Under the pieces are notes generated by a model. That model ran no database searches, had not been told where the DNA came from, and was given only the letters and a program-made list of their open reading frames with translations. Made by a program: the position numbers and the translations under genes. 47,223 nt of DNA from Bdellovibrionia bacterium (GTDB lineage Bacteria; Bdellovibrionota; UBA1018): positions 1-47,223 of the forward strand of contig JBIIXZ010000001.1 in the NCBI GenBank assembly GCA_044347055.1. Reading direction: 5' to 3'. This document shows, piece after piece, positions 1 to 47,223 of the stretch (positions are counted from its first letter, which is position 1; every line of letters starts with the position of its first letter).

Positions 1-3000
1 GAGTCGCTGGCAAGATCCGTGACCGCCGGTGGCCGCTGATCCACGCAAGCCGGGCTGGATGCGGAGTCATAGACGTAGCCGGTGCCGTAGCTCGGACTGC
101 TGGCGCACATGGTGTTGCCGTCAGCATAACAAACCCATGGCGTGACGGTGCTGTCCTCGACGCCCGAGCACGAAAAACTCTGGGTTCCGTAGTTCCACGA
201 GTACGTTCCGCCGGACTCGACTCGGCTGTTGCTGCTGAGCCACTCACTGTGAGGAACGCACGACGAGCCAGTATAATCATAACCTTCCTGGCATTGTGGC
301 GAGATCGTCACGCTGGTGCTGCTGCTGCAAACCGTCTCGCCGGCCATCATGTTCGGCGAGTAGGTCACGCAGGAGGTCACCCGGTAGCAGTACGATGAAC
401 CCACGCTAGGTGCGCCGCAGCCGTGAGTGACAGTTCCGTCGTCGGTGAACGACGAGCCGCTTGGGGAGAGTGCCGTGCCGTTGCCGTAGTTGGTTCCGAT
501 GCTGATGCCGGAACAGCCAGAGGCGCCGGATTCACTGGTGGCCACCTTGTTCCAGGAGCTGTCGCAGGAACCTGACATCGCGGTCGTGCGTTCCAGATAC
601 TGGACGAACCCTGTCGATGCGGACCAGCCGCTTGGAGTCCAGTTCAGAGACACACTCGAGGGACCAGAGCTAGCCGCGGTCAGACTGGTGGCAGGTGGGG
701 GCGCCGGCCAGTAACAGCCTTGTTCCTGGGTGTAGCTCTGTCCACTGTGACAGATGGATACGCAGCCGTAGGTGGGATGTTCACCCCATTGGTTACCGTT
801 GTGCCCATATTGCGTTCCTGTCTGTCCGTAGGCATAGCCCGGATCGCAGCACGCTCCGTTTCCGAAGCTGTCTGCAGACCACGTCTGTTGACCGGAGCAT
901 AGAGATACACAGGACTCGCTCTCGGTATTCCACGTCAAGCCTGGGCCACAGCAGGTGCCTGAGGCCGCGCAGTAGCTCGAATAGTCGACGTGGCAGACTC
1001 CATTATAGCTGTAAGCGAAGCCTTGAGTGGCGCAAGTATAAGCGGTGGAGTCGTTGTAGCAGCCGCCCTGATAACCATAGGGATATCCCTGAGACTGGCA
1101 GTAGGCGGTCGAGTCGAAGTAGCAAGTCCCACTATGATACCAGCCTCCGCTGGAACCACAATTTCCTGAGGTACACCCGCTCTGGTCCGATGCAGAGCAA
1201 AAGGTGCAGGAGCCATTACTCGTGTTCGCCGAGGCGTTATAGTTCGTCGCAGCGGGATCCATGCATCCCGTGACGATCTCAACGCAGCTGGATCCGTTCC
1301 AGAATCCGGCACCGACCGATGAGCAATTCAAGGAATCGCAGGCGCCGAGATTGGCGCTCGAGCAGACAGGGTAGATGCAGGAGCCGCTGCTGACCGTGGC
1401 AGACGGGTCGTAGTTCGAGGCGCCAGGATCCATGCAGCCGGAGACAGGAGGAACGCAAGTGGATCCGTTCCAGGTGTTTCCGGCCGAGGGGTCGCAGGTG
1501 ATGCAGCTCGATCCATTCCATCGATAGTGTGGATTTCCTTCATTGGTATAGGAGCAGTAGGAGTCGCTTCCCGAGGAAGAGCAGGACGATCCAGTCCAGA
1601 ACCCGCCAGCGCTGGCGCAGTTGCCAGAAACGTAGCAAAGATCCAAATGGGCGCTCGAACACGAGTAGGAGCACTGTCCATTACTTCGGGTTGCACCCGG
1701 ATTGTAATTATCCGCAGTCGAGTCAGTGCAGCCATCCACGTGATATTCGCAGCTGTCGCCATCCCAATAATTACCCGCGCCAGACTGACAGAGCGTGCAG
1801 CCGCTTCCGTTCCAGTAGTAGCTCGGGTTAGCGGCATTCGAGTAGGCACAGTACGAGTCGGTTCCAGTCGCCGTGCACGAGGTGCCATCGAAGTACCACC
1901 CCTTGGCGCTGCAAAGACTCTGGGTATCGTAATAGCAAAGGCCGTTGTAATACGTTCCGGATCCGCAGATCGACTCGCAGGCGAGTGTCGAGCTGCTCCA
2001 CGCGAATCCATCGCCGCAGACGGAAACGCAGGATTCGCCATTCCAGGTCGTTCCCGCGGTGCAGATCGATTCGCAGGAGTCGCCGTCCCAGCTGGTGCCT
2101 CCCGGACAGGTGCAGCTGTAGGCTGTGGAATCCCAACTGGATCCACCGCCGCAGGCCGCGAGGCAGGCGCCATCCGTCGGGCGCCAGTTGCCCCCGTTGC
2201 TGTTGCAGCTCGAGCTGTCGGTGCAGCCCGAGATATCCCCTCCCCACGAACAGGAAGTGATGACGAAACGATGATAGCCGGTTTCTGCGCCGATTTTGAA
2301 GAAGTAGTGGCTCTCGCCTCCGGCCGGTCCGCCGCTATAAAACACATTGGTGCTGGCGTGGACGTAGATGGAGAGCGAGCCAGAAGAAGTCGGCTCGGAG
2401 AAAAAGAGTGCAAACTCCGGGTTGGAGGTGGCGCCATTGTACTGAGTTTCGAAGGCCCTGCTAGAAGTGGTGCCCACCGTCCATGAGCGAGCAGTATCAC
2501 CCGCTGCCGACCCGTTCGGCGCGTAGAGAAGAACCGTGCTGCTCTGGGTGGCGTCGATCACGACACGAGCAGTCGCACCGCCGCTGCTGGTGATGGTGTA
2601 GATTCCTGTTGATCCGCTCGTCGGGGCCATCCAGAGGGCGTCGACTCCTGGTCCGAGCAGTCCTAAAGCAGCATTCGGCGTGACGCTTCCTGCGTTGACC
2701 GAAATGCCGGTGGTGCCGGAGACGTTTGCCATCCGGAAGGGGGTGGCTCCACCGGTGCGAATGACCGGGTGATCGAGCGAAATCGTTTCTGCGGCGGCCG
2801 AGACCGCAAACGTGAGCGCCTGCGCAGCGGTCACCTGGGCGCCCGGGGCTCCGCAGGTCTCCGAGGCCGTGATGGTCACCGTGCCGTCCGGAGCGTCGGA
2901 AGCAATGATCGCGCTCCACGCCTTTCTCGTCACCGCCATGGAGGAGGTCGGAATGGCGATTTCCTCGAAGGTGAGGCCCTCAGCGGCTGGAATGTTCAGC

Positions 3001-5300
3001 GTGCCCGGGGCGCATGTTTCCTGAGCAACCAGTTGGATCGCCGACCCGGGGTTGACCACGTCCGAGACGAGGTGTGCGACCGGTGTCGGCAGGCTGCCGT
3101 CTATTGTCATCGATAATGACTGAGACGTGGAATGGACGCCGTCCGAAACCGTGACGAGGAACTCGGCAGTTCCGGAGGTGATCGGCGCAGTCATTTCAGG
3201 AAAGCTCAGCAAATAGGTCGAAATTCCGCCGTAGACTCCGGAATTCATCGTCGGAAGGACCAGTGCGCTTTGAACCTCTGCGCTGCTGGCACTGAGCAAC
3301 GTGGTGGTGATGTTGAGCGTTGCAGGATTGAATGAGTCGTAAGCGCTGTTGTCTCCATTCGTCACGTTTGTCAGGGTTACCGTGGCGGGACTCCAGTAGG
3401 TGCGCGTCACTGGACTGATCGGATCGAGGGTGGGGGTGTCATTGACGGAGGTGATCGCAAGATTGACCCACGCTCCCGCGAGGCTATAGGCATTCAGGCT
3501 CGGTGAGAGTTCTGCTCCATCATAAGCGCGGACACTGAAGACGCCCAAGGTGCCAGAGGTGACGGGCGTGAATACGAGCCATTCTCCAGGAAAGAAGCGA
3601 GTGGTTCCGAACGAAACAGGAACAGCGCCAGGATTTTTGACGAATGAAGGGGCGATGCCGCCCTCACTGTTCAGAAGGAAGTGGCTAATCGTGCCGCCAT
3701 CACTATCGGTCAGCGTGGCCTTGCTCGCAATCTGCTCGAACGTGAGCGTGTAGGCTTCGCGTTCGGTTGCGGCAGGCGAGGTAATCGCGCTGATCGATAG
3801 GCCCGTGGGCGGGTCATTCACGGGACTGACGACCACGGTGACTGTTGCAGGAGAGGACCACTGTCCACCGCTGGCCACGCGATAGGTGAATGAATCGGCG
3901 CCGCTGAAATCGGTCGTGGGATGATAGGTGAAGCTGCAGTTGCTCAAGATCGAGAGCGAGCCATGCGAGGGTGAGGAGAAAAGGCTGCAAGTAACAGAAG
4001 TTCCATCGGCATCGCTTGCGGGCAAGTGGGGGCGGGTCGATCCGTCGCTCGAGTACGTCGTGTCCTCTGCGGTCGTGATGGTGATATTCGAAGCCAGGGG
4101 CAGATCGTTGACTGACAGGATGGTAATCGAAACCGTTCCCGACTCGGAATAGAGCGCCCCATCAAAGGCGCGATAGGTGAACGAGTCGCTGCCGCTGTAT
4201 TCGGAATCCGGCGTGTAGGTGAATGACCCGTTCGCGCCGATCGTCACCGAACCATGCGCCGACGGGGTGATGACCGAGAAGGTCAGGGAGTCACCATCGA
4301 TGTCGGTTGCGGCAAGATGGGGGCGGGTGGATCCGTTGCTGGCGTATGCGGTGTCCTCGCTCGTCGTGATGGAGGAATGGGCGACTTCGGGGGCGACGTT
4401 CACTGAAGAGACCGTGATCGTGATCGTGGCGGAGGGCGAGTGGGCCGTGCCGTCGAATGCGCGGTACGTGAGAGTGACTGTCCCGTTAAAATTTGCTTCC
4501 GGCGTGAACGTCAGCGAAGGTGCCGAGCCACTCAGTGATCCGATGGCAGGCGCGGTCAGGACCTCATAGGTCAGCGCATCGCCATCGACATCCGATGCAC
4601 TGAGCTGAATCGAGACCGGGGTTTCCTCCGGGGTCGAGAGGGCAAAACCAGCGACCACCGGCGGATCGTTTTCCGGAACAACGGTTACCTGAAGCATTCC
4701 TTGAATCACGGCTCCGGTCGCCGATATCAACCGGTACTGGATGAGCTGCTGTTCAAGCGTCGACGCATTCTGATCCGCAGGAGGAGTGTAGATCAAAAGG
4801 CCCTGTGAAGTGATGGCCACCGACCCTTCAATGGCGGGAGTGTCGACTTCGTAGCCCGTGACCGTGAACCCGCTGAGGGCCAGTGAGCTCAGATCGTAGG
4901 TCAGTGCTTGGTCCTCGGAGGTGGAGGGCGAGGCGATGGGCCGAACCTGGAATTCAAAGCTCTGGCTCGTGCTCTTGTAAATGGTTCCGTAGGTGATGGT
5001 CACTGTGGATGATCCCATCACTCCCGTTTCCGGAGTGAGCTCGATGGTTCCTCCGGTCAGCGAGTACGAGATCGAAATGTTCTCTGCCTTGAGGAGTTCG
5101 GGATTGGAACTGGTGACCTGGAAGCTCAGCTCCTGGTCGATGTCTCCCTGGAGCGCAAAGCTGAGTTCCTTCGACTCAGTGCCAGTCCAGACGTTCTGGG
5201 CGGCGATCGGGCTCATGACCGGAAGATCGCGACTTTTTTGATAGAGGATTTCTTCGAGTCCAGCGGCGGGCTTGGGCTTCATGCAGCCCGTAGCTGCCAT
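1..5300 (-). CDS. Giant cell-surface adhesin-like (lipo)protein; its 3' end is cut by the window edge (>1,760 codons)
   Basis: Absent from the ORF track because it has no stop inside the window. The minus frame with codon first bases at coordinates = 2 mod 3 is open from 5444 to 1, and no listed minus ORF lies in that frame. Hand translation gives: 4679-> VPENDPPVVAGFALSTPEETPVSIQLSASDVDGDALTYEV; 4319-> HLAATDIDGDSLTFSVITPS; 2279-> GYHRFVITSCSWGGDISGC; 1439-> GCMDPGASNYDPSATVSSGS; 659-> SSVSLNWTPSGWSASTGFVQ. The first ATG is at 5300. A signal-peptide-like RGLRLLPALGCALVLMAATGC spans it, so the true start is probably further upstream (see findings). Confidence 0.8.
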   Translation of the reverse strand, partial: MAATGCMKPKPAAGLEEILYQKSRDLPVMSPIAAQNVWTGTESKELSFALQGDIDQELSFQVTSSNPELLKAENISISYSLTGGTIELTPETGVMGSSTVTITYGTIYKSTSQSFEFQVRPIASPSTSEDQALTYDLSSLALSGFTVTGYEVDTPAIEGSVAITSQGLLIYTPPADQNASTLEQQLIQYRLISATGAVIQGMLQVTVVPENDPPVVAGFALSTPEETPVSIQLSASDVDGDALTYEVLTAPAIGSLSGSAPSLTFTPEANFNGTVTLTYRAFDGTAHSPSATITITVSSVNVAPEVAHSSITTSEDTAYASNGSTRPHLAATDIDGDSLTFSVITPSAHGSVTIGANGSFTYTPDSEYSGSDSFTYRAFDGALYSESGTVSITILSVNDLPLASNITITTAEDTTYSSDGSTRPHLPASDADGTSVTCSLFSSPSHGSLSILSNCSFTYHPTTDFSGADSFTYRVASGGQWSSPATVTVVVSPVNDPPTGLSISAITSPAATEREAYTLTFEQIASKATLTDSDGGTISHFLLNSEGGIAPSFVKNPGAVPVSFGTTRFFPGEWLVFTPVTSGTLGVFSVRAYDGAELSPSLNAYSLAGAWVNLAITSVNDTPTLDPISPVTRTYWSPATVTLTNVTNGDNSAYDSFNPATLNITTTLLSASSAEVQSALVLPTMNSGVYGGISTYLLSFPEMTAPITSGTAEFLVTVSDGVHSTSQSLSMTIDGSLPTPVAHLVSDVVNPGSAIQLVAQETCAPGTLNIPAAEGLTFEEIAIPTSSMAVTRKAWSAIIASDAPDGTVTITASETCGAPGAQVTAAQALTFAVSAAAETISLDHPVIRTGGATPFRMANVSGTTGISVNAGSVTPNAALGLLGPGVDALWMAPTSGSTGIYTITSSGGATARVVIDATQSSTVLLYAPNGSAAGDTARSWTVGTTSSRAFETQYNGATSNPEFALFFSEPTSSGSLSIYVHASTNVFYSGGPAGGESHYFFKIGAETGYHRFVITSCSWGGDISGCTDSSSCNSNGGNWRPTDGACLAACGGGSSWDSTAYSCTCPGGTSWDGDSCESICTAGTTWNGESCVSVCGDGFAWSSSTLACESICGSGTYYNGLCYYDTQSLCSAKGWYFDGTSCTATGTDSYCAYSNAANPSYYWNGSGCTLCQSGAGNYWDGDSCEYHVDGCTDSTADNYNPGATRSNGQCSYSCSSAHLDLCYVSGNCASAGGFWTGSSCSSSGSDSYCSYTNEGNPHYRWNGSSCITCDPSAGNTWNGSTCVPPVSGCMDPGASNYDPSATVSSGSCIYPVCSSANLGACDSLNCSSVGAGFWNGSSCVEIVTGCMDPAATNYNASANTSNGSCTFCSASDQSGCTSGNCGSSGGWYHSGTCYFDSTAYCQSQGYPYGYQGGCYNDSTAYTCATQGFAYSYNGVCHVDYSSYCAASGTCCGPGLTWNTESESCVSLCSGQQTWSADSFGNGACCDPGYAYGQTGTQYGHNGNQWGEHPTYGCVSICHSGQSYTQEQGCYWPAPPPATSLTAASSGPSSVSLNWTPSGWSASTGFVQYLERTTAMSGSCDSSWNKVATSESGASGCSGISIGTNYGNGTALSPSGSSFTDDGTVTHGCGAPSVGSSYCYRVTSCVTYSPNMMAGETVCSSSTSVTISPQCQEGYDYTGSSCVPHSEWLSSNSRVESGGTYSWNYGTQSFSCSGVEDSTVTPWVCYADGNTMCASSPSYGTGYVYDSASSPACVDQRPPAVTDLASD
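700..2260 (-). other. Cys-rich module region of the giant protein
   Basis: Short C..G..W(D/N)G.SC units were hand-translated at 2159-2041: AACGGGSSWDSTAYSCTCPGGTSWDGDSCESICTAGTTWN. There are also three copies of GC(T/M)D..A.NY(N/D)..A...(S/N)G.C, starting at 1733, 1439 and 1268. An FN3-like segment follows (SVSLNWTP...YCYRVTSC, ~330-700). Confidence 0.7.
3822..4679 (-). repeat. Three tandem ~95-aa Ig/cadherin-like ('tandem-95'/VCBS-type) protein repeats inside the giant gene
   Basis: Units are delimited by VPENDPP (4679), VNVAPE, VNDLP and VNDPP (3821). Each unit carries D-x-DG-D/T-x-(L/V)T and (F/L)TY(T/H)P...F.G.D.F.Y(R)..DG motifs. A fourth, more divergent ~125-aa unit follows (3447-3821, ending at VNDTP). 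Confidence 0.75.
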
Positions 5301-5535
5301 GAGGACGAGCGCGCACCCGAGTGCCGGCAGAAGCCGTAACCCGCGCGGTGCAGACGTACCGGTGACGCGTGTCCAGATGCTAAAAATAATGAGCCCTTCC
5401 TCTTCTCTAATGATCGGACAGAGGAGGGCTGGATTAAATTTGTGTCACTTCGGACACGCCCTGAGATCAGACAAAAAGGGCCAAATGAAGGGCACGTGGG
5501 GCCGGAGAGCCATTTTTCTGACGTGGCGAGCTGCC

Positions 5536-5556
5536 AAAAGGTACCGGATACCTTTT
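5536..5556 (-). terminator. Weak AT-rich hairpin 2 nt after the stop of the FNR-like gene
   Basis: The plus strand reads aaaaggta-ccgga-tacctttt, an 8-bp stem, flanked by A and T runs. It could act in either direction. No strong GC stem. Confidence 0.35.
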
Positions 5557-5557
5557 T

Positions 5558-6277
5558 TTACTTCGGAGCCTTGAAATACACCTCTTGGTGGATCGAGTCC
5601 TTGGTGACGCCGAGTCCGGTGAGGATCTGCTTCACCTCATCGATCATGGCGCCGCCGCCGCAGAGGTAGAAGTCGGTCTCGAGCCAGGGATAGTCCGAGC
5701 CGAGCGAGCGGAGGTAGTCGGTGACGCGTCCGCGGAAGCCCTTCCAGTCCCCCTTGGGGCGCGACACGCACGGTACCCAGCGCAGGTTCGACTGGGCCTG
5801 CATCTCGGTGTCGTACAGAACCTCGGCTTCTTCGCTGACGCCAAGAAGGCAGGTCGTGCTCAGGGGCGGATTTTTTTTGAAATGATCGGAAAGAATCATC
5901 GAACGAAATGGCGCGATGCCGGTGCCTGTGGCGATGAAGCAGACATGGCGTCCGGCCTTCGCCTCGTAGACGAAGTCGCCGTAAGGAGCCATGCCGCGGA
6001 AATGATTTCCTGGGCGAAGCTTGTAGAGAAAGTTCGTGCCCGGGCCGCCCTCGACGAGCTTCACGCAGAGCTCGACCGGCTGGCCTTCCGGCGAAGACGC
6101 GATGGAGTAGGCCCGACGAAGATCGCGGCCATGGGGGCCCGCTCCGGGGACGATGATGCTGATGAACTGTCCTGCCTCGAAAGCAAGAGCGGGCGAGGGA
6201 GTAAACTTGACCTCGAATACGGTCGGCGTCAGTTCACGAAAACTGGTCACTTCACAGATCACTTCTTGGGCTGGCAT
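5558..6277 (-). CDS. Ferredoxin-NADP(+) reductase-family FAD/NAD(P)-binding oxidoreductase
   Basis: 239-aa ORF. It has the RAYSIAS FAD-binding motif (RxYS), the GTGIAPF NAD(P)-binding motif and a C-terminal LCGGGAM motif. Confidence 0.8.
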   Translation of the reverse strand: MPAQEVICEVTSFRELTPTVFEVKFTPSPALAFEAGQFISIIVPGAGPHGRDLRRAYSIASSPEGQPVELCVKLVEGGPGTNFLYKLRPGNHFRGMAPYGDFVYEAKAGRHVCFIATGTGIAPFRSMILSDHFKKNPPLSTTCLLGVSEEAEVLYDTEMQAQSNLRWVPCVSRPKGDWKGFRGRVTDYLRSLGSDYPWLETDFYLCGGGAMIDEVKQILTGLGVTKDSIHQEVYFKAPK

Positions 6278-6304
6278 GACCCCAGCCGTACCGCAAAAGA
6301 GGCC

Positions 6305-7918
6305 TCAGCGCATCGTGAAATTCCTGGCCGCGCTGAACTCGCTCTTGGCCGTGGGCGAGATCGAACGCACGCGCCAGTAGTAGGTTCCCGGCTCACGCGG
6401 CAGGTAAGAAAAAAAGTTATCCGTCACGGATCGAGAGATTTCCATGTCGGCAAATGTCGGGTTTCTCGAGATCTGGACCATGTATTCCGACGTAAAGTTC
6501 GTATGGCTCCAGGTCAGGAGGATCGGCGTGCGCGGGGTCGTCACCGAGATTGCCGCACGATCCGCCGGACGGGCCAGGGCTGGCGGCAGGAAGCTGAGAC
6601 GAAACTTACCCATCGACGAGAGTGCCCGGAACCCGCTCTTCAGCCTTGCAGAAACCCGGAAGTAGAATGGCTCGGTAGTGAGCTCTCCTTTTTTCAGGAG
6701 CAGTCGTGGCTCGTTCGTCTCGCCCGAGAAGACGACCGCCTTGCCCCTCTCATCACGAAACACGCTCACCTCGTAGGACCGGGCATCCGGTACGGGGTTC
6801 CACGCCAGCAGAAAGCCCGGAAAGCTGGTGACGAGGTCTGCCGCAATCCTGTTGGTCAATCCTCGAGATCCAGGAGCCGTGGCATCCAGCAACGTGATGG
6901 CTTCAAAATCACTCGTGAGCTCGAACGAATGCGTGCCAAGCGGGGCGTTTGCATCCAAATCCTCAATCGACCATTCGAACGAACCCGGCTTTTCCAGGAA
7001 TACCGGAACGGCAACCTTTCCGGCCCGCGCAGCCACGGTTTCGTCCAGCAGTGCTCCGCCGAGCCAGGCGCCCGCCGTCTTGAGCTGAAGGCGGTACTTG
7101 CCATCGGGGCGGGACGTCTCGAACTCCAGGGCAATGCGGACTCGCCCGGTCGATGCATTTGCGGGAGGGGCCACTCGCGCCCCAGGGGCGGGAATGAGCG
7201 AGCTCAGTGTTGCGGGCAGGATCTTCGGCTTTGGGGGAGGAGGCGGCGGAGGAGGCGCCAGCTCCACGACCCTCGCGGCCGCCGGAACTTCGATTGCGGG
7301 CGGAAGCTTGGCTTCAATCACTTTTACGGGGACCGCATCGACCACCAACTCGACCTTCTTCGGAACGACCGGCTCCTCTCGAACGACCTGCTTCAGCGAC
7401 TCGGCGCCCAGGGTGGCCGTCTTGCCGGTCGTCGTTCGCACGAGGATCTTCCGTTCGGTGGCCTGACCGGTGACCGCACCGGTAACCAGCTCGACGTTGG
7501 CCTGGCGAGTGATGCCGCCGATCGAGAACTCCGTGTCGAAGGCAAGCTTCACCATGGTGTCGGAGGCCAGCTCGATCGTTCCCCCATCATCCAGTTTCAC
7601 CGCGGCGCTGACGCCGGGGTCGGTGACGACCGTATCCTGGTTGTGGAGGACTTCTCCCGGAGCGATCGGAAGGAATTCGGATTCGGTGGCGCCCTGACGC
7701 CGAACTTTGCCGGTCGCGGACGACAGCTGGCCCACGCGAACCCCGGCCGTGGTGGTTTGTTCGAAGTGGAGGACATACTTTCTGAGCACCGGAAAATCGG
7801 TGACGTACATGGTGACAGCCACCAGAAAAACAGGAATCGCGAGAAGCAGGAGCGCCCACTCCCAGGGCTTGAACCCCTGGCGCGCGGTGATCTGCGGAGT
7901 GGCCGCGAGGGTCTCCAT
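6305..7918 (-). CDS. Membrane-anchored FecR-domain protein with C-terminal FN3/Ig-like repeats
   Basis: There is one TM segment (WALLLLAIPVFLVAVTMYV). The FecR-like segment reads GKVRRQG...LPIAPGEVLHNQDTVVTDPGVSAAVKLDDGGTIELASDTMVKL. It also has a P8 run and two W-x-P...Y-x-V units. The ATG at 7918 overlaps the upstream TGA by 1 nt (TGATG); the track start at 7921 is a TTG one codon upstream. Confidence 0.65.
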   Translation of the reverse strand: METLAATPQITARQGFKPWEWALLLLAIPVFLVAVTMYVTDFPVLRKYVLHFEQTTTAGVRVGQLSSATGKVRRQGATESEFLPIAPGEVLHNQDTVVTDPGVSAAVKLDDGGTIELASDTMVKLAFDTEFSIGGITRQANVELVTGAVTGQATERKILVRTTTGKTATLGAESLKQVVREEPVVPKKVELVVDAVPVKVIEAKLPPAIEVPAAARVVELAPPPPPPPPKPKILPATLSSLIPAPGARVAPPANASTGRVRIALEFETSRPDGKYRLQLKTAGAWLGGALLDETVAARAGKVAVPVFLEKPGSFEWSIEDLDANAPLGTHSFELTSDFEAITLLDATAPGSRGLTNRIAADLVTSFPGFLLAWNPVPDARSYEVSVFRDERGKAVVFSGETNEPRLLLKKGELTTEPFYFRVSARLKSGFRALSSMGKFRLSFLPPALARPADRAAISVTTPRTPILLTWSHTNFTSEYMVQISRNPTFADMEISRSVTDNFFSYLPREPGTYYWRVRSISPTAKSEFSAARNFTMR

Positions 7919-9792
7919 CAAGTGATCCTTGCGACCGCCAGCGTGACGTCATCGTCGAGGTCCTTGCCGGCATTGTGTTCCATGAACTCGGCCATGAGCT
8001 TTTCGATGACGGAATCCGGGCCGGCGCCCACCGTGGCCTCCACGATGCGACGAACGCGTTTTTTGCCGAACTGTTCGCCTTCGAGATTTTTTCCTTCGGG
8101 AAGTCCATCCGTGTAGAGAAAGAGCAGGTCGTTACTGGAGAACGGCACGGTCTTTTCACGGTAGGGCTCGATATCGCGCGATTCACCGACACGGGGGCCC
8201 TCGGCGGTGAGGCTGTTCAGCTTGAAACCGGAACCATTGCTGGTGAAGTGCCACGGTGGATTGTGGCCTGCGTTGGCGTACGTCAGGGTCATGGCGTCGA
8301 AGTCGAGCACGCACGAAAAAAAAGTCATCATGATCTGGCCGGAAGCCGCTTCGTGGACCACTCGGTTGGCGTAGGCGAGCATCGCCCCCGGTGAATAGGT
8401 GAAATCCGGGTCTTCCTGCGCCAGCTTGTGCATCACGCTGAAGCAGCTCCGCGCGGAGGCGGTGATGAGCGCACTGGGGATTCCATGTCCGGTTGCGTCC
8501 GCAATCATGAGGCAGAGGCGGTTTCCCACCTTGAAAAAGCCCCACCAGTCTCCACCGCACTGCGATGCCGACTGGTAGCGGCTGCTGATCTCGATTCGGG
8601 AATCCGAAAACTTTGCTGGAGGAATCAGGGTCTGCTGAACCGTGGACGCAACGGCCAGTTCGTTCTCGAGTTGAACCTTTTTCACGCTCTCCTCGATCAG
8701 CTCGCTGATCTTGCGGGACATCACGTTGAACGAGGCTCCGAGCGCTCCGATCTCATCGCGGCTCCGGGTGTTCAGGCTCAGGTCGAATCTGCCGGACGCC
8801 ACATCCTTGGTGGCCTGATAGAGCTCCAGGATGGGAGCGGTGAGGCTTTTTGCGAAGATGAGGGCAAAAATGATGCCGGTGGTGATGCAGATGATGCCAA
8901 GAAGCACGAATTTTTCGGCCAGCGTGTAAGTCGACGCCATTGCCTTCTGCCAGTCGATCCGCGAGATCGCCACCAGGTCGAGGCCCGGCCTGGTATAGCT
9001 GGCAAGCACTCTCTGGTTCTCGAGCCGGAACTCGCCTGCACCGGAGGCTACCGGATTCTTCAGCGCCGCCTGGAAGATCGGATCATTGACGATGTTTGCA
9101 GCAGAAAACTGGACGGAGTTTTCCGAATCAAAGAGCACGTATCCGTCCGTGTTGCTGATCGTGATTCTCGAGCCTCGGAACTCTTTTGCAAAATCCCTGA
9201 TCGGCGCAAAGCCGATGACCACTGGAATCGTGTCGTCCGCCGACTTGTACTTGGTGTCCGCAAGGATGATGGCCTGCGAGGGCTGTCCCGGCCGAGAGGT
9301 ATTGACGAGGTAGACCTGCGATTTCATCAGCCCGGGAGTGGCAATCGGAAACCATTCATTGGCCAGGTTGAAGTCATCCGATTTCAATTTTGCCTTCTGG
9401 AGCCCTTCCTCCTGGGTAAAGGTTGCGCCCGGCTCGAAGACGAGAGTCTTCGTCGAAAGCCTTCCCGCCTTGATCAGCAGCAGGTCCGACTGGTTGTCAA
9501 TGGTGGACTGGATTGCTCGACGCTCCGTCGGCGAGACCGGCCGCGCGGGGTCAAAGTTGGACAGCACGAGGCGAAGCGTGGAGAGGGCGCGACCATTCAG
9601 GTTGAGGAACTCTCGACTCGCCAGAAGCGTCTCGGTCCCCTGCGCCTGGAAGGTGTAGGCGCGCTTGTCGTCGGTGAGAACGACAATGGTGGAAACCGTG
9701 AGGAAGGCGATCACGACCAGCAACAACGTGACGACACTGAGCAGGAGCTTGGTGCCCAGTGAGAATTTGACCTTAAATTGCTGTTGCTCCAT
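7918..9792 (-). CDS. Sensor PP2C (SpoIIE/RsbU-type) serine phosphatase with extracytoplasmic domain and HAMP
   Basis: Two TM segments flank a ~270-aa domain. The HAMP reads PILELYQATKDVASGRFDLSLNTRSRDEIGALGASFNVM. The PP2C motif reads GGDWWGFF...LMIADATGHGIPSALITA. I prefer the ATG at 9792 (MEQQQFKVKF...). The track start at 9957 would overlap the divergent gene at 9841. Confidence 0.8.
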   Translation of the reverse strand: MEQQQFKVKFSLGTKLLLSVVTLLLVVIAFLTVSTIVVLTDDKRAYTFQAQGTETLLASREFLNLNGRALSTLRLVLSNFDPARPVSPTERRAIQSTIDNQSDLLLIKAGRLSTKTLVFEPGATFTQEEGLQKAKLKSDDFNLANEWFPIATPGLMKSQVYLVNTSRPGQPSQAIILADTKYKSADDTIPVVIGFAPIRDFAKEFRGSRITISNTDGYVLFDSENSVQFSAANIVNDPIFQAALKNPVASGAGEFRLENQRVLASYTRPGLDLVAISRIDWQKAMASTYTLAEKFVLLGIICITTGIIFALIFAKSLTAPILELYQATKDVASGRFDLSLNTRSRDEIGALGASFNVMSRKISELIEESVKKVQLENELAVASTVQQTLIPPAKFSDSRIEISSRYQSASQCGGDWWGFFKVGNRLCLMIADATGHGIPSALITASARSCFSVMHKLAQEDPDFTYSPGAMLAYANRVVHEAASGQIMMTFFSCVLDFDAMTLTYANAGHNPPWHFTSNGSGFKLNSLTAEGPRVGESRDIEPYREKTVPFSSNDLLFLYTDGLPEGKNLEGEQFGKKRVRRIVEATVGAGPDSVIEKLMAEFMEHNAGKDLDDDVTLAVARIT

Positions 9793-9840
9793 TCCTTCAT
9801 TGTCCCTAAAATTTTGGTGAACACAATGACGAGGTGATTC

Positions 9841-10305
9841 GTGCTCAACGTGATGAAGGAACAGAAGGGCAACGTGCTTGCCGTCCGGATGGTCGGATCG
9901 ATCGAAGAGTCCGTCAATTTCGAGACGCTCATCGGCACGCCCGGACCCGAACTTCACGTCAACTGCAAGGAAGTGCCCCGGATCAACTCGATCGGGGTCA
10001 AGGCATGGATCAAGTACTTCTCCGGACTGCAGCAGGCCGGCGTGAAGCTTCGACTCCTGGAGTGTTCCACCGCCATCGTCGAGCAGATCAACCTGATCTC
10101 GAACTTCACCTGCGGAGCAGCGGTGGAGTCCATCTATGTTCCATTTTCATGCGGTAGCTGCCGGGGGGAGTTCATCGCCCTGTTCAAGGTCGAAGACCTC
10201 AAGAAGATCGGCATGAACATTCCGGAGCTCAGCTGCCCCAAGTGCGCCGGCAAGGCGGCCTTCGATGACATTCCGGAAGAGTACTTCGGCTTTCTTTCGC
10301 GATAA
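9841..10305 (+). CDS. STAS-domain (anti-sigma-antagonist-like) protein with C-terminal Cys4 zinc-ribbon
   Basis: The STAS-like motif RINSIGVKAWIKYF aligns to the SpoIIAA DSSG motif with the phospho-Ser retained. The C-terminus has CGSC...(29 aa)...CPKC. GAGG at 9831-9834 sits 6 nt before the GTG at 9841; an alternative ATG is at 9853. Confidence 0.6.
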   Translation: MLNVMKEQKGNVLAVRMVGSIEESVNFETLIGTPGPELHVNCKEVPRINSIGVKAWIKYFSGLQQAGVKLRLLECSTAIVEQINLISNFTCGAAVESIYVPFSCGSCRGEFIALFKVEDLKKIGMNIPELSCPKCAGKAAFDDIPEEYFGFLSR

Positions 10306-10313
10306 GGCCGGAT

Positions 10314-11288
10314 GTGACGAAGTCCCTCATTGCCATTACCCAACGCAGTGACGACCTGGCCTTTCTGGCCCAGGTGGCGCTTTCCGCCGGCCTGACGCTG
10401 CGTCAGCCCCAGGATCTCGAGTCCGCCATGGGGATGATCGAGTCCGAGGAGCTTCCGGTCATCTTCGTGGATGCCTCGACGGAGGCAAGTTACCGCGCAT
10501 TCGAGGCTGCCATCCATCAGAGCTTTGGCATCTTTTCGTCCCGTGTTTCAGCAAACCAGATCCATTACCTCAGCTCGGGCGACATCTATGAGGTGCCCTA
10601 CCTGATCTCGAGCCCGATCTTCGGCAGCTACCTGCATCGAAATTTCACGCAGTCGGCGACGGTGGGCGAGCATTACGGACGGATCCTGAAATCTTCGCTC
10701 GATGAAAAGGCGTTCGGAATCCAGCGCATGATCAAGGCCGGCACGCGCGTCCAGAGCATCCAGCTGAAGTCTTCGCTCCAGAAGCAGGAGGCCGTCGAGG
10801 TGGTCAGGAACTACCTGGTCGCCCTGAAGTTCCAGACAAGAATGGCCACGGTCATCTCGAATGCCGTCGATGAGCTGATCATGAATGCCATCTATGATGC
10901 TCCGGTGGATTCCGCCGGAAAGCATCTTTACAATGCCACGGCCAGGAACAATGCCCTCCAGCTCTCCGGCAAGGCTGCGGTGGAGCTGCACGTGGCGTTT
11001 GACGGAGAGAACGTGGCACTCACGGCCGTGGACCTCTACGGCAGCCTCGACAAGGGCAAGCTCTTGTCGGCCATTTCCAAGATCTACACGGAGCAGGAGT
11101 ACAAGGTCAGGACCGGAACCGCGGGCGCGGGCCTGGGTCTGGCAACCGTTTTCCACTCCGGCGGCAGCTTCCACTTTTCCAGCGAAAACGGAGTTCGAAC
11201 CGAAGTCAGCGTCTTCTTCCGAAAGACTGAAAACTTCCGAGAATTCAAAAATCAGTTTCGTTTCATCTCGACCCAGTTCTATTTCTAG
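10314..11288 (+). CDS. Pseudo-receiver domain fused to RsbW/SpoIIAB-like GHKL serine kinase
   Basis: The C-terminal half has an N-box-like VDELIMNAIYDA, a G-box TGTAGAGLGLATV and DLYGSLD. The N-terminal ~120 aa has a REC-like alternating pattern (LIAIT...VIFVD). GTG start lies 8 nt after the STAS gene stop. Confidence 0.55.
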   Translation: MTKSLIAITQRSDDLAFLAQVALSAGLTLRQPQDLESAMGMIESEELPVIFVDASTEASYRAFEAAIHQSFGIFSSRVSANQIHYLSSGDIYEVPYLISSPIFGSYLHRNFTQSATVGEHYGRILKSSLDEKAFGIQRMIKAGTRVQSIQLKSSLQKQEAVEVVRNYLVALKFQTRMATVISNAVDELIMNAIYDAPVDSAGKHLYNATARNNALQLSGKAAVELHVAFDGENVALTAVDLYGSLDKGKLLSAISKIYTEQEYKVRTGTAGAGLGLATVFHSGGSFHFSSENGVRTEVSVFFRKTENFREFKNQFRFISTQFYF

Positions 11289-11292
11289 GTTC

Positions 11293-11913
11293 ATGAAGGT
11301 CATTCTTGCCTCCACCTCTCCCCGAAGAATCAGCCTGATGGAACAGGCTCGAATCCATGTCGAAGTGCTCTCGCCCCGATGCGAGGAGCTGACGAAGCGT
11401 GGAGAATCGCCTGCTCGCATGGTTCGCCGACTGGCTCTGGAGAAGGCCCAGTCCGTGGCGTTGCTGCCGGAGGCCGGGCAGGGAGAGCCCGCGGTGGTGA
11501 TTGCCGCCGACACCACGGTGGTGGCTCCGGGCGGAAAACGAATCCTCGGAAAGCCGATGGATGTTCGCGATGCCGAGCGCATGCTCAAGCTCATTTCCGG
11601 TAAGACGCACGAGGTGCTGACCGGCTATTGCCTGCTGGGTTGGGACGAAAACGGCCGCATGACCACGTGGTCGCGCGTCGTGCGTTCCAGGGTGACGATG
11701 CGAAAGGTGTCGACGGAGATGATCCGTGACTACGTTGCCAGCGGAGAGCCCATGGACAAGGCGGGCTCGTACGCTGCTCAGGGATTCGGGATGAACTGGA
11801 TCCAGGCCATTCGCGGCAGCTACACAAACGTGGTCGGCCTTCCGATGTGCGAGCTCCTGATGGACCTCGAAGAAAAATTTGGAGTCCGGCCACGGAGCCG
11901 GTTGGAAGCGTGA
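11293..11913 (+). CDS. maf: Maf-family nucleoside triphosphate pyrophosphatase
   Basis: Reads MKVILASTSPRRISLM...GKP.D...A...L...SG..H.V.TG...DKAG.Y..QG. The internal ATG at 11293 is in frame within the 10885..11913 ORF; the upstream part overlaps the preceding gene. Confidence 0.85.
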   Translation: MKVILASTSPRRISLMEQARIHVEVLSPRCEELTKRGESPARMVRRLALEKAQSVALLPEAGQGEPAVVIAADTTVVAPGGKRILGKPMDVRDAERMLKLISGKTHEVLTGYCLLGWDENGRMTTWSRVVRSRVTMRKVSTEMIRDYVASGEPMDKAGSYAAQGFGMNWIQAIRGSYTNVVGLPMCELLMDLEEKFGVRPRSRLEA

Positions 11914-12593
11914 GCCACGTCGCAGAAAAGCTTCAGCAGGTGCGTTCTCTCCTGTCAGGACATCCGAATGCAGCGCTGATCGCGGTGAGCAAGGGACAGC
12001 CCTTCGAGAAGATCCTCGAAGCCTACCATGCCGGCCAGCGCGACTTCGGCGAGAACTACGTGCAGGAGCTGCTCGAAAAGGACGCGCAGGTTCGCGCCGC
12101 CGGAATCACGGATCTTCGATGGCATTTCATCGGCCACCTCCAGACCAACAAGGTGAAGGCGCTCCTTCCGGTCGTCTCGGCGATCCACACGGTCGGGTCG
12201 CAACGACTGGCGCAGGAGCTCTCGAAGCGCTGGGCGTCTTCAGGCCGCTCCGGTCGGCTTCCGGTGTTTCTCGAGGTCAACATCGATCGCGAGGAGTCCA
12301 AGGGGGGCCTCGATCCGGACACGGTCCTCGCCGAATATGCCGCCATGCGCGAGCTTCCAGGGCTCGAGTGGCGGGGTCTGATGTGCATTCCCGCTCCCGA
12401 GGGCGGTCGGTCGGGCGAGTCCTTTCGCAGGCTGGTCAAACTGGAGATGCAGCTCCGGCCCGGCACCGCAGGCGAACTCTCCATGGGAATGAGCGATGAT
12501 TACGAGATTGCACTCCGTGAAGGCGCTGGTGCGTCGAAGGTCTGGATCCGTATCGGCACCGGAATTTTCGGGGCGAGGCAGCCGCGCGCGTAG
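11910..12593 (+). CDS. yggS: YggS-family pyridoxal-phosphate homeostasis protein
   Basis: Motifs: LIAVSKGQP, FGENYVQEL, WHFIGHLQTNKVK, ELSMGMSDDYE.A. The GTG at 11910 overlaps the maf TGA (GTGA). Confidence 0.85.
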   Translation: MSHVAEKLQQVRSLLSGHPNAALIAVSKGQPFEKILEAYHAGQRDFGENYVQELLEKDAQVRAAGITDLRWHFIGHLQTNKVKALLPVVSAIHTVGSQRLAQELSKRWASSGRSGRLPVFLEVNIDREESKGGLDPDTVLAEYAAMRELPGLEWRGLMCIPAPEGGRSGESFRRLVKLEMQLRPGTAGELSMGMSDDYEIALREGAGASKVWIRIGTGIFGARQPRA

Positions 12594-12649
12594 GGTTTCC
12601 AGATCCGGGGTTGGCCCGCGACTTCCGCTGTGCTAGCAAGGATTCAAGT

Positions 12650-12726
<77 letters not shown>

Positions 12727-12736
12727 TCTTTTCCTC

Positions 12737-13315
12737 TCACCAACTCCGTGAACGAATCGTGCCGGTGTCCTCGTCGAGCGAGCCGCCCCTCCAGCCGTCG
12801 CCCCGAGAGGCGGGCTGGCGAGTCTCTGGCTCAGCCGGCTTTTTTTCCGCAACGGCGTCATGGCCTTCCGGATAGAGCTGCGAAGGCCCGGGCTCGGTCT
12901 GGTAGGCGACCAGGGGTGAGCCCGCGGGAGAGTTCGAGATCACGAATTTGTCGTATTCCTTTCCACTCCTCGGATCGCGGTAGACCCTGAAGCCCGGCTC
13001 CAAGGAAATGCCGAGGACATTTCGGCGAACGAGCTGCTCGTTCGGGCTGGAGTGGAAGCGATAGCCGATGACCATGACCTTTTTCGCGGGATCGCGGTCA
13101 TCGATCTTGAGCGCGAGGCTCTTGGTGCTCCCGCCCGGGTAGACGTGGATTTCGAGGTTTCCTTCCCACTCGATGACATTGACCTTCTTGCCGGAGCGGC
13201 CGCGGCCGTCCAGGCGATCATAATCGTCATCGAAACCGGCGGCAAAGCCGCCGGGCCCAGTGCCCAGGGTGATGAGGGAGGCCAGAGCCAGCGAAAGCAG
13301 TGTCGACGCGCGCAT
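12737..13315 (-). CDS. Secreted hypothetical protein
   Basis: 192-aa ORF with an N-terminal signal peptide (MRASTLLSLALASLITLGTG). No family recognised. Confidence 0.6.
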   Translation of the reverse strand: MRASTLLSLALASLITLGTGPGGFAAGFDDDYDRLDGRGRSGKKVNVIEWEGNLEIHVYPGGSTKSLALKIDDRDPAKKVMVIGYRFHSSPNEQLVRRNVLGISLEPGFRVYRDPRSGKEYDKFVISNSPAGSPLVAYQTEPGPSQLYPEGHDAVAEKKPAEPETRQPASRGDGWRGGSLDEDTGTIRSRSW

Positions 13316-13508
13316 GGATTTTCTCCTGTCCTAATCTTTTCGGCTGGGGACGGCTCAGGCGAGAGTGTGTCATTTCTTGAAAATGCAGAGATTTCGGCGT
13401 TTCGGTGCGTCTTTCGGGACACATCTGGCGGGGCTGGTGAAGCTCTGCGATCCTGAAAGGGTTGAAATCTGCGGCACGTCGGCGATCGAATCCTGGAAGG
13501 AGCTCGAC

Positions 13509-14825
13509 GTGCGTTTCGTTTTACCGAAAACCCTTGGTACCACCCTGGCTCTCTCTTCGGTCGTGCTTGCGGCCGAGGCTCATGCGGCGGGAATTTACCG
13601 CGTGACGGAATACTCGCTCGGCGGTGCCGTGGGCGGACCGGACGAGATGCAGGATCAATGGACCAACAAAGGTTACACGTCGACGGGCCAGAACCTGACG
13701 CCCGGAGTAGTGGCCGTGGACGAGAGCGCGGGATTTCCGCTCGGCACGATCTTCAAGGATCCGGACACAGGGTACTGCTACATTGCAGCCGACCGGCACG
13801 GAAACGGAAATCCCCGGGTGATCGACGTCTACCGGCCCCCGTCGCAATACGGATCGACGCCCGGATTCATGTCGCTCGATGTCTGGAAGCAGGGCGCGGG
13901 ACGCTCCAGCGTCGGCGCCACTCCGGAAGCGATCCGCGCGCAGCTCGAGGAATGCGGAGAGGTTCCCGAAGGAGAGTCCGCCAAGGACTGGCTGGCGGGA
14001 AAATCCTCGGGCAACGGCAATTATATCGCCCATGACGAGAAGGCCCGCGGGGGAAAGTCGAAGGATGCTTGCCGGCAGTCCGCGACGATGGACTCCAAAG
14101 CCGAGTGCGATCCGACCCATGAAAAAGTGGCGATTTCCAAAGTAGTGGAGAAGGTCGTGAGCGATGTGGGTACCCGGTCGGTCGAAGCGAAGGGAAGGCA
14201 GGAGGCTGCCGCAGCCCTGGCCGAAGGCCCTCAGAACATGAAGGAGCCTTACTCGGCCGCACTGCGCGCCGCCGGGCACGGCGAGAATGTGCTCACGACC
14301 GCCGGTCAGACTAATCTTCTCGAGTCGATGGGCCAGTTTGAGCGAGCCCGCCTCCATCACCAGATGCGTCGCAAGCTCGCGCGCGAGATCGAGAGAGAGA
14401 AGCAGGAGGTCCAGTCGGCAACCGCCGACGAGTCCGACCTGGCGAGCTCCGGCCAGGAGGAGGGCAGCACCTATGCCCTGAAAAGCAGGACGGTTCGAAA
14501 GTTCGAGATGAATTCTGCCGGAACGGTCAAGGGCCAGCAGTGCAATGTCCAGACGGATCCCGGGTGCCGGATGGCAAAGATGAAGCGTCGCGACGGCTTC
14601 GAGCAGAAAAAGAAGCATGTCTCCGGACTCCTCGACGGACTCAAAAGGGACGTGCAAAAGGAGCAGGACTCCTCCGAGAAGGAGGCCCAGCAGGGGGCTC
14701 TCGCCTCGCTTGGTAAAGCCATCCAGCAGCTTCAAGGGGCAGCCCAGGCCAAAAAGCAGAAGCGCGAACTCGCCTCGACGCTGGAGTCGATGCAGGGCGA
14801 GCCAAGCACCCCCGAGCAGGAGTAG
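13509..14825 (+). CDS. Secreted 3D-domain (MltA/RlpA-like double-psi barrel) protein with long charged coiled-coil tail
   Basis: Signal peptide: VRFVLPKTLGTTLALSSVVLAAEAHA. The 3D motif reads GVVAVDESAGFPLGTIF...YIAADRHGNGNPRVIDVY. GGAAGGAG lies 7 nt upstream of the GTG at 13509. The track start at 13365 adds a non-signal extension. Confidence 0.7.
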   Translation: MRFVLPKTLGTTLALSSVVLAAEAHAAGIYRVTEYSLGGAVGGPDEMQDQWTNKGYTSTGQNLTPGVVAVDESAGFPLGTIFKDPDTGYCYIAADRHGNGNPRVIDVYRPPSQYGSTPGFMSLDVWKQGAGRSSVGATPEAIRAQLEECGEVPEGESAKDWLAGKSSGNGNYIAHDEKARGGKSKDACRQSATMDSKAECDPTHEKVAISKVVEKVVSDVGTRSVEAKGRQEAAAALAEGPQNMKEPYSAALRAAGHGENVLTTAGQTNLLESMGQFERARLHHQMRRKLAREIEREKQEVQSATADESDLASSGQEEGSTYALKSRTVRKFEMNSAGTVKGQQCNVQTDPGCRMAKMKRRDGFEQKKKHVSGLLDGLKRDVQKEQDSSEKEAQQGALASLGKAIQQLQGAAQAKKQKRELASTLESMQGEPSTPEQE

Positions 14826-14883
14826 TCCGCAAATCTTTCCGATCCGAGATCCGCTCTAGACATCGCGGAAAAATCGTTTCAAC

Positions 14884-16929
14884 GTGCGTGGTATGAGAAT
14901 CGCCTTCACGCACAACCTGAAGACCAGCACTGCCGAGTCCGAAGCGGAGTTCGATACGCCGGAAACAGTGGCGGCGATCCGGAAGTCGCTCGAAAGCCTG
15001 GGCCACGAAGTGGAAGCCGTCGAAGTCAGCGGCCCGGCGTCGCGCACGATCGCGCGGCTCGAGGCGCTCTCGCCGCAGATCATCTTCAACACGGCCGAAG
15101 GCCACCGCGGCCGCTTCCGCGAAGGATTTTTTCCGGGAATCTTTGAGCAAATCGGCGTTCCGTTCACGGGATCCGACGCCTACGTCTGCACGCTGACCCT
15201 CGACAAGGCGCTGACCAAGAAGGTGGTCGAGGAAGCCGGCATCCGCACGCCGCGCTCGCTCTTCATCCGCGAGCTCTCCGAGCTCTCAGGCCAGAAGCTT
15301 CGTTTTCCGCTGATCCTGAAGCCGAACTTCGAAGGAAGCTCGAAAGGAATCACCGTCGATTCGATCGTCGAGGACCAGGCAGCACTCGAAAAGCGCGCCT
15401 CGATCCTGCTCGCCAACTATTCGAGCGGCGTGCTGGTCGAGGAGTACATCCTCGGCCGCGATATTGCCGTACCGATGATCGAAGGTGTTTCGGACGAAAC
15501 CGGCGGAGTGCTCTCGCCGATCGAGTATGTCTTTGATGCCGCCATCACCGCGCAGCGCAAGTTCCAGCTCTACGACTACACGCTCAAGAACGATCTTTCG
15601 GACCACGTTTCGGTCAAGCTCATGCCGAAGACCGATCCGGTCTACGCGCGCCTGATGCAGCAGTCGAAAATCGTCTTCGAAAAGCTCGGTGTGCGCGATC
15701 TTGGCCGCATCGATTACCGCGTCACCGACGACGGCGAAGTTTTTTTCATCGAAGTGAACGCGCTGCCGAGCCTCGAGCCCGGAGCCGGAATTTACCTCGC
15801 CGCTGCCGCGGCGGGGCTGACGAAGACCGAACAAGTTTTGGAAAAAGTGCTTCAGTCGACCTGCCGCCGCTACGGCATCGGGTACTCCGGCAACGGAAAT
15901 CGTCGACAGAAACAGGTGCTTCGCGTCGGATTTGCGTTCAATCAAAAGCGCATCACCCCGACCGAAGACGTCAAGACCGACCAGGAAGCCGAGTTTGATT
16001 CGCCGAAAACCCTGGAGGCGATTCGCGAAGCGATTCGCTCCTACGGCCACACGGTGATTGATCTCGAAGCGACTCCGGATCTTCCGTCGCGAATCCACCC
16101 GGAAGACGTCGACATTGTGTTCAACATTGCCGAGGGAATGCGCGGCAGAAATCGCGAATCGCAGGTGCCGGCGCTGCTGGAGCTCCTCGACATTCCGTAC
16201 ACAGGTTCAGATGCCGCGACGCTGGCTCTGGCTTTGGACAAGGGCCTTGCCAAGCGCATCGTCGCCCAGGCCGGCGTTCCGACTCCCGCCTTTCAGCTCA
16301 TGCACACGGGCAAGGAGCGCCTGAACAAGGACATCCATTTTCCGGCAATCATCAAGCCCGTAGCCGAAGGCAGCTCCAAGGGAGTGATCGGAACAAGTGT
16401 GGCGAACTCGGAGGCCGAGCTTCGCGAAAAGGCCGCCTTCATCATCGAGCGGTACCGACAGCCTGCCCTCGTGGAGGAGTTCCTGCCGGGACGCGAATTC
16501 ACGGTGGCGCTTCTCGGCGAGCGTCGTGCTCGCGTGCTGCCGCCGATGGAAATCGTGTTCACGCAGCCGGACAAGGATCCGAACCCCGTCTACTCGTACC
16601 AGCACAAGCTCAATTCGAACGACGAGGTTCGCTACGATCGTCCGGCACAGATCGAGCCACGCCTGAAGGAAACGATCGAGCGCATCTCGCGCAAGGTGTT
16701 CACGGCCCTCGGTTGCCGCGACCTTGCGCGCATCGACCTGCGCATCGATGCCCGAGGACAGGTCAACTTCATCGAGTGCAATCCGCTTCCGGGCCTGACG
16801 CCGGGCTGGTCCGACCTGTGCCTGATTGCCGAGAGTGCCGGCATCGGTTACCGTGAGCTGATCGGCGAGATCATGGCCCCGGCTATTCGCCGCTATAAGG
16901 AAAAGAAGAACCTCGAGCTGAAGGCCTGA
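14884..16929 (+). CDS. Tandem-duplicated ATP-grasp protein (two D-Ala-D-Ala-ligase-like modules fused)
   Basis: The two halves are collinear. First half: FNTAEGHRGRFRE...VPFTGSDAYVCTLTLDKALTKK...FPLILKPNFEGSSKGI. Second half: FNIAEGMRGRNRE...IPYTGSDAATLALALDKGLAKR...FPAIIKPVAEGSSKGV. The start is either the GTG at 14884 or the ATG at 14893. Confidence 0.75.
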   Translation: MRGMRIAFTHNLKTSTAESEAEFDTPETVAAIRKSLESLGHEVEAVEVSGPASRTIARLEALSPQIIFNTAEGHRGRFREGFFPGIFEQIGVPFTGSDAYVCTLTLDKALTKKVVEEAGIRTPRSLFIRELSELSGQKLRFPLILKPNFEGSSKGITVDSIVEDQAALEKRASILLANYSSGVLVEEYILGRDIAVPMIEGVSDETGGVLSPIEYVFDAAITAQRKFQLYDYTLKNDLSDHVSVKLMPKTDPVYARLMQQSKIVFEKLGVRDLGRIDYRVTDDGEVFFIEVNALPSLEPGAGIYLAAAAAGLTKTEQVLEKVLQSTCRRYGIGYSGNGNRRQKQVLRVGFAFNQKRITPTEDVKTDQEAEFDSPKTLEAIREAIRSYGHTVIDLEATPDLPSRIHPEDVDIVFNIAEGMRGRNRESQVPALLELLDIPYTGSDAATLALALDKGLAKRIVAQAGVPTPAFQLMHTGKERLNKDIHFPAIIKPVAEGSSKGVIGTSVANSEAELREKAAFIIERYRQPALVEEFLPGREFTVALLGERRARVLPPMEIVFTQPDKDPNPVYSYQHKLNSNDEVRYDRPAQIEPRLKETIERISRKVFTALGCRDLARIDLRIDARGQVNFIECNPLPGLTPGWSDLCLIAESAGIGYRELIGEIMAPAIRRYKEKKNLELKA

Positions 16930-16930
16930 G

Positions 16931-18040
16931 ATGAGTCCACAGATCAAGAAAACACCCCGATGCCGGGCGCGAGACCTGGGCATCCAGATCGGCTTTTATG
17001 AACCCGGCCCCCTGAACGCCATCACGGACGTCGAAGGCGTTCGTGTCGGCCATTCCACGATCATTCGCGGCAGCGGCTCGCGCGGCAGCAAGACGATTGC
17101 CCGCACGGGCGTGACGGCGATCGTTCCGGCCAATGGCGATGTCTTCATGAATAGCGTCATGGGCGGCGCGTTTGTCCTGAATGGCGCGGGCGAACTTGCG
17201 GGACTGACCCAGATCAATGAGTGGGGGCTGATCGAAACCCCGATCCTGCTCACGAACACCCTGGCCGTCGGTGCGTGCGGCGAAGGCGTCGTGCAGTACA
17301 TGACCGAAAAGCATCCCGAGATCGGTAATATCCACGACGTGGTGATTCCGGTCGTGGGCGAGTGCGACGACTCGTGGCTGAACGAAATCATCGGCCGCCA
17401 CGTCAAGCCGTCGCACGCCATCGAGGCGATCGAGAAGGCATCGACCGGGCCCGTGGCCGAAGGTTCGGTCGGCGGCGGTACCGGAATGATCACCTGCGAT
17501 TTCAAGGGCGGAATCGGCACCTCGTCTCGCCGAGTGAAGATCTACGACAACACCTACACGGTGGGCGTGCTCGTGATGAGCAACTTCGGCGTCATGCGAG
17601 ACCTCCGGATTGATGGCAAGCCCATTGGTCGGGCGATCGAGCCGCAGTTCGAAGGGCGGTCGCGCCGCGAGAAAAATTACGGCAGCATCATCGCGGTGCT
17701 CGCCACCGATGCGCCGCTGCTCTCGCACCAGCTGCAGCGCCTGGCCAAGCGCATGGGCCTCGGCGTCGGCCGGGTGGGCTCGATGGCCGCGCACGGCTCG
17801 GGCGAGATCATGCTCGCGTTCTCGACGGCCAACCGCGTGCCGCGCGAAAGCATCAAGCCGCTCTATTCGGTGCAGATCCTCAAGGATACGGCGGTCGATC
17901 CGCTCTATGGAGCCGCGATCGAGGCCACCGAAGAGGCCATCCTGAACGCGCTCTTTGCCGCCGACACGATGGAAGGCGTTGCCGGCCACACCGCCCACGC
18001 CATTCCGATCGACCAGGTGCGCGAGCTCCTGACGCGCTGA
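16931..18040 (+). CDS. DmpA/BapA-type (P1, S58) Ntn aminopeptidase
   Basis: Motifs: NAITDVEGVRVGH, GVTAIVP, and a self-processing-site-like YG|SIIAVLATDAPL. It starts 2 nt after the ATP-grasp stop. Confidence 0.75.
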   Translation: MSPQIKKTPRCRARDLGIQIGFYEPGPLNAITDVEGVRVGHSTIIRGSGSRGSKTIARTGVTAIVPANGDVFMNSVMGGAFVLNGAGELAGLTQINEWGLIETPILLTNTLAVGACGEGVVQYMTEKHPEIGNIHDVVIPVVGECDDSWLNEIIGRHVKPSHAIEAIEKASTGPVAEGSVGGGTGMITCDFKGGIGTSSRRVKIYDNTYTVGVLVMSNFGVMRDLRIDGKPIGRAIEPQFEGRSRREKNYGSIIAVLATDAPLLSHQLQRLAKRMGLGVGRVGSMAAHGSGEIMLAFSTANRVPRESIKPLYSVQILKDTAVDPLYGAAIEATEEAILNALFAADTMEGVAGHTAHAIPIDQVRELLTR

Positions 18041-18062
18041 GCTACCAAAAGGATACCGTTTT

Positions 18063-20576
18063 TCAGATCCAGCTATCGAGCTGCTTCTTCAGGTAATCCT
18101 GGACGTTGGGATTCTTTTTGTTTCGCACTGCTTCTCTAGCGTCCTGGAGCTGCTGTCGAATGAAACTCTCCGGGGGGGCAAATTTGTTGGTAGGATTCTT
18201 CATCCGATAAAGCCGCAGGATCAGCCGCGATTCGACCGCCTGTGGGCTGAGGTTCTCCGGCGCGCCCTTCTTTTGGTCGTAGTCCTTCGCGCGACGGTCT
18301 GCTGAATCGAAGTCTTGGACGACTCTCGCCGTCTCAGCATTCACCCACGATTGATCGATCGCCTTGTTTCGTCCGGCGAGCATCTGGTCCCACTTTTTCC
18401 TGGCCCCGGATCGATCGGCGTCCGGCAGGGTTCGATCCTGCATGTCGGACTGGATCTTCACGAGAGCGTCCTTTCTGGCCTTGTCGTCTGTTGTGTCGAG
18501 CAGATTGAAAGAGCCAGCGCCCCAGGCATCAAAGTGCCGGTGGGCCTCAAAATCCTTGAGTAGGCCCTCTGCCTTGCCGAGCCGGTCCGCATAGGTCTTC
18601 TTCTCGGCGAGCTCCTTACTGACGCTCTTGAGAGTGGACACGTTCGCCTGAACGCGCGCGTAATCTTGCCTCAACTTGTCCTGCGCGCGATCATCTTTCT
18701 CTTTCGTGATTTGATCATTGATCGAGACCAACTGCTTTTCGGATCGAGCGATCTCGGAGGCAATCTGCCTACTGGCCTCGGTAAGGCCGGCAGCATCGGA
18801 GGATTTCAGCTCCTCGCGGGGCTTGATTGCGAGATCTCGAAGCGCCTTCTTTTTTTCCAGCTCCTCAGCGCGTCCGGCGTTCTCGGTGTTCGCGCGATCT
18901 CCGGAAGTGATCTGATCCTGCTCAAACACTCGGTCGAGTAGCTGTTGCCGTTCCAGACTTTCCTGGCCCTGTGGTTTCTCTGCAACCTTGATGGATGGTG
19001 CTGCCGATGAAGGTTTCATCGGGTCGAGGTTCGGGCTGGGCTTTGCCGCAGGTGTTGCAGTCACACCCAATCGAGTGAGCTCCTGGTCGATCGCCTGAAC
19101 CAGTTTCTTCCGCCGGTTCGGGTTGCCTCGATCCTCCGCCACACCCAAGAGACGGTCTTTTGCTTTTTGAAGGCGGTCAACTGTCGGCTGATGTTCGGAT
19201 GAATTCGGATCGACATCCTTGGCAAGTGTCAGAGCTTCTTGGGCCTGATCGACCGGGCGCGGACGCCTCGGGCGGACTGGAGCTTCCGCTGTCGCGGGTG
19301 GCGCTGACGGTGCGGCAGCAGGCGCTTCGGCCACCGGTGTCGCGGCAGGCGCGTCCGTGGACGGTGCCGGAGTCTCGGTTCCGCCACTCGCCGGCGCAGT
19401 CTCGGAAGCAGGGGGCTTCGAAGCTGATTCCGCGACGGCCTGAGGCGCCGCCTCGGAAGTCGCCGGCGTCACGCCGAGGTACTGAGCAATTGCAGCCTCG
19501 CAAAACTTCGGCTCATTCTCGAAAGCCTTCGAGCGGAGCGCGAGTTCAAATGCCAGGCGAGGACAGTAAAGCAAAGTTCGGCTCAGAAGCCCGGGGTCCT
19601 CGACCTTGACCTGGCGCGCGAGTGCGGCGACGTCGATCTTCAACTGTTCAAACGGAGGACCGCTTCTGAAGCGCCTGGGAGTGCCGCAAGCCTGCGCGAG
19701 TGCCGGAAGATCTCCTTGCTGTAGCATCTGCGGACCGGCTCCTTCTCCAAAAACAGCCGCGAGCGACTGGTCAACGAGGCCTCCTGGTGACCAAGAATTC
19801 GAGGTATTCAGAAGATCGCTCGCCTTTGCGCCGAGCCTCGAAGGAACGCCGCTTCCGACGCGATGTTGGGTGGCGTTCATCAGTTGTGCGGCAGCTGATG
19901 CAATCGCCTGTTTGTCTTCAGTGGATGCTTCCGAGTACGGCGACAAGAATGCCTGCATTCCCAGGAGGTAATCCTCGATTCGTTCGTCTTCGCAGGCGAG
20001 GACAATTTGCGCGGGAGGAAGCGACTGCTGATTTGTAGTGGTCGTGGTGGTCGTCGCGGCGCCTGCTGCCGCCGGCGCCTTGGCCTCGCATGCGGTGCAA
20101 GGCTTGCCAGCTGCCGAAGCGGACTCGTTCAGCTCCTGCACCTTCTTGGCCAAAGAGGCATCTTCGGCTGGTGCAGGTTGATATAAACCCTCGGGAGCCG
20201 CCTCTCCGACCTTGTCTCGACCAAAGGCCTTCCGAACTCCGCCCACCACTTCGCGGCCTCCATCGACGACTCCGCCCGCTACTCCTCCGATGACCTTTCC
20301 CCCGCCTTTGACGACGCCTTTTCCGATCTGGAAAATTCCGCGCCCGACTGCGCCGACGCCTTTACCGATGGCACCACCGACTTTAGCCAGGCCCTTGCCC
20401 ACATCGCGGATGTGCACAGGCTTGGCCTTGTTTTGATGATGAAGTGGAAAGCTGCTCGACGGCCCGGCGAGTGCTGCTGAGGAAAGAACCAGGGTTGCCG
20501 CTATGGCGAGACGGCTGGAAGCCCGCCGAACGCGTGATCGGGCCGCAAAGGATGGCATGTTGGGATGAACGGACAT
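18063..20576 (-). CDS. Large secreted protein, paralog A (Gly/Lys-rich N-region, Pro/Ala linker, conserved C-terminal domain)
   Basis: 837-aa ORF with a signal peptide (RRASSRLAIAATLVLSSAALA). The C-terminal ~290 aa are collinear with and highly similar to the neighbouring gene 20679..22814. Confidence 0.75.
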   Translation of the reverse strand: MSVHPNMPSFAARSRVRRASSRLAIAATLVLSSAALAGPSSSFPLHHQNKAKPVHIRDVGKGLAKVGGAIGKGVGAVGRGIFQIGKGVVKGGGKVIGGVAGGVVDGGREVVGGVRKAFGRDKVGEAAPEGLYQPAPAEDASLAKKVQELNESASAAGKPCTACEAKAPAAAGAATTTTTTTNQQSLPPAQIVLACEDERIEDYLLGMQAFLSPYSEASTEDKQAIASAAAQLMNATQHRVGSGVPSRLGAKASDLLNTSNSWSPGGLVDQSLAAVFGEGAGPQMLQQGDLPALAQACGTPRRFRSGPPFEQLKIDVAALARQVKVEDPGLLSRTLLYCPRLAFELALRSKAFENEPKFCEAAIAQYLGVTPATSEAAPQAVAESASKPPASETAPASGGTETPAPSTDAPAATPVAEAPAAAPSAPPATAEAPVRPRRPRPVDQAQEALTLAKDVDPNSSEHQPTVDRLQKAKDRLLGVAEDRGNPNRRKKLVQAIDQELTRLGVTATPAAKPSPNLDPMKPSSAAPSIKVAEKPQGQESLERQQLLDRVFEQDQITSGDRANTENAGRAEELEKKKALRDLAIKPREELKSSDAAGLTEASRQIASEIARSEKQLVSINDQITKEKDDRAQDKLRQDYARVQANVSTLKSVSKELAEKKTYADRLGKAEGLLKDFEAHRHFDAWGAGSFNLLDTTDDKARKDALVKIQSDMQDRTLPDADRSGARKKWDQMLAGRNKAIDQSWVNAETARVVQDFDSADRRAKDYDQKKGAPENLSPQAVESRLILRLYRMKNPTNKFAPPESFIRQQLQDAREAVRNKKNPNVQDYLKKQLDSWI

Positions 20577-20678
20577 TGTTAGAACCCCCAGTTCTACTGA
20601 AGAGTTTCAGTCATGCCACTGCCGCACACAAGATGGGTCGGGTCGGACACGGGGTGCGCCAGTTCTGAGGGGCTTCGG

Positions 20679-22814
20679 CTAGTCAGAATTTGTTGCCGGG
20701 TCGGACCACGGTTTTTCGAGGTACTCGATCACGGATTTGACCCTACCAGCCCGAACGGCTGCCTGAGCCTCAAGCAGGATCTCTCGGATTGCCGTCTCGG
20801 AGGGGGCGTAGAGGTTGCCCGGGTTTCGCCGCCGGTAGATTTCCAAGATTCTCTGAGAAATCGGCAGTTTTGGAGTGAGATCGATCGGTGCGTTCACTTG
20901 CGCGCCTTCACTCTTTTTATAATAGCCGACAGCGCTATCAGCCTTATCGAAGTCCGCGACAATTTTCTTGGTTTCCGAGTTCAGCCACGATTGCTCCTTC
21001 GCCTTCCGTTGTCCGGCGAGCATCTCGTCCCACTTTTTCCTGGCCCCGGATTGATCCGCCTCCGGCAGGGTTCGATCCTGCATATCGGACTGTATCTTCA
21101 CGAGAGCGTCCTTTTTGGCCTTCTCGTCTGTTGTGTCGAGCAGATTGAAAGAGCCAGCGCCCCAGGCATCAAAGTGCCGGTGGGCCGCAAAATCCTTGAG
21201 TAGGCCCTCTGCCTTGCCGAGCCGATCTGCGTAGGTCTTCTTGTCGCCGAGTTCCTTCCGGACGCTCTCGAGCGCGGAAATGCTCGACCGAACGCGCGCG
21301 TAATCGGCCCTCAACTTATCCCGCTCGCGATCATTTTTCTCGCTTTTGATCCGATCATTGAGAGGACCCAGCTGCGCTTTGGAGCGAGTGATCTCGGAGC
21401 CAATCTGGCGTCCTGCCTCGGAAAGCCCAGCAGCATCGGAGGATCTCACCTCATCGCGGCGCTTGAGCGCCAGATCTCGAAGCGTCTTCTTTTTCTCAAG
21501 GTCCGCAGCACGCTCCTGGTTCTCGGTGTTCGCGCGATCGCCCAAGGTGATGGGGTCCTGCTCAAACACCTGATCGAGCAAGTCCTTCTGCGGGTGAGTC
21601 GGTGCTTGCGGAGTTGCCTCGGTCTTTGTGGGCTTCGCCGGGCCTTGTGGAGCCCCGCCATTATTGGCGAGGGAGGCAGGCGCGCCACCTTCGGAAGAAC
21701 CGTCAGCTACCGTTGAAGCTCCCGCATCGCCGGCCCCCGAGCTACCTGCAAGGGCCTGGGCGTCAGCGCCTGCGGTCGGCGGCGAGTTCAGCAGCTTCTC
21801 GATTTCTGATTTGCAGGCCGCACCGACCTGTCGCGTCTCGAAATACTCGAGTCCCCCCTTTTTTCCGCCGTAAGTGTGATCGAACTCATTGTAAGCAAGC
21901 TCGATATTGAGTCGCGGACAGGCGGCAAGCAGCCTGCCGATGTACTTGATGGTCTCCAACGAGGAACCCGTCGCGGCCGACTTGCCTTGAACGGAAAATT
22001 TTCCGCCGGCACTGGAAAGCTTTTTTCCCAACCCCTGAAATCCGGCATGCGTCTGAAGATCCTTCGGCGTTCCGCAAGCGGCAAAGAAGGCCGCATCGTC
22101 GACCGGATTCAGCGCAGTGAATGAAGCCGCCTGCTGCCCGAAGACCCGGTTCATGGCCGCAAGGGTGTTCTTCGGGTGGATCACGAACCGATCCGCCGAC
22201 ATCTGCAGCAGCCCGAAATTGGTCTGATGGTTGATGGTGATGCCCCCGCCATTAAGGACCTTGTCGAACACCTCCGGGCGACCTTTGGATTTGAACTTCG
22301 TGCCCTGGTAATTCATGTCGGTGATGTTGAGAGTGTTGTAACTGGATTCCTCATCTGCCATGCCCAGAATCTTGGCAGCACGCGCGGCAAGCTGGCCGGG
22401 GTTAGCCTGGCGATCTGGGTGATTGCGAAGAAAGACCTCCACCGCCGCAAGCGTCTCCGGGCTATTGACCTGAGGGCACGTCAGCTTTTCGGACGCACTC
22501 GATGGCGCCGGCGGGCATCTTGGTGCGTCTGGGCTTTTTGCCGCGCAATCGTGGCAACTCGGATCAACGCAAGCAGCAATGTCTGTTGGCGCGGATATCA
22601 CCGCCTGCACGGCTGCGCTGTCTTCTGAGGCCCTCTTCGCAGCAGCATTCTTCTTTAATGCCTGCCTGAACTCGGCATGATACCTCTCGACCGCTTGCTG
22701 ATAAGTCTCACCTTCGCGCTGCGTGACCCGACCTAGTGCCACCGGAGCCATCACATGACTCCACGCAATCACTGCAGGAATCACCAACGATAGGATCTGA
22801 AAACGACGGCTCAT
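20679..22814 (-). CDS. Large secreted protein, paralog B (possible lysozyme/SLT-like N-domain, low-complexity linker, conserved C-terminal domain)
   Basis: 711-aa ORF with a signal peptide (MSRRFQILSLVIPAVIAWSHVMA). It has the motifs MADEESSYN...TNFGLLQMSADRF. The C-terminal domain is shared with 18063..20576. Confidence 0.75.
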   Translation of the reverse strand: MSRRFQILSLVIPAVIAWSHVMAPVALGRVTQREGETYQQAVERYHAEFRQALKKNAAAKRASEDSAAVQAVISAPTDIAACVDPSCHDCAAKSPDAPRCPPAPSSASEKLTCPQVNSPETLAAVEVFLRNHPDRQANPGQLAARAAKILGMADEESSYNTLNITDMNYQGTKFKSKGRPEVFDKVLNGGGITINHQTNFGLLQMSADRFVIHPKNTLAAMNRVFGQQAASFTALNPVDDAAFFAACGTPKDLQTHAGFQGLGKKLSSAGGKFSVQGKSAATGSSLETIKYIGRLLAACPRLNIELAYNEFDHTYGGKKGGLEYFETRQVGAACKSEIEKLLNSPPTAGADAQALAGSSGAGDAGASTVADGSSEGGAPASLANNGGAPQGPAKPTKTEATPQAPTHPQKDLLDQVFEQDPITLGDRANTENQERAADLEKKKTLRDLALKRRDEVRSSDAAGLSEAGRQIGSEITRSKAQLGPLNDRIKSEKNDRERDKLRADYARVRSSISALESVRKELGDKKTYADRLGKAEGLLKDFAAHRHFDAWGAGSFNLLDTTDEKAKKDALVKIQSDMQDRTLPEADQSGARKKWDEMLAGQRKAKEQSWLNSETKKIVADFDKADSAVGYYKKSEGAQVNAPIDLTPKLPISQRILEIYRRRNPGNLYAPSETAIREILLEAQAAVRAGRVKSVIEYLEKPWSDPATNSD

Positions 22815-22897
22815 GACGAGACCCCCACTTCAAGAGGGTAACCGGGCCCATGTTCGGCTCCTAGATGCGTCGAAATCGACACATCTTGAAAGTTTTT

Positions 22898-24124
22898 TTA
22901 CCGAACCAGCAGCGACGAGTCGCCGTAGCTCAAGAAGCGATAATCGTTTGCTAAAGCGTGGTCATAGACCTCGCGCCATCGTTCGCCCATCCAGGCTGCC
23001 ACGAGCAAAATCAGCGAACTTCCGGGCTGGTGGAAGTTCGTCAACAAGATGTCGGCGCTGCGGAAATTGTACCCCGGCACGATCATGAGCGAAGTCGTGG
23101 CCACGAGCCGACGAAGCTTGCGGCGCTCGATGTACTCCGCCACGGCCCGAAAGGCCTCGGAGGGGCGAACGCGGTCGTGAACACCCGCCTCGATGAGCGA
23201 GTAGGGCGTCCACTGATCGAGGTGCGTCGGCTCGTGCCCCTCGAGCCACAGTGCGCCCATCCAGTACAGTGATTCCAGCGTTCGGAGCGAAGTGGTTCCG
23301 ACCGCCACCAGCGGCGCACGGTGAGGCTTCGGATCGAGCTGCGAGGCCACTGCTTCGAGAAACTCCGGCGTTACCTCAAAACGCTCGCGGTGCATGGCGT
23401 GTCCGGCCACCGTTTCGGCCTCGACGGGCTTGAAGGTACCGGCACCGACATGAAGCGTGAGTCGTGCCGTGCGAACCTGTCGCTCATCGAGTGCAGCCAG
23501 TACTTCGGGAGTAAAATGAAGTCCGGCAGTAGGTGCCGCCACCGATCCCGCCGCCTGGGCATACACCGTCTGGTAGCGTTCGAGATCCTCGCGCTGCACT
23601 TCGCGCTTCATGTAGGGCGGAAGGGGCAGCTTTCCGGCGTGCTCGAGCACCGAAGCCAGCGATTCGGCTGCCGGCGTCCACTCCAGGGCGACGCGGGCAT
23701 CGTTTCGCTCTTTGGAAAGAATCCGAGCCCGAATCTTTCCGTCCGCTGTCTGGAGCTCATCGCCCTCGCCGATGCGCTTGCCGCCGATCAGGCAGTTCCA
23801 TACCGCAGGCGAGCCCTTTTCGAGCGCGAGGGTCGGATTCGGAGTCGGCTCGAGCGGCTCGAGCAGGAAGATCTCCGCCGCTCCACCCGTTGCCTTCACC
23901 ACCGGAAGCCGAGCCGGCATCACCCGACTGTCGTTCATGACGATCAAGGACTCACGCGGTAGCAGATCCGGCAGTTCAGCAAAGCGATGGTCCGCAATCG
24001 TGCGCCGTGGAAGATCCGCGACGAGGAGCTTCGAGGCCGATCGATCGGCCAGCGGATGCTGGGCAATTTTTGCCGCCGGAAGATCGTAAAGAAAGTCTTG
24101 AGTCCGAATTGAGGGAGTCCGCAT
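22898..24124 (-). CDS. queA: S-adenosylmethionine:tRNA ribosyltransferase-isomerase
   Basis: Motifs: DFLYDLPAAKIAQHPL..R..SKLL, VMNDSRV.PARL, GTTS.R.LES, TNFH.P.S.L. I prefer the internal ATG at 24124. The track start at 24352 would overlap the divergent ABC gene. Confidence 0.85.
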   Translation of the reverse strand: MRTPSIRTQDFLYDLPAAKIAQHPLADRSASKLLVADLPRRTIADHRFAELPDLLPRESLIVMNDSRVMPARLPVVKATGGAAEIFLLEPLEPTPNPTLALEKGSPAVWNCLIGGKRIGEGDELQTADGKIRARILSKERNDARVALEWTPAAESLASVLEHAGKLPLPPYMKREVQREDLERYQTVYAQAAGSVAAPTAGLHFTPEVLAALDERQVRTARLTLHVGAGTFKPVEAETVAGHAMHRERFEVTPEFLEAVASQLDPKPHRAPLVAVGTTSLRTLESLYWMGALWLEGHEPTHLDQWTPYSLIEAGVHDRVRPSEAFRAVAEYIERRKLRRLVATTSLMIVPGYNFRSADILLTNFHQPGSSLILLVAAWMGERWREVYDHALANDYRFLSYGDSSLLVR

Positions 24125-24152
24125 ACTGGAGCGAATGTAACCCGTTTCAGGA

Positions 24153-24923
24153 GTGCATGGAAAAGAGATGTCACCCGCTTCATTCATTCGCGTCGAAGGA
24201 TTGCACAAGAACTTCGGGGATATTCCGATCCTCCGGGGCGTGGATCTTTCCGTCAGGAAGGGCGAAGCCGTTTTCCTGATCGGCCGTTCGGGCTGCGGCA
24301 AGAGCACCCTCCTCAGGTGCCTCAACGGGCTCGAGAGCTTTGAGCTGGGCAAAATTCATGTGGGCAACGTCGACGTGCAGATGTCCGGCGGCCAGCCGCT
24401 GAGCGAGCGCCAGATTCGAGGGCTCCGCAACCAGTTCGGAATGGTCTTCCAGAGCTTCAATCTCTTTCCGCATCTGAATGTGCTCGATAATGCCATCAAG
24501 GCACCCATGGTCGTCAAAAAACTCAGCCGTGCGGATGCCGAGGCCATTGCCGTTCCGCTCCTCGAAAAAGTGGGACTCAAGAGCCAGCTCTTCAAGTATC
24601 CGTCGCAGATTTCTGGAGGCCAGCAGCAGCGCGCTGCGATCGCGCGTGCGCTCGCCATGAATCCGAAGGTCATGCTCTATGACGAGCCGACTTCTGCGCT
24701 CGACCCGTTCCTGGTGGACGAGGTCTTTCAGGTCATGCGCCAGCTGGCCGACGAAGGCATGACCCAGATCGTGGTCACGCATGAGCATCGCTTTGCCCGC
24801 GAGGCAGCAGACCAGGTCATCTTCATGGAAGATGGCCTCGTGGTCGAGGCAGGTACCGCCGAGGAAATCTTTCATTCTCCCAAGGACGATCGCACCCGGA
24901 TTTTTCTGAGGAAGTACGCATGA
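24153..24923 (+). CDS. Polar amino-acid ABC transporter ATP-binding protein
   Basis: Walker A GRSGCGKST, signature ISGGQQQRAAIARAL, Walker B VMLYDEPTSALD. Confidence 0.9.
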   Translation: MHGKEMSPASFIRVEGLHKNFGDIPILRGVDLSVRKGEAVFLIGRSGCGKSTLLRCLNGLESFELGKIHVGNVDVQMSGGQPLSERQIRGLRNQFGMVFQSFNLFPHLNVLDNAIKAPMVVKKLSRADAEAIAVPLLEKVGLKSQLFKYPSQISGGQQQRAAIARALAMNPKVMLYDEPTSALDPFLVDEVFQVMRQLADEGMTQIVVTHEHRFAREAADQVIFMEDGLVVEAGTAEEIFHSPKDDRTRIFLRKYA

Positions 24924-26431
24924 AACCCTCGGTGATCGGACTTTTGGGCCTCCTTGTTCACGCCGTGGTCTCGCTCTCCGCCGGACCTGCGTCCGCTGCT
25001 CCGTCGACCCTCCGCTGGGCTGCGGATGCCGAGGGTGGTGCACCTTACGTTTTTCGTGATCCCCGCAATCCGTCCAGAATGATCGGCTTTGAAGTCGATC
25101 TGATGGAGGAGGTGGCCAAGCGCCTCGGACTTCGGGCCGAGTTTGTCCAGAACCAATGGGATTCCTTGATTCCCGGGTTGCAGCGCGGTGACTACGATGT
25201 TGCCGTCAATGGAATCGAAATCACCGAAGACCGGAAACGCGAGGTCCGCTTTTCTGATCCGTACTTTGTCACCTATGAGCAGCTGACAGTTCGGAAGGAA
25301 ACGCAGGACATCCAGAGTCTCGACGACGCGAAGGGCAGGATCGCCGGAACGCTGAAGTACTCGCTTGCCGAGCGCATGCTCAAGGCCCACGGCGGCATCG
25401 AAGTGCGCGGCTATGACAGCCAGACCACGATCTACGAAGACCTCTCGAATGGACGCCTCGACTTCGTGCTCCTCGATCATCCGGTCGCCGTCTACTACGG
25501 CAACCCTGACCCGGGCCTGAAGAGCGTCGGGCGGCCGATCGGCGATATGTCCTACGGCATTGCGGTTCCGCTTCAGAACGCCGAACTCCAGCAGAAGATC
25601 AACCAGGTGCTGGCCTCCATGAAGCGCGAAGGAAAGCTTCGCGAGATCTACGATCGCTGGGGAATCTGGAACTCGCGGATGGCCGATGCCTTCCAGGATC
25701 ACTCGCCTTCCAAGCCGGCAACCGAGCTCAACGAGTACCTTGCCGCGATGGGAAAAACCCAGACCTGGCAGCAGCAGGCCGCCCAGTACTGGTCGTATGT
25801 TCCGCTGCTGGCTCGCGGAGCCGTGACGACGCTCCAGCTTTCCGCCGTCGGGATGCTTCTGGCGGTTGCCATCGGACTCGTCCTCGCGCTGGTTCGGCTT
25901 TATGTCGGAGGATTTCCAGGCTTCATCGCGCTGGCCTACACCGAGGCCATTCGGGGCACGCCACTCCTCATTCAGCTCTTCTTCATTTTCTACGGGCTTC
26001 CGAATATCGGCATCAAGCTCTCGCCTTTTGTCGCGGCCGTGATCGGACTCGGCATGAACTACGGCGCCTATGAGGCCGAAGTGTATCGTGCGGGATTTCT
26101 CTCCGTGCCGCGGAGCCAGCTCGACGCGGCCCTTTCTCTGGGAATGAATCGCTGGCAGGCCCTCTGCCATGTGATCCTGCCGCAGGCCACCCGCGTGGCG
26201 CTGCCACCGATGACCAATGACTTCATTTCGCTGCTCAAGGATTCGTCGCTCGTATCGGTGATCACGATGGTCGAGCTGACCAAGGTCTATGGGCAGCTTG
26301 CGTCGACGTATTACGACTACCTCGGAATCGGCATCCTGACCGCAGCGATGTACTTCGTGATCGGACTTCCGTTCGTACGACTCTCACGCGCCCTCGAGAA
26401 AAAATTCACTCGGGGTCGCCCGCACGTCTGA
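24920..26431 (+). CDS. Amino-acid ABC transporter, fused substrate-binding domain + permease
   Basis: It has a signal peptide. The SBP_bac_3-like N-half reads GFEVDLMEEVAKRLGL...WDSLIPGLQRGDYDVAVNGIEIT. The HisM/GlnP-like C-half reads RGTPLLIQLFFIFYGLP. ATGA overlap with the ATPase gene. Confidence 0.85.
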   Translation: MKPSVIGLLGLLVHAVVSLSAGPASAAPSTLRWAADAEGGAPYVFRDPRNPSRMIGFEVDLMEEVAKRLGLRAEFVQNQWDSLIPGLQRGDYDVAVNGIEITEDRKREVRFSDPYFVTYEQLTVRKETQDIQSLDDAKGRIAGTLKYSLAERMLKAHGGIEVRGYDSQTTIYEDLSNGRLDFVLLDHPVAVYYGNPDPGLKSVGRPIGDMSYGIAVPLQNAELQQKINQVLASMKREGKLREIYDRWGIWNSRMADAFQDHSPSKPATELNEYLAAMGKTQTWQQQAAQYWSYVPLLARGAVTTLQLSAVGMLLAVAIGLVLALVRLYVGGFPGFIALAYTEAIRGTPLLIQLFFIFYGLPNIGIKLSPFVAAVIGLGMNYGAYEAEVYRAGFLSVPRSQLDAALSLGMNRWQALCHVILPQATRVALPPMTNDFISLLKDSSLVSVITMVELTKVYGQLASTYYDYLGIGILTAAMYFVIGLPFVRLSRALEKKFTRGRPHV

Positions 26432-26449
26432 GCGTGGAGTCCGGAGCGA

Positions 26450-27061
26450 TCAGGGCGAGAGCCGCACTCGCTTCCAGGCGCCGGGCTTGCCGCGCACCGG
26501 AACCCTCCGGGTGTATTCAAAACGGTCATGGAGCCGGAACTCGCCATCGATCCAGAATTCCATGCGCTCCGGAACGAGCAGGAAGCCTCCCCAATGTTCC
26601 GGAAGATCGACTTCGCGCCCTTCAAAGAGCATCTCGTAATGTCGGAGTCGTCCAAGGAGCGCCTCGCGGCTCGGAATCACCGAGCTTTGTTTCGAGGCCC
26701 AGGCGCCGAGCTGGCTCGTTCGGGGCCGACTGTGGAAGTACCTCTCGGCCTCAGGGCGGGGCATGGCGTGGATCCGACCTTCGACTCGCACCTGACGGTC
26801 CAGCTGCTTCCAGTGAAAGGCGAGTGCTGCACGCGGATTGGAGATCAGCTCTCGTGCCTTGCGGCTTTCGAGATTGGTGAAGATTCGGAAGGCGCCCTTC
26901 GAGAGCCCTTTGTAGAGGACCACGCGTGCCGATGGCACTCCGCTCTTCGTGCAGGTGGCCAGCGTCATGGCATCAGGATGTTTTTCTCCGGACTTCACGG
27001 CGAGAGCAAACCAGTTCTCGAACTCAGCCAGGGGATTACGCTTCAAGTCGGTGATGTCCAT
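26450..27061 (-). CDS. pdxH: Pyridoxamine 5'-phosphate oxidase
   Basis: Motifs: AMTLATC...PSARVVLYKG, FHW..L.RQVRVEG, YF.SRP..SQLGAWAS.QS, WGG..L.P...EFW. Confidence 0.85.
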   Translation of the reverse strand: MDITDLKRNPLAEFENWFALAVKSGEKHPDAMTLATCTKSGVPSARVVLYKGLSKGAFRIFTNLESRKARELISNPRAALAFHWKQLDRQVRVEGRIHAMPRPEAERYFHSRPRTSQLGAWASKQSSVIPSREALLGRLRHYEMLFEGREVDLPEHWGGFLLVPERMEFWIDGEFRLHDRFEYTRRVPVRGKPGAWKRVRLSP

Positions 27062-27123
27062 GGCGCACTCTTAACAAGAAAGGACTCTTGGCTCCATCGC
27101 GACTTTCCGGCTAAAAGATCGCC

Positions 27124-27690
27124 ATGGCACTCATGTACTCGCAGGTTCCGACGGAGAAGGAATTGGGCTCGCTGGCGCCCGGATTTTCGCTGAAAGGAGT
27201 CGACGGCAAGGTCCACTCGCTGGCGGACTATTCGAGCTCCCGGGCGCTGGTGGTCATCTTCATGTGCAACCACTGCCCGTACGTCATTGCGGTCCAGGAG
27301 CGCATCAACCAGCTGGCAAAAGAGTTCGGACCTCGGGGAGTGTCGGTTGTTGGAATCAATTCGAACGACACGAGCCGGTACCCCGCCGACAGCTTCGAGG
27401 CCATGCAGGCCCGCGCCGCCGAGCAGGGGTATGCGTTTGATTACCTGATCGATGAGACGCAAGAGGTGGCCCGGGCCTACGGCGCGGTGTGCACGCCGGA
27501 CCCGTTCGTGTTCTCCAACGACGGCGGCAAATTCGTGCTCCGCTACCACGGGCGCATCGATGACAACTGGAAGGAGCCGGCGCAGGTGTCGCGGCGCGAG
27601 CTCGCCGAGGCCCTCGAGTCGATCCTTGCCGGTAGCCGGCCCTCGGCCGATCAGGTGCCCACGATGGGCTGCAGCATCAAATGGCGGTGA
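27124..27690 (+). CDS. Thioredoxin-fold (redoxin/AhpC-TSA-like) protein
   Basis: APGFSLKGVDGKVHSLADY, VVIFMCNHCPYV (CxxC), and a typical C-terminal MGCSIKW. Confidence 0.75.
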   Translation: MALMYSQVPTEKELGSLAPGFSLKGVDGKVHSLADYSSSRALVVIFMCNHCPYVIAVQERINQLAKEFGPRGVSVVGINSNDTSRYPADSFEAMQARAAEQGYAFDYLIDETQEVARAYGAVCTPDPFVFSNDGGKFVLRYHGRIDDNWKEPAQVSRRELAEALESILAGSRPSADQVPTMGCSIKWR

Positions 27691-27973
27691 TGTCCGACTC
27701 TTCCGAGGTCACTCGCGCGAACGAGTGGGTGTCGATGTAGTCGCAGATCTTTTTCGAGAAGGTCGTGATGCTGGCCTCGCGCCAGTGATTCGGAATCACT
27801 GCCGCGAAGCCGATCACGCATTGTTCGGGATCTTCCAGCGCATCGATCTCCAGCGCACTCACGTTGAACTGCTTCCGTACGTCCTCGCAAAGCTCGGCAA
27901 GCTGCCGGCGTTTCTTTGCAATGTCCGTATTGTTGAAGAAATCCATCGTGATTCGGGTGGCGGCGATTCGCAT
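27677..27973 (-). CDS. Hypothetical small protein
   Basis: 98-aa ORF (89 aa from the second Met) with plausible composition. Its 3' end overlaps the convergent redoxin gene by 14 nt. No family recognised. Confidence 0.4.
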   Translation of the reverse strand: MRIAATRITMDFFNNTDIAKKRRQLAELCEDVRKQFNVSALEIDALEDPEQCVIGFAAVIPNHWREASITTFSKKICDYIDTHSFARVTSEESDITAI

Positions 27974-27991
27974 GAGGCGAGTTTATCCGGC

Positions 27992-28465
27992 TCAACCGGT
28001 CGCATCAATCTCGGGCGCCTTGACCAGGACATCGAGCGTGGCGCTCTGGCTCTGCCGGCCCTTGCTGTTGATGGCCACGATCGACGCATCATACTTCATG
28101 GTCTTGCCGCTGACGGCCAGCCGCTTGATCTGCTCCGGCGTCAGGGTCGCCCGCCAGGTGGTTCCTGCCACCCGCTCCATCGGAATCATGATCGGGGCAT
28201 TGTTGAACATGATTCGAACGCTATCGACTTCTGCGGTCATGTCCTTCACTTCGGCCAGGATGGTGGGCGTCTGGATCGGGCGCAGCGTGCGGGTGACTTC
28301 GAAGGTGCCGGGTTCGGTGCGGGCATTCAGGACGGTCGGTCCGGTCTGCGACAGCTCCTCGCCTCCGGTGCTCCGCCTGAAGGGCGAGCTCGAGCAGCCG
28401 GCGGCAAGGACGGCAGCCAGGGTGAGGAAAGAAGTCACGAAAATGGCGTTTTTGGTGGGGCGCAT
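27992..28465 (-). CDS. Lipoprotein, function unknown
   Basis: Signal peptide with lipobox: FLTLAAVLAAGC. 157-aa ORF. Confidence 0.65.
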   Translation of the reverse strand: MRPTKNAIFVTSFLTLAAVLAAGCSSSPFRRSTGGEELSQTGPTVLNARTEPGTFEVTRTLRPIQTPTILAEVKDMTAEVDSVRIMFNNAPIMIPMERVAGTTWRATLTPEQIKRLAVSGKTMKYDASIVAINSKGRQSQSATLDVLVKAPEIDATG

Positions 28466-28537
28466 GGAAATTCTCCTTGATCGAGCATTGTTGCAGACCC
28501 GGGGCCAGTTATACTGGGATGACCGGGAAGAGGGATC

Positions 28538-29353
28538 ATGTCAGCAAGCAGCCTGAAACAGCATCGAAGCAGGATGTACGTGGCGCTCACGCTCGCGTAC
28601 CTGCTTTTTCCGATCACGTTTCTTCCGGTGCTGGCCTTCCTGCTGGATGTACCGCTCGCGCAGGTGGCGCGCATCGCGCTCCAGCCCGCGTTTCTCGGAG
28701 TCTCCTTCATCGCCGTCATCACCGGATATGCCCTTCACGAAATGAAGCGCTGGGGCTGGTACCTGTTGCAGCTGACCCAGGTCCTCGTCGTGCTCCTGGC
28801 GGGGTCGCTTTCCTATGGCCATAGCCAGAGCCATTACCCGGTGTTTGCCTTCCTCGTTCTCGTTTTCATGGTCTGGTTCGCCCACAATTGGATCTCGCGC
28901 GAAGTGCGCGTGCCGTACTTCATGCCGCAGATTCCGTGGTGGGAGAGCAATCCGAAGTTCAAGACCCAGATACCCGCGCAGGTCATCCGACAGGGGGGCA
29001 AGACGCTCGAAGCGGACATCCTGGACCTCTCGCTCGCGGGATGCTTCATCAAGTGCAAGCCCGAGTTCGTGGAGAATGAGCTCATTGAGATCCGATGCCA
29101 GCTCTTCGAGCGCGACTGGAGGTGCAGGGGAGTGGTGGTGTGGAACACCTTCGGGGCGGTCACCCATCCTCGAGGCATCGGAGTGAAGTTCGGCGCTATG
29201 GACCGGGGAACCCGTCGCGTGCTGAAGGCTTCGACGATCAAGCTTTCTCGCATCAGCAAGCTGAACCGAACGGGCAGGTACTGGCTGAGCACGGAAGAGT
29301 ACAACAACTTGCTGGCAAAGCTGCGGGCGCCGCTTCCTCGCGGGGATGCCTGA
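28538..29353 (+). CDS. Integral-membrane PilZ-domain protein
   Basis: It has about 4 N-terminal TM helices. The C-terminal PilZ-like segment reads SREVRVPYF...ADILDLSLAGCFIK...GVVVW (DxSxxG present; the RxxxR element is not canonical). Confidence 0.65.
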   Translation: MSASSLKQHRSRMYVALTLAYLLFPITFLPVLAFLLDVPLAQVARIALQPAFLGVSFIAVITGYALHEMKRWGWYLLQLTQVLVVLLAGSLSYGHSQSHYPVFAFLVLVFMVWFAHNWISREVRVPYFMPQIPWWESNPKFKTQIPAQVIRQGGKTLEADILDLSLAGCFIKCKPEFVENELIEIRCQLFERDWRCRGVVVWNTFGAVTHPRGIGVKFGAMDRGTRRVLKASTIKLSRISKLNRTGRYWLSTEEYNNLLAKLRAPLPRGDA

Positions 29354-29829
29354 TGTCCGGACCCGCGTTCGACGCCAGGGCCGCGATGGAGTCCGCGCTC
29401 GAGCTGGCTCGTGAGGCTGCACTTCTGGATGAGGTTCCGGTCGGCGCAGTCGTCGTGGAGCTGGAGACCGGGCGGATCGTGGGCCGAGGAATGAACCGGC
29501 GCGAGACCCGGCATGATCCTGCGGGACATGCTGAAATCGAGGCGCTTCAGGATGCTGCCCGGAATCTTCAGAGCTGGCGACTGGTGGGCTGTGCCCTCGT
29601 GGTGACGCTCGAGCCCTGTCCGATGTGCCTGGCGGCGGCACAGCAGGGACGCATTGAACGACTGATCTATTCGGCGGAGGATCCGAAGGGGGGCGCGCTC
29701 TCGCTCGGTTATCGCCTCCACGAAGACGTGCGGATGAACCATCGCTTCGGCGTCGAGCGCCTCGAACTCACGGCGTGCTCGGAGCTGCTCCGTCAATTCT
29801 TCCGAAAAAAGCGGCAAAAGCCGCTTTGA
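29353..29829 (+). CDS. tadA: tRNA adenosine(34) deaminase
   Basis: Motifs: VPVGAVVV, HAEIEAL, TLEPCPMCLAA. The ATG overlaps the PilZ gene TGA by 1 nt (TGATG). Confidence 0.85.
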   Translation: MSGPAFDARAAMESALELAREAALLDEVPVGAVVVELETGRIVGRGMNRRETRHDPAGHAEIEALQDAARNLQSWRLVGCALVVTLEPCPMCLAAAQQGRIERLIYSAEDPKGGALSLGYRLHEDVRMNHRFGVERLELTACSELLRQFFRKKRQKPL

Positions 29830-29846
29830 CAATCATCAAGAATACG

Positions 29847-29865
29847 ACCCGAAACTGTTTCGGGT
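29847..29865 (+). terminator. Hairpin downstream of tadA
   Basis: acccgaaa-ctg-tttcgggt, an 8-bp stem, 18 nt after the stop. No T-run follows, so terminator function is uncertain. Confidence 0.3.
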
Positions 29866-29919
29866 TGAGGCTGGTCCTCGTCACGGTGCTAAAGCATCGG
29901 GCTCGAAAGGAAACCAGCG

Positions 29920-30624
29920 ATGCAACGACTTCAAAACTTCAAGCCCCTCTTTCTTTCACTGCTTGCGGCGGTGGCACTCACCGCCTGCGAAGGCGTTTCC
30001 GAGACCTCCTCGGCATCCGACGCCAGCCAGGTCGCCACGTCCTCCGAGGATTCGCCGAGTTCCGGTACTTCCTGCGCCTCGAGCGATCTCTGCCTGGCCC
30101 TCAAGATGGTGGCCTACTCGGACGGCAATGCTCCGGTGATCGACTCACGAACGGCAGAGGACATCGTCTCGCGGATCAATGGCGTCTGGTCTCAGTGTGG
30201 AATCGGTTTCCGTCTCGAGGATTTCCAGGCAGTGGAGCCCAAGAACGTCGGCCTGTCGGAGATTCCGCAGAACATGTCGGAGCTTCCGCAGATTCGAGGA
30301 GCACTGCAGTCCTCCAACCAGCTGCTGGTGGTCATGACCGAAGGCTGGGGATCCGCCGGCAACATCAACGACAGTGGCGCGGACGCCTGGACGACGCTTC
30401 CCGGTTATCCTCCCTACGGCGCGGTCATCGACGAACCCGTGGCCCGTAACGCAAACATCATTGCGCACGAGCTGGGGCACTACCTCGACCTGCTGCACAT
30501 CCAGAATCGGGGCAACCTCCTGAGTCCTGTCGTCGGCGCATCGAGCCGCGGCCTGACCTCAGGCCAGTGCTCCAAGGCTCGCGCGACGGCCCAGGCGGTT
30601 TTCGCGCCGATGCTGCGGTCCTGA
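29920..30624 (+). CDS. Lipoprotein zinc metalloprotease (metzincin/M43-like)
   Basis: Lipobox: LLAAVALTAC. Zinc motif: IIAHELGHYLDLLH (HExxHxxxxxH). Confidence 0.6.
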   Translation: MQRLQNFKPLFLSLLAAVALTACEGVSETSSASDASQVATSSEDSPSSGTSCASSDLCLALKMVAYSDGNAPVIDSRTAEDIVSRINGVWSQCGIGFRLEDFQAVEPKNVGLSEIPQNMSELPQIRGALQSSNQLLVVMTEGWGSAGNINDSGADAWTTLPGYPPYGAVIDEPVARNANIIAHELGHYLDLLHIQNRGNLLSPVVGASSRGLTSGQCSKARATAQAVFAPMLRS

Positions 30625-30670
30625 GAAACTATTTGGGTCGATCGGCGCTTCGTGTAGACTTTGGGGCCAT

Positions 30671-31129
30671 ATGGCACTCAAACTTCACTTCGCCAGTCTG
30701 TCGCTCGGAGCGTCGGTCGATCAGCAGACCGGAAGCCTTTCGGTTTTCGATCTCGTCGAAGAAATCCGGGCGCCCCAGCTTCCAGTGCACCTGCAGTCGC
30801 TCGTGATCTCGCTTTCGCTCGAGAAGACGACTGCTGAACAGGTCAACGGAAAGGTCTTCATCCACCTGCTGACTCCCGACGGAAAGCAGAACCTGCTCGG
30901 CCAGGGCGAACTCAATGTTCCTACCGAGCAAAAGCGCATGAAGGCCGTCTTTCGGTTCGGCGGATTTCCGGTTTATCACTTTGGAGCACACCGCTTCGTG
31001 GTCTCGTGGGTGAATGCCGCCGGTGTCAAGCAGGGCGAGGCCATCCTGGATTTCGAAGCCATCCAGGTCACGCAGGTGGCGCAGGGCGTAGGTCCGACTC
31101 CTGGCGACAAGCCGCCTCTCGCGCACTGA
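30671..31129 (+). CDS. Hypothetical protein, apparently co-transcribed with ampG
   Basis: 152-aa ORF that ends 1 nt before the ampG ATG. No family recognised with confidence. Confidence 0.55.
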   Translation: MALKLHFASLSLGASVDQQTGSLSVFDLVEEIRAPQLPVHLQSLVISLSLEKTTAEQVNGKVFIHLLTPDGKQNLLGQGELNVPTEQKRMKAVFRFGGFPVYHFGAHRFVVSWVNAAGVKQGEAILDFEAIQVTQVAQGVGPTPGDKPPLAH

Positions 31130-31130
31130 C

Positions 31131-32492
31131 ATGGCGAGAGCCCATTCGATCCGGGATACCCTTCGCGCCCTCCGACAGCGGAAGATGCTTTTCCTCCTTC
31201 TGCTGGGAATGTCCTCCGGGCTTCCGTTTGCACTGACGCTCGGAACCCTCCAGGCGTGGATGAAAGATCTGTCGATCGACCTGAAGACGATCGGGCTCTT
31301 CGCGTTCCTGCGCCTTCCGTTCTCGATCAAGTTCCTGTGGTCGCCGCTGATGGATCGGTACGCTTTGCCGCTGCTGGATCGCCGGCGCGGCTGGACGCTG
31401 CTCATGCAGCTGCTCGTTGCGGCGTCTGTGGCCGCCATGGCGTGGACCGACCCGACCACGCAGATCCAGCGCCTGCTCGTCCTGACGCTGCTCGTGAATC
31501 TCTTTTCGGCTAGCCAGGACATCGTGCTGGATGCCTACCGCCGAGAGGTGCTCGATGATCACGAGCTCGGACTCGGTGTCGGCATCTTCGTCAATGGCTA
31601 CATCATCGCATTTCGGTACATCTCGGGAGCGCTGGCGCTGCTCCTGCCGGGCTGGCTCGGCTGGAGCTGGGGCCAAGTGTACCTCGCGATGGCGGGGCTC
31701 ATGGCCGCATTCGCCGTAGCGACGATTTTTGCTCCTCGACTGGAGCGGGTTTCTGCCGCACAGGCGCCGCAGACCCTGGGCGAAGCCTTTGTCGGACCCC
31801 TTCGCGAATATTTTTCCAGGCCCGAGGCGTTCACCGTCCTGGCGTTCATCATCCTGTACAAGGTCGGTGACGCCATGGCGAGCACCATGACCCTTCCGTT
31901 CATCCTGGAGTCCGGCTTCAGCCGCGAAGAGTACGTGGCCATCGTCAAGCTCTGGGGCCCGATGGCCACCTTTGCCGGAGCGCTGATCGGCGGGCATTAC
32001 GTGCTGAAGCTCGGCATTCGGCAGTCGCTTTGGGGAATGGGCATCCTGCAGGCCCTCTCCACCGCTCTTTTCATGGCCATCCACTGGACCGGAAAGAATA
32101 ACTGGGTCCTGGCCGGAGTCGTCGGATTTGAAAATCTCACGGCACAAATGGGAACGGCCGCTTATGCCGCCTACATGGGATCCATCACCAACGTTCGTTT
32201 TACGGCAACGCAATACGCGCTGCTATCGAGCCTCATGGCCGTACCTGGAGTCATCTTCGCCTCGCGGACGGGTGGACTTGCCGGGGGAATGGGCTGGCCG
32301 GGATTTTTCCTGTTCTGCGCCGTGCTCGCGATTCCCGGAATGCTCCTGATTCCGCTGCTCGAAGCATCGGCTCGAGTCAGCGGCTGGCGTGACTGGGTTC
32401 GCCGAGGCGTGATCACGGCAACCGTGCTTGCAGGAGCCTATACGCTGGTTGCCAGCGCGGGCGACATTCTGGGCCTGTTTTTCAAGGCCTGA
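31131..32492 (+). CDS. ampG: AmpG-family muropeptide MFS permease
   Basis: N-terminus reads LLLLGMSSGLPFALTLGTLQAWM...LRLPFSIKFLWSPLMDRY. It has multiple TM helices throughout. Confidence 0.8.
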   Translation: MARAHSIRDTLRALRQRKMLFLLLLGMSSGLPFALTLGTLQAWMKDLSIDLKTIGLFAFLRLPFSIKFLWSPLMDRYALPLLDRRRGWTLLMQLLVAASVAAMAWTDPTTQIQRLLVLTLLVNLFSASQDIVLDAYRREVLDDHELGLGVGIFVNGYIIAFRYISGALALLLPGWLGWSWGQVYLAMAGLMAAFAVATIFAPRLERVSAAQAPQTLGEAFVGPLREYFSRPEAFTVLAFIILYKVGDAMASTMTLPFILESGFSREEYVAIVKLWGPMATFAGALIGGHYVLKLGIRQSLWGMGILQALSTALFMAIHWTGKNNWVLAGVVGFENLTAQMGTAAYAAYMGSITNVRFTATQYALLSSLMAVPGVIFASRTGGLAGGMGWPGFFLFCAVLAIPGMLLIPLLEASARVSGWRDWVRRGVITATVLAGAYTLVASAGDILGLFFKA

Positions 32493-32497
32493 GGTGC

Positions 32498-33118
32498 TCA
32501 AATCGGGGCGGGTTGCGGCACTCCCTGGATGGCGAGCGCGCGGTCAAAATGGCGAAAGCTGGAATTGCTATCATCGAGCAGCCTGCGATCCGGACACAGG
32601 ATCGGCTCGTTCGGAAACTCCTCGAGCTCGCCCTTGAGAAGCTCGGGCCGGCACTTTTCCGAAATCTCGCGAAGCACCAGATCGAACTGTCGGCGGTCGC
32701 GATCATCCGTGAGCTCCAGCTCCGCGATGCCCTCCGGAATGTATCGATAAAACGACGGAACCTCGGATGCCCAAAGAATGGGGGGCGAGTACATGGCCTT
32801 CAGCTCGGGCTGAGAATGTCCGCGCTTTCGATGCGCGACGCTGGTGTTCAGGTCGACGATTTCTCCCGAGGTCGTGGCCGCCCAGAAATGAAAGCTCTGG
32901 CCCCAGCATCCTGCCCAGATGGCCTGCTGGTTTTCGAGGATCTCGACCCACGCCGCAGGTCCGTAGAAAACCTGTGCCGGGATGCCGTGGTTCTTGAGGG
33001 CCTCGACCGCAGCTGCCGCCACCAGGAGCGGAACTTCGGAGCGGTCTCCGGAAACCCGGTCGACGACTTTCGTGACGATTCGAGAAACGTTCGCAATGAC
33101 GGGCAGGGGAGTACTCAT
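32498..33118 (-). CDS. Hypothetical protein coupled to the aromatic amino-acid hydroxylase
   Basis: 206-aa ORF. Its ATG overlaps the upstream gene stop (ATGA). It contains a C...H...D pattern: AGCWGQSFHFWAATTSGEIVDLN. Confidence 0.6.
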   Translation of the reverse strand: MSTPLPVIANVSRIVTKVVDRVSGDRSEVPLLVAAAAVEALKNHGIPAQVFYGPAAWVEILENQQAIWAGCWGQSFHFWAATTSGEIVDLNTSVAHRKRGHSQPELKAMYSPPILWASEVPSFYRYIPEGIAELELTDDRDRRQFDLVLREISEKCRPELLKGELEEFPNEPILCPDRRLLDDSNSSFRHFDRALAIQGVPQPAPI

Positions 33119-34854
33119 GACAGAAGCTCCATCCCGCGTCGGATCATCTTCTCGACCTCGAGATTCGCCTTTGCGATCTCGGCAAGCTTCGAGAGGACTT
33201 GCCCGCGCCAGGGAGCCTGCAATTTCCAGGACTGATCGAGCTCCAGGAGCTCCATGCGCAGGAGCCAGTCCTGGGGATAACGGGCTGCAAAGGAGGCATG
33301 AATCGTGGTGAGCTGCTGCAGGCTTTCGGCTCTCGGGCCACGCTCGCGCACCTTTCGCACCTGGGCGTAGAGCTCATTCAGCGCGAGATTGTCGTCGGTG
33401 AGGTTCGTCTTCTGGAACCCGAGCCGCTTCGGAAAATCCTCGGTGGCCATGAGGTAGCGGCCACGATCCGGTGCTCCGCCATAAACCGAAGTGACCGTCA
33501 TTCCGCAGGCCATGTCGAAAACGCCCCATTCGGGCTGGAACAGGACGCGGTCTCCCTGGGTGACGGTGCAGTCCTTCCAGGTGATGATGACCAGTGCTCC
33601 CGCACGACGAGTCGTGCTGGTGATCGTGCCGCGGACGCGCACATTGGAATCGAACTGGAGCTCGGTGACTCCGCTGAGCTCGGCATCGGTCAACGACGCA
33701 GGCGAGCGAAGCGATCCCTTCCACACGACCTGTCCGACTGGGGTGCCGAAGCCGTGCAGGTGGTGACGAGCGCCCTGGTTCTCGATCTCAATGTCACCAA
33801 AGGCCAGCTGCGAGGGGCCTTCGAAACGCAGGTATCCCGGTTTTCCGAGCGAGTCGGTCAGGACTTCGATGAGCTTTCCGCCAATCTGGACACCCGAATC
33901 CAGCTCCGTCGTCGTGACCGCGCGAGCCTCGAGCGCCTTGTGGAGTGCGTCCATGCCCCCGATGCGGAAGGCCATGGTCGCCGCAAACTGTTCGAGCACC
34001 TGCGAGAGTGTCCTAAAATTGGGCGTCACGAAAAGCTGCGGCTGCGGACGGGTGATGTCGTACGGCACGTCCACGCAGCCGACCGTCAGCGGAATTTTTC
34101 GGACGTTCGGACCCAGGCAGTTGTAGCTCTCACCCACGGAGGAGAGGAGCCCTGCTCCGTAAATTTTCGGAGACTCCAGAGATCCGACGAGACCGTATTC
34201 CACGGTCCACCAGTTCATCCTCGCCAGAAGAGTGGCCTCGCTGAGCAGGGTCTGCGACGCGACGGCCTCGTCGAGGTGTTTCTGTGCCTCGGCAATCTTC
34301 GCGTTAGTGGAATTGGGGTCTTCCTTCACCTCCGAGAGAGTCCGGATGGCTCGGTAGACTGCCATGTCCTGCTCCGAGAAGATGGCCTTGCGCGAGACCT
34401 CGCCGTACTGGCGAAGGTAAGCAGCGTACTCCGGATCGGCAATGATCGGGGCATGTCCGGCCGCCTCGTGGACGATGTCCGGCGCCGGGGTGTAGGCCAG
34501 GTTCTCGAGCTTGCGCATGTCGCAGGCGATGGGCAGGACGCCGAGCGACTGAAATTCCATGAATGCCGCAGGAGGAATGAAGCCGCTGACCGCAACCGCG
34601 CGCCAGCCAAACCGACGAAGCCTCTCGTCCATTTCGGAAATCAGCGGAATCCGCTCGCTCGAAATTCCGGTCTCTTCCAGGCCGTCGAGGTACTTCTGGT
34701 GGGCGTGCTTGGCGAAAAACGCCTTGGAGATGCGCAGGATGAATCGCCACGAGGCATGATCGATGGCAGTGTACATCGACGGATCCTGCTGGACGACGAA
34801 GGGCGCCAGGTGCTCGGGAATGCGTTCAGTAATGGTCCAGTCTCCGCCGTGCAT
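33115..34854 (-). CDS. Long-form biopterin-dependent aromatic amino-acid hydroxylase (PAH-like) with ~290-aa C-terminal extension
   Basis: Iron-ligand region: PDIVHEAAGHAPIIADPEYAAYLRQYG. Also YGAGLLSS.GE. I prefer the ATG at 34854 (MHGGDW...); the alternative is 34917. Confidence 0.75.
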   Translation of the reverse strand: MHGGDWTITERIPEHLAPFVVQQDPSMYTAIDHASWRFILRISKAFFAKHAHQKYLDGLEETGISSERIPLISEMDERLRRFGWRAVAVSGFIPPAAFMEFQSLGVLPIACDMRKLENLAYTPAPDIVHEAAGHAPIIADPEYAAYLRQYGEVSRKAIFSEQDMAVYRAIRTLSEVKEDPNSTNAKIAEAQKHLDEAVASQTLLSEATLLARMNWWTVEYGLVGSLESPKIYGAGLLSSVGESYNCLGPNVRKIPLTVGCVDVPYDITRPQPQLFVTPNFRTLSQVLEQFAATMAFRIGGMDALHKALEARAVTTTELDSGVQIGGKLIEVLTDSLGKPGYLRFEGPSQLAFGDIEIENQGARHHLHGFGTPVGQVVWKGSLRSPASLTDAELSGVTELQFDSNVRVRGTITSTTRRAGALVIITWKDCTVTQGDRVLFQPEWGVFDMACGMTVTSVYGGAPDRGRYLMATEDFPKRLGFQKTNLTDDNLALNELYAQVRKVRERGPRAESLQQLTTIHASFAARYPQDWLLRMELLELDQSWKLQAPWRGQVLSKLAEIAKANLEVEKMIRRGMELLS

Positions 34855-34915
34855 GGGTCGGGACGATAGCGCAAGCCCCCTTGCGTTGCCACAGGCCAGA
34901 TGGTGAAGTTCCCGC

Positions 34916-35086
34916 ATGGAAACGGAAAAGCGCCCCGCATCGCACCCCGGAAATGAGCCCGAATGGACCGGACCGATTTGGAAGCATCCCTACATGATCT
35001 ATGTCTGGCTGACGATGGTGCTCTTTGGATTCCTGCTCGTGATGGCCTGGCTCGCCTGGACCAACGACTGGATTCCGCACCGATGA
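34916..35086 (+). CDS. Possible 56-aa single-TM small protein (below the track length cutoff)
   Basis: Hand translation: METEKRPASHPGNEPEWTGPIWKHPYMIYVWLTMVLFGFLLVMAWLAWTNDWIPHR*, with one clear hydrophobic helix. No good SD was seen. An internal ATG at 34994 would give 30 aa. Confidence 0.3.
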   Translation: METEKRPASHPGNEPEWTGPIWKHPYMIYVWLTMVLFGFLLVMAWLAWTNDWIPHR

Positions 35087-35125
35087 TTTCAGGTTGTCCG
35101 GTATTCCGGCCACAAGATTTCTTAA

Positions 35126-35137
35126 AGATTTAAATCT
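35126..35137. promoter_or_regulatory. Perfect 12-bp palindrome AGATTTAAATCT in an AT-rich island upstream of the histidine kinase gene
   Basis: Read directly from the sequence. The half-site AAGATTT also occurs at 35114-35120. It lies in the intergenic region between divergent or adjacent genes. Confidence 0.3.
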
Positions 35138-35201
35138 CCAAATATATCAGCGCCTTGAGCCAGATAAAAACACTCGATCTTTCTCGTTGTAGCCCGATAA
35201 A

Positions 35202-37226
35202 ATGAGAGACATGTCGGAAGCAAGGCAACACGCACCTTGGATGGATCTGCTGCTGTCCGGTTATTCGGGAGCGGCTCTTCTGTGCAGCTCTCGTGGCGAG
35301 CTTCTGGGCGCCACGCCTGCGCTGCTTCGAACACTCGGGCTGAACCAGGCACAGTTCGAAGAAAAGCGGTTCGGAGAACTCTCCGCCTTTCTTCGTTTTG
35401 CGTTCGACCCGAACTCGGCCGCCAAGATCACTGCACTGGCATCGGGAGTCGGCTGCGAGGAGTCGCTCAAGACCACGCAAGCGTTTCAGGGGCATGGCCA
35501 GGCGTTGATCTGGTCCTGCCGCTGCTTCGAGATTCCTGCAGTGGGAGACTTTCGTCTGGTCACGGTGCATGAAGAGGGCGTCACGCAATCGAACCAACTG
35601 GAGAAGCTCGAGTCCGAGCGCGCGCTGATGAATCAGGTGCTCCAGCAGCTGCCCTTCGGAATCATCGTGGCCGAGGCCCCATCCGGCCGCTTCATGATGC
35701 GCAACCAGGCGCTCACCCGGTTTTCTGAGGGAATGTATCCGAATCCGGAGAGCTCGGCCGATTGGCAGCAGTACGGCGTCTTTCATGAAAACGGCGAGAA
35801 ATATCGACCCGAAGAGTTTCCGATGACCCGGAGCTTTAAAACCGGTGAGCTGATCGAGGGCGAGCTGATGGAAGTTCGCCTGGTCACGGGCAAGGTTCGC
35901 CACGTTTCGGTGTACACGAGCCCCATCCACAACGAGCAGGGGGCCACCGTGGCGGGCGTCGCCGCGATTCTTGATGTCAGCGAACAGGTCCGCACTCGTC
36001 GAGGAGTCGAGTTCCTCGGCCAGGTCAGCAAGGCGCTTTCCACGGTCAAGTCGCACGAGGAGCTTCTGGAGAGGATCACCGAGCTGACCACTGCCCAGTT
36101 CAAGGGCTGGTGCATTCTTCATGTGCCTGGAAAAGACGGCTGGATGGTGCCTGCCAGCATCGGCCACAGCGATCCGGGCAAGGTCGAGCTCGTCCATCAG
36201 TCACAGTCTTTGAACAAGCGTCACGGAGCCCCGGGCACGACCGGACCCGCGCTGGTTTTCGAAACCGGAACTCCGCACTTTTTGCCCCATGTGCAGGAAG
36301 AGCAGCTTCGAAAATTTGCCTTCAGTGAAGAGCACCTTGCACTTCTGATGAAGCTCGGGATGCGTGGCGTGATCTGCGTGCCCCTGGACTCACCTTCAGG
36401 TCGCCATGGAACGCTCTCGGTCATCTCTTCGACCCGCGCCTTCGAGCAGGACGACCTGATCTTTGTCCAGGAGCTTGCCTCGCGCTTCGCGCTGGCGTGG
36501 GACAACATCCAGCTCATGGAGCAGCTCCGTCATGCGGTTCGGCTTCGCGATGAGGTGCTGTCGTTATCCTCGCATGAGGTTCGGACTCCATTGACCTCGT
36601 TGAAGCTCCTCATGGAGCTTCTCCTGCAGCTTCTCCGGGATCCGGCGCGTTTTGGACGTTCTTCCGATCGAATCCTCGACATCCTTCGCAACGCCAATAT
36701 TCAGGTGGACAACACGACGGCCCTGCTCGACCAGCTTCTGGATCTCTCGAGGATGGATTCCGGAAAATTTGAGCTGGTTCGGCAGCCGGTCGACCTGTCG
36801 GCCCTCGTGCAGGAGACCTTGGGCAGCCTGCGGCTGCAGTTGGAGCGCGAGGGAGTTCGAGTCGAGTTTTCGTGCGCTGGCCGGGGTGTGGTCCTCGGAG
36901 ACCCGATTCGGCTGCGCCAGCTCGTGGTCAACCTGCTCACCAACGCCATGAAGTATGGTGGAGGGGCCCCGATCGATGTTCGTGTCGAAGAAAGTAGTTC
37001 GTCAGTCCGAACTTTCGTGGTAGATCGCGGCGACGGAGTTCCTGCAGAGGTTCGAAAGAAGATTTTCGACCGATTCGATCGAGGCGGCGCGATTGAGGAT
37101 GGACGAGGCCACGGCTTGGGCCTGTACATCAGCAAGAGCATCGTCGAGGCGCATGGCGGAAGGATTTGGGTGGAACAGACAGACCCTCGCGGCGCAACCT
37201 TCGTGGTTGAATTGCCGAGGTCCTGA
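35202..37226 (+). CDS. Cytoplasmic PAS-PAS-GAF sensor histidine kinase
   Basis: H-box SHEVRTPLTSL; N-box NLLTNAMKYG; G-boxes DRGDGVP and GHGLGLYISKSIVEAHGG. GAF-like VICVPL...GTLSV. No TM segment. Confidence 0.85.
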   Translation: MRDMSEARQHAPWMDLLLSGYSGAALLCSSRGELLGATPALLRTLGLNQAQFEEKRFGELSAFLRFAFDPNSAAKITALASGVGCEESLKTTQAFQGHGQALIWSCRCFEIPAVGDFRLVTVHEEGVTQSNQLEKLESERALMNQVLQQLPFGIIVAEAPSGRFMMRNQALTRFSEGMYPNPESSADWQQYGVFHENGEKYRPEEFPMTRSFKTGELIEGELMEVRLVTGKVRHVSVYTSPIHNEQGATVAGVAAILDVSEQVRTRRGVEFLGQVSKALSTVKSHEELLERITELTTAQFKGWCILHVPGKDGWMVPASIGHSDPGKVELVHQSQSLNKRHGAPGTTGPALVFETGTPHFLPHVQEEQLRKFAFSEEHLALLMKLGMRGVICVPLDSPSGRHGTLSVISSTRAFEQDDLIFVQELASRFALAWDNIQLMEQLRHAVRLRDEVLSLSSHEVRTPLTSLKLLMELLLQLLRDPARFGRSSDRILDILRNANIQVDNTTALLDQLLDLSRMDSGKFELVRQPVDLSALVQETLGSLRLQLEREGVRVEFSCAGRGVVLGDPIRLRQLVVNLLTNAMKYGGGAPIDVRVEESSSSVRTFVVDRGDGVPAEVRKKIFDRFDRGGAIEDGRGHGLGLYISKSIVEAHGGRIWVEQTDPRGATFVVELPRS

Positions 37227-37391
37227 CCGAATCTTGAAGCAGGCGGCTTGAGCTGCCCCAAAAAAAGCCCAAAAAAGTCCGGTAAACCGCCGTTTTACCT
37301 GCTTATTCGTGCGGTATGCTCCGTGAATAGTAGAGGCATTTTCACTCATGCCCGAGTTTTTCTTCGGGCAGGTCTCCAGGGGGAGACGAGA

Positions 37392-37628
37392 ATGGCGCGC
37401 GAGAAATCACGGAAGGCCGGACTCCTCAAAAGGGTCGGACTGAAGATCATCAAGGATTTGCACCACAGGAATCAGAGTGTCGACGCACTGGCACTCGAGA
37501 TCGGAATGGCGCGCTCGACGTTGCGAGAGATCATCGCCGGCAGGAGCAATCCGCGCCTGCTGACGCTCGAGTCGATCGCTTTGGGTCTCGGGTATCACGA
37601 TCTGTCAGAGTTCTTCGCCGGGCTCTGA
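37392..37628 (+). CDS. XRE-family helix-turn-helix transcriptional regulator
   Basis: 78 aa: ...SVDALALEIGMARSTLREIIAGRSNPRLLTLESIALGL. GGGGGAGA lies upstream of the ATG at 37392. The track start at 37248 is an unsupported extension. Confidence 0.7.
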   Translation: MAREKSRKAGLLKRVGLKIIKDLHHRNQSVDALALEIGMARSTLREIIAGRSNPRLLTLESIALGLGYHDLSEFFAGL

Positions 37629-37693
37629 GCAGAGCGACGAAACCTGCCGGTAGGCCTGCCCGGCTCGCTGCTGCAGGGGCAGGCGACAGAAAC

Positions 37694-37723
37694 AAAAAAA
37701 CCCGCCGAAAGGCGGGTTTTTTT
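37694..37723. terminator. Bidirectional rho-independent terminator
   Basis: aaaaaaa-cccgcc-gaaa-ggcggg-ttttttt. It sits between the XRE gene (+) and tRNA-Asn (-). Confidence 0.8.
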
Positions 37724-37724
37724 A

Positions 37725-37800
37725 TGGCTGGCCAGGTTGGACTCGAACCAACGACCGATCGGTTAACAGCCGATTGCTCTACCGACTGAGCTACTGGCCA
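37725..37800 (-). tRNA. tRNA-Asn (anticodon GTT)
   Basis: The reverse complement folds as: acceptor TGGCCAG/CTGGCCA; D arm GCTC-AGTCGGTA-GAGC; anticodon stem ATCGG/CCGAT with loop CTGTTAA; T arm GTTGG-TTCGAGT-CCAAC; G-CCA tail. Confidence 0.9.
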
Positions 37801-37912
37801 ACACAGGCTTTCACGATTAACCCCAAAGCCCCGGGCTTGTCCAGAGGCGGCTCATCGGAGTCAGAATTTTGTCTGCTTTTCCGGAGGTCGGGCTCGGATA
37901 TACTCAGGAAAC

Positions 37913-38395
37913 ATGGGAGCAGGCATGAGGCAAAAACGCAGAAATTTTCTGGTGAATCCCCGCTTCCAGCTGAGGATCGCCTTTTTCATCAGCAGCTGGG
38001 TCATTGGATTGAGCCTGATGTTTCCGATGCTCCTGAATGAGGCGTTCTCGATCATCACGGAGCTCGTGATCCGTGACCCCCGCGGACCCGAGGTCGCCCA
38101 GGTGCTTGCCGCCAAGCAGGACCTGTTTCGCAACCTCTACATCTTCGAGTCCATCTTCGTCGTCGTGGTATTCTTCCTGGGAGTTTTTCTGTCGCACCGG
38201 ATCGCGGGACCGATCTACAAGCTGGATCAGTATTTTCGCGAGGCGGCCAAAACGGGGCGGCTCAAGCCGATGCTGCGCTTCCGATCCGGCGATCACTTCC
38301 TGGAACTTGCCGAAAGCTACAACGCGATGGTAGCTGCAGTTCAGCCGGATTCCGCTGCCGGCACGCAGCCTCGAAAAGGCCCTAAACAGCCCTGA
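37913..38395 (+). CDS. Membrane protein with HAMP-like linker
   Basis: 160-aa ORF with two TM segments, followed by SHRIAGPIYKLDQYFREA...SGDHFLELAESYNAMV. Confidence 0.6.
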   Translation: MGAGMRQKRRNFLVNPRFQLRIAFFISSWVIGLSLMFPMLLNEAFSIITELVIRDPRGPEVAQVLAAKQDLFRNLYIFESIFVVVVFFLGVFLSHRIAGPIYKLDQYFREAAKTGRLKPMLRFRSGDHFLELAESYNAMVAAVQPDSAAGTQPRKGPKQP

Positions 38396-38402
38396 GTTTT
38401 TC

Positions 38403-38825
38403 GTGAAAAAGCTGAAGTACCGTCCCCACCATTTCCTGTGCACGCTCGGCTTTCAGGGAAAGGGATACTCACCCTCCTTCGTCGAAAACTTCCAGGCGAT
38501 TGCCGACCGGCTTCGAGGACCTGATGGCGACCAGACGCCGATCGAAGTCGTGGGCCGGACCGATTCCATCTGCCAGCCCTGCCCGAATCGGACGGGGGCC
38601 ACGTGCACCAGCGAGCCCAAAATCCAGGCCCTGGATGCCGCGCATCAGCAGATGCTGGAGCTCCGAGTCGGAGAGGTACTGACATGGGGAGAGGCGCAGC
38701 AGCGAATCGCGCAACGGGTGGACGTGGAGAGCTTCCACCGGGCCTGCGCACCCTGTGCATGGAGATCGCTAGGGGTCTGTGAAGCGGCTCTCCGGGAGCT
38801 GCGTCGAAGGAAGGGTGTGGAATGA
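38403..38825 (+). CDS. DUF1284-like Cys-rich protein
   Basis: YRPHHFLCTLGFQGKGYSPSFVENF...DSICQPCPNR...C. GTG start. It ends in an ATGA overlap with slt. Confidence 0.6.
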   Translation: MKKLKYRPHHFLCTLGFQGKGYSPSFVENFQAIADRLRGPDGDQTPIEVVGRTDSICQPCPNRTGATCTSEPKIQALDAAHQQMLELRVGEVLTWGEAQQRIAQRVDVESFHRACAPCAWRSLGVCEAALRELRRRKGVE

Positions 38826-40633
38826 AGCGGATCGTTTCAGCGGCAGTCTCGAGCTTACTCCTCGTCGTCTCAGCCTATGCTGCGGAGCCATCGCGGGAAG
38901 TGCGACTGCTGAAGACCGAGGCGGGGTGGAGCAAGGTGCGGGACACCAGCGCTTATTTCGATCATGCCCAGGCGCTTCTGGCCAGGAAGCTCCAGTCCCA
39001 GGCGGAGACCGCGCTGTCTCGAAAGCGGTGGGCCGAGGCAATTTCACAAGCCGAAGGTGCCCAGCGGCACTGGGTGAAAATCCAGCAGAGGGTTTCCAGC
39101 AGCCCTTGGCTCAAGCGCTTTGCCGAGGAAATGGGCCGTGCCGATCTCCTCATCGGACAGGCACTGGCCGGGCAAAAGCAGGCGGCTCGGGCGCGTGAGG
39201 CCTTCGAACGTGGATGGGACCGAGCTCCCTTTTCCATCGCAACGCTCGAGAACGTGTCCTCCTATTTTGCGACGTGCCATAAGGTCGTTCCGAACTTCTG
39301 GAAGGATCTGACTGGAAACTCCTGTGCCGGGTGGGCCCGTCGGCTGATCGCAGCATTTCCGAAGCAGTCCGTGGAGCGGCAGGAGATTGGCAAAAAGTGG
39401 CCCGAGCTCGTGGATGGGCTTTCAGAGATCCTCCTTCCTGCGGCCGCTCCGAGAATCCATCAGTCCTACAAGGTTTCCGATGACGACGCTGCCGCCTGGG
39501 ATGCGATCGTTCCGAAGCTCCGCGAGGGCCGCCTCCGTGCCGTGCAGGCGCCGCTTCGCGAATTTCTCGAAATGTTTCCGCGATCCACTCTGCGCCAGAA
39601 GGCCCGATACTGGCTGGGCATTTCGCAGCTCGAGGACGGCGAAGTTCCCGAGGACGTGAGGCCACTTTTTGAAAGGGTCGCGCAGGAGAGCCCGCTGAGC
39701 TTTTATGGCCTGCTTTCAGCGCGCCAGCTGGGAAAGAATCCCGAAGATTTCCTCTCTTCCGAGGAGCCCGTCGAGAAGCCCGTCGATCTTCGACTGCATC
39801 CTTCCGAGCTTCTTGCCCTGCGCAAGGCTGAAGCCCTGCTCCAGGCCGGTGATCCAGCCTTGGCGGAGCTCGCCCAGATGGAACTTCGGGAGATACGCCC
39901 CAAGGAGACGCATGAATCCGAGTTTCTGGTTCGACTCGCGAACCTGAATCGCCAGGCGGGATCACATCTGGGCGCCTTTGCCGTGGTGACGGAGCTCATC
40001 CAGCGGGGGGCGAAGCAGGCGACGACCCAGTGGGCGGCCCGGATCATTTTTCCGATCGAACGCTGGAAGCTCGTGCTGGAAAATTCCGACTCGCTCCGCA
40101 TCGATCCTGTCTGGGTGCTTTCGCTCATGAAGCAGGAGTCCGCGTTTGATGTCGGAGCGCTCTCCTCCTCGGGGGCCGTCGGCCTGATGCAGGTCATGCC
40201 GGCGACCGCAGTCGATACGGATCCGAAGATCACCCGCGTGGCATTGTCCGAACATGCAGCAAACATCCGTGTCGGAACGACTTACATGGCGCAGATGCTC
40301 CAACGTTTTCGGGGCAATATCGCGCTCGCCACTGCCGCCTACAATGCGGGCCCGGTTGCCGTGGAGCGGTGGATGCGGGAATTCGGCATGAAGGACGTCG
40401 AGAACGGGCTGTCGCTCGGCATCGTCGAGTTCATCGAGTCGATTCCGTACAAGGAAACCCGCGACTACGTGGGCTCGATCATCCGGAATTACCACTGGTA
40501 CTCGCGACGCCTTCCGCAGGAAGTGCGGCAGCTGCCGAAGTCGATCGCGGGCCCGCAGCCGCTGCAGTACTTCTGGGTGCGGAACCTGCCGGCCACTTCC
40601 GCCTCGGCATCGTCGGAGTCATCGCAGAAGTAA
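38822..40633 (+). CDS. slt: Soluble lytic murein transglycosylase (Slt70-like)
   Basis: It has a signal peptide and a helical repeat N-domain. The catalytic region reads LMKQESAFDVGALSSSGAVGLMQVMPATA and AAYNAGPVAVERW. Confidence 0.85.
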   Translation: MKRIVSAAVSSLLLVVSAYAAEPSREVRLLKTEAGWSKVRDTSAYFDHAQALLARKLQSQAETALSRKRWAEAISQAEGAQRHWVKIQQRVSSSPWLKRFAEEMGRADLLIGQALAGQKQAARAREAFERGWDRAPFSIATLENVSSYFATCHKVVPNFWKDLTGNSCAGWARRLIAAFPKQSVERQEIGKKWPELVDGLSEILLPAAAPRIHQSYKVSDDDAAAWDAIVPKLREGRLRAVQAPLREFLEMFPRSTLRQKARYWLGISQLEDGEVPEDVRPLFERVAQESPLSFYGLLSARQLGKNPEDFLSSEEPVEKPVDLRLHPSELLALRKAEALLQAGDPALAELAQMELREIRPKETHESEFLVRLANLNRQAGSHLGAFAVVTELIQRGAKQATTQWAARIIFPIERWKLVLENSDSLRIDPVWVLSLMKQESAFDVGALSSSGAVGLMQVMPATAVDTDPKITRVALSEHAANIRVGTTYMAQMLQRFRGNIALATAAYNAGPVAVERWMREFGMKDVENGLSLGIVEFIESIPYKETRDYVGSIIRNYHWYSRRLPQEVRQLPKSIAGPQPLQYFWVRNLPATSASASSESSQK

Positions 40634-40662
40634 GCTCGAGCCCGCGTTCTTGCGGTCGACCG

Positions 40663-40721
40663 AAAAAAGACGCCCGCTTCAGACAGCTCCGCTTCGCGGA
40701 GAACTCGCGGGCGCACTTTTT
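40663..40721. terminator. Compound, probably bidirectional terminator between slt and ychF
   Basis: An A6 run is followed by an outer stem cgcccgc(40671-77)/gcgggcg(40707-13). This encloses an inner hairpin ctccgc-ttc-gcggag (40687-40701). A T5 run follows at 40717-21. Confidence 0.55.
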
Positions 40722-40774
40722 CCGGATCACCCGCGCGCACGCGAGCTGATCGATCTCTTGCGCGAGATGCCGCG

Positions 40775-40869
40775 GAATCAAAACAGGAGCCGGTCCGAGT
40801 CTCGCGAGGCAGGATGCCGACAGCGAGAGCACACGACGTGCGTCGAGCGATCGGCTCCTGTTTTGATTC
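40775..40869. repeat. Long inverted repeat: 18-bp perfect arms around a 59-nt spacer
   Basis: gaatcaaaacaggagccg (40775-92) pairs with cggctcctgttttgattc (40852-69). The spacer has internal pairs (tctcgc/gcgaga). It lies 23 nt downstream of the ychF stop. Confidence 0.6.
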
Positions 40870-40891
40870 GGTGGCCTGGGACGTGAGGTGA

Positions 40892-41992
40892 TCAGTTCGC
40901 GAAGCGGAAGTGCATGATGTCGCCATCGCGCACGACGTACTCTTTGCCCTCGAGGCGCATCGCGCCCGCGTCGCGGACGCCGGCCTCGCTCTTGTGCTTC
41001 ATCAGATCGTCGTAGTGATACACGTCGGCCTTGATGAATCCCTTTTCGAAATCCGTATGGATGACGCCCGCGCACTGCGGGGCTTTCCAGCCCTTGTGGA
41101 ACGTCCAGGCGCGCACTTCGACTTCACCGGCCGTGAAATAAGTCTGAAGTCCGAGGAGCGCGTAGCCAGCGCGGATGACGCGATTCAGTCCCGGTTCGTC
41201 CATTCCCATTTCCTGGAGGAATGCGACCTTCTCGGATTCTTCGAGCTCGGCGATCTCGGATTCGATCTTGCCGCAGATCTGGACGACCTGGCTGCCTTCC
41301 TTCGCGGCATGATCCATCACCTTCTTCACGTACTCGTTCGGCTCGGCCTTGCCGATGTCCTTGTCGTCGACGTTCGTGACGTACATGACCGGCTTTGCCG
41401 TGATGAGGTGGAACTCGTGGATGAGCTTCAGCTCGTCATCGGAAAGTTTCAGCGAGCGGACGGTGTTGCCCTTTTCGAGCGCGGCCTTGACCGGCTGGAG
41501 GATGCCGAGCTGGGCTGCGGCCTTCTTGTCTCCGGTGCGCGCGGTCTTCTCGATGATGTTGAAGCGCTTATTGACCGTTTCGAGGTCGGCCAGGATCAGT
41601 TCGAAGTCGATGACGGAAATGTCGCGGATCGGGTCGACCGAGCCGTCGACGTGGATGACGTTCGGATCCGAGAAGCAGCGGACGACGTGCGCGATGGCGT
41701 TCGTCTCGCGAATGTGGCCGAGGAACTGGTTGCCCAGGCCCTCGCCCTTCGAGGCGCCCTTCACCAGGCCGGCAATGTCGACAAAGGTCATGCTTGCGGG
41801 CACGAGCTTCTGGGGCGGAATGAACTCCGCAATCCTGGCGAGCCTCGGATCCGGCACCTTCACGATACCCGTGTTCGGGTCGATGGTGCAGAAGGGGTAG
41901 TTTGCTGCTTCAGCCTTGGCCGAAGTAAGCGCATTGAAGATGGTCGATTTTCCGACGTTCGGCAGTCCGACAATTCCGCAGCTAAAACCCAT
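40892..41992 (-). CDS. ychF: Redox-regulated ATPase YchF (Obg-family)
   Basis: N-terminus MGFSCGIVGLPNVGKSTIFNALT; also FVDIAGLVKGAS.GEGLGN.FL and a C-terminal TGS-like domain. Confidence 0.9.
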   Translation of the reverse strand: MGFSCGIVGLPNVGKSTIFNALTSAKAEAANYPFCTIDPNTGIVKVPDPRLARIAEFIPPQKLVPASMTFVDIAGLVKGASKGEGLGNQFLGHIRETNAIAHVVRCFSDPNVIHVDGSVDPIRDISVIDFELILADLETVNKRFNIIEKTARTGDKKAAAQLGILQPVKAALEKGNTVRSLKLSDDELKLIHEFHLITAKPVMYVTNVDDKDIGKAEPNEYVKKVMDHAAKEGSQVVQICGKIESEIAELEESEKVAFLQEMGMDEPGLNRVIRAGYALLGLQTYFTAGEVEVRAWTFHKGWKAPQCAGVIHTDFEKGFIKADVYHYDDLMKHKSEAGVRDAGAMRLEGKEYVVRDGDIMHFRFAN

Positions 41993-42004
41993 GGAGGCTT
42001 CCCC

Positions 42005-42595
42005 TTATTCCTTCTTCGAAACGTTGAACCGATTCATGGCGCGAGTGAGCTCGCCCCGCAAGATCATTTCGACGGCGTCCGACACATCGTCGAGCACCGG
42101 ATCGAGAAATTTCAGCTCGTCGTCGGTGAATTGTTCCAGAACGTGTTTTTCGGCCGACACGCGCTTGCCGGAGGGCAGGAGCGGCTGCCCGATGCCCATC
42201 CGAATCCGGATGTAGCTCGTTTTTCCGGCTCCGAGGCACTCGTCCAGTGACCGCAGGCCGTTGTGGCCGCCCGCGCCTCCGCCGACTTTCACGCGAAAGC
42301 TCATCGGAGCAATATCGAGCTCGTCATGGATGACGATGATGTCGGAGGGCTCGACCTTGTAGAACGTGGCGATCGGGGCGACCGACCTTCCGGAAAGGTT
42401 CATGAAGGTTTGCGGCTTCACGAGCAGGACCTGCTCGCCGGCAACTCTCGCCGAATAGACTTCGGCCTGGTTTCGCGCCTGCGGGCCATCGGCCTTCCAG
42501 CGATCAATGAGGCGATCGACGGCCAGGAACCCGACATTGTGCCGGGTCAGTTCGTATTTGGGACCCGGGTTGCCGAGTCCGACGACCACTTTCAT
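42005..42595 (-). CDS. pth: Peptidyl-tRNA hydrolase
   Basis: Motifs: VVGLGNPGPKYELTRHNVGF and GGGAGGHNGLRS. Confidence 0.9.
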   Translation of the reverse strand: MKVVVGLGNPGPKYELTRHNVGFLAVDRLIDRWKADGPQARNQAEVYSARVAGEQVLLVKPQTFMNLSGRSVAPIATFYKVEPSDIIVIHDELDIAPMSFRVKVGGGAGGHNGLRSLDECLGAGKTSYIRIRMGIGQPLLPSGKRVSAEKHVLEQFTDDELKFLDPVLDDVSDAVEMILRGELTRAMNRFNVSKKE

Positions 42596-43542
42596 ATGAA
42601 GAGGCTGCTCACGCTGTCGTAGTTGTGGATGCGATGGATGGCCTCGGCAAACAGGTCGGCCACCGAGACCTGCACGATCTTCGGGCAGTTCCTGGTGTGC
42701 TCGTTGGCCTGGATGGTGTCCGTGATCAGCACCTTTTCGATCCGCGAATTCGAGATGCGCTCGATGGCCGGGCCGGAGAGCACGCCGTGTGATGCCGCCG
42801 CAATCACGCGGGTGGCCCCATGGTCGAGGACGGCGTGTGCCGCTTCGGTCAGCGTGCCGGCAGTATCGATCATGTCGTCGAGAATCACCGCAACTTTGTC
42901 CTTCACGTCCCCGATAATGTTCATCGCCTTGGCGACGTTCGGGCCCGTGCGACGCTTGTCGATCACGGCAACCGAAGCATCGAGGCGTTTGGCATAATGA
43001 CGGGCGCGTTCGACGCCGCCCGCATCGGGGCTGACCATCACGAGATTGCTCACGCCCTGGGTTTCACGGCGGATGCGCTCGAGCATCACGGGCGATGCAA
43101 ACAGATTGTCGAACGGAATGTTGAAGAAGCCCTGGATCTGGCCCGCGTGCAGGTCCATCGAAACGACGCGCGTGGCGCCGGCAGTGGCGATCAGGTCAGC
43201 AGTCAGCTTGGCGCTGATCGGAGTACGGGGGGCCACCTTGCGATCCTGGCGCGCGTATCCGTAATACGGAATGACCGCCGTGATCTCCTTCGCGCTCGCA
43301 CGCTTGAGCGCGTCGATCATGATCAGGAGCTCCATCAGGGTTTCGTTCACCGGCCCTGAAGTGCTCTGGATGACGTAGACATCGCGACCACGAACGTTCT
43401 CGCCGATTTCGACGAAGACCTCGCCGTCACTGAACCGGCGGACCTCGGCGCGTCCCAGCGTCTTTCCGAGTCGCTTGCAGATCTGTTCGGCGAGCGGGCG
43501 ATTGGAATTGCCGGAAAGAATGACCCATTCTCTGAGGCGCAT
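42592..43542 (-). CDS. prs: Ribose-phosphate pyrophosphokinase
   Basis: Motifs: ILSGNSNRPLAEQI, RFSDGE, YYGYARQDRK, VSPDAGGVERAR, ILDDMIDTAGT. ATGA overlap with pth. Confidence 0.9.
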   Translation of the reverse strand: MRLREWVILSGNSNRPLAEQICKRLGKTLGRAEVRRFSDGEVFVEIGENVRGRDVYVIQSTSGPVNETLMELLIMIDALKRASAKEITAVIPYYGYARQDRKVAPRTPISAKLTADLIATAGATRVVSMDLHAGQIQGFFNIPFDNLFASPVMLERIRRETQGVSNLVMVSPDAGGVERARHYAKRLDASVAVIDKRRTGPNVAKAMNIIGDVKDKVAVILDDMIDTAGTLTEAAHAVLDHGATRVIAAASHGVLSGPAIERISNSRIEKVLITDTIQANEHTRNCPKIVQVSVADLFAEAIHRIHNYDSVSSLFI

Positions 43543-43655
43543 GCGTGGACGATCTCCCTAGAAATTTTGCGGGGTTATACATTAAAACCGAGTCTGCGGA
43601 CAACCGATTTTTGGTGCGCCGCGTAAAAGTGGGGCCGGGCGGCCTGAGGACGATC

Positions 43656-44207
43656 ATGAGCAAGGCGTTTACCAAGGAAGATTCGGGGGTTGAGCAGCCG
43701 GACGACGAGCTGGAGGAGGCGAGCCCCATTCCGAAGGGCACCAAGAACTACATGACCCCGGTCGGTGCCGAGCGTTTGCGCTCGGAGCTTAAGCAGCTAC
43801 TGAACGAGGCTCGCCCCGAAGTGGTTCGAACGGTGTCCTGGGCTGCATCGAACGGCGATCGTTCGGAAAACGGCGACTACATCTACGGAAAAAAGCGCCT
43901 CCGCGAAATCGACCGGCGCATCCGGTTTCTCCAGAGGCGGCTCGATAACGCCGAAGTCGTGGATCCTGCCCTGCAAAAGGGCGATCGGGTCCTGTTCGGC
44001 GCCCGTGTGACGATCGAAGATGAGCAGGGCGTGCGCAAAACCTATCGAATCGTGGGCATCGACGAAGCCGAGCCTGCGCGGGGTGATGTCAGCTGGATTT
44101 CGCCCATTGCCAAGGCGCTGCTGAATTCGCGTGTGGGCGATGTGGTCTCCTTCCGATCTCCGAAAGGCGAAGAGGATCTGGAAATCGTCTCTGTGGTGTA
44201 TTCATAA
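43656..44207 (+). CDS. greB: Transcript cleavage factor GreB (GreA/GreB family) with ~30-aa acidic N-extension
   Basis: WAASNGDRSENGDYIYGKKRLREIDRRIRFLQRRL closely matches the GreB signature. GAGGA lies 5 nt upstream of the ATG at 43656. Confidence 0.8.
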   Translation: MSKAFTKEDSGVEQPDDELEEASPIPKGTKNYMTPVGAERLRSELKQLLNEARPEVVRTVSWAASNGDRSENGDYIYGKKRLREIDRRIRFLQRRLDNAEVVDPALQKGDRVLFGARVTIEDEQGVRKTYRIVGIDEAEPARGDVSWISPIAKALLNSRVGDVVSFRSPKGEEDLEIVSVVYS

Positions 44208-44292
44208 CTAGACGGAATCACTTTATTTTCAATACTTGACCGTTTCTATACAAGTTGTTAGAAGCTCGGCGTTCATTGGAACGAGGTGCCTT

Positions 44293-44871
44293 ATGCAGCT
44301 TACCAGACGCTTTCTTTCGCTCTGTCCGGCCATCGTGCTTGCCGTTTTCATGGTCGTGCAATCCGGCATCGCAGCGGAGACTCCGGCACGGTTCCAGCCG
44401 GTCAAGGCCCTCAGCGATCCACGCCTTGCCGAGATCGCCCGGCAGTTCTCGAAAACGAATCGAGCCAGCTCGGCAACGAGCAGCCTCTTTGCCTATTCTC
44501 GCGCCCTGAGGATCGACCCCGTCACCCCATGGCCCTGGAGCGTTCGAAAGGATCGCGCCCTGCTGCGCGATGCGATGCGCACCATCCTGACCGGATACGC
44601 CAGTCCGGAGCAGCTCGAGGTTTCCGGGCCGATCAGCAAGAATTCCGAATCGACCTTTCGTCGACTCGACTCCATGCTTTTGCCGGTGTGGAGCGAAAAA
44701 TCGAGAGATTCGTTCGTGCCCCGAGTCGCTTCCATGCTTCGCGATACGGACGACTCCGTCCGCCTCTTTGAAGGCAGCGAGTCCAACAGCTTCGGGCACG
44801 GATCCTTCGTGATCATCGTCGACATGGCGAATCGTGAGATTCTTGTTTTGGGAATACAGTACGCAGAGTAA
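44293..44871 (+). CDS. Secreted hypothetical protein
   Basis: Signal peptide: MQLTRRFLSLCPAIVLAVFMVVQSGIAA. GAGG lies 5 nt upstream of the ATG at 44293. Confidence 0.55.
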   Translation: MQLTRRFLSLCPAIVLAVFMVVQSGIAAETPARFQPVKALSDPRLAEIARQFSKTNRASSATSSLFAYSRALRIDPVTPWPWSVRKDRALLRDAMRTILTGYASPEQLEVSGPISKNSESTFRRLDSMLLPVWSEKSRDSFVPRVASMLRDTDDSVRLFEGSESNSFGHGSFVIIVDMANREILVLGIQYAE

Positions 44872-45679
44872 AAATCGCGGCGTGCGCACTCCCAGCAAGT
44901 ATCATCTGTACGAAAATTCCGTCCAAAGCCCCGAAGCCCACATCGAGCTTCTCGCCCAGATCTGCACCGAGGTGGGCCGCAAGGAGTCGCGTCGGATGCG
45001 CGAGGACTTCTGCGGGACCGCGCAGCTTTCCTGCCAGTGGGTGGCTACCCATTCCGACAACACGGCCGTGGGGCTGGATCTCGACCCCGAGCCGCTGGCG
45101 TACGGGCTGAAAAACAATGTGGGCGCACTCAAGCCCAACCAGAGGACGCGGGTGAAGCTGCTCCGGAAGAATGTCCTGAGCCGTGGACCTGGAAAGTTCG
45201 ATCTCGTGGTTGCGGGCAACTTCTCGTTTTTCATCTTCAAGCAGCGTGCAGTCCTGCTCGAGTACTTTCGCAGCGTCCGCGCGAGCCTGGCCAAGGGAGG
45301 CGTCTTCACGCTCGAAATGGCGGGAGGACCCGGAATGATTGCTTCGACCCGGGAATATCGAACGATCCCGATTCCTGGAGCCGGCAAGGTCCGGTACACG
45401 TGGCACCAGCGCAAGTTCGACCCGATCACGCACGATGCGCTGTACTCGATCCACTTCACGCTTCCGAACGGCAAGAAGCTGAACCACGCCTTCGAATACG
45501 ACTGGCGTCTCTGGACCATTCCTGAGGTGCGCGACGCACTGATCGAAGCGGGTTTTCGCGACACTGCCGTTTACTGGGAAAAAGAAGACAAGCACGGACG
45601 GGGAACCGGCGAGTACGCGCTGGCCGACAAAGGCGACAACTCGCATTCGTGGATTGCCCAAGTCGTCGGAGTCTCCTGA
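44834..45679 (+). CDS. Class I SAM-dependent methyltransferase
   Basis: YENSVQSPEAHIELL...REDFCGTAQLS..W....AVGLDLDPEPL...FDLVVAGNFSFF...LAKGGVFTLE. The start is uncertain: the GTG at 44834 overlaps the upstream gene, and an alternative GTG is at 44882. Confidence 0.7.
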   Translation: MRFLFWEYSTQSKNRGVRTPSKYHLYENSVQSPEAHIELLAQICTEVGRKESRRMREDFCGTAQLSCQWVATHSDNTAVGLDLDPEPLAYGLKNNVGALKPNQRTRVKLLRKNVLSRGPGKFDLVVAGNFSFFIFKQRAVLLEYFRSVRASLAKGGVFTLEMAGGPGMIASTREYRTIPIPGAGKVRYTWHQRKFDPITHDALYSIHFTLPNGKKLNHAFEYDWRLWTIPEVRDALIEAGFRDTAVYWEKEDKHGRGTGEYALADKGDNSHSWIAQVVGVS

Positions 45680-47223
45680 TCAGGCAGCCTTGCGAGGCGG
45701 CTTTTTCTTGTTCCTCTGGCCCCGCTTCGAGGCTCGGGTCTGCGCGGGACGCGTTTCCGTTCGCGGCATGCGGGCAGGAGGAACCGTTCCGGCGGCGGGT
45801 CGCCTGGATTTTTCTTCGGGAACTCCCACTCGCTCGATCATGTATTCCTTGAGCGGCTTTCTTGCCGGTCCGCAGAGCACCTCGCCGTCGAGGCTGAACC
45901 TCGAACCGTGGCAGTCGCAGTCCCAGGTTTTTTCGAAAGAGTTGAAGCTCACTTCTCCTCCCAGATGCGTGCAGCGCGCGGAAACCGTGCGGATCTCGCC
46001 GTGCTCGTCGCGATGGCTGGCAACACGTTGGCCGTTGATCGTTCCCACACGCGCTTCTCCGGAAGCCAGGGTCGCCGGATCGAACTCCTCTTCTCGCCTT
46101 GCCCTCTCGAGCATCGGTTTGCCGACCAGCGACGCCGCAAGGTTCGTCGGATAGACGAGGTTGTGCGAGAGGAACTCGCGAAGATTGCGTGGACCAATGG
46201 CCCGGTGGGGGCTGAGCATGCGAGCCAGGTCTTCGGTCCTTCCGATCGCAAGCTCGCTCAGGAGCATGCCGGCAAGCATTCCCTGCGAGATGCCGTTTCC
46301 GGAGTATCCTGTGGAATAATGAATGCGCGGTGAACGCAGGCTTGGACCGACGAACGGAAGTCCGTCAACGGACTCAAAGACCTGCCCGGACCACGCACCG
46401 GTGATGGCCTCCACTTCGAAACGCGAGCGGACGTAATCCTCGAGCCTCTTCATGGAGTCCTTGCCGTCGTCCTGCGCCCTTCCTGTGCGGTGGTCCTCTC
46501 CGCCGACGATCAGCTGTCCGTTGGCCACTCGAAGGTAATGGTAGGGAGATTCCATGTCCCAGAAGAGCCCGTCCATGAGCGGGGCATTTTTGAGGCGAAC
46601 CGACATCACGTAGGTGCGCTGGGGGCTCACATTGAGATGCCCCATGCTGGGCCTGATCACGGGAGTATGGGTTGCGACAACGCACTGCTCGCAGGAGATC
46701 GTGCCGGATTCCGTGGTGATTCTTACGCCTTTCCGGGTCGGGGCGATGTCGATGGCCCGCGTGTGCTCGTGGATCTTGCCTCCTTCGCTCGAGAATGCGG
46801 ACAGCAGAAGACGAAGCGCGGCGTCCGGATCCACCTGGGCCTGGTTGTCGACGCGAATGGCGTGCGACACGGTAAACGGAAGCGGAACGTGCCTCACGAG
46901 CGCGCTGGAGATTTTGAGCTGCTCCATTGCGGCAAGCTCCCGGTTCAGCTCCTCGAGCTGCGTGTCGTTCTCGCAAAAAAGGTATCCAGGCACTCGCGAC
47001 CATCCGCAGGCGCCGATTCCTCCGAGCTCCTCGACCAGCGAACCCAGGCGATGAATCGCCATGCGGTGCGCCTCGGTGTAGCGCATGGCCTTCTCTGCAC
47101 CGAAAGTCTTGATCAGATGATGGAAGCGCGAATCGAGAACTTCGGTCAGGTGGGCGGTGCTTCGTGAGGTCTCTCCGTCGCCAATTTCCCGGGCTTCGAT
47201 CATCGTGACGGACTTGCCCGCAC
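45680..47223 (-). CDS. FAD-dependent oxidoreductase fused to C-terminal Rieske [2Fe-2S] domain; its 5' end lies beyond the window
   Basis: Rieske motifs: CTHLGGEV...CDCHGSRF. The frame stays open upstream of the listed Met (47223-47204 reads ..AGKSVT), as in the Rossmann region of DAO-type enzymes. A basic tail (KRGQRNKKKPPRKAA) closes the protein. Confidence 0.8.
   Translation of the reverse strand, partial: AGKSVTMIEAREIGDGETSRSTAHLTEVLDSRFHHLIKTFGAEKAMRYTEAHRMAIHRLGSLVEELGGIGACGWSRVPGYLFCENDTQLEELNRELAAMEQLKISSALVRHVPLPFTVSHAIRVDNQAQVDPDAALRLLLSAFSSEGGKIHEHTRAIDIAPTRKGVRITTESGTISCEQCVVATHTPVIRPSMGHLNVSPQRTYVMSVRLKNAPLMDGLFWDMESPYHYLRVANGQLIVGGEDHRTGRAQDDGKDSMKRLEDYVRSRFEVEAITGAWSGQVFESVDGLPFVGPSLRSPRIHYSTGYSGNGISQGMLAGMLLSELAIGRTEDLARMLSPHRAIGPRNLREFLSHNLVYPTNLAASLVGKPMLERARREEEFDPATLASGEARVGTINGQRVASHRDEHGEIRTVSARCTHLGGEVSFNSFEKTWDCDCHGSRFSLDGEVLCGPARKPLKEYMIERVGVPEEKSRRPAAGTVPPARMPRTETRPAQTRASKRGQRNKKKPPRKAA

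Follow-up and report, generated by a model that had tools for sequence, protein, structure and literature searches.

A tandem Ddl-like ATP-grasp ligase paired with an S58 peptidase in a Bdellovibrionota genome: a candidate system for small beta-lysine-type peptides

Several described systems resemble parts of the locus reported here. D-alanine-D-alanine ligases (DdlA/DdlB and the VanA family, EC 6.3.2.4) are single-module ATP-grasp enzymes with a conserved set of ATP, Mg and acyl-phosphate residues. BapA and DmpA, peptidases of the S58 (P1) family from Sphingosinicella and O. anthropi, respectively, cleave N-terminal beta-amino acids. GspSA couples or fuses an ATP-grasp amide synthetase to the hydrolase that reverses its reaction, and the Ngg system combines a GNAT with an ATP-grasp enzyme to make the dipeptide osmolyte N-acetylglutaminylglutamine amide. 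We use GspSA and Ngg as working analogies and claim no homology; they are unrelated to our locus in ATP-grasp subfamily and in hydrolase fold (CHAP in one case, Ntn/S58 in the other). The AblA/AblB pathway of N-epsilon-acetyl-beta-lysine, present in methanogens and some bacteria, contains neither a ligase nor a peptidase. An orthologue of our ligase is MXAN_4097 of M. xanthus, whose family was probably already named by Iyer et al. in 2009 (Mol Biosyst). MXAN_4097 was noted to have two DDL domains and is uncharacterised (Subedi & Wall 2022, PMC9108774). A Nostoc “MXAN_4097-like amidoligase” is encoded in an operon with a lysine 2,3-aminomutase (PMC5987646), and lichen Nostoc carry LAM and SET together with such a ligase (PMC5987646, supplement). 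Neither PMC9108774 nor PMC5987646 gives a biochemical function for the family or discusses an S58 partner, and our literature search (ATP-grasp with DmpA, beta-lysine or ablB) retrieved no biochemical characterisation of any member.

We analysed a window of 47,223 nucleotides (the whole stretch of DNA under study) from a Bdellovibrionia bacterium, which encodes an ortholog of MXAN_4097, with ~60% identity to Myxococcus proteins, immediately followed by an S58 peptidase. The features of this cassette are as follows.

14893..16929, forward strand: tandem Ddl-like ATP-grasp amide ligase gene, 678 aa in two modules (open reading frame list and translation, homologues, Pfam and NCBIfam models each matching twice)
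14893..15888, forward strand: module 1 (“N-type”), residues ~1-332 (alignment with E. coli DdlB)
15892..15918, forward strand: flexible linker between the modules, residues ~334-342 (pLDDT below 50 only at 334-340)
15919..16926, forward strand: module 2 (“C-type”), residues ~343-678, the more Ddl-like half
16927..16933, forward strand: junction TGA-g-ATG with a 1-nt spacer, ligase stop TGA at 16927-16929 and peptidase ATG at 16931 (sequence read directly)
16931..18040, forward strand: gene for an S58 (P1) Ntn-hydrolase of the DmpA/BapA family, 369 aa (Pfam PF03576, PDB matches)
17681..17686, forward strand: codons of Gly251-Ser252, predicted autoproteolytic site and N-terminal Ser nucleophile of the beta-chain (aligned with DmpA G249|S250)

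The preliminary description of this DNA, made from the sequence alone, had proposed a 681-aa ligase arising by internal duplication of a complete ATP-grasp module. The reading frame is indeed open from a GTG at 14884 to 16929, and that in-frame GTG would give 681 aa; the likely start is nevertheless the ATG at 14893, because the homologues are 678 aa long and begin with MRIAF. Across Myxococcota and Bdellovibrionota, ligase homologues range from 677 to 730 aa at ~60% identity. The duplication itself is well supported: the two modules align end to end with 36% identity over 328 columns (E 7e-62), and the Pfam Dala_Dala_lig_C and NCBIfam Ddl models match each half as a separate stretch. In an AlphaFold2 model (mean pLDDT 88.7, pTM 0.52), each of the two modules fits solved Ddl structures, with a target TM-score of up to 0.84 in a fold search. 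The model was also used to look for a packing of the two modules in the manner of a Ddl homodimer; the individual modules are confidently modelled, but the overall pTM of 0.52, together with the disordered linker, leaves their mutual orientation unpredicted. Just one solved structure with two ATP-grasp modules in a single chain came up in the fold search, the large subunit of carbamoyl-phosphate synthetase, a poor fit (TM ~0.2-0.3) that differs in chemistry and domain set.

Each module shares with Ddl the fold, the residues for ATP, Mg and acyl phosphate, and ~25-30% identity. Unlike Ddl, the protein carries two modules per chain, has Glu at the position of H63 and Asn or Leu at that of Y216, and is encoded outside any dcw context. 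In Ddl, H63 and Y216 (the latter part of the E15-S150-Y216 triad) belong to the D-Ala site, and G276/S281/L282 serve the second D-Ala. Module 1 retains K105, K143, S149/S150, E183, D190, K232, R272, D274, E287, and N289, the counterparts of DdlB K97, K144, S150/S151, E180, E187, K215, R255, D257, E270, and N272. It has E69 for H63, N233 for Y216, and S293 for G276, and is without an equivalent of S281/L282. Module 2, which scores better than module 1 with Ddl models and with solved structures of Ddl, retains K450, K488, S494/S495, E528, E535, K572, R613, D615, E628, N630, and G634, with E414 for H63, L573 for Y216, and an extra residue before S640. The ligands that the preliminary description had singled out for checking are thus in place: both modules have all ATP, Mg, acyl-phosphate, and catalytic residues, none of which varies among 42 homologues, and we therefore reject the idea of module 1 as a dead pseudo-enzyme. 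In a module tree, both modules are placed in a clade separate from canonical Ddl (SH-aLRT 99). Module 1 groups with standalone modules and S58-fused modules (SH-aLRT 99), and module 2 falls in a second-module clade (SH-aLRT 98) that is sister to the first module of double ligases of the KamA-ligase-GNAT type. Against NCBIfam, only broad “subfamily” models pass (NF002378, 316 against a cut-off of 243, a score summed over the two modules), and the ligase lies far below the cut-off of every Ddl equivalog and Van model. With a canonical ddl elsewhere in the genome, and because the D-Ala-specifying residues are replaced, the tandem ligase is not the housekeeping, cell-wall Ddl of this organism.

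The downstream protein matches Peptidase_S58 (PF03576) at 5.6e-119 over residues 29-354 of 369 and DmpA (1b65, 4e-73) and BapA (3n2w, 1e-72) in the PDB. Its closest solved relative is an uncharacterised DmpA homologue of P. horikoshii (2drh, 1e-97). As initially described, the gene begins one nucleotide after the ligase stop, a junction consistent with co-translation from one operon, and its product shows the Gly|Ser self-cleavage context: NYG|SIIAVLATD aligns with the DmpA cleavage site. The other features of the family are present as well, namely the Ser nucleophile, N218, a Ser-Gly of the S288 type, and the Glu for binding of the substrate amine. In 10 S58 sequences from partner genes or fusions, there is no variation at G251, S252, N218, S290-G291-E292, E144, and D146-D147. 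No signal peptide is evident in the 369-aa protein, and both it and the ligase look cytoplasmic. What sets the peptidase apart from DmpA and BapA, with which it shares the autoprocessing site and the catalytic residues, is its genetic coupling to an ATP-grasp ligase, to which it is fused in other phyla.

This coupling is conserved. Of 80 loci in other species, 56 have an S58 gene downstream of the ligase on the same strand, and the pairing extends across phyla. Among 301 Bdellovibrionota genomes, 67 have both genes, eight only the S58 gene, and one only the ligase (a weak match); 225 have neither. The ligase family is patchy in the phylum (68 of 301). The present protein has the type-I tandem (MXAN_4097-like) arrangement, an N-type followed by a C-type module in a chain of ~680 aa with ~60% identity to MXAN_4097-type proteins. 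The cassette is found at ~60% identity in hundreds of species, among them every sampled genome of Myxococcaceae type and entire families of Bdellovibrionota, and conservation of this level implies a selected function. An N-type module and an S58 domain are also found in one polypeptide of ~717 aa, a Rosetta-stone fusion present in Bdellovibrionota, Kiritimatiellae, Verrucomicrobiota, Calditrichales, Lentisphaerales, Syntrophales, and Pirellulales. At one further locus (L126), a standalone N-type module is followed by an S58 gene; the other standalone N-type modules lie mostly on contigs of 1.4-3.7 kb, where context is uninformative.

Neighbouring genes in relatives point to beta-lysine. A Polyangiaceae locus encodes AblB and, further on, AblA followed by a type-I ligase and an S58 protein, with NCBIfam scores of 533 for AblA (cut-off 525) and 272 for AblB (cut-off 205). 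KamA is encoded divergently upstream of type-I ligases at five Polyangiales/Sandaracinaceae loci and in one further representative (P0133), two type-II relatives (P0173 and P0203) have operons of KamA, a double ligase, and a GNAT, and in G029 KamA and S58 form an operon. AblB also precedes the module-S58 fusion, which is followed by an HDAC-family deacetylase; the deacetylase adjoins the fusion in 11 of 12 loci. AblB is present in the relatives L052 and L090 and is ~7-fold enriched in genomes with the cassette (12 of 67, against 7 of 234), although these genomes are kin and not independent. Overall, an AblA-type aminomutase is the sole recurrent amino-acid-forming neighbour in the two sets of 80 and 40 loci. 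S58 was not found in four of the five genomes of the KamA-linked Polyangia ligases, so that S58 and KamA are partly alternative partners. The genome studied here encodes an intact KamA of 383 aa (G000:C3:15198-16343) on another contig than the cassette; its best model is AblA (TIGR03820), at 507 bits slightly below the cut-off of 525. Relatives of the cassette stand in operons with AblA- and AblB-type genes above NCBIfam cut-offs, whereas in this genome, which is 77% complete, KamA is unlinked and neither AblB (best match 22 bits) nor an HDAC-family gene was found.

Because ligase relatives lie repeatedly beside AblA/KamA, AblB, and deacetylase genes, we consider, with confidence somewhat short of even, that the ligase and the S58 protein form a synthetase/hydrolase pair that works in the cytoplasm on a small beta-lysine-type peptide made without the ribosome or an NRPS. 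Each ATP-grasp module would convert a carboxylate into an acyl phosphate and join it to an amine, as in Ddl chemistry. With two Ddl-type modules forming one amide bond each, the double enzyme could form two, and the product would be a di- or tripeptide or a doubly acylated compound. The S58 protein would cleave itself at Gly251|Ser252 and then take the N-terminal residue off the ligase product; this residue would bear a free amine, as expected of a residue placed first by a Ddl-type ligase and recognised by DmpA/BapA. The peptidase would thereby set the level of the product or recycle it. The most likely building block would be beta-lysine, supplied by the AblA-like lysine 2,3-aminomutase of the genome. 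Substrates, reaction order, and physiological role are our inference; the role may be that of a compatible solute, a store, or a signal. The idea of the preliminary description that the pair makes and trims a small D- or beta-amino-acid peptide therefore remains the best reading in its general form, but its D-Ala chemistry does not, since the D-Ala-specifying residues are replaced. Several points count against this reading. KamA is unlinked to the cassette in this genome, where AblB and an HDAC-family gene were not found, and it is not enriched with the cassette in the phylum, in which one cassette-bearing genus has no KamA. The KamA-linked Polyangia ligases mostly lack S58, and the AlphaFold2 model defines no inter-module geometry. 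Finally, a ligase expressed together with a hydrolase of its own product would run a futile cycle if neither were regulated.

The same mechanism might operate on other building blocks, such as a D-amino acid, ordinary L-amino acids, or beta-alanine, the building block of carnosine-type dipeptides; the beta-lysine links would then hold for some subfamilies only. We regard this as rather unlikely but serious: the substrates of DmpA/BapA enzymes further include beta-Ala-Xaa, D-Ala amides, and L-aminoacyl peptides, no abl gene adjoins the cassette in the window, and the five genomes of genus g74 (up to 97% complete) have the cassette but no KamA at E<=1e-40. An S58-type aminopeptidase has also been used in carnosine synthesis (PMC9235088). 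KamA is not enriched with the cassette in the 301 Bdellovibrionota genomes (57 of 67, odds ratio 1.4, p 0.38); KamA co-occurrence was set aside as a test of beta-lysine because the gene is near-universal in the phylum (244 of 301) and does not discriminate. Against other building blocks, neither a beta-alanine gene nor a racemase gene recurs as a neighbour in the 80 and 40 loci, where the AblA-type aminomutase is the one amino-acid-forming neighbour that does. A different answer to the futile cycle would be that the S58 protein acts as a transferase: the ligase would store ATP energy in an amide, and the acyl-enzyme at Ser252 would hand on the N-terminal residue to a different amine as acceptor, much as D-Ala-D-Ala is used in transpeptidation. 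BapA and DmpA do perform aminolysis and peptide synthesis in vitro (PMC9235088), and having a ligase module and S58 in one covalent chain would suit substrate hand-over. We nonetheless think it improbable, as no acceptor-related gene is conserved and GspSA, a bifunctional glutathionylspermidine synthetase/amidase, is a viable case of a ligase fused to its own hydrolase.

Two further explanations seem very unlikely. The nearest solved and curated relatives of the ligase are Ddl enzymes, the hosts belong largely to predatory lineages, and DmpA has D-Ala amidase/esterase activity, all of which could suggest an alternative D-Ala-D-X ligase or the recycling of stem peptides, for example from prey, with S58 as a D-aminopeptidase. 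However, a canonical Ddl of 376 aa is encoded elsewhere in the genome (G000:C224, 248.6 bits to PF07478), so that the tandem gene is not the sole ddl, and the primary ddl of M. xanthus is likely MXAN_5601 (PMC9108774). The unreached Ddl and Van equivalog cut-offs, the replacement of H63 and Y216 (and, in module 1, of G276/S281/L282), the cytoplasmic appearance of both proteins, the patchy distribution, and the fusions in non-predatory phyla also argue against a role in the cell wall. Stem-peptide recycling, raised in the preliminary description, is unsupported: there are no mur, dcw, or amidase neighbours, and relatives adjoin beta-lysine genes (AblA/KamA, AblB) and not D-alanine genes. We hold it just as improbable that the ligase extends a protein or ribosomal peptide, as RimK and tubulin-tyrosine ligase do, with the peptidase trimming the tail. 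Such tailing is known for ATP-grasp enzymes of other families, and a MATCAP-family carboxypeptidase gene adjoins the cassette in G088, but this neighbour was seen once, no small ORF or target gene is conserved with the pair, and the modules are of Ddl type, with only weak TTL and RimK-like matches. Moreover, S58 enzymes act as aminopeptidases, but the tails that ATP-grasp enzymes add are built on C-termini or side chains.

More speculatively than for the synthetase/hydrolase pair itself, this cassette might belong, as one of its branches, to a modular toolkit that is widespread and needs neither ribosome nor NRPS. The toolkit would consist of N- and C-type Ddl-like modules, AblA, AblB or small GNATs, an HDAC-type deacetylase, and S58, and would build, acetylate, and dismantle beta-lysine peptides of one class. 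In the predatory bacteria considered here, these peptides would serve as a regulated solute, a store, or a signal. If beta-lysine peptides are made, they would be a new class of small peptides from stand-alone ligases, the S58 “beta-aminopeptidases” would gain a first natural substrate and physiological role, and the Abl (acetyl-beta-lysine) pathway would be extended. The cassette's ligase genes routinely receive the wrong label of D-alanine--D-alanine ligase, an error that misleads cell-wall and vancomycin-resistance annotation.

Besides S58, the neighbours in the 80 loci include hemB, an RDD protein, and an sglS-like gene, limited to Cystobacterineae, and many other neighbour “clusters” were antisense ORFs of GC-rich DNA. 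The hemB-sglS-RDD neighbourhood is absent at the locus in the window, and a promoter and terminator scan of 13000-18600 gave nothing above the shuffled expectation. The neighbours of the cassette in the window are instead Maf, YggS, a SpoIIE-type phosphatase, and QueA.

The cassette in the window joins two enzymes, each of a known kind, an ATP-grasp amide ligase and an Ntn aminopeptidase of the S58 (DmpA/BapA-type) family. The ligase is encoded as follows:

14884-16929, + strand, open reading frame of the tandem Ddl-like ligase

As its homologues, which are 677-730 aa long, begin with MRIAF, we set its start at ATG 14893, which gives 678 aa. The preliminary description had read the 681-aa frame as an internal duplication of a whole ATP-grasp module, and the N- and C-terminal halves do align end to end (36% identity, E 7e-62), with two matches each for the Pfam Dala_Dala_lig_C and NCBIfam Ddl models. 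An AlphaFold2 model based on an alignment of 42 homologues reached a mean pLDDT of 88.7, and each modelled module matched solved Ddl structures with a target TM-score of up to 0.84; since inter-module residues 334-340 are disordered and the pTM is 0.52, the model leaves the relative placement of the modules undefined. One base separates the ligase stop (TGA, 16927-16929) from the ATG of a 369-aa protein that matches the Peptidase_S58 profile (5.6e-119), the DmpA homologue of P. horikoshii (2drh, 1e-97), DmpA (1b65, 4e-73) and BapA (3n2w, 1e-72), and its G|S autoprocessing site aligns with that of DmpA. The single-base gap, the S58 assignment and the self-cleavage context had all been described from sequence alone, and that observation of the gene pair was confirmed in all particulars. 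On both sides of the cassette are long low-complexity open reading frames rich in Ala, Pro, Lys and Glu (13365-14825, + strand, a candidate gene only, and 18063-20576, - strand), neither of which matches a Pfam model; a hydrophobic stretch lies at the N-terminus of the 837-aa one.

The pairing, whose conservation had been left to a survey of relatives, is a conserved unit. The ligase has more than 3000 homologues, and those about 60% identical to it come from Bdellovibrionota, Myxococcota (including M. xanthus) and metagenome-assembled genomes labelled Elusimicrobia. In 56 of 80 loci from different species, the ligase is followed on the same strand by an S58 gene that shares about 60% identity with the window's, usually at a distance of 20-400 bases, or of a few kb in Corallococcus and Archangium; the other common neighbours in these loci (hemB, an RDD protein and an sglS-like gene) are confined to the Cystobacterineae. 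Among 301 evenly sampled Bdellovibrionota genomes, the ligase was found in 68 and S58 in 75: 67 carry both genes, one the ligase only (a weak single-module match), eight S58 only and 225 neither. Two ligase subfamilies (54-63% and 40-45% identity) both show this co-occurrence, with the genes adjacent in nearly all cases. In one genome (L093, 3974-7771; G169:C2), only the second, C-type module (336 aa) remains before S58, and a 392-aa open reading frame resembling an ISL3-type transposase occupies the expected position of module 1, which suggests that this ligase was truncated by an insertion. A MATCAP-family gene (tyrosine carboxypeptidase-like, PF08014, 6.7e-100) is convergent with the cassette S58 in a single case (L096, 2676-3935; G088:C2).

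The tandem architecture had already been noticed in MXAN_4097 of M. xanthus, which was reported not to be required for S-motility, the primary ddl of that species being likely MXAN_5601 (PMC9108774). In the literature searched, we found no biochemical characterisation of the tandem ligase or its pairing.

Both halves had been flagged for a check of their ATP and Mg ligands. Alignment to E. coli DdlB showed that K97, K144, S150/S151, E180, E187, K215, R255, D257, E270 and N272 are kept in both modules, at these positions (678-aa numbering):

Module 1: K105, K143, S149/150, E183, D190, K232, R272, D274, E287, N289
Module 2: K450, K488, S494/495, E528, E535, K572, R613, D615, E628, N630

As these ATP, Mg and catalytic positions are also invariant in 42 homologues, both modules are expected to be catalytically competent. 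The D-Ala site is altered: H63 is replaced by Glu in both modules, within the invariant motif AEG-x-RGR-x-RE, Y216 by Asn (module 1) or Leu (module 2), and module 1 has Ser at the G276 position and lacks the S281/L282 equivalent. The ligase scores below every NCBIfam equivalog cut-off for Ddl and Van. In the window's genome (2.7 Mb in 320 contigs, completeness 77%), a canonical Ddl of 376 aa lies on another contig, a point that the preliminary description had asked to confirm, and the cassette's neighbours (Maf, YggS, a SpoIIE-type phosphatase, QueA and the low-complexity frames) are unrelated to the cell wall. On this evidence, the tandem enzyme is not the genome's cell-wall ligase. The same genome has a third Ddl-like ATP-grasp gene (L003, 1489-3527; G000:C193:6448-10011), a single module of 333 aa directly followed by a 342-aa zinc-peptidase-like gene with an HExxH-type motif, HEAGH.

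A quick IQ-TREE phylogeny of 91 modules, which takes up the preliminary description's proposal to place each half, sets all the ligase modules apart from canonical Ddl with an SH-aLRT of 99. In the window-type (type I) ligases, the first modules share a clade (99) with many standalone and S58-fused modules, and the second modules form another (98). The first module of type-II double ligases is sister to the type-I second module (93), and their second module is very different; the 333-aa protein clusters with the latter. From this placement, the N-type module is the one travelling with S58, and the C-type is common to type II.

Fusion proteins are a Rosetta-stone extension of the association. 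A single protein of about 717 aa combines one Ddl-like module with a complete S58 domain in three Bdellovibrionota sample genomes, and also in Kiritimatiellae, Verrucomicrobiota, Calditrichales, Lentisphaerales, Syntrophales and Pirellulales. S58 was also seen downstream of a standalone module. G251|S252 and the other catalytic residues are kept in all partner and fused S58 sequences. In 11 of 12 loci, the gene after the fusion encodes a deacetylase of the HDAC/acetylpolyamine-amidohydrolase family, and at least seven phylum-level groups have both fusion and deacetylase, conserved at 61-69% identity (also L099-L110). In one operon (L090, 3006-8560; G069:C1), an AblB-type GNAT (beta-lysine acetyltransferase, 269 bits) precedes the 717-aa fusion, and the deacetylase and an MFS transporter follow. 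Elsewhere (L092, 3968-8325; G084:C4), a fusion gene comes directly after a type-I double ligase, which puts three ATP-grasp modules in a row with a single S58 domain. In two genomes (L115, 4004-6720, G294; L116, 4004-6694, G261), S58 stands apart from the double ligase and is followed by a distant ATP-grasp gene (24-27% identity) and a small GNAT.

We propose that ligase and S58 would act as a cytoplasmic synthetase/hydrolase couple. The two modules would spend two ATP on making two amide bonds, and the self-processed S58 enzyme would take off the N-terminal (beta-)aminoacyl residue. A Ddl-type ligase puts the residue with the free amine at the N-terminus, and the bond so made is the one that an S58 aminopeptidase would cut. 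It may also be that S58 transfers this residue to an acceptor instead of hydrolysing. Coupling or fusion of a ligase with the hydrolase that breaks down what it makes is already known from glutathionylspermidine synthetase/amidase, and Ngg is a precedent for an ATP-grasp enzyme and a GNAT making a dipeptide osmolyte. BapA/DmpA enzymes remove N-terminal beta-amino acids.

Among amino-acid-forming enzymes, only an AblA-type lysine 2,3-aminomutase (KamA) recurs near these ligases. A Polyangiaceae metagenome-assembled genome has AblB (272 bits, cut-off 205) and, farther along, AblA (533 bits, cut-off 525), a type-I ligase and S58 in that order on one strand. A KamA-family gene is divergently upstream of type-I ligases in five Polyangiales/Sandaracinaceae loci and a distant representative (P0133); S58 was not found in four of five KamA-linked Polyangia genomes. 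Two type-II ligases (P0173, P0203) lie in KamA-ligase-GNAT operons, and a third (P0198) is followed by a GNAT. In G029, where no double ligase was found, 10 bases separate a KamA gene from the S58 gene downstream of it (L112, 5890-8145; G029:C7). A published supplement (PMC5987646) places a "MXAN_4097-like amidoligase" of lichen Nostoc in one operon with a SET methyltransferase and a lysine 2,3-aminomutase; the paper takes over this label from elsewhere and refers to Iyer et al. 2009 for ATP-grasp ligases.

Of the 67 genomes in the phylum sample that carry the cassette, 12 have AblB, against 7 of the 234 others (odds ratio 7, p 8e-5, overstated because the sampled genomes are kin, not independent). 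KamA is near-universal, with 244 of 301 genomes, and shows no enrichment among those that carry the cassette (57 of 67), and one genus of five cassette-bearing genomes has no KamA at E<=1e-40. In the window's genome, the AblA-like KamA (507 bits) is on a contig other than the cassette's, and neither AblB nor an HDAC-type gene was found in this 77%-complete assembly. Given these limits, we infer the cassette's substrate from relatives of the ligase, and substrates may differ between the ligase subfamilies. Myxococcus, Archangium and Corallococcus genomes (G301-G304) carry two tandem KamA-family genes far from the cassette (e.g. G304:C1:93622-96038), 48% and 32% identical to the KamA of the window's genome.

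Follow-up and report, generated by a model that had tools for sequence, protein, structure and literature searches.

The window analysed here, a 47,223-nt stretch of DNA from a Bdellovibrionia bacterium, carries two neighbouring genes on the minus strand, A (18063–20576, 837 aa) and B (20679–22814, 711 aa). Both open reading frames are intact and agree exactly in position and length with the preliminary description of this locus. From its N terminus, protein B consists of a signal-peptide-like sequence, a Cys-rich region, an intact domain that we refer to as the head, a Pro/Ala/Gly linker, and a helical tail. Protein A has a signal-peptide-like sequence, a Gly-rich segment, a degenerate head, and then a linker, an insert module, and another linker ahead of its helical tail. 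A GGGGG motif that reads as a putative ribosome-binding site lies 7 nt upstream of the B ATG (22822–22826, minus strand) and 8 nt upstream of the A ATG (20585–20589, minus strand). Promoter and terminator scans of the locus gave signals at or under the level expected from shuffled sequence, and a search for tandem DNA repeats as the source of the Gly-rich or Pro/Ala segments found none. A protein identical to B is present in public collections (P0003/P0035), named only "hypothetical protein"; the gene A protein is found there as P0004/P0036.

Both N termini resemble signal peptides by a heuristic test, as had been proposed, with positive charge in the n-region, about 12 hydrophobic residues at the core, and candidate cleavage sites at small residues. 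In B (22731–22814, minus strand; aa 1–28, MSRRFQILSLVIPAVIAWSHVMAPVALG), the n-region has a charge of +2 and the hydropathy at aa 7–18 is 2.48; in A (20466–20576, minus strand; aa 1–37), a +5 n-region accompanies the hydrophobic stretch LAIAATLVLSSA. The same n/h/c-region heuristic picks out signal-like N termini on all full-length relatives, two of which have lipoboxes. NCBI gene calls begin downstream and leave the signal peptide out. B also contains the Tat-like stretch S-R-R-F-Q-I-L. Family members typically have six cysteines per head and none in their tails. We infer that A and B are exported by way of Sec-type signal peptides. The low-complexity linkers reported earlier agree with the amino acid composition: the B linker (21588–21782, minus strand; aa 345–409) is 25% Ala, 17% Gly, and 14% Pro, and the A linker at aa 370–441 is 31% Ala and 24% Pro.

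On the chromosome, the gene has one fixed position, with queA on one side and an S58 peptidase gene on the other, but occupancy of this slot varies. One copy each is found there in L007 and L024/L025, the same site is empty and the gene absent in L006, and two copies occur, among the related genomes compared, in this window only. The copies in relatives are intact and not pseudogenised. In a Bdellovibrionota-type bacterium, a single chromosomal gene restricted to its lineage was duplicated in tandem to give A and B; the duplication is recent, and the parent protein is rare and putatively exported. The earlier view that A and B are tandem paralogues and are both exported is supported. Phage, plasmid, and defence-system origins of the pair were also considered, and no matches were found (PHROGs and PADLOC included).

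The tail spans 20682–21587 (minus strand; aa 410–711) in B and 18066–18947 (minus strand; aa 544–837) in A. The close similarity claimed for the two C-terminal domains is borne out by alignment (61% identity and 77% similarity over 317 aa, E = 4e-123), and the full-length A tail aligns end to end with the tails of orthologues. The tail is charged (K+R 19%, D+E 17–18%) and, also as suggested, predicted to be helical: the AF2 model of the B tail is an all-alpha bundle (mean pLDDT 88.7, pTM 0.75) with long helices at 50–83, 87–136, and 177–220. Its standing as an undescribed domain holds for both sequence and fold. Pfam, NCBIfam, PHROGs, PADLOC, and PDB sequences gave nothing relevant, and Foldseek with the tail model returned nothing significant (best E = 0.6 in the PDB and 0.27 in BFVD). 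The best Foldseek rows were spectrin/plakin repeats and Smac. Like these bundles, the tail model has three long antiparallel helices, to which it adds short helices at both ends; the values are non-significant (E 0.6–5, TM-scores 0.2–0.3) and therefore give no evidence of homology. An exhaustive HMMER search of 1.84 billion proteins, on which the tail census rests, yielded five representatives: A, B, and three non-self proteins. In all five, the tail is C-terminal to the same type of head. A word-indexed search, run with the tail and with head B, missed the A and B proteins and P0005–P0007 despite their presence in the collection, and its negatives alone are unreliable. The elongated tail, all-helical in the model, is found only in this small clade. 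A and B belong to a real orphan family, yet they represent no new kind of system.

The preliminary description singled out an invariant HRHFDAWGAGSFNLLDTTD core within the tail. That sequence is identical between A and B only, and orthologues read EHKHLEAWDIQNYRLLN, ATRSVEAWGGGLVNTLD, and ETRDAESWGPGVFNKLD. It is covered by a 300-nt direct repeat, 89% identical between the genes, located at 18306–18605 in A (aa 659–735) and at 20946–21245 in B (aa 525–601). Inner windows of the repeat reach 92–98% nucleotide identity with same-codon use of 82–100%, compared with an expected 0.40, so the identity extends to synonymous sites. The supposed core is a tract of gene conversion and not a functional motif of deep conservation, and this conversion keeps the centres of the A and B tails nearly identical.

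The N-terminal regions had been regarded as divergent, with variable heads mounted on a conserved tail; the reverse arrangement was seen. The A and B heads are homologous (28% identity, E = 5e-8) and have a Cys/CPRL framework in common. Moreover, the head is widespread, being present in at least 33 exported proteins that mostly lack the tail, and the tail is rare and always behind a head. One family member is a protein of Legionella micdadei; a literature search with its locus tag, Lmic_2399, found nothing. Heads are joined to the A/B-type tail, to one of two other, unrelated tails (P0001 and L023), or, most commonly, to no tail. Remote homology of the P0001 or L023 tails to the A/B tail was rejected (hhalign probability 0.1–0.2%).

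The B head (21783–22490, minus strand; aa 109–344), delimited by alignments, has every family-invariant residue. In the 33-sequence alignment these are E, S, N-F-G-L-x-Q-x-S, three Cys, a Cys-Pro, and N. The heads are 24–50% identical overall, yet all 33 keep the Glu-Ser pair, and the T-N-F-G-L-L-Q-M-S-A-D-R block is likewise kept; a variable insertion of 25–57 residues is found in the hairpin region. In B, the invariant pair is Glu156-Ser157 within EESSYNTLNITDM (22314–22352, minus strand), which aligns with the Glu35 region of hen lysozyme and with 3cb7 and provides a candidate catalytic Glu at a helix end. The block is contained in HQTNFGLLQMSADRF (22185–22229, minus strand), in which N199, F200, G201, L202, Q204, and S206 are invariant, and aligns with TDYGILQINSR of hen lysozyme. 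Invariant Cys299-Pro300 and Asn303 lie in CPRLNIELAYNE (21885–21920, minus strand), as judged from alignments. In the AF2 model of the B head (pTM 0.71), helix 37–55 ends at Glu54-Ser55 (model numbering), and residues 57–109, which hold the motifs, have pLDDT values below 50. The model was built from six sequences and predates the discovery of the 33-member family; we attribute the poor motif region to this small alignment.

The E-S / T-N-F-G-L-L-Q signature of the head resembles the catalytic core of lysozyme-superfamily enzymes, and the cell-wall-directed role envisaged earlier is plausible. The closest parallel is with c-type lysozymes (GH22), which also have Glu-Ser at a helix end followed by T-[DN]-[YF]-G-[IL]-L-Q-[IM]-[NS], and which are exported and disulfide-bonded, as the head is predicted to be. 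They differ in size (about 130 aa, compared with about 240 aa for the head) and in the placement of cysteines, the remainder of the domain does not align, and the position of Asp52 is taken in the head by an Asn that is invariant (N199 of B, N97 in the numbering of the head). When the 33-sequence head profile was searched against the PDB, the sole match was a c-type lysozyme, 3cb7, at the catalytic Glu helix (E = 0.34). Profiles from which the insertion had been deleted aligned with residues 33–61 of hen lysozyme (hhalign score 28.3) and 26–62 of human lysozyme (29.8), higher than any of 60 shuffles (maximum 20.2) or of 35 real-protein fragments (maximum 16.1), but this collinear two-motif alignment requires a deletion within about 4 residues of the lysozyme spacing, which is a post hoc choice. 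Other deletion spacings gave a single-motif lysozyme match with scores of 19–22, and the single-motif match to c-type lysozyme outscored 35/35 real-protein controls in every variant. The intact head profile gave hhalign probabilities of 2.4% with hen and 0.8% with goose lysozyme.

These results have to be weighed against the alternative that both domains are non-enzymatic, exported structural, adhesive, or scaffold parts of the envelope, in which the invariant residues would function in folding or in binding a ligand, any likeness to lysozyme being coincidental. We consider this somewhat unlikely. It is favoured by the lack of a lysozyme fold or Pfam match for the head: none of seven family members matched lysozyme (PF00062) or SLT (PF01464) at E ≤ 10, the insertion-deleted constructs gave no such Pfam match either, and Foldseek with the B head model found no lysozyme (best E = 1.3, TM < 0.2, with the motif region below a pLDDT of 50), its rows being noise dominated by transporters, prenyl synthases, and ARH3. 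The sensitivity of the hhalign support to the deletion boundaries points the same way, as do the neighbourhoods of head-only relatives, in which we found no peptidoglycan genes, and the scores for goose, lambda, and T4 lysozymes, which fall within the null. Six neighbourhoods of head-family genes had no functional partner that recurred. On the other hand, a contiguous invariant block of polar and aromatic residues, kept over 33 sequences of such low identity, is typical of an active site, the c-type match exceeds every real-protein control in every variant, and the only PDB match falls on a lysozyme catalytic helix.

Other lysozyme classes were rejected individually. The motifs of goose-type lysozyme/SLT (GH23) line up with those of the head, but the hhalign score of 17.5 is within the null and there is no PF01464 match. 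Lambda-type (GH104) and T4-type (GH24) lysozymes scored 15.0 and 15.9, both within the null (shuffle maximum 18.8). Lambda R was considered because of its similar Glu-to-GxxQ spacing, and the sequence used was checked against 1AM7.

We favour a reading in which B is an exported and possibly peptidoglycan-cleaving protein with a helical accessory tail and A is its pseudoenzyme paralogue, and give it a probability of roughly 45%. The ancestral protein would have been Sec-exported, with a disulfide-stabilised head, a flexible Pro/Ala linker, and a helical tail. B would be the active form, its head cutting the glycan strands of peptidoglycan by means of the single invariant Glu. Given the Asn at the Asp52 position, the chemistry of B would be nearer to that of lytic transglycosylases or g-type lysozymes, which use a single carboxylate. 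GH23 enzymes (Slt70, MltE, goose lysozyme) likewise have a single Glu followed by Ser and a G-L-[ML]-Q motif, and their A-Y-N motif has a counterpart in B; E-S and G-L-L-Q are present across the head family, but Y-N is not conserved. Slt70 is a soluble lytic transglycosylase with a large helical accessory domain, unlike the Mlt lipoproteins, and the division between head-only lipoproteins and soluble forms with a large helical domain runs parallel, although the domain order of Slt70 is the reverse of that in A and B, where the catalytic part would be N-terminal. By analogy with the helical domain of Slt70, the tail may act as a scaffold or as a module for targeting and take no part in catalysis.

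The phylum offers a precedent for a secreted lysozyme with disulfide bonds and high sequence divergence: DslA (Bd0314) of Bdellovibrio bacteriovorus, which is specific for deacetylated peptidoglycan (PMC7511926). The same paper gives, as criteria for the lysozyme superfamily, a fold of two lobes in which a beta-sheet floor and the helices flanking it form a cleft (PMC7511926). DslA uses two Glu (E143 and E154) and has no helical tail, whereas the B head has a single invariant Glu. The head profile did not match the DslA PDB sequences (6TA9 and others), and DslA chains were absent from the fold matches.

A more far-reaching reading, which we regard as distinctly unlikely, takes the head as the founder of a new family of exported single-Glu peptidoglycan glycosidases or lytic transglycosylases, the tail as a new helical fold that brings the enzyme to a particular target in the envelope, possibly that of prey, and A as a pseudoenzyme partner or competitor of B. 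The head traits to which it refers are the Asn at the Asp52 position, three putative disulfides, and the long hairpin insertion. The head is scattered through Bdellovibrionota-like genomes, other uncultured bacteria, and L. micdadei; the common tail, kept matched by gene conversion, would be what links A and B. Should the head prove to be an active muramidase or lytic transglycosylase, the lysozyme superfamily would gain a branch that sequence comparison does not recognise, one so far annotated only as "hypothetical protein" and found in the human pathogen L. micdadei and in relatives of predatory bacteria, a group now being mined for enzymes that degrade cell walls. Such enzymes would then have a new accessory domain in the tail, and A and B would form a compact natural enzyme–pseudoenzyme duplicate joined by gene conversion. 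Should the head lack enzymatic activity, the proteins still provide a well-delimited orphan domain pair from a poorly sampled lineage.

The head of A (19470–20030, minus strand; aa 183–369) is degenerate: of the 26 positions conserved at 90% or more in the family alignment, it keeps 12. The three Cys, the Cys-Pro, and G-L are retained. The invariant Glu is replaced by Leu211, Asn by Pro264, Phe by Gly265, and Gln by Asp269, so that the NFGLLQ block is lost, as are the D-R pair, an Asn, and a Tyr. Because the putative active-site residues are lost and the Cys framework and tail are kept, the likeliest role for A is that of a pseudoenzyme, as a partner or regulator of B that would share the binding function of the tail. 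Alternatively, A could be a functionless duplicate decaying into a pseudogene, with B alone of consequence. The loss of 14/26 conserved positions, the invariant Glu among them, fits such decay, as do the variable occupancy of the locus and the failure to find an A-type orthologue among the family's other representatives. We nevertheless judge it improbable: A has an intact 837-aa frame in a genome of 60% GC, with an RBS-like motif and a signal-peptide-like N terminus, it retains the three invariant Cys, the Cys-Pro, and Gly residues, its tail is full length and collinear with orthologue tails throughout, and it has gained a 70-aa segment.

This segment (20205–20414, minus strand; aa 55–124) is rich in Gly (34%), Val (20%), and Lys (11%), contains seven GxxxG motifs, has no match in Pfam, and is specific to A, being missing in orthologues. 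It is reminiscent of bacteriocin translocation domains, which bears on whether the proteins are antibacterial, bacteriocin-like effectors (polymorphic toxins) used against competitors or prey, in which the tail would be a receptor-binding or translocation part. The phylum includes predators, the proteins are modular and predicted to be exported, with long helical hairpin-like elements, and the same head carries different tails in P0001 and L023. Against such a role, and against the effector-type layout proposed earlier, no free-standing small or immunity ORF is adjacent, Pfam and PADLOC reveal no secretion-system, Rhs, or CDI markers, there is no phage or plasmid match, the chromosomal synteny with housekeeping genes is stable, and head-only relatives reside in housekeeping contexts, some of them as lipoproteins. 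We regard a toxin role as very improbable. The insert module of A (19062–19253, minus strand; aa 442–505), which lies between the two linkers, shows a weak and tentative resemblance to inserts of P0007 and of the L023 protein (only 18–27% identity).

Two open reading frames (ORFs) lie side by side on the minus strand exactly where the preliminary description placed them: gene A (18063–20576, 837 aa) and gene B (20679–22814, 711 aa). A gap of 102 nt lies between them, and a GGGGG ribosome-binding-like motif precedes each ATG by 7–8 nt. No third copy of an A/B-type gene was found within the window. Both N termini look like signal peptides in a simple n/h/c-region test (a heuristic), and composition confirmed the low-complexity linkers as Pro/Ala(/Gly)-rich. 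The shared C-terminal domain (the tail) was confirmed by BLASTP, with 61% identity and 77% similarity over the C-terminal 317 residues (E = 4e-123). The N-terminal halves, which had been described as divergent, also match, more weakly (28%, E = 5e-8), a relationship overlooked on first reading. These N-terminal domains (the heads) contain all of the cysteines; the tails have none. The NCBI-derived calls for B and A (P0003 and P0004) begin 21 and 53 codons, respectively, downstream of the longest ORF starts (22814 and 20576) and carry no signal peptide, and the JGI gene calls use the long starts. Because signal peptides occur throughout the family, the sequences favor the long starts.

Neither protein had a relevant match in Pfam, NCBIfam, PHROGs, PADLOC, or PDB sequences. 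Head and tail family profiles likewise returned nothing relevant from PDB sequences, nor did a Pfam scan of seven family members at E ≤ 10. The tail was modeled with AlphaFold2 (AF2) as an all-α domain (mean pLDDT 88.7, pTM 0.75) with three long helices of 34, 50, and 44 residues and shorter helices at both ends. Foldseek searches with this model found nothing significant in the PDB (best E = 0.6, generic spectrin/Smac-type bundles with TM 0.2–0.3) or in BFVD (best E = 0.27). The tail is therefore an unclassified domain, as judged against these sequence libraries and the PDB and BFVD folds, in line with the original remark that no known family was recognised in it.

The tail is also very rare. 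A two-tail profile run exhaustively with HMMER against 1.84 billion representatives yielded five proteins, two of which are A and B themselves (P0004 and P0003), called with shorter starts. A word-indexed protein search of the collection that contains all five had returned none of them, and the exhaustive search alone recovered them. The three true relatives, P0005 (688 aa), P0006 (556 aa, an N-terminally truncated fragment), and P0007 (851 aa), all have the same head before the tail, and a tail without a head was never found. Positions conserved across the five tails are mostly hydrophobic core residues, together with an N-terminal L-L-D-x-V-F-x-Q-D motif and one Trp. The tail lacks hydrophobic segments and its charge is balanced; it is predicted to be soluble. 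It is elongated and helical in the AF2 model and is placed after a flexible linker, and the most economical reading is that it would serve as a non-catalytic scaffold or targeting module. Such a role would be comparable to that of the helical domain of Slt70, with no homology between the two.

The head is far more common. It is joined to other C-terminal regions in two proteins (P0001 and that of locus L023), and these regions gave an hhalign probability of only 0.1–0.2% against the tail profile. A further 27 proteins (270–490 aa) have the head and no tail; they include two or three lipoproteins and one group from Legionella micdadei. Every named member of the head family is annotated “hypothetical protein”. 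The layout first proposed, variable heads on a conserved tail, is thus reversed: the head is the conserved module, and tails are optional and variable. The coexistence of head-only lipoproteins with soluble long forms parallels that of the Mlt lipoproteins and Slt70, where lipoprotein forms stand beside a soluble long form.

Overall identity across 33 heads is only 24–50%, but Glu-Ser, Asn-Phe-Gly-Leu-x-Gln-x-Ser, three Cys, Cys-Pro, and one Asn are invariant. Such a pattern suggests an active site on a disulfide-bonded scaffold. A purely structural or adhesive role for the A/B proteins is less likely but quite plausible.

The head signature resembles the core motif E-S ... G-[IL]-[LM]-Q of enzymes in the lysozyme superfamily. 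When the 33-sequence head profile was compared with PDB sequences, the sole match was to the catalytic Glu helix of the c-type lysozyme 3cb7 (E = 0.34, not significant alone), and the head Glu lies at the end of a helix predicted in the AF2 head model. The spacing from Glu-Ser to the G-x-x-Q motif is a variable 42–74 residues in the heads, whereas it is ∼17 in hen lysozyme. With insertion columns removed, the head profile aligned collinearly with residues 33–61 of hen lysozyme (hhalign score 28.3) and with residues 26–62 of human lysozyme (29.8), against control maxima of 20.2 (60 shuffles) and 16.1 (35 real-protein fragments); the two-motif alignment persisted only if the deletion came within ∼4 residues of the lysozyme spacing, which was picked knowing the answer. 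The intact profile gave probabilities of just 2.4% for hen and 0.8% for goose lysozyme. Goose, lambda, and T4 lysozymes scored within the null, and Pfam found no match to the heads, insertion-deleted constructs included. Lysozyme was not among the Foldseek matches of the head model (pTM 0.71), whose pLDDT is <50 exactly over the motif region, owing to an input of six sequences that predated the larger family. Given this mixed evidence, a lysozyme-like, glycan-strand-cleaving enzyme is the best available hypothesis for the head (roughly 40–50%) and not an assignment. The position of Asp52 in c-type lysozyme is an invariant Asn in the heads, so such an enzyme would rely on a single carboxylate, as lytic transglycosylases do. 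The phylum does secrete highly divergent, disulfide-bonded lysozyme-superfamily enzymes, as DslA of Bdellovibrio bacteriovorus illustrates (PMC7511926).

The head of B keeps every family-invariant residue. That of A keeps only 12 of the 26 positions with ≥90% conservation; the three Cys, Cys-Pro, Gly, and G-L are among those retained. In A, the invariant Glu is replaced by Leu, Asn-Phe by Pro-Gly, and Gln by Asp, and the D-R pair, the CPxxN Asn, and the Tyr are gone. Directly after its signal peptide, A alone has gained a 70-residue Gly/Val/Lys-rich segment (aa 55–124; 20205–20414, minus strand; G 34%, V 20%, K 11%; seven GxxxG) that is missing from all orthologues, with no Pfam match and no underlying DNA tandem repeat. 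A ∼64-residue insert between two linkers of A shows weak similarity to inserts of P0007 and of the L023 protein.

The “invariant core” initially ascribed to the tail (A aa 659–735, B aa 525–601) is 92–98% identical at the DNA level. It uses the same codon for 82–100% of shared residues, against 0.40 expected from codon usage and 0.25–0.6 in the C-terminal third of the tail, and a repeat finder reported 300 nt at 89% identity (18306–18605 versus 20946–21245). Conservation among orthologues is much lower here, so recent gene conversion between A and B accounts for the near-identity better than a deeply invariant motif does. With a dead head and a tail matched to that of B by conversion, A may be a pseudoenzyme partner or regulator. 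The intact ORF, the structural residues still in place, and the newly gained N-terminal segment speak for this over a decaying pseudogene; that A is a functionless relic appears improbable.

The window's queA, adjacent to the pair, has identities of 92%, 73%, and 66% with its counterparts in MAGs labelled Bacteriovorax stolpii, uncultured Bacteriovorax, and Bdellovibrionales. Two related loci (L004 and L005) share the window's GC content of roughly 61%. From the phylum alone, we infer a predatory lifestyle. The order ABC transporter–queA–X–S58 peptidase–double Ddl-like ATP-grasp ... Maf is common to the window and to loci L024/L025 and L007 of relatives. X is single-copy P0007 in L024/L025 and single-copy P0005, preceded by an FHA-domain gene, in L007. 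In L006 (1754–4107), queA abuts the S58 gene, an empty site. In the closest relative, L004, the window's sequence can be matched as far as the queA stop codon, after which come a helix-turn-helix, transposase-like ORF (about 11360–11764; sub-threshold Pfam matches only) and the contig end. In L024 (12584–14133), an S58 fragment and an AAA_14 gene are inserted at the queA/S58 junction. The slot is therefore fixed but rearrangement-prone, and the A/B-type gene is dispensable in some relatives. Its duplication was seen only in the window's lineage.

The ATP-grasp gene (14884–16929, plus strand) encodes a 681-aa protein with two tandem D-Ala-D-Ala-ligase-like modules and is directly followed by the S58 (DmpA-type) peptidase gene (16931–18040, plus strand); L006 and L024 keep this pair regardless of the presence of an A/B-type gene. 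A 486-aa ORF without a Pfam match (13365–14825, plus strand) adjoins the Ddl-like gene, and at the corresponding position L024 has a 454-aa gene (17381–18745), also without one. Two candidate plus-strand ORFs of 843 and 342 aa (5585–8116 and 27452–28480) have no Pfam match at 1e-5 and are overlapped by opposite-strand ORFs.

A toxin/immunity or bacteriocin module is unlikely, because no small ORF lies beside A/B, neither delivery or defence markers nor a mobile-element link were found, and the context is housekeeping in all relatives examined. The pair is a lineage-restricted orphan family and no new kind of system; it would comprise an exported, probably wall-active enzyme with a novel accessory domain and a putative pseudoenzyme paralogue. 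Of greater consequence is the head family, possibly a lysozyme-superfamily branch that has gone unrecognised. In two unrelated assemblies, head-only genes (L029 5001–6050 and L030 5001–6098) share the neighborhood ValRS–thiamine pyrophosphokinase–acyltransferase–GpsA–head gene, evidence of a chromosomal gene that is stable within that clade. The cultured human pathogen L. micdadei has a member (Lmic_2399; P0029, WP_143001031.1; L027 6001–7131), annotated “hypothetical” and with no mention found in the searchable literature, whose neighbors encode a Legionella outer-membrane protein and a patatin-like protein.
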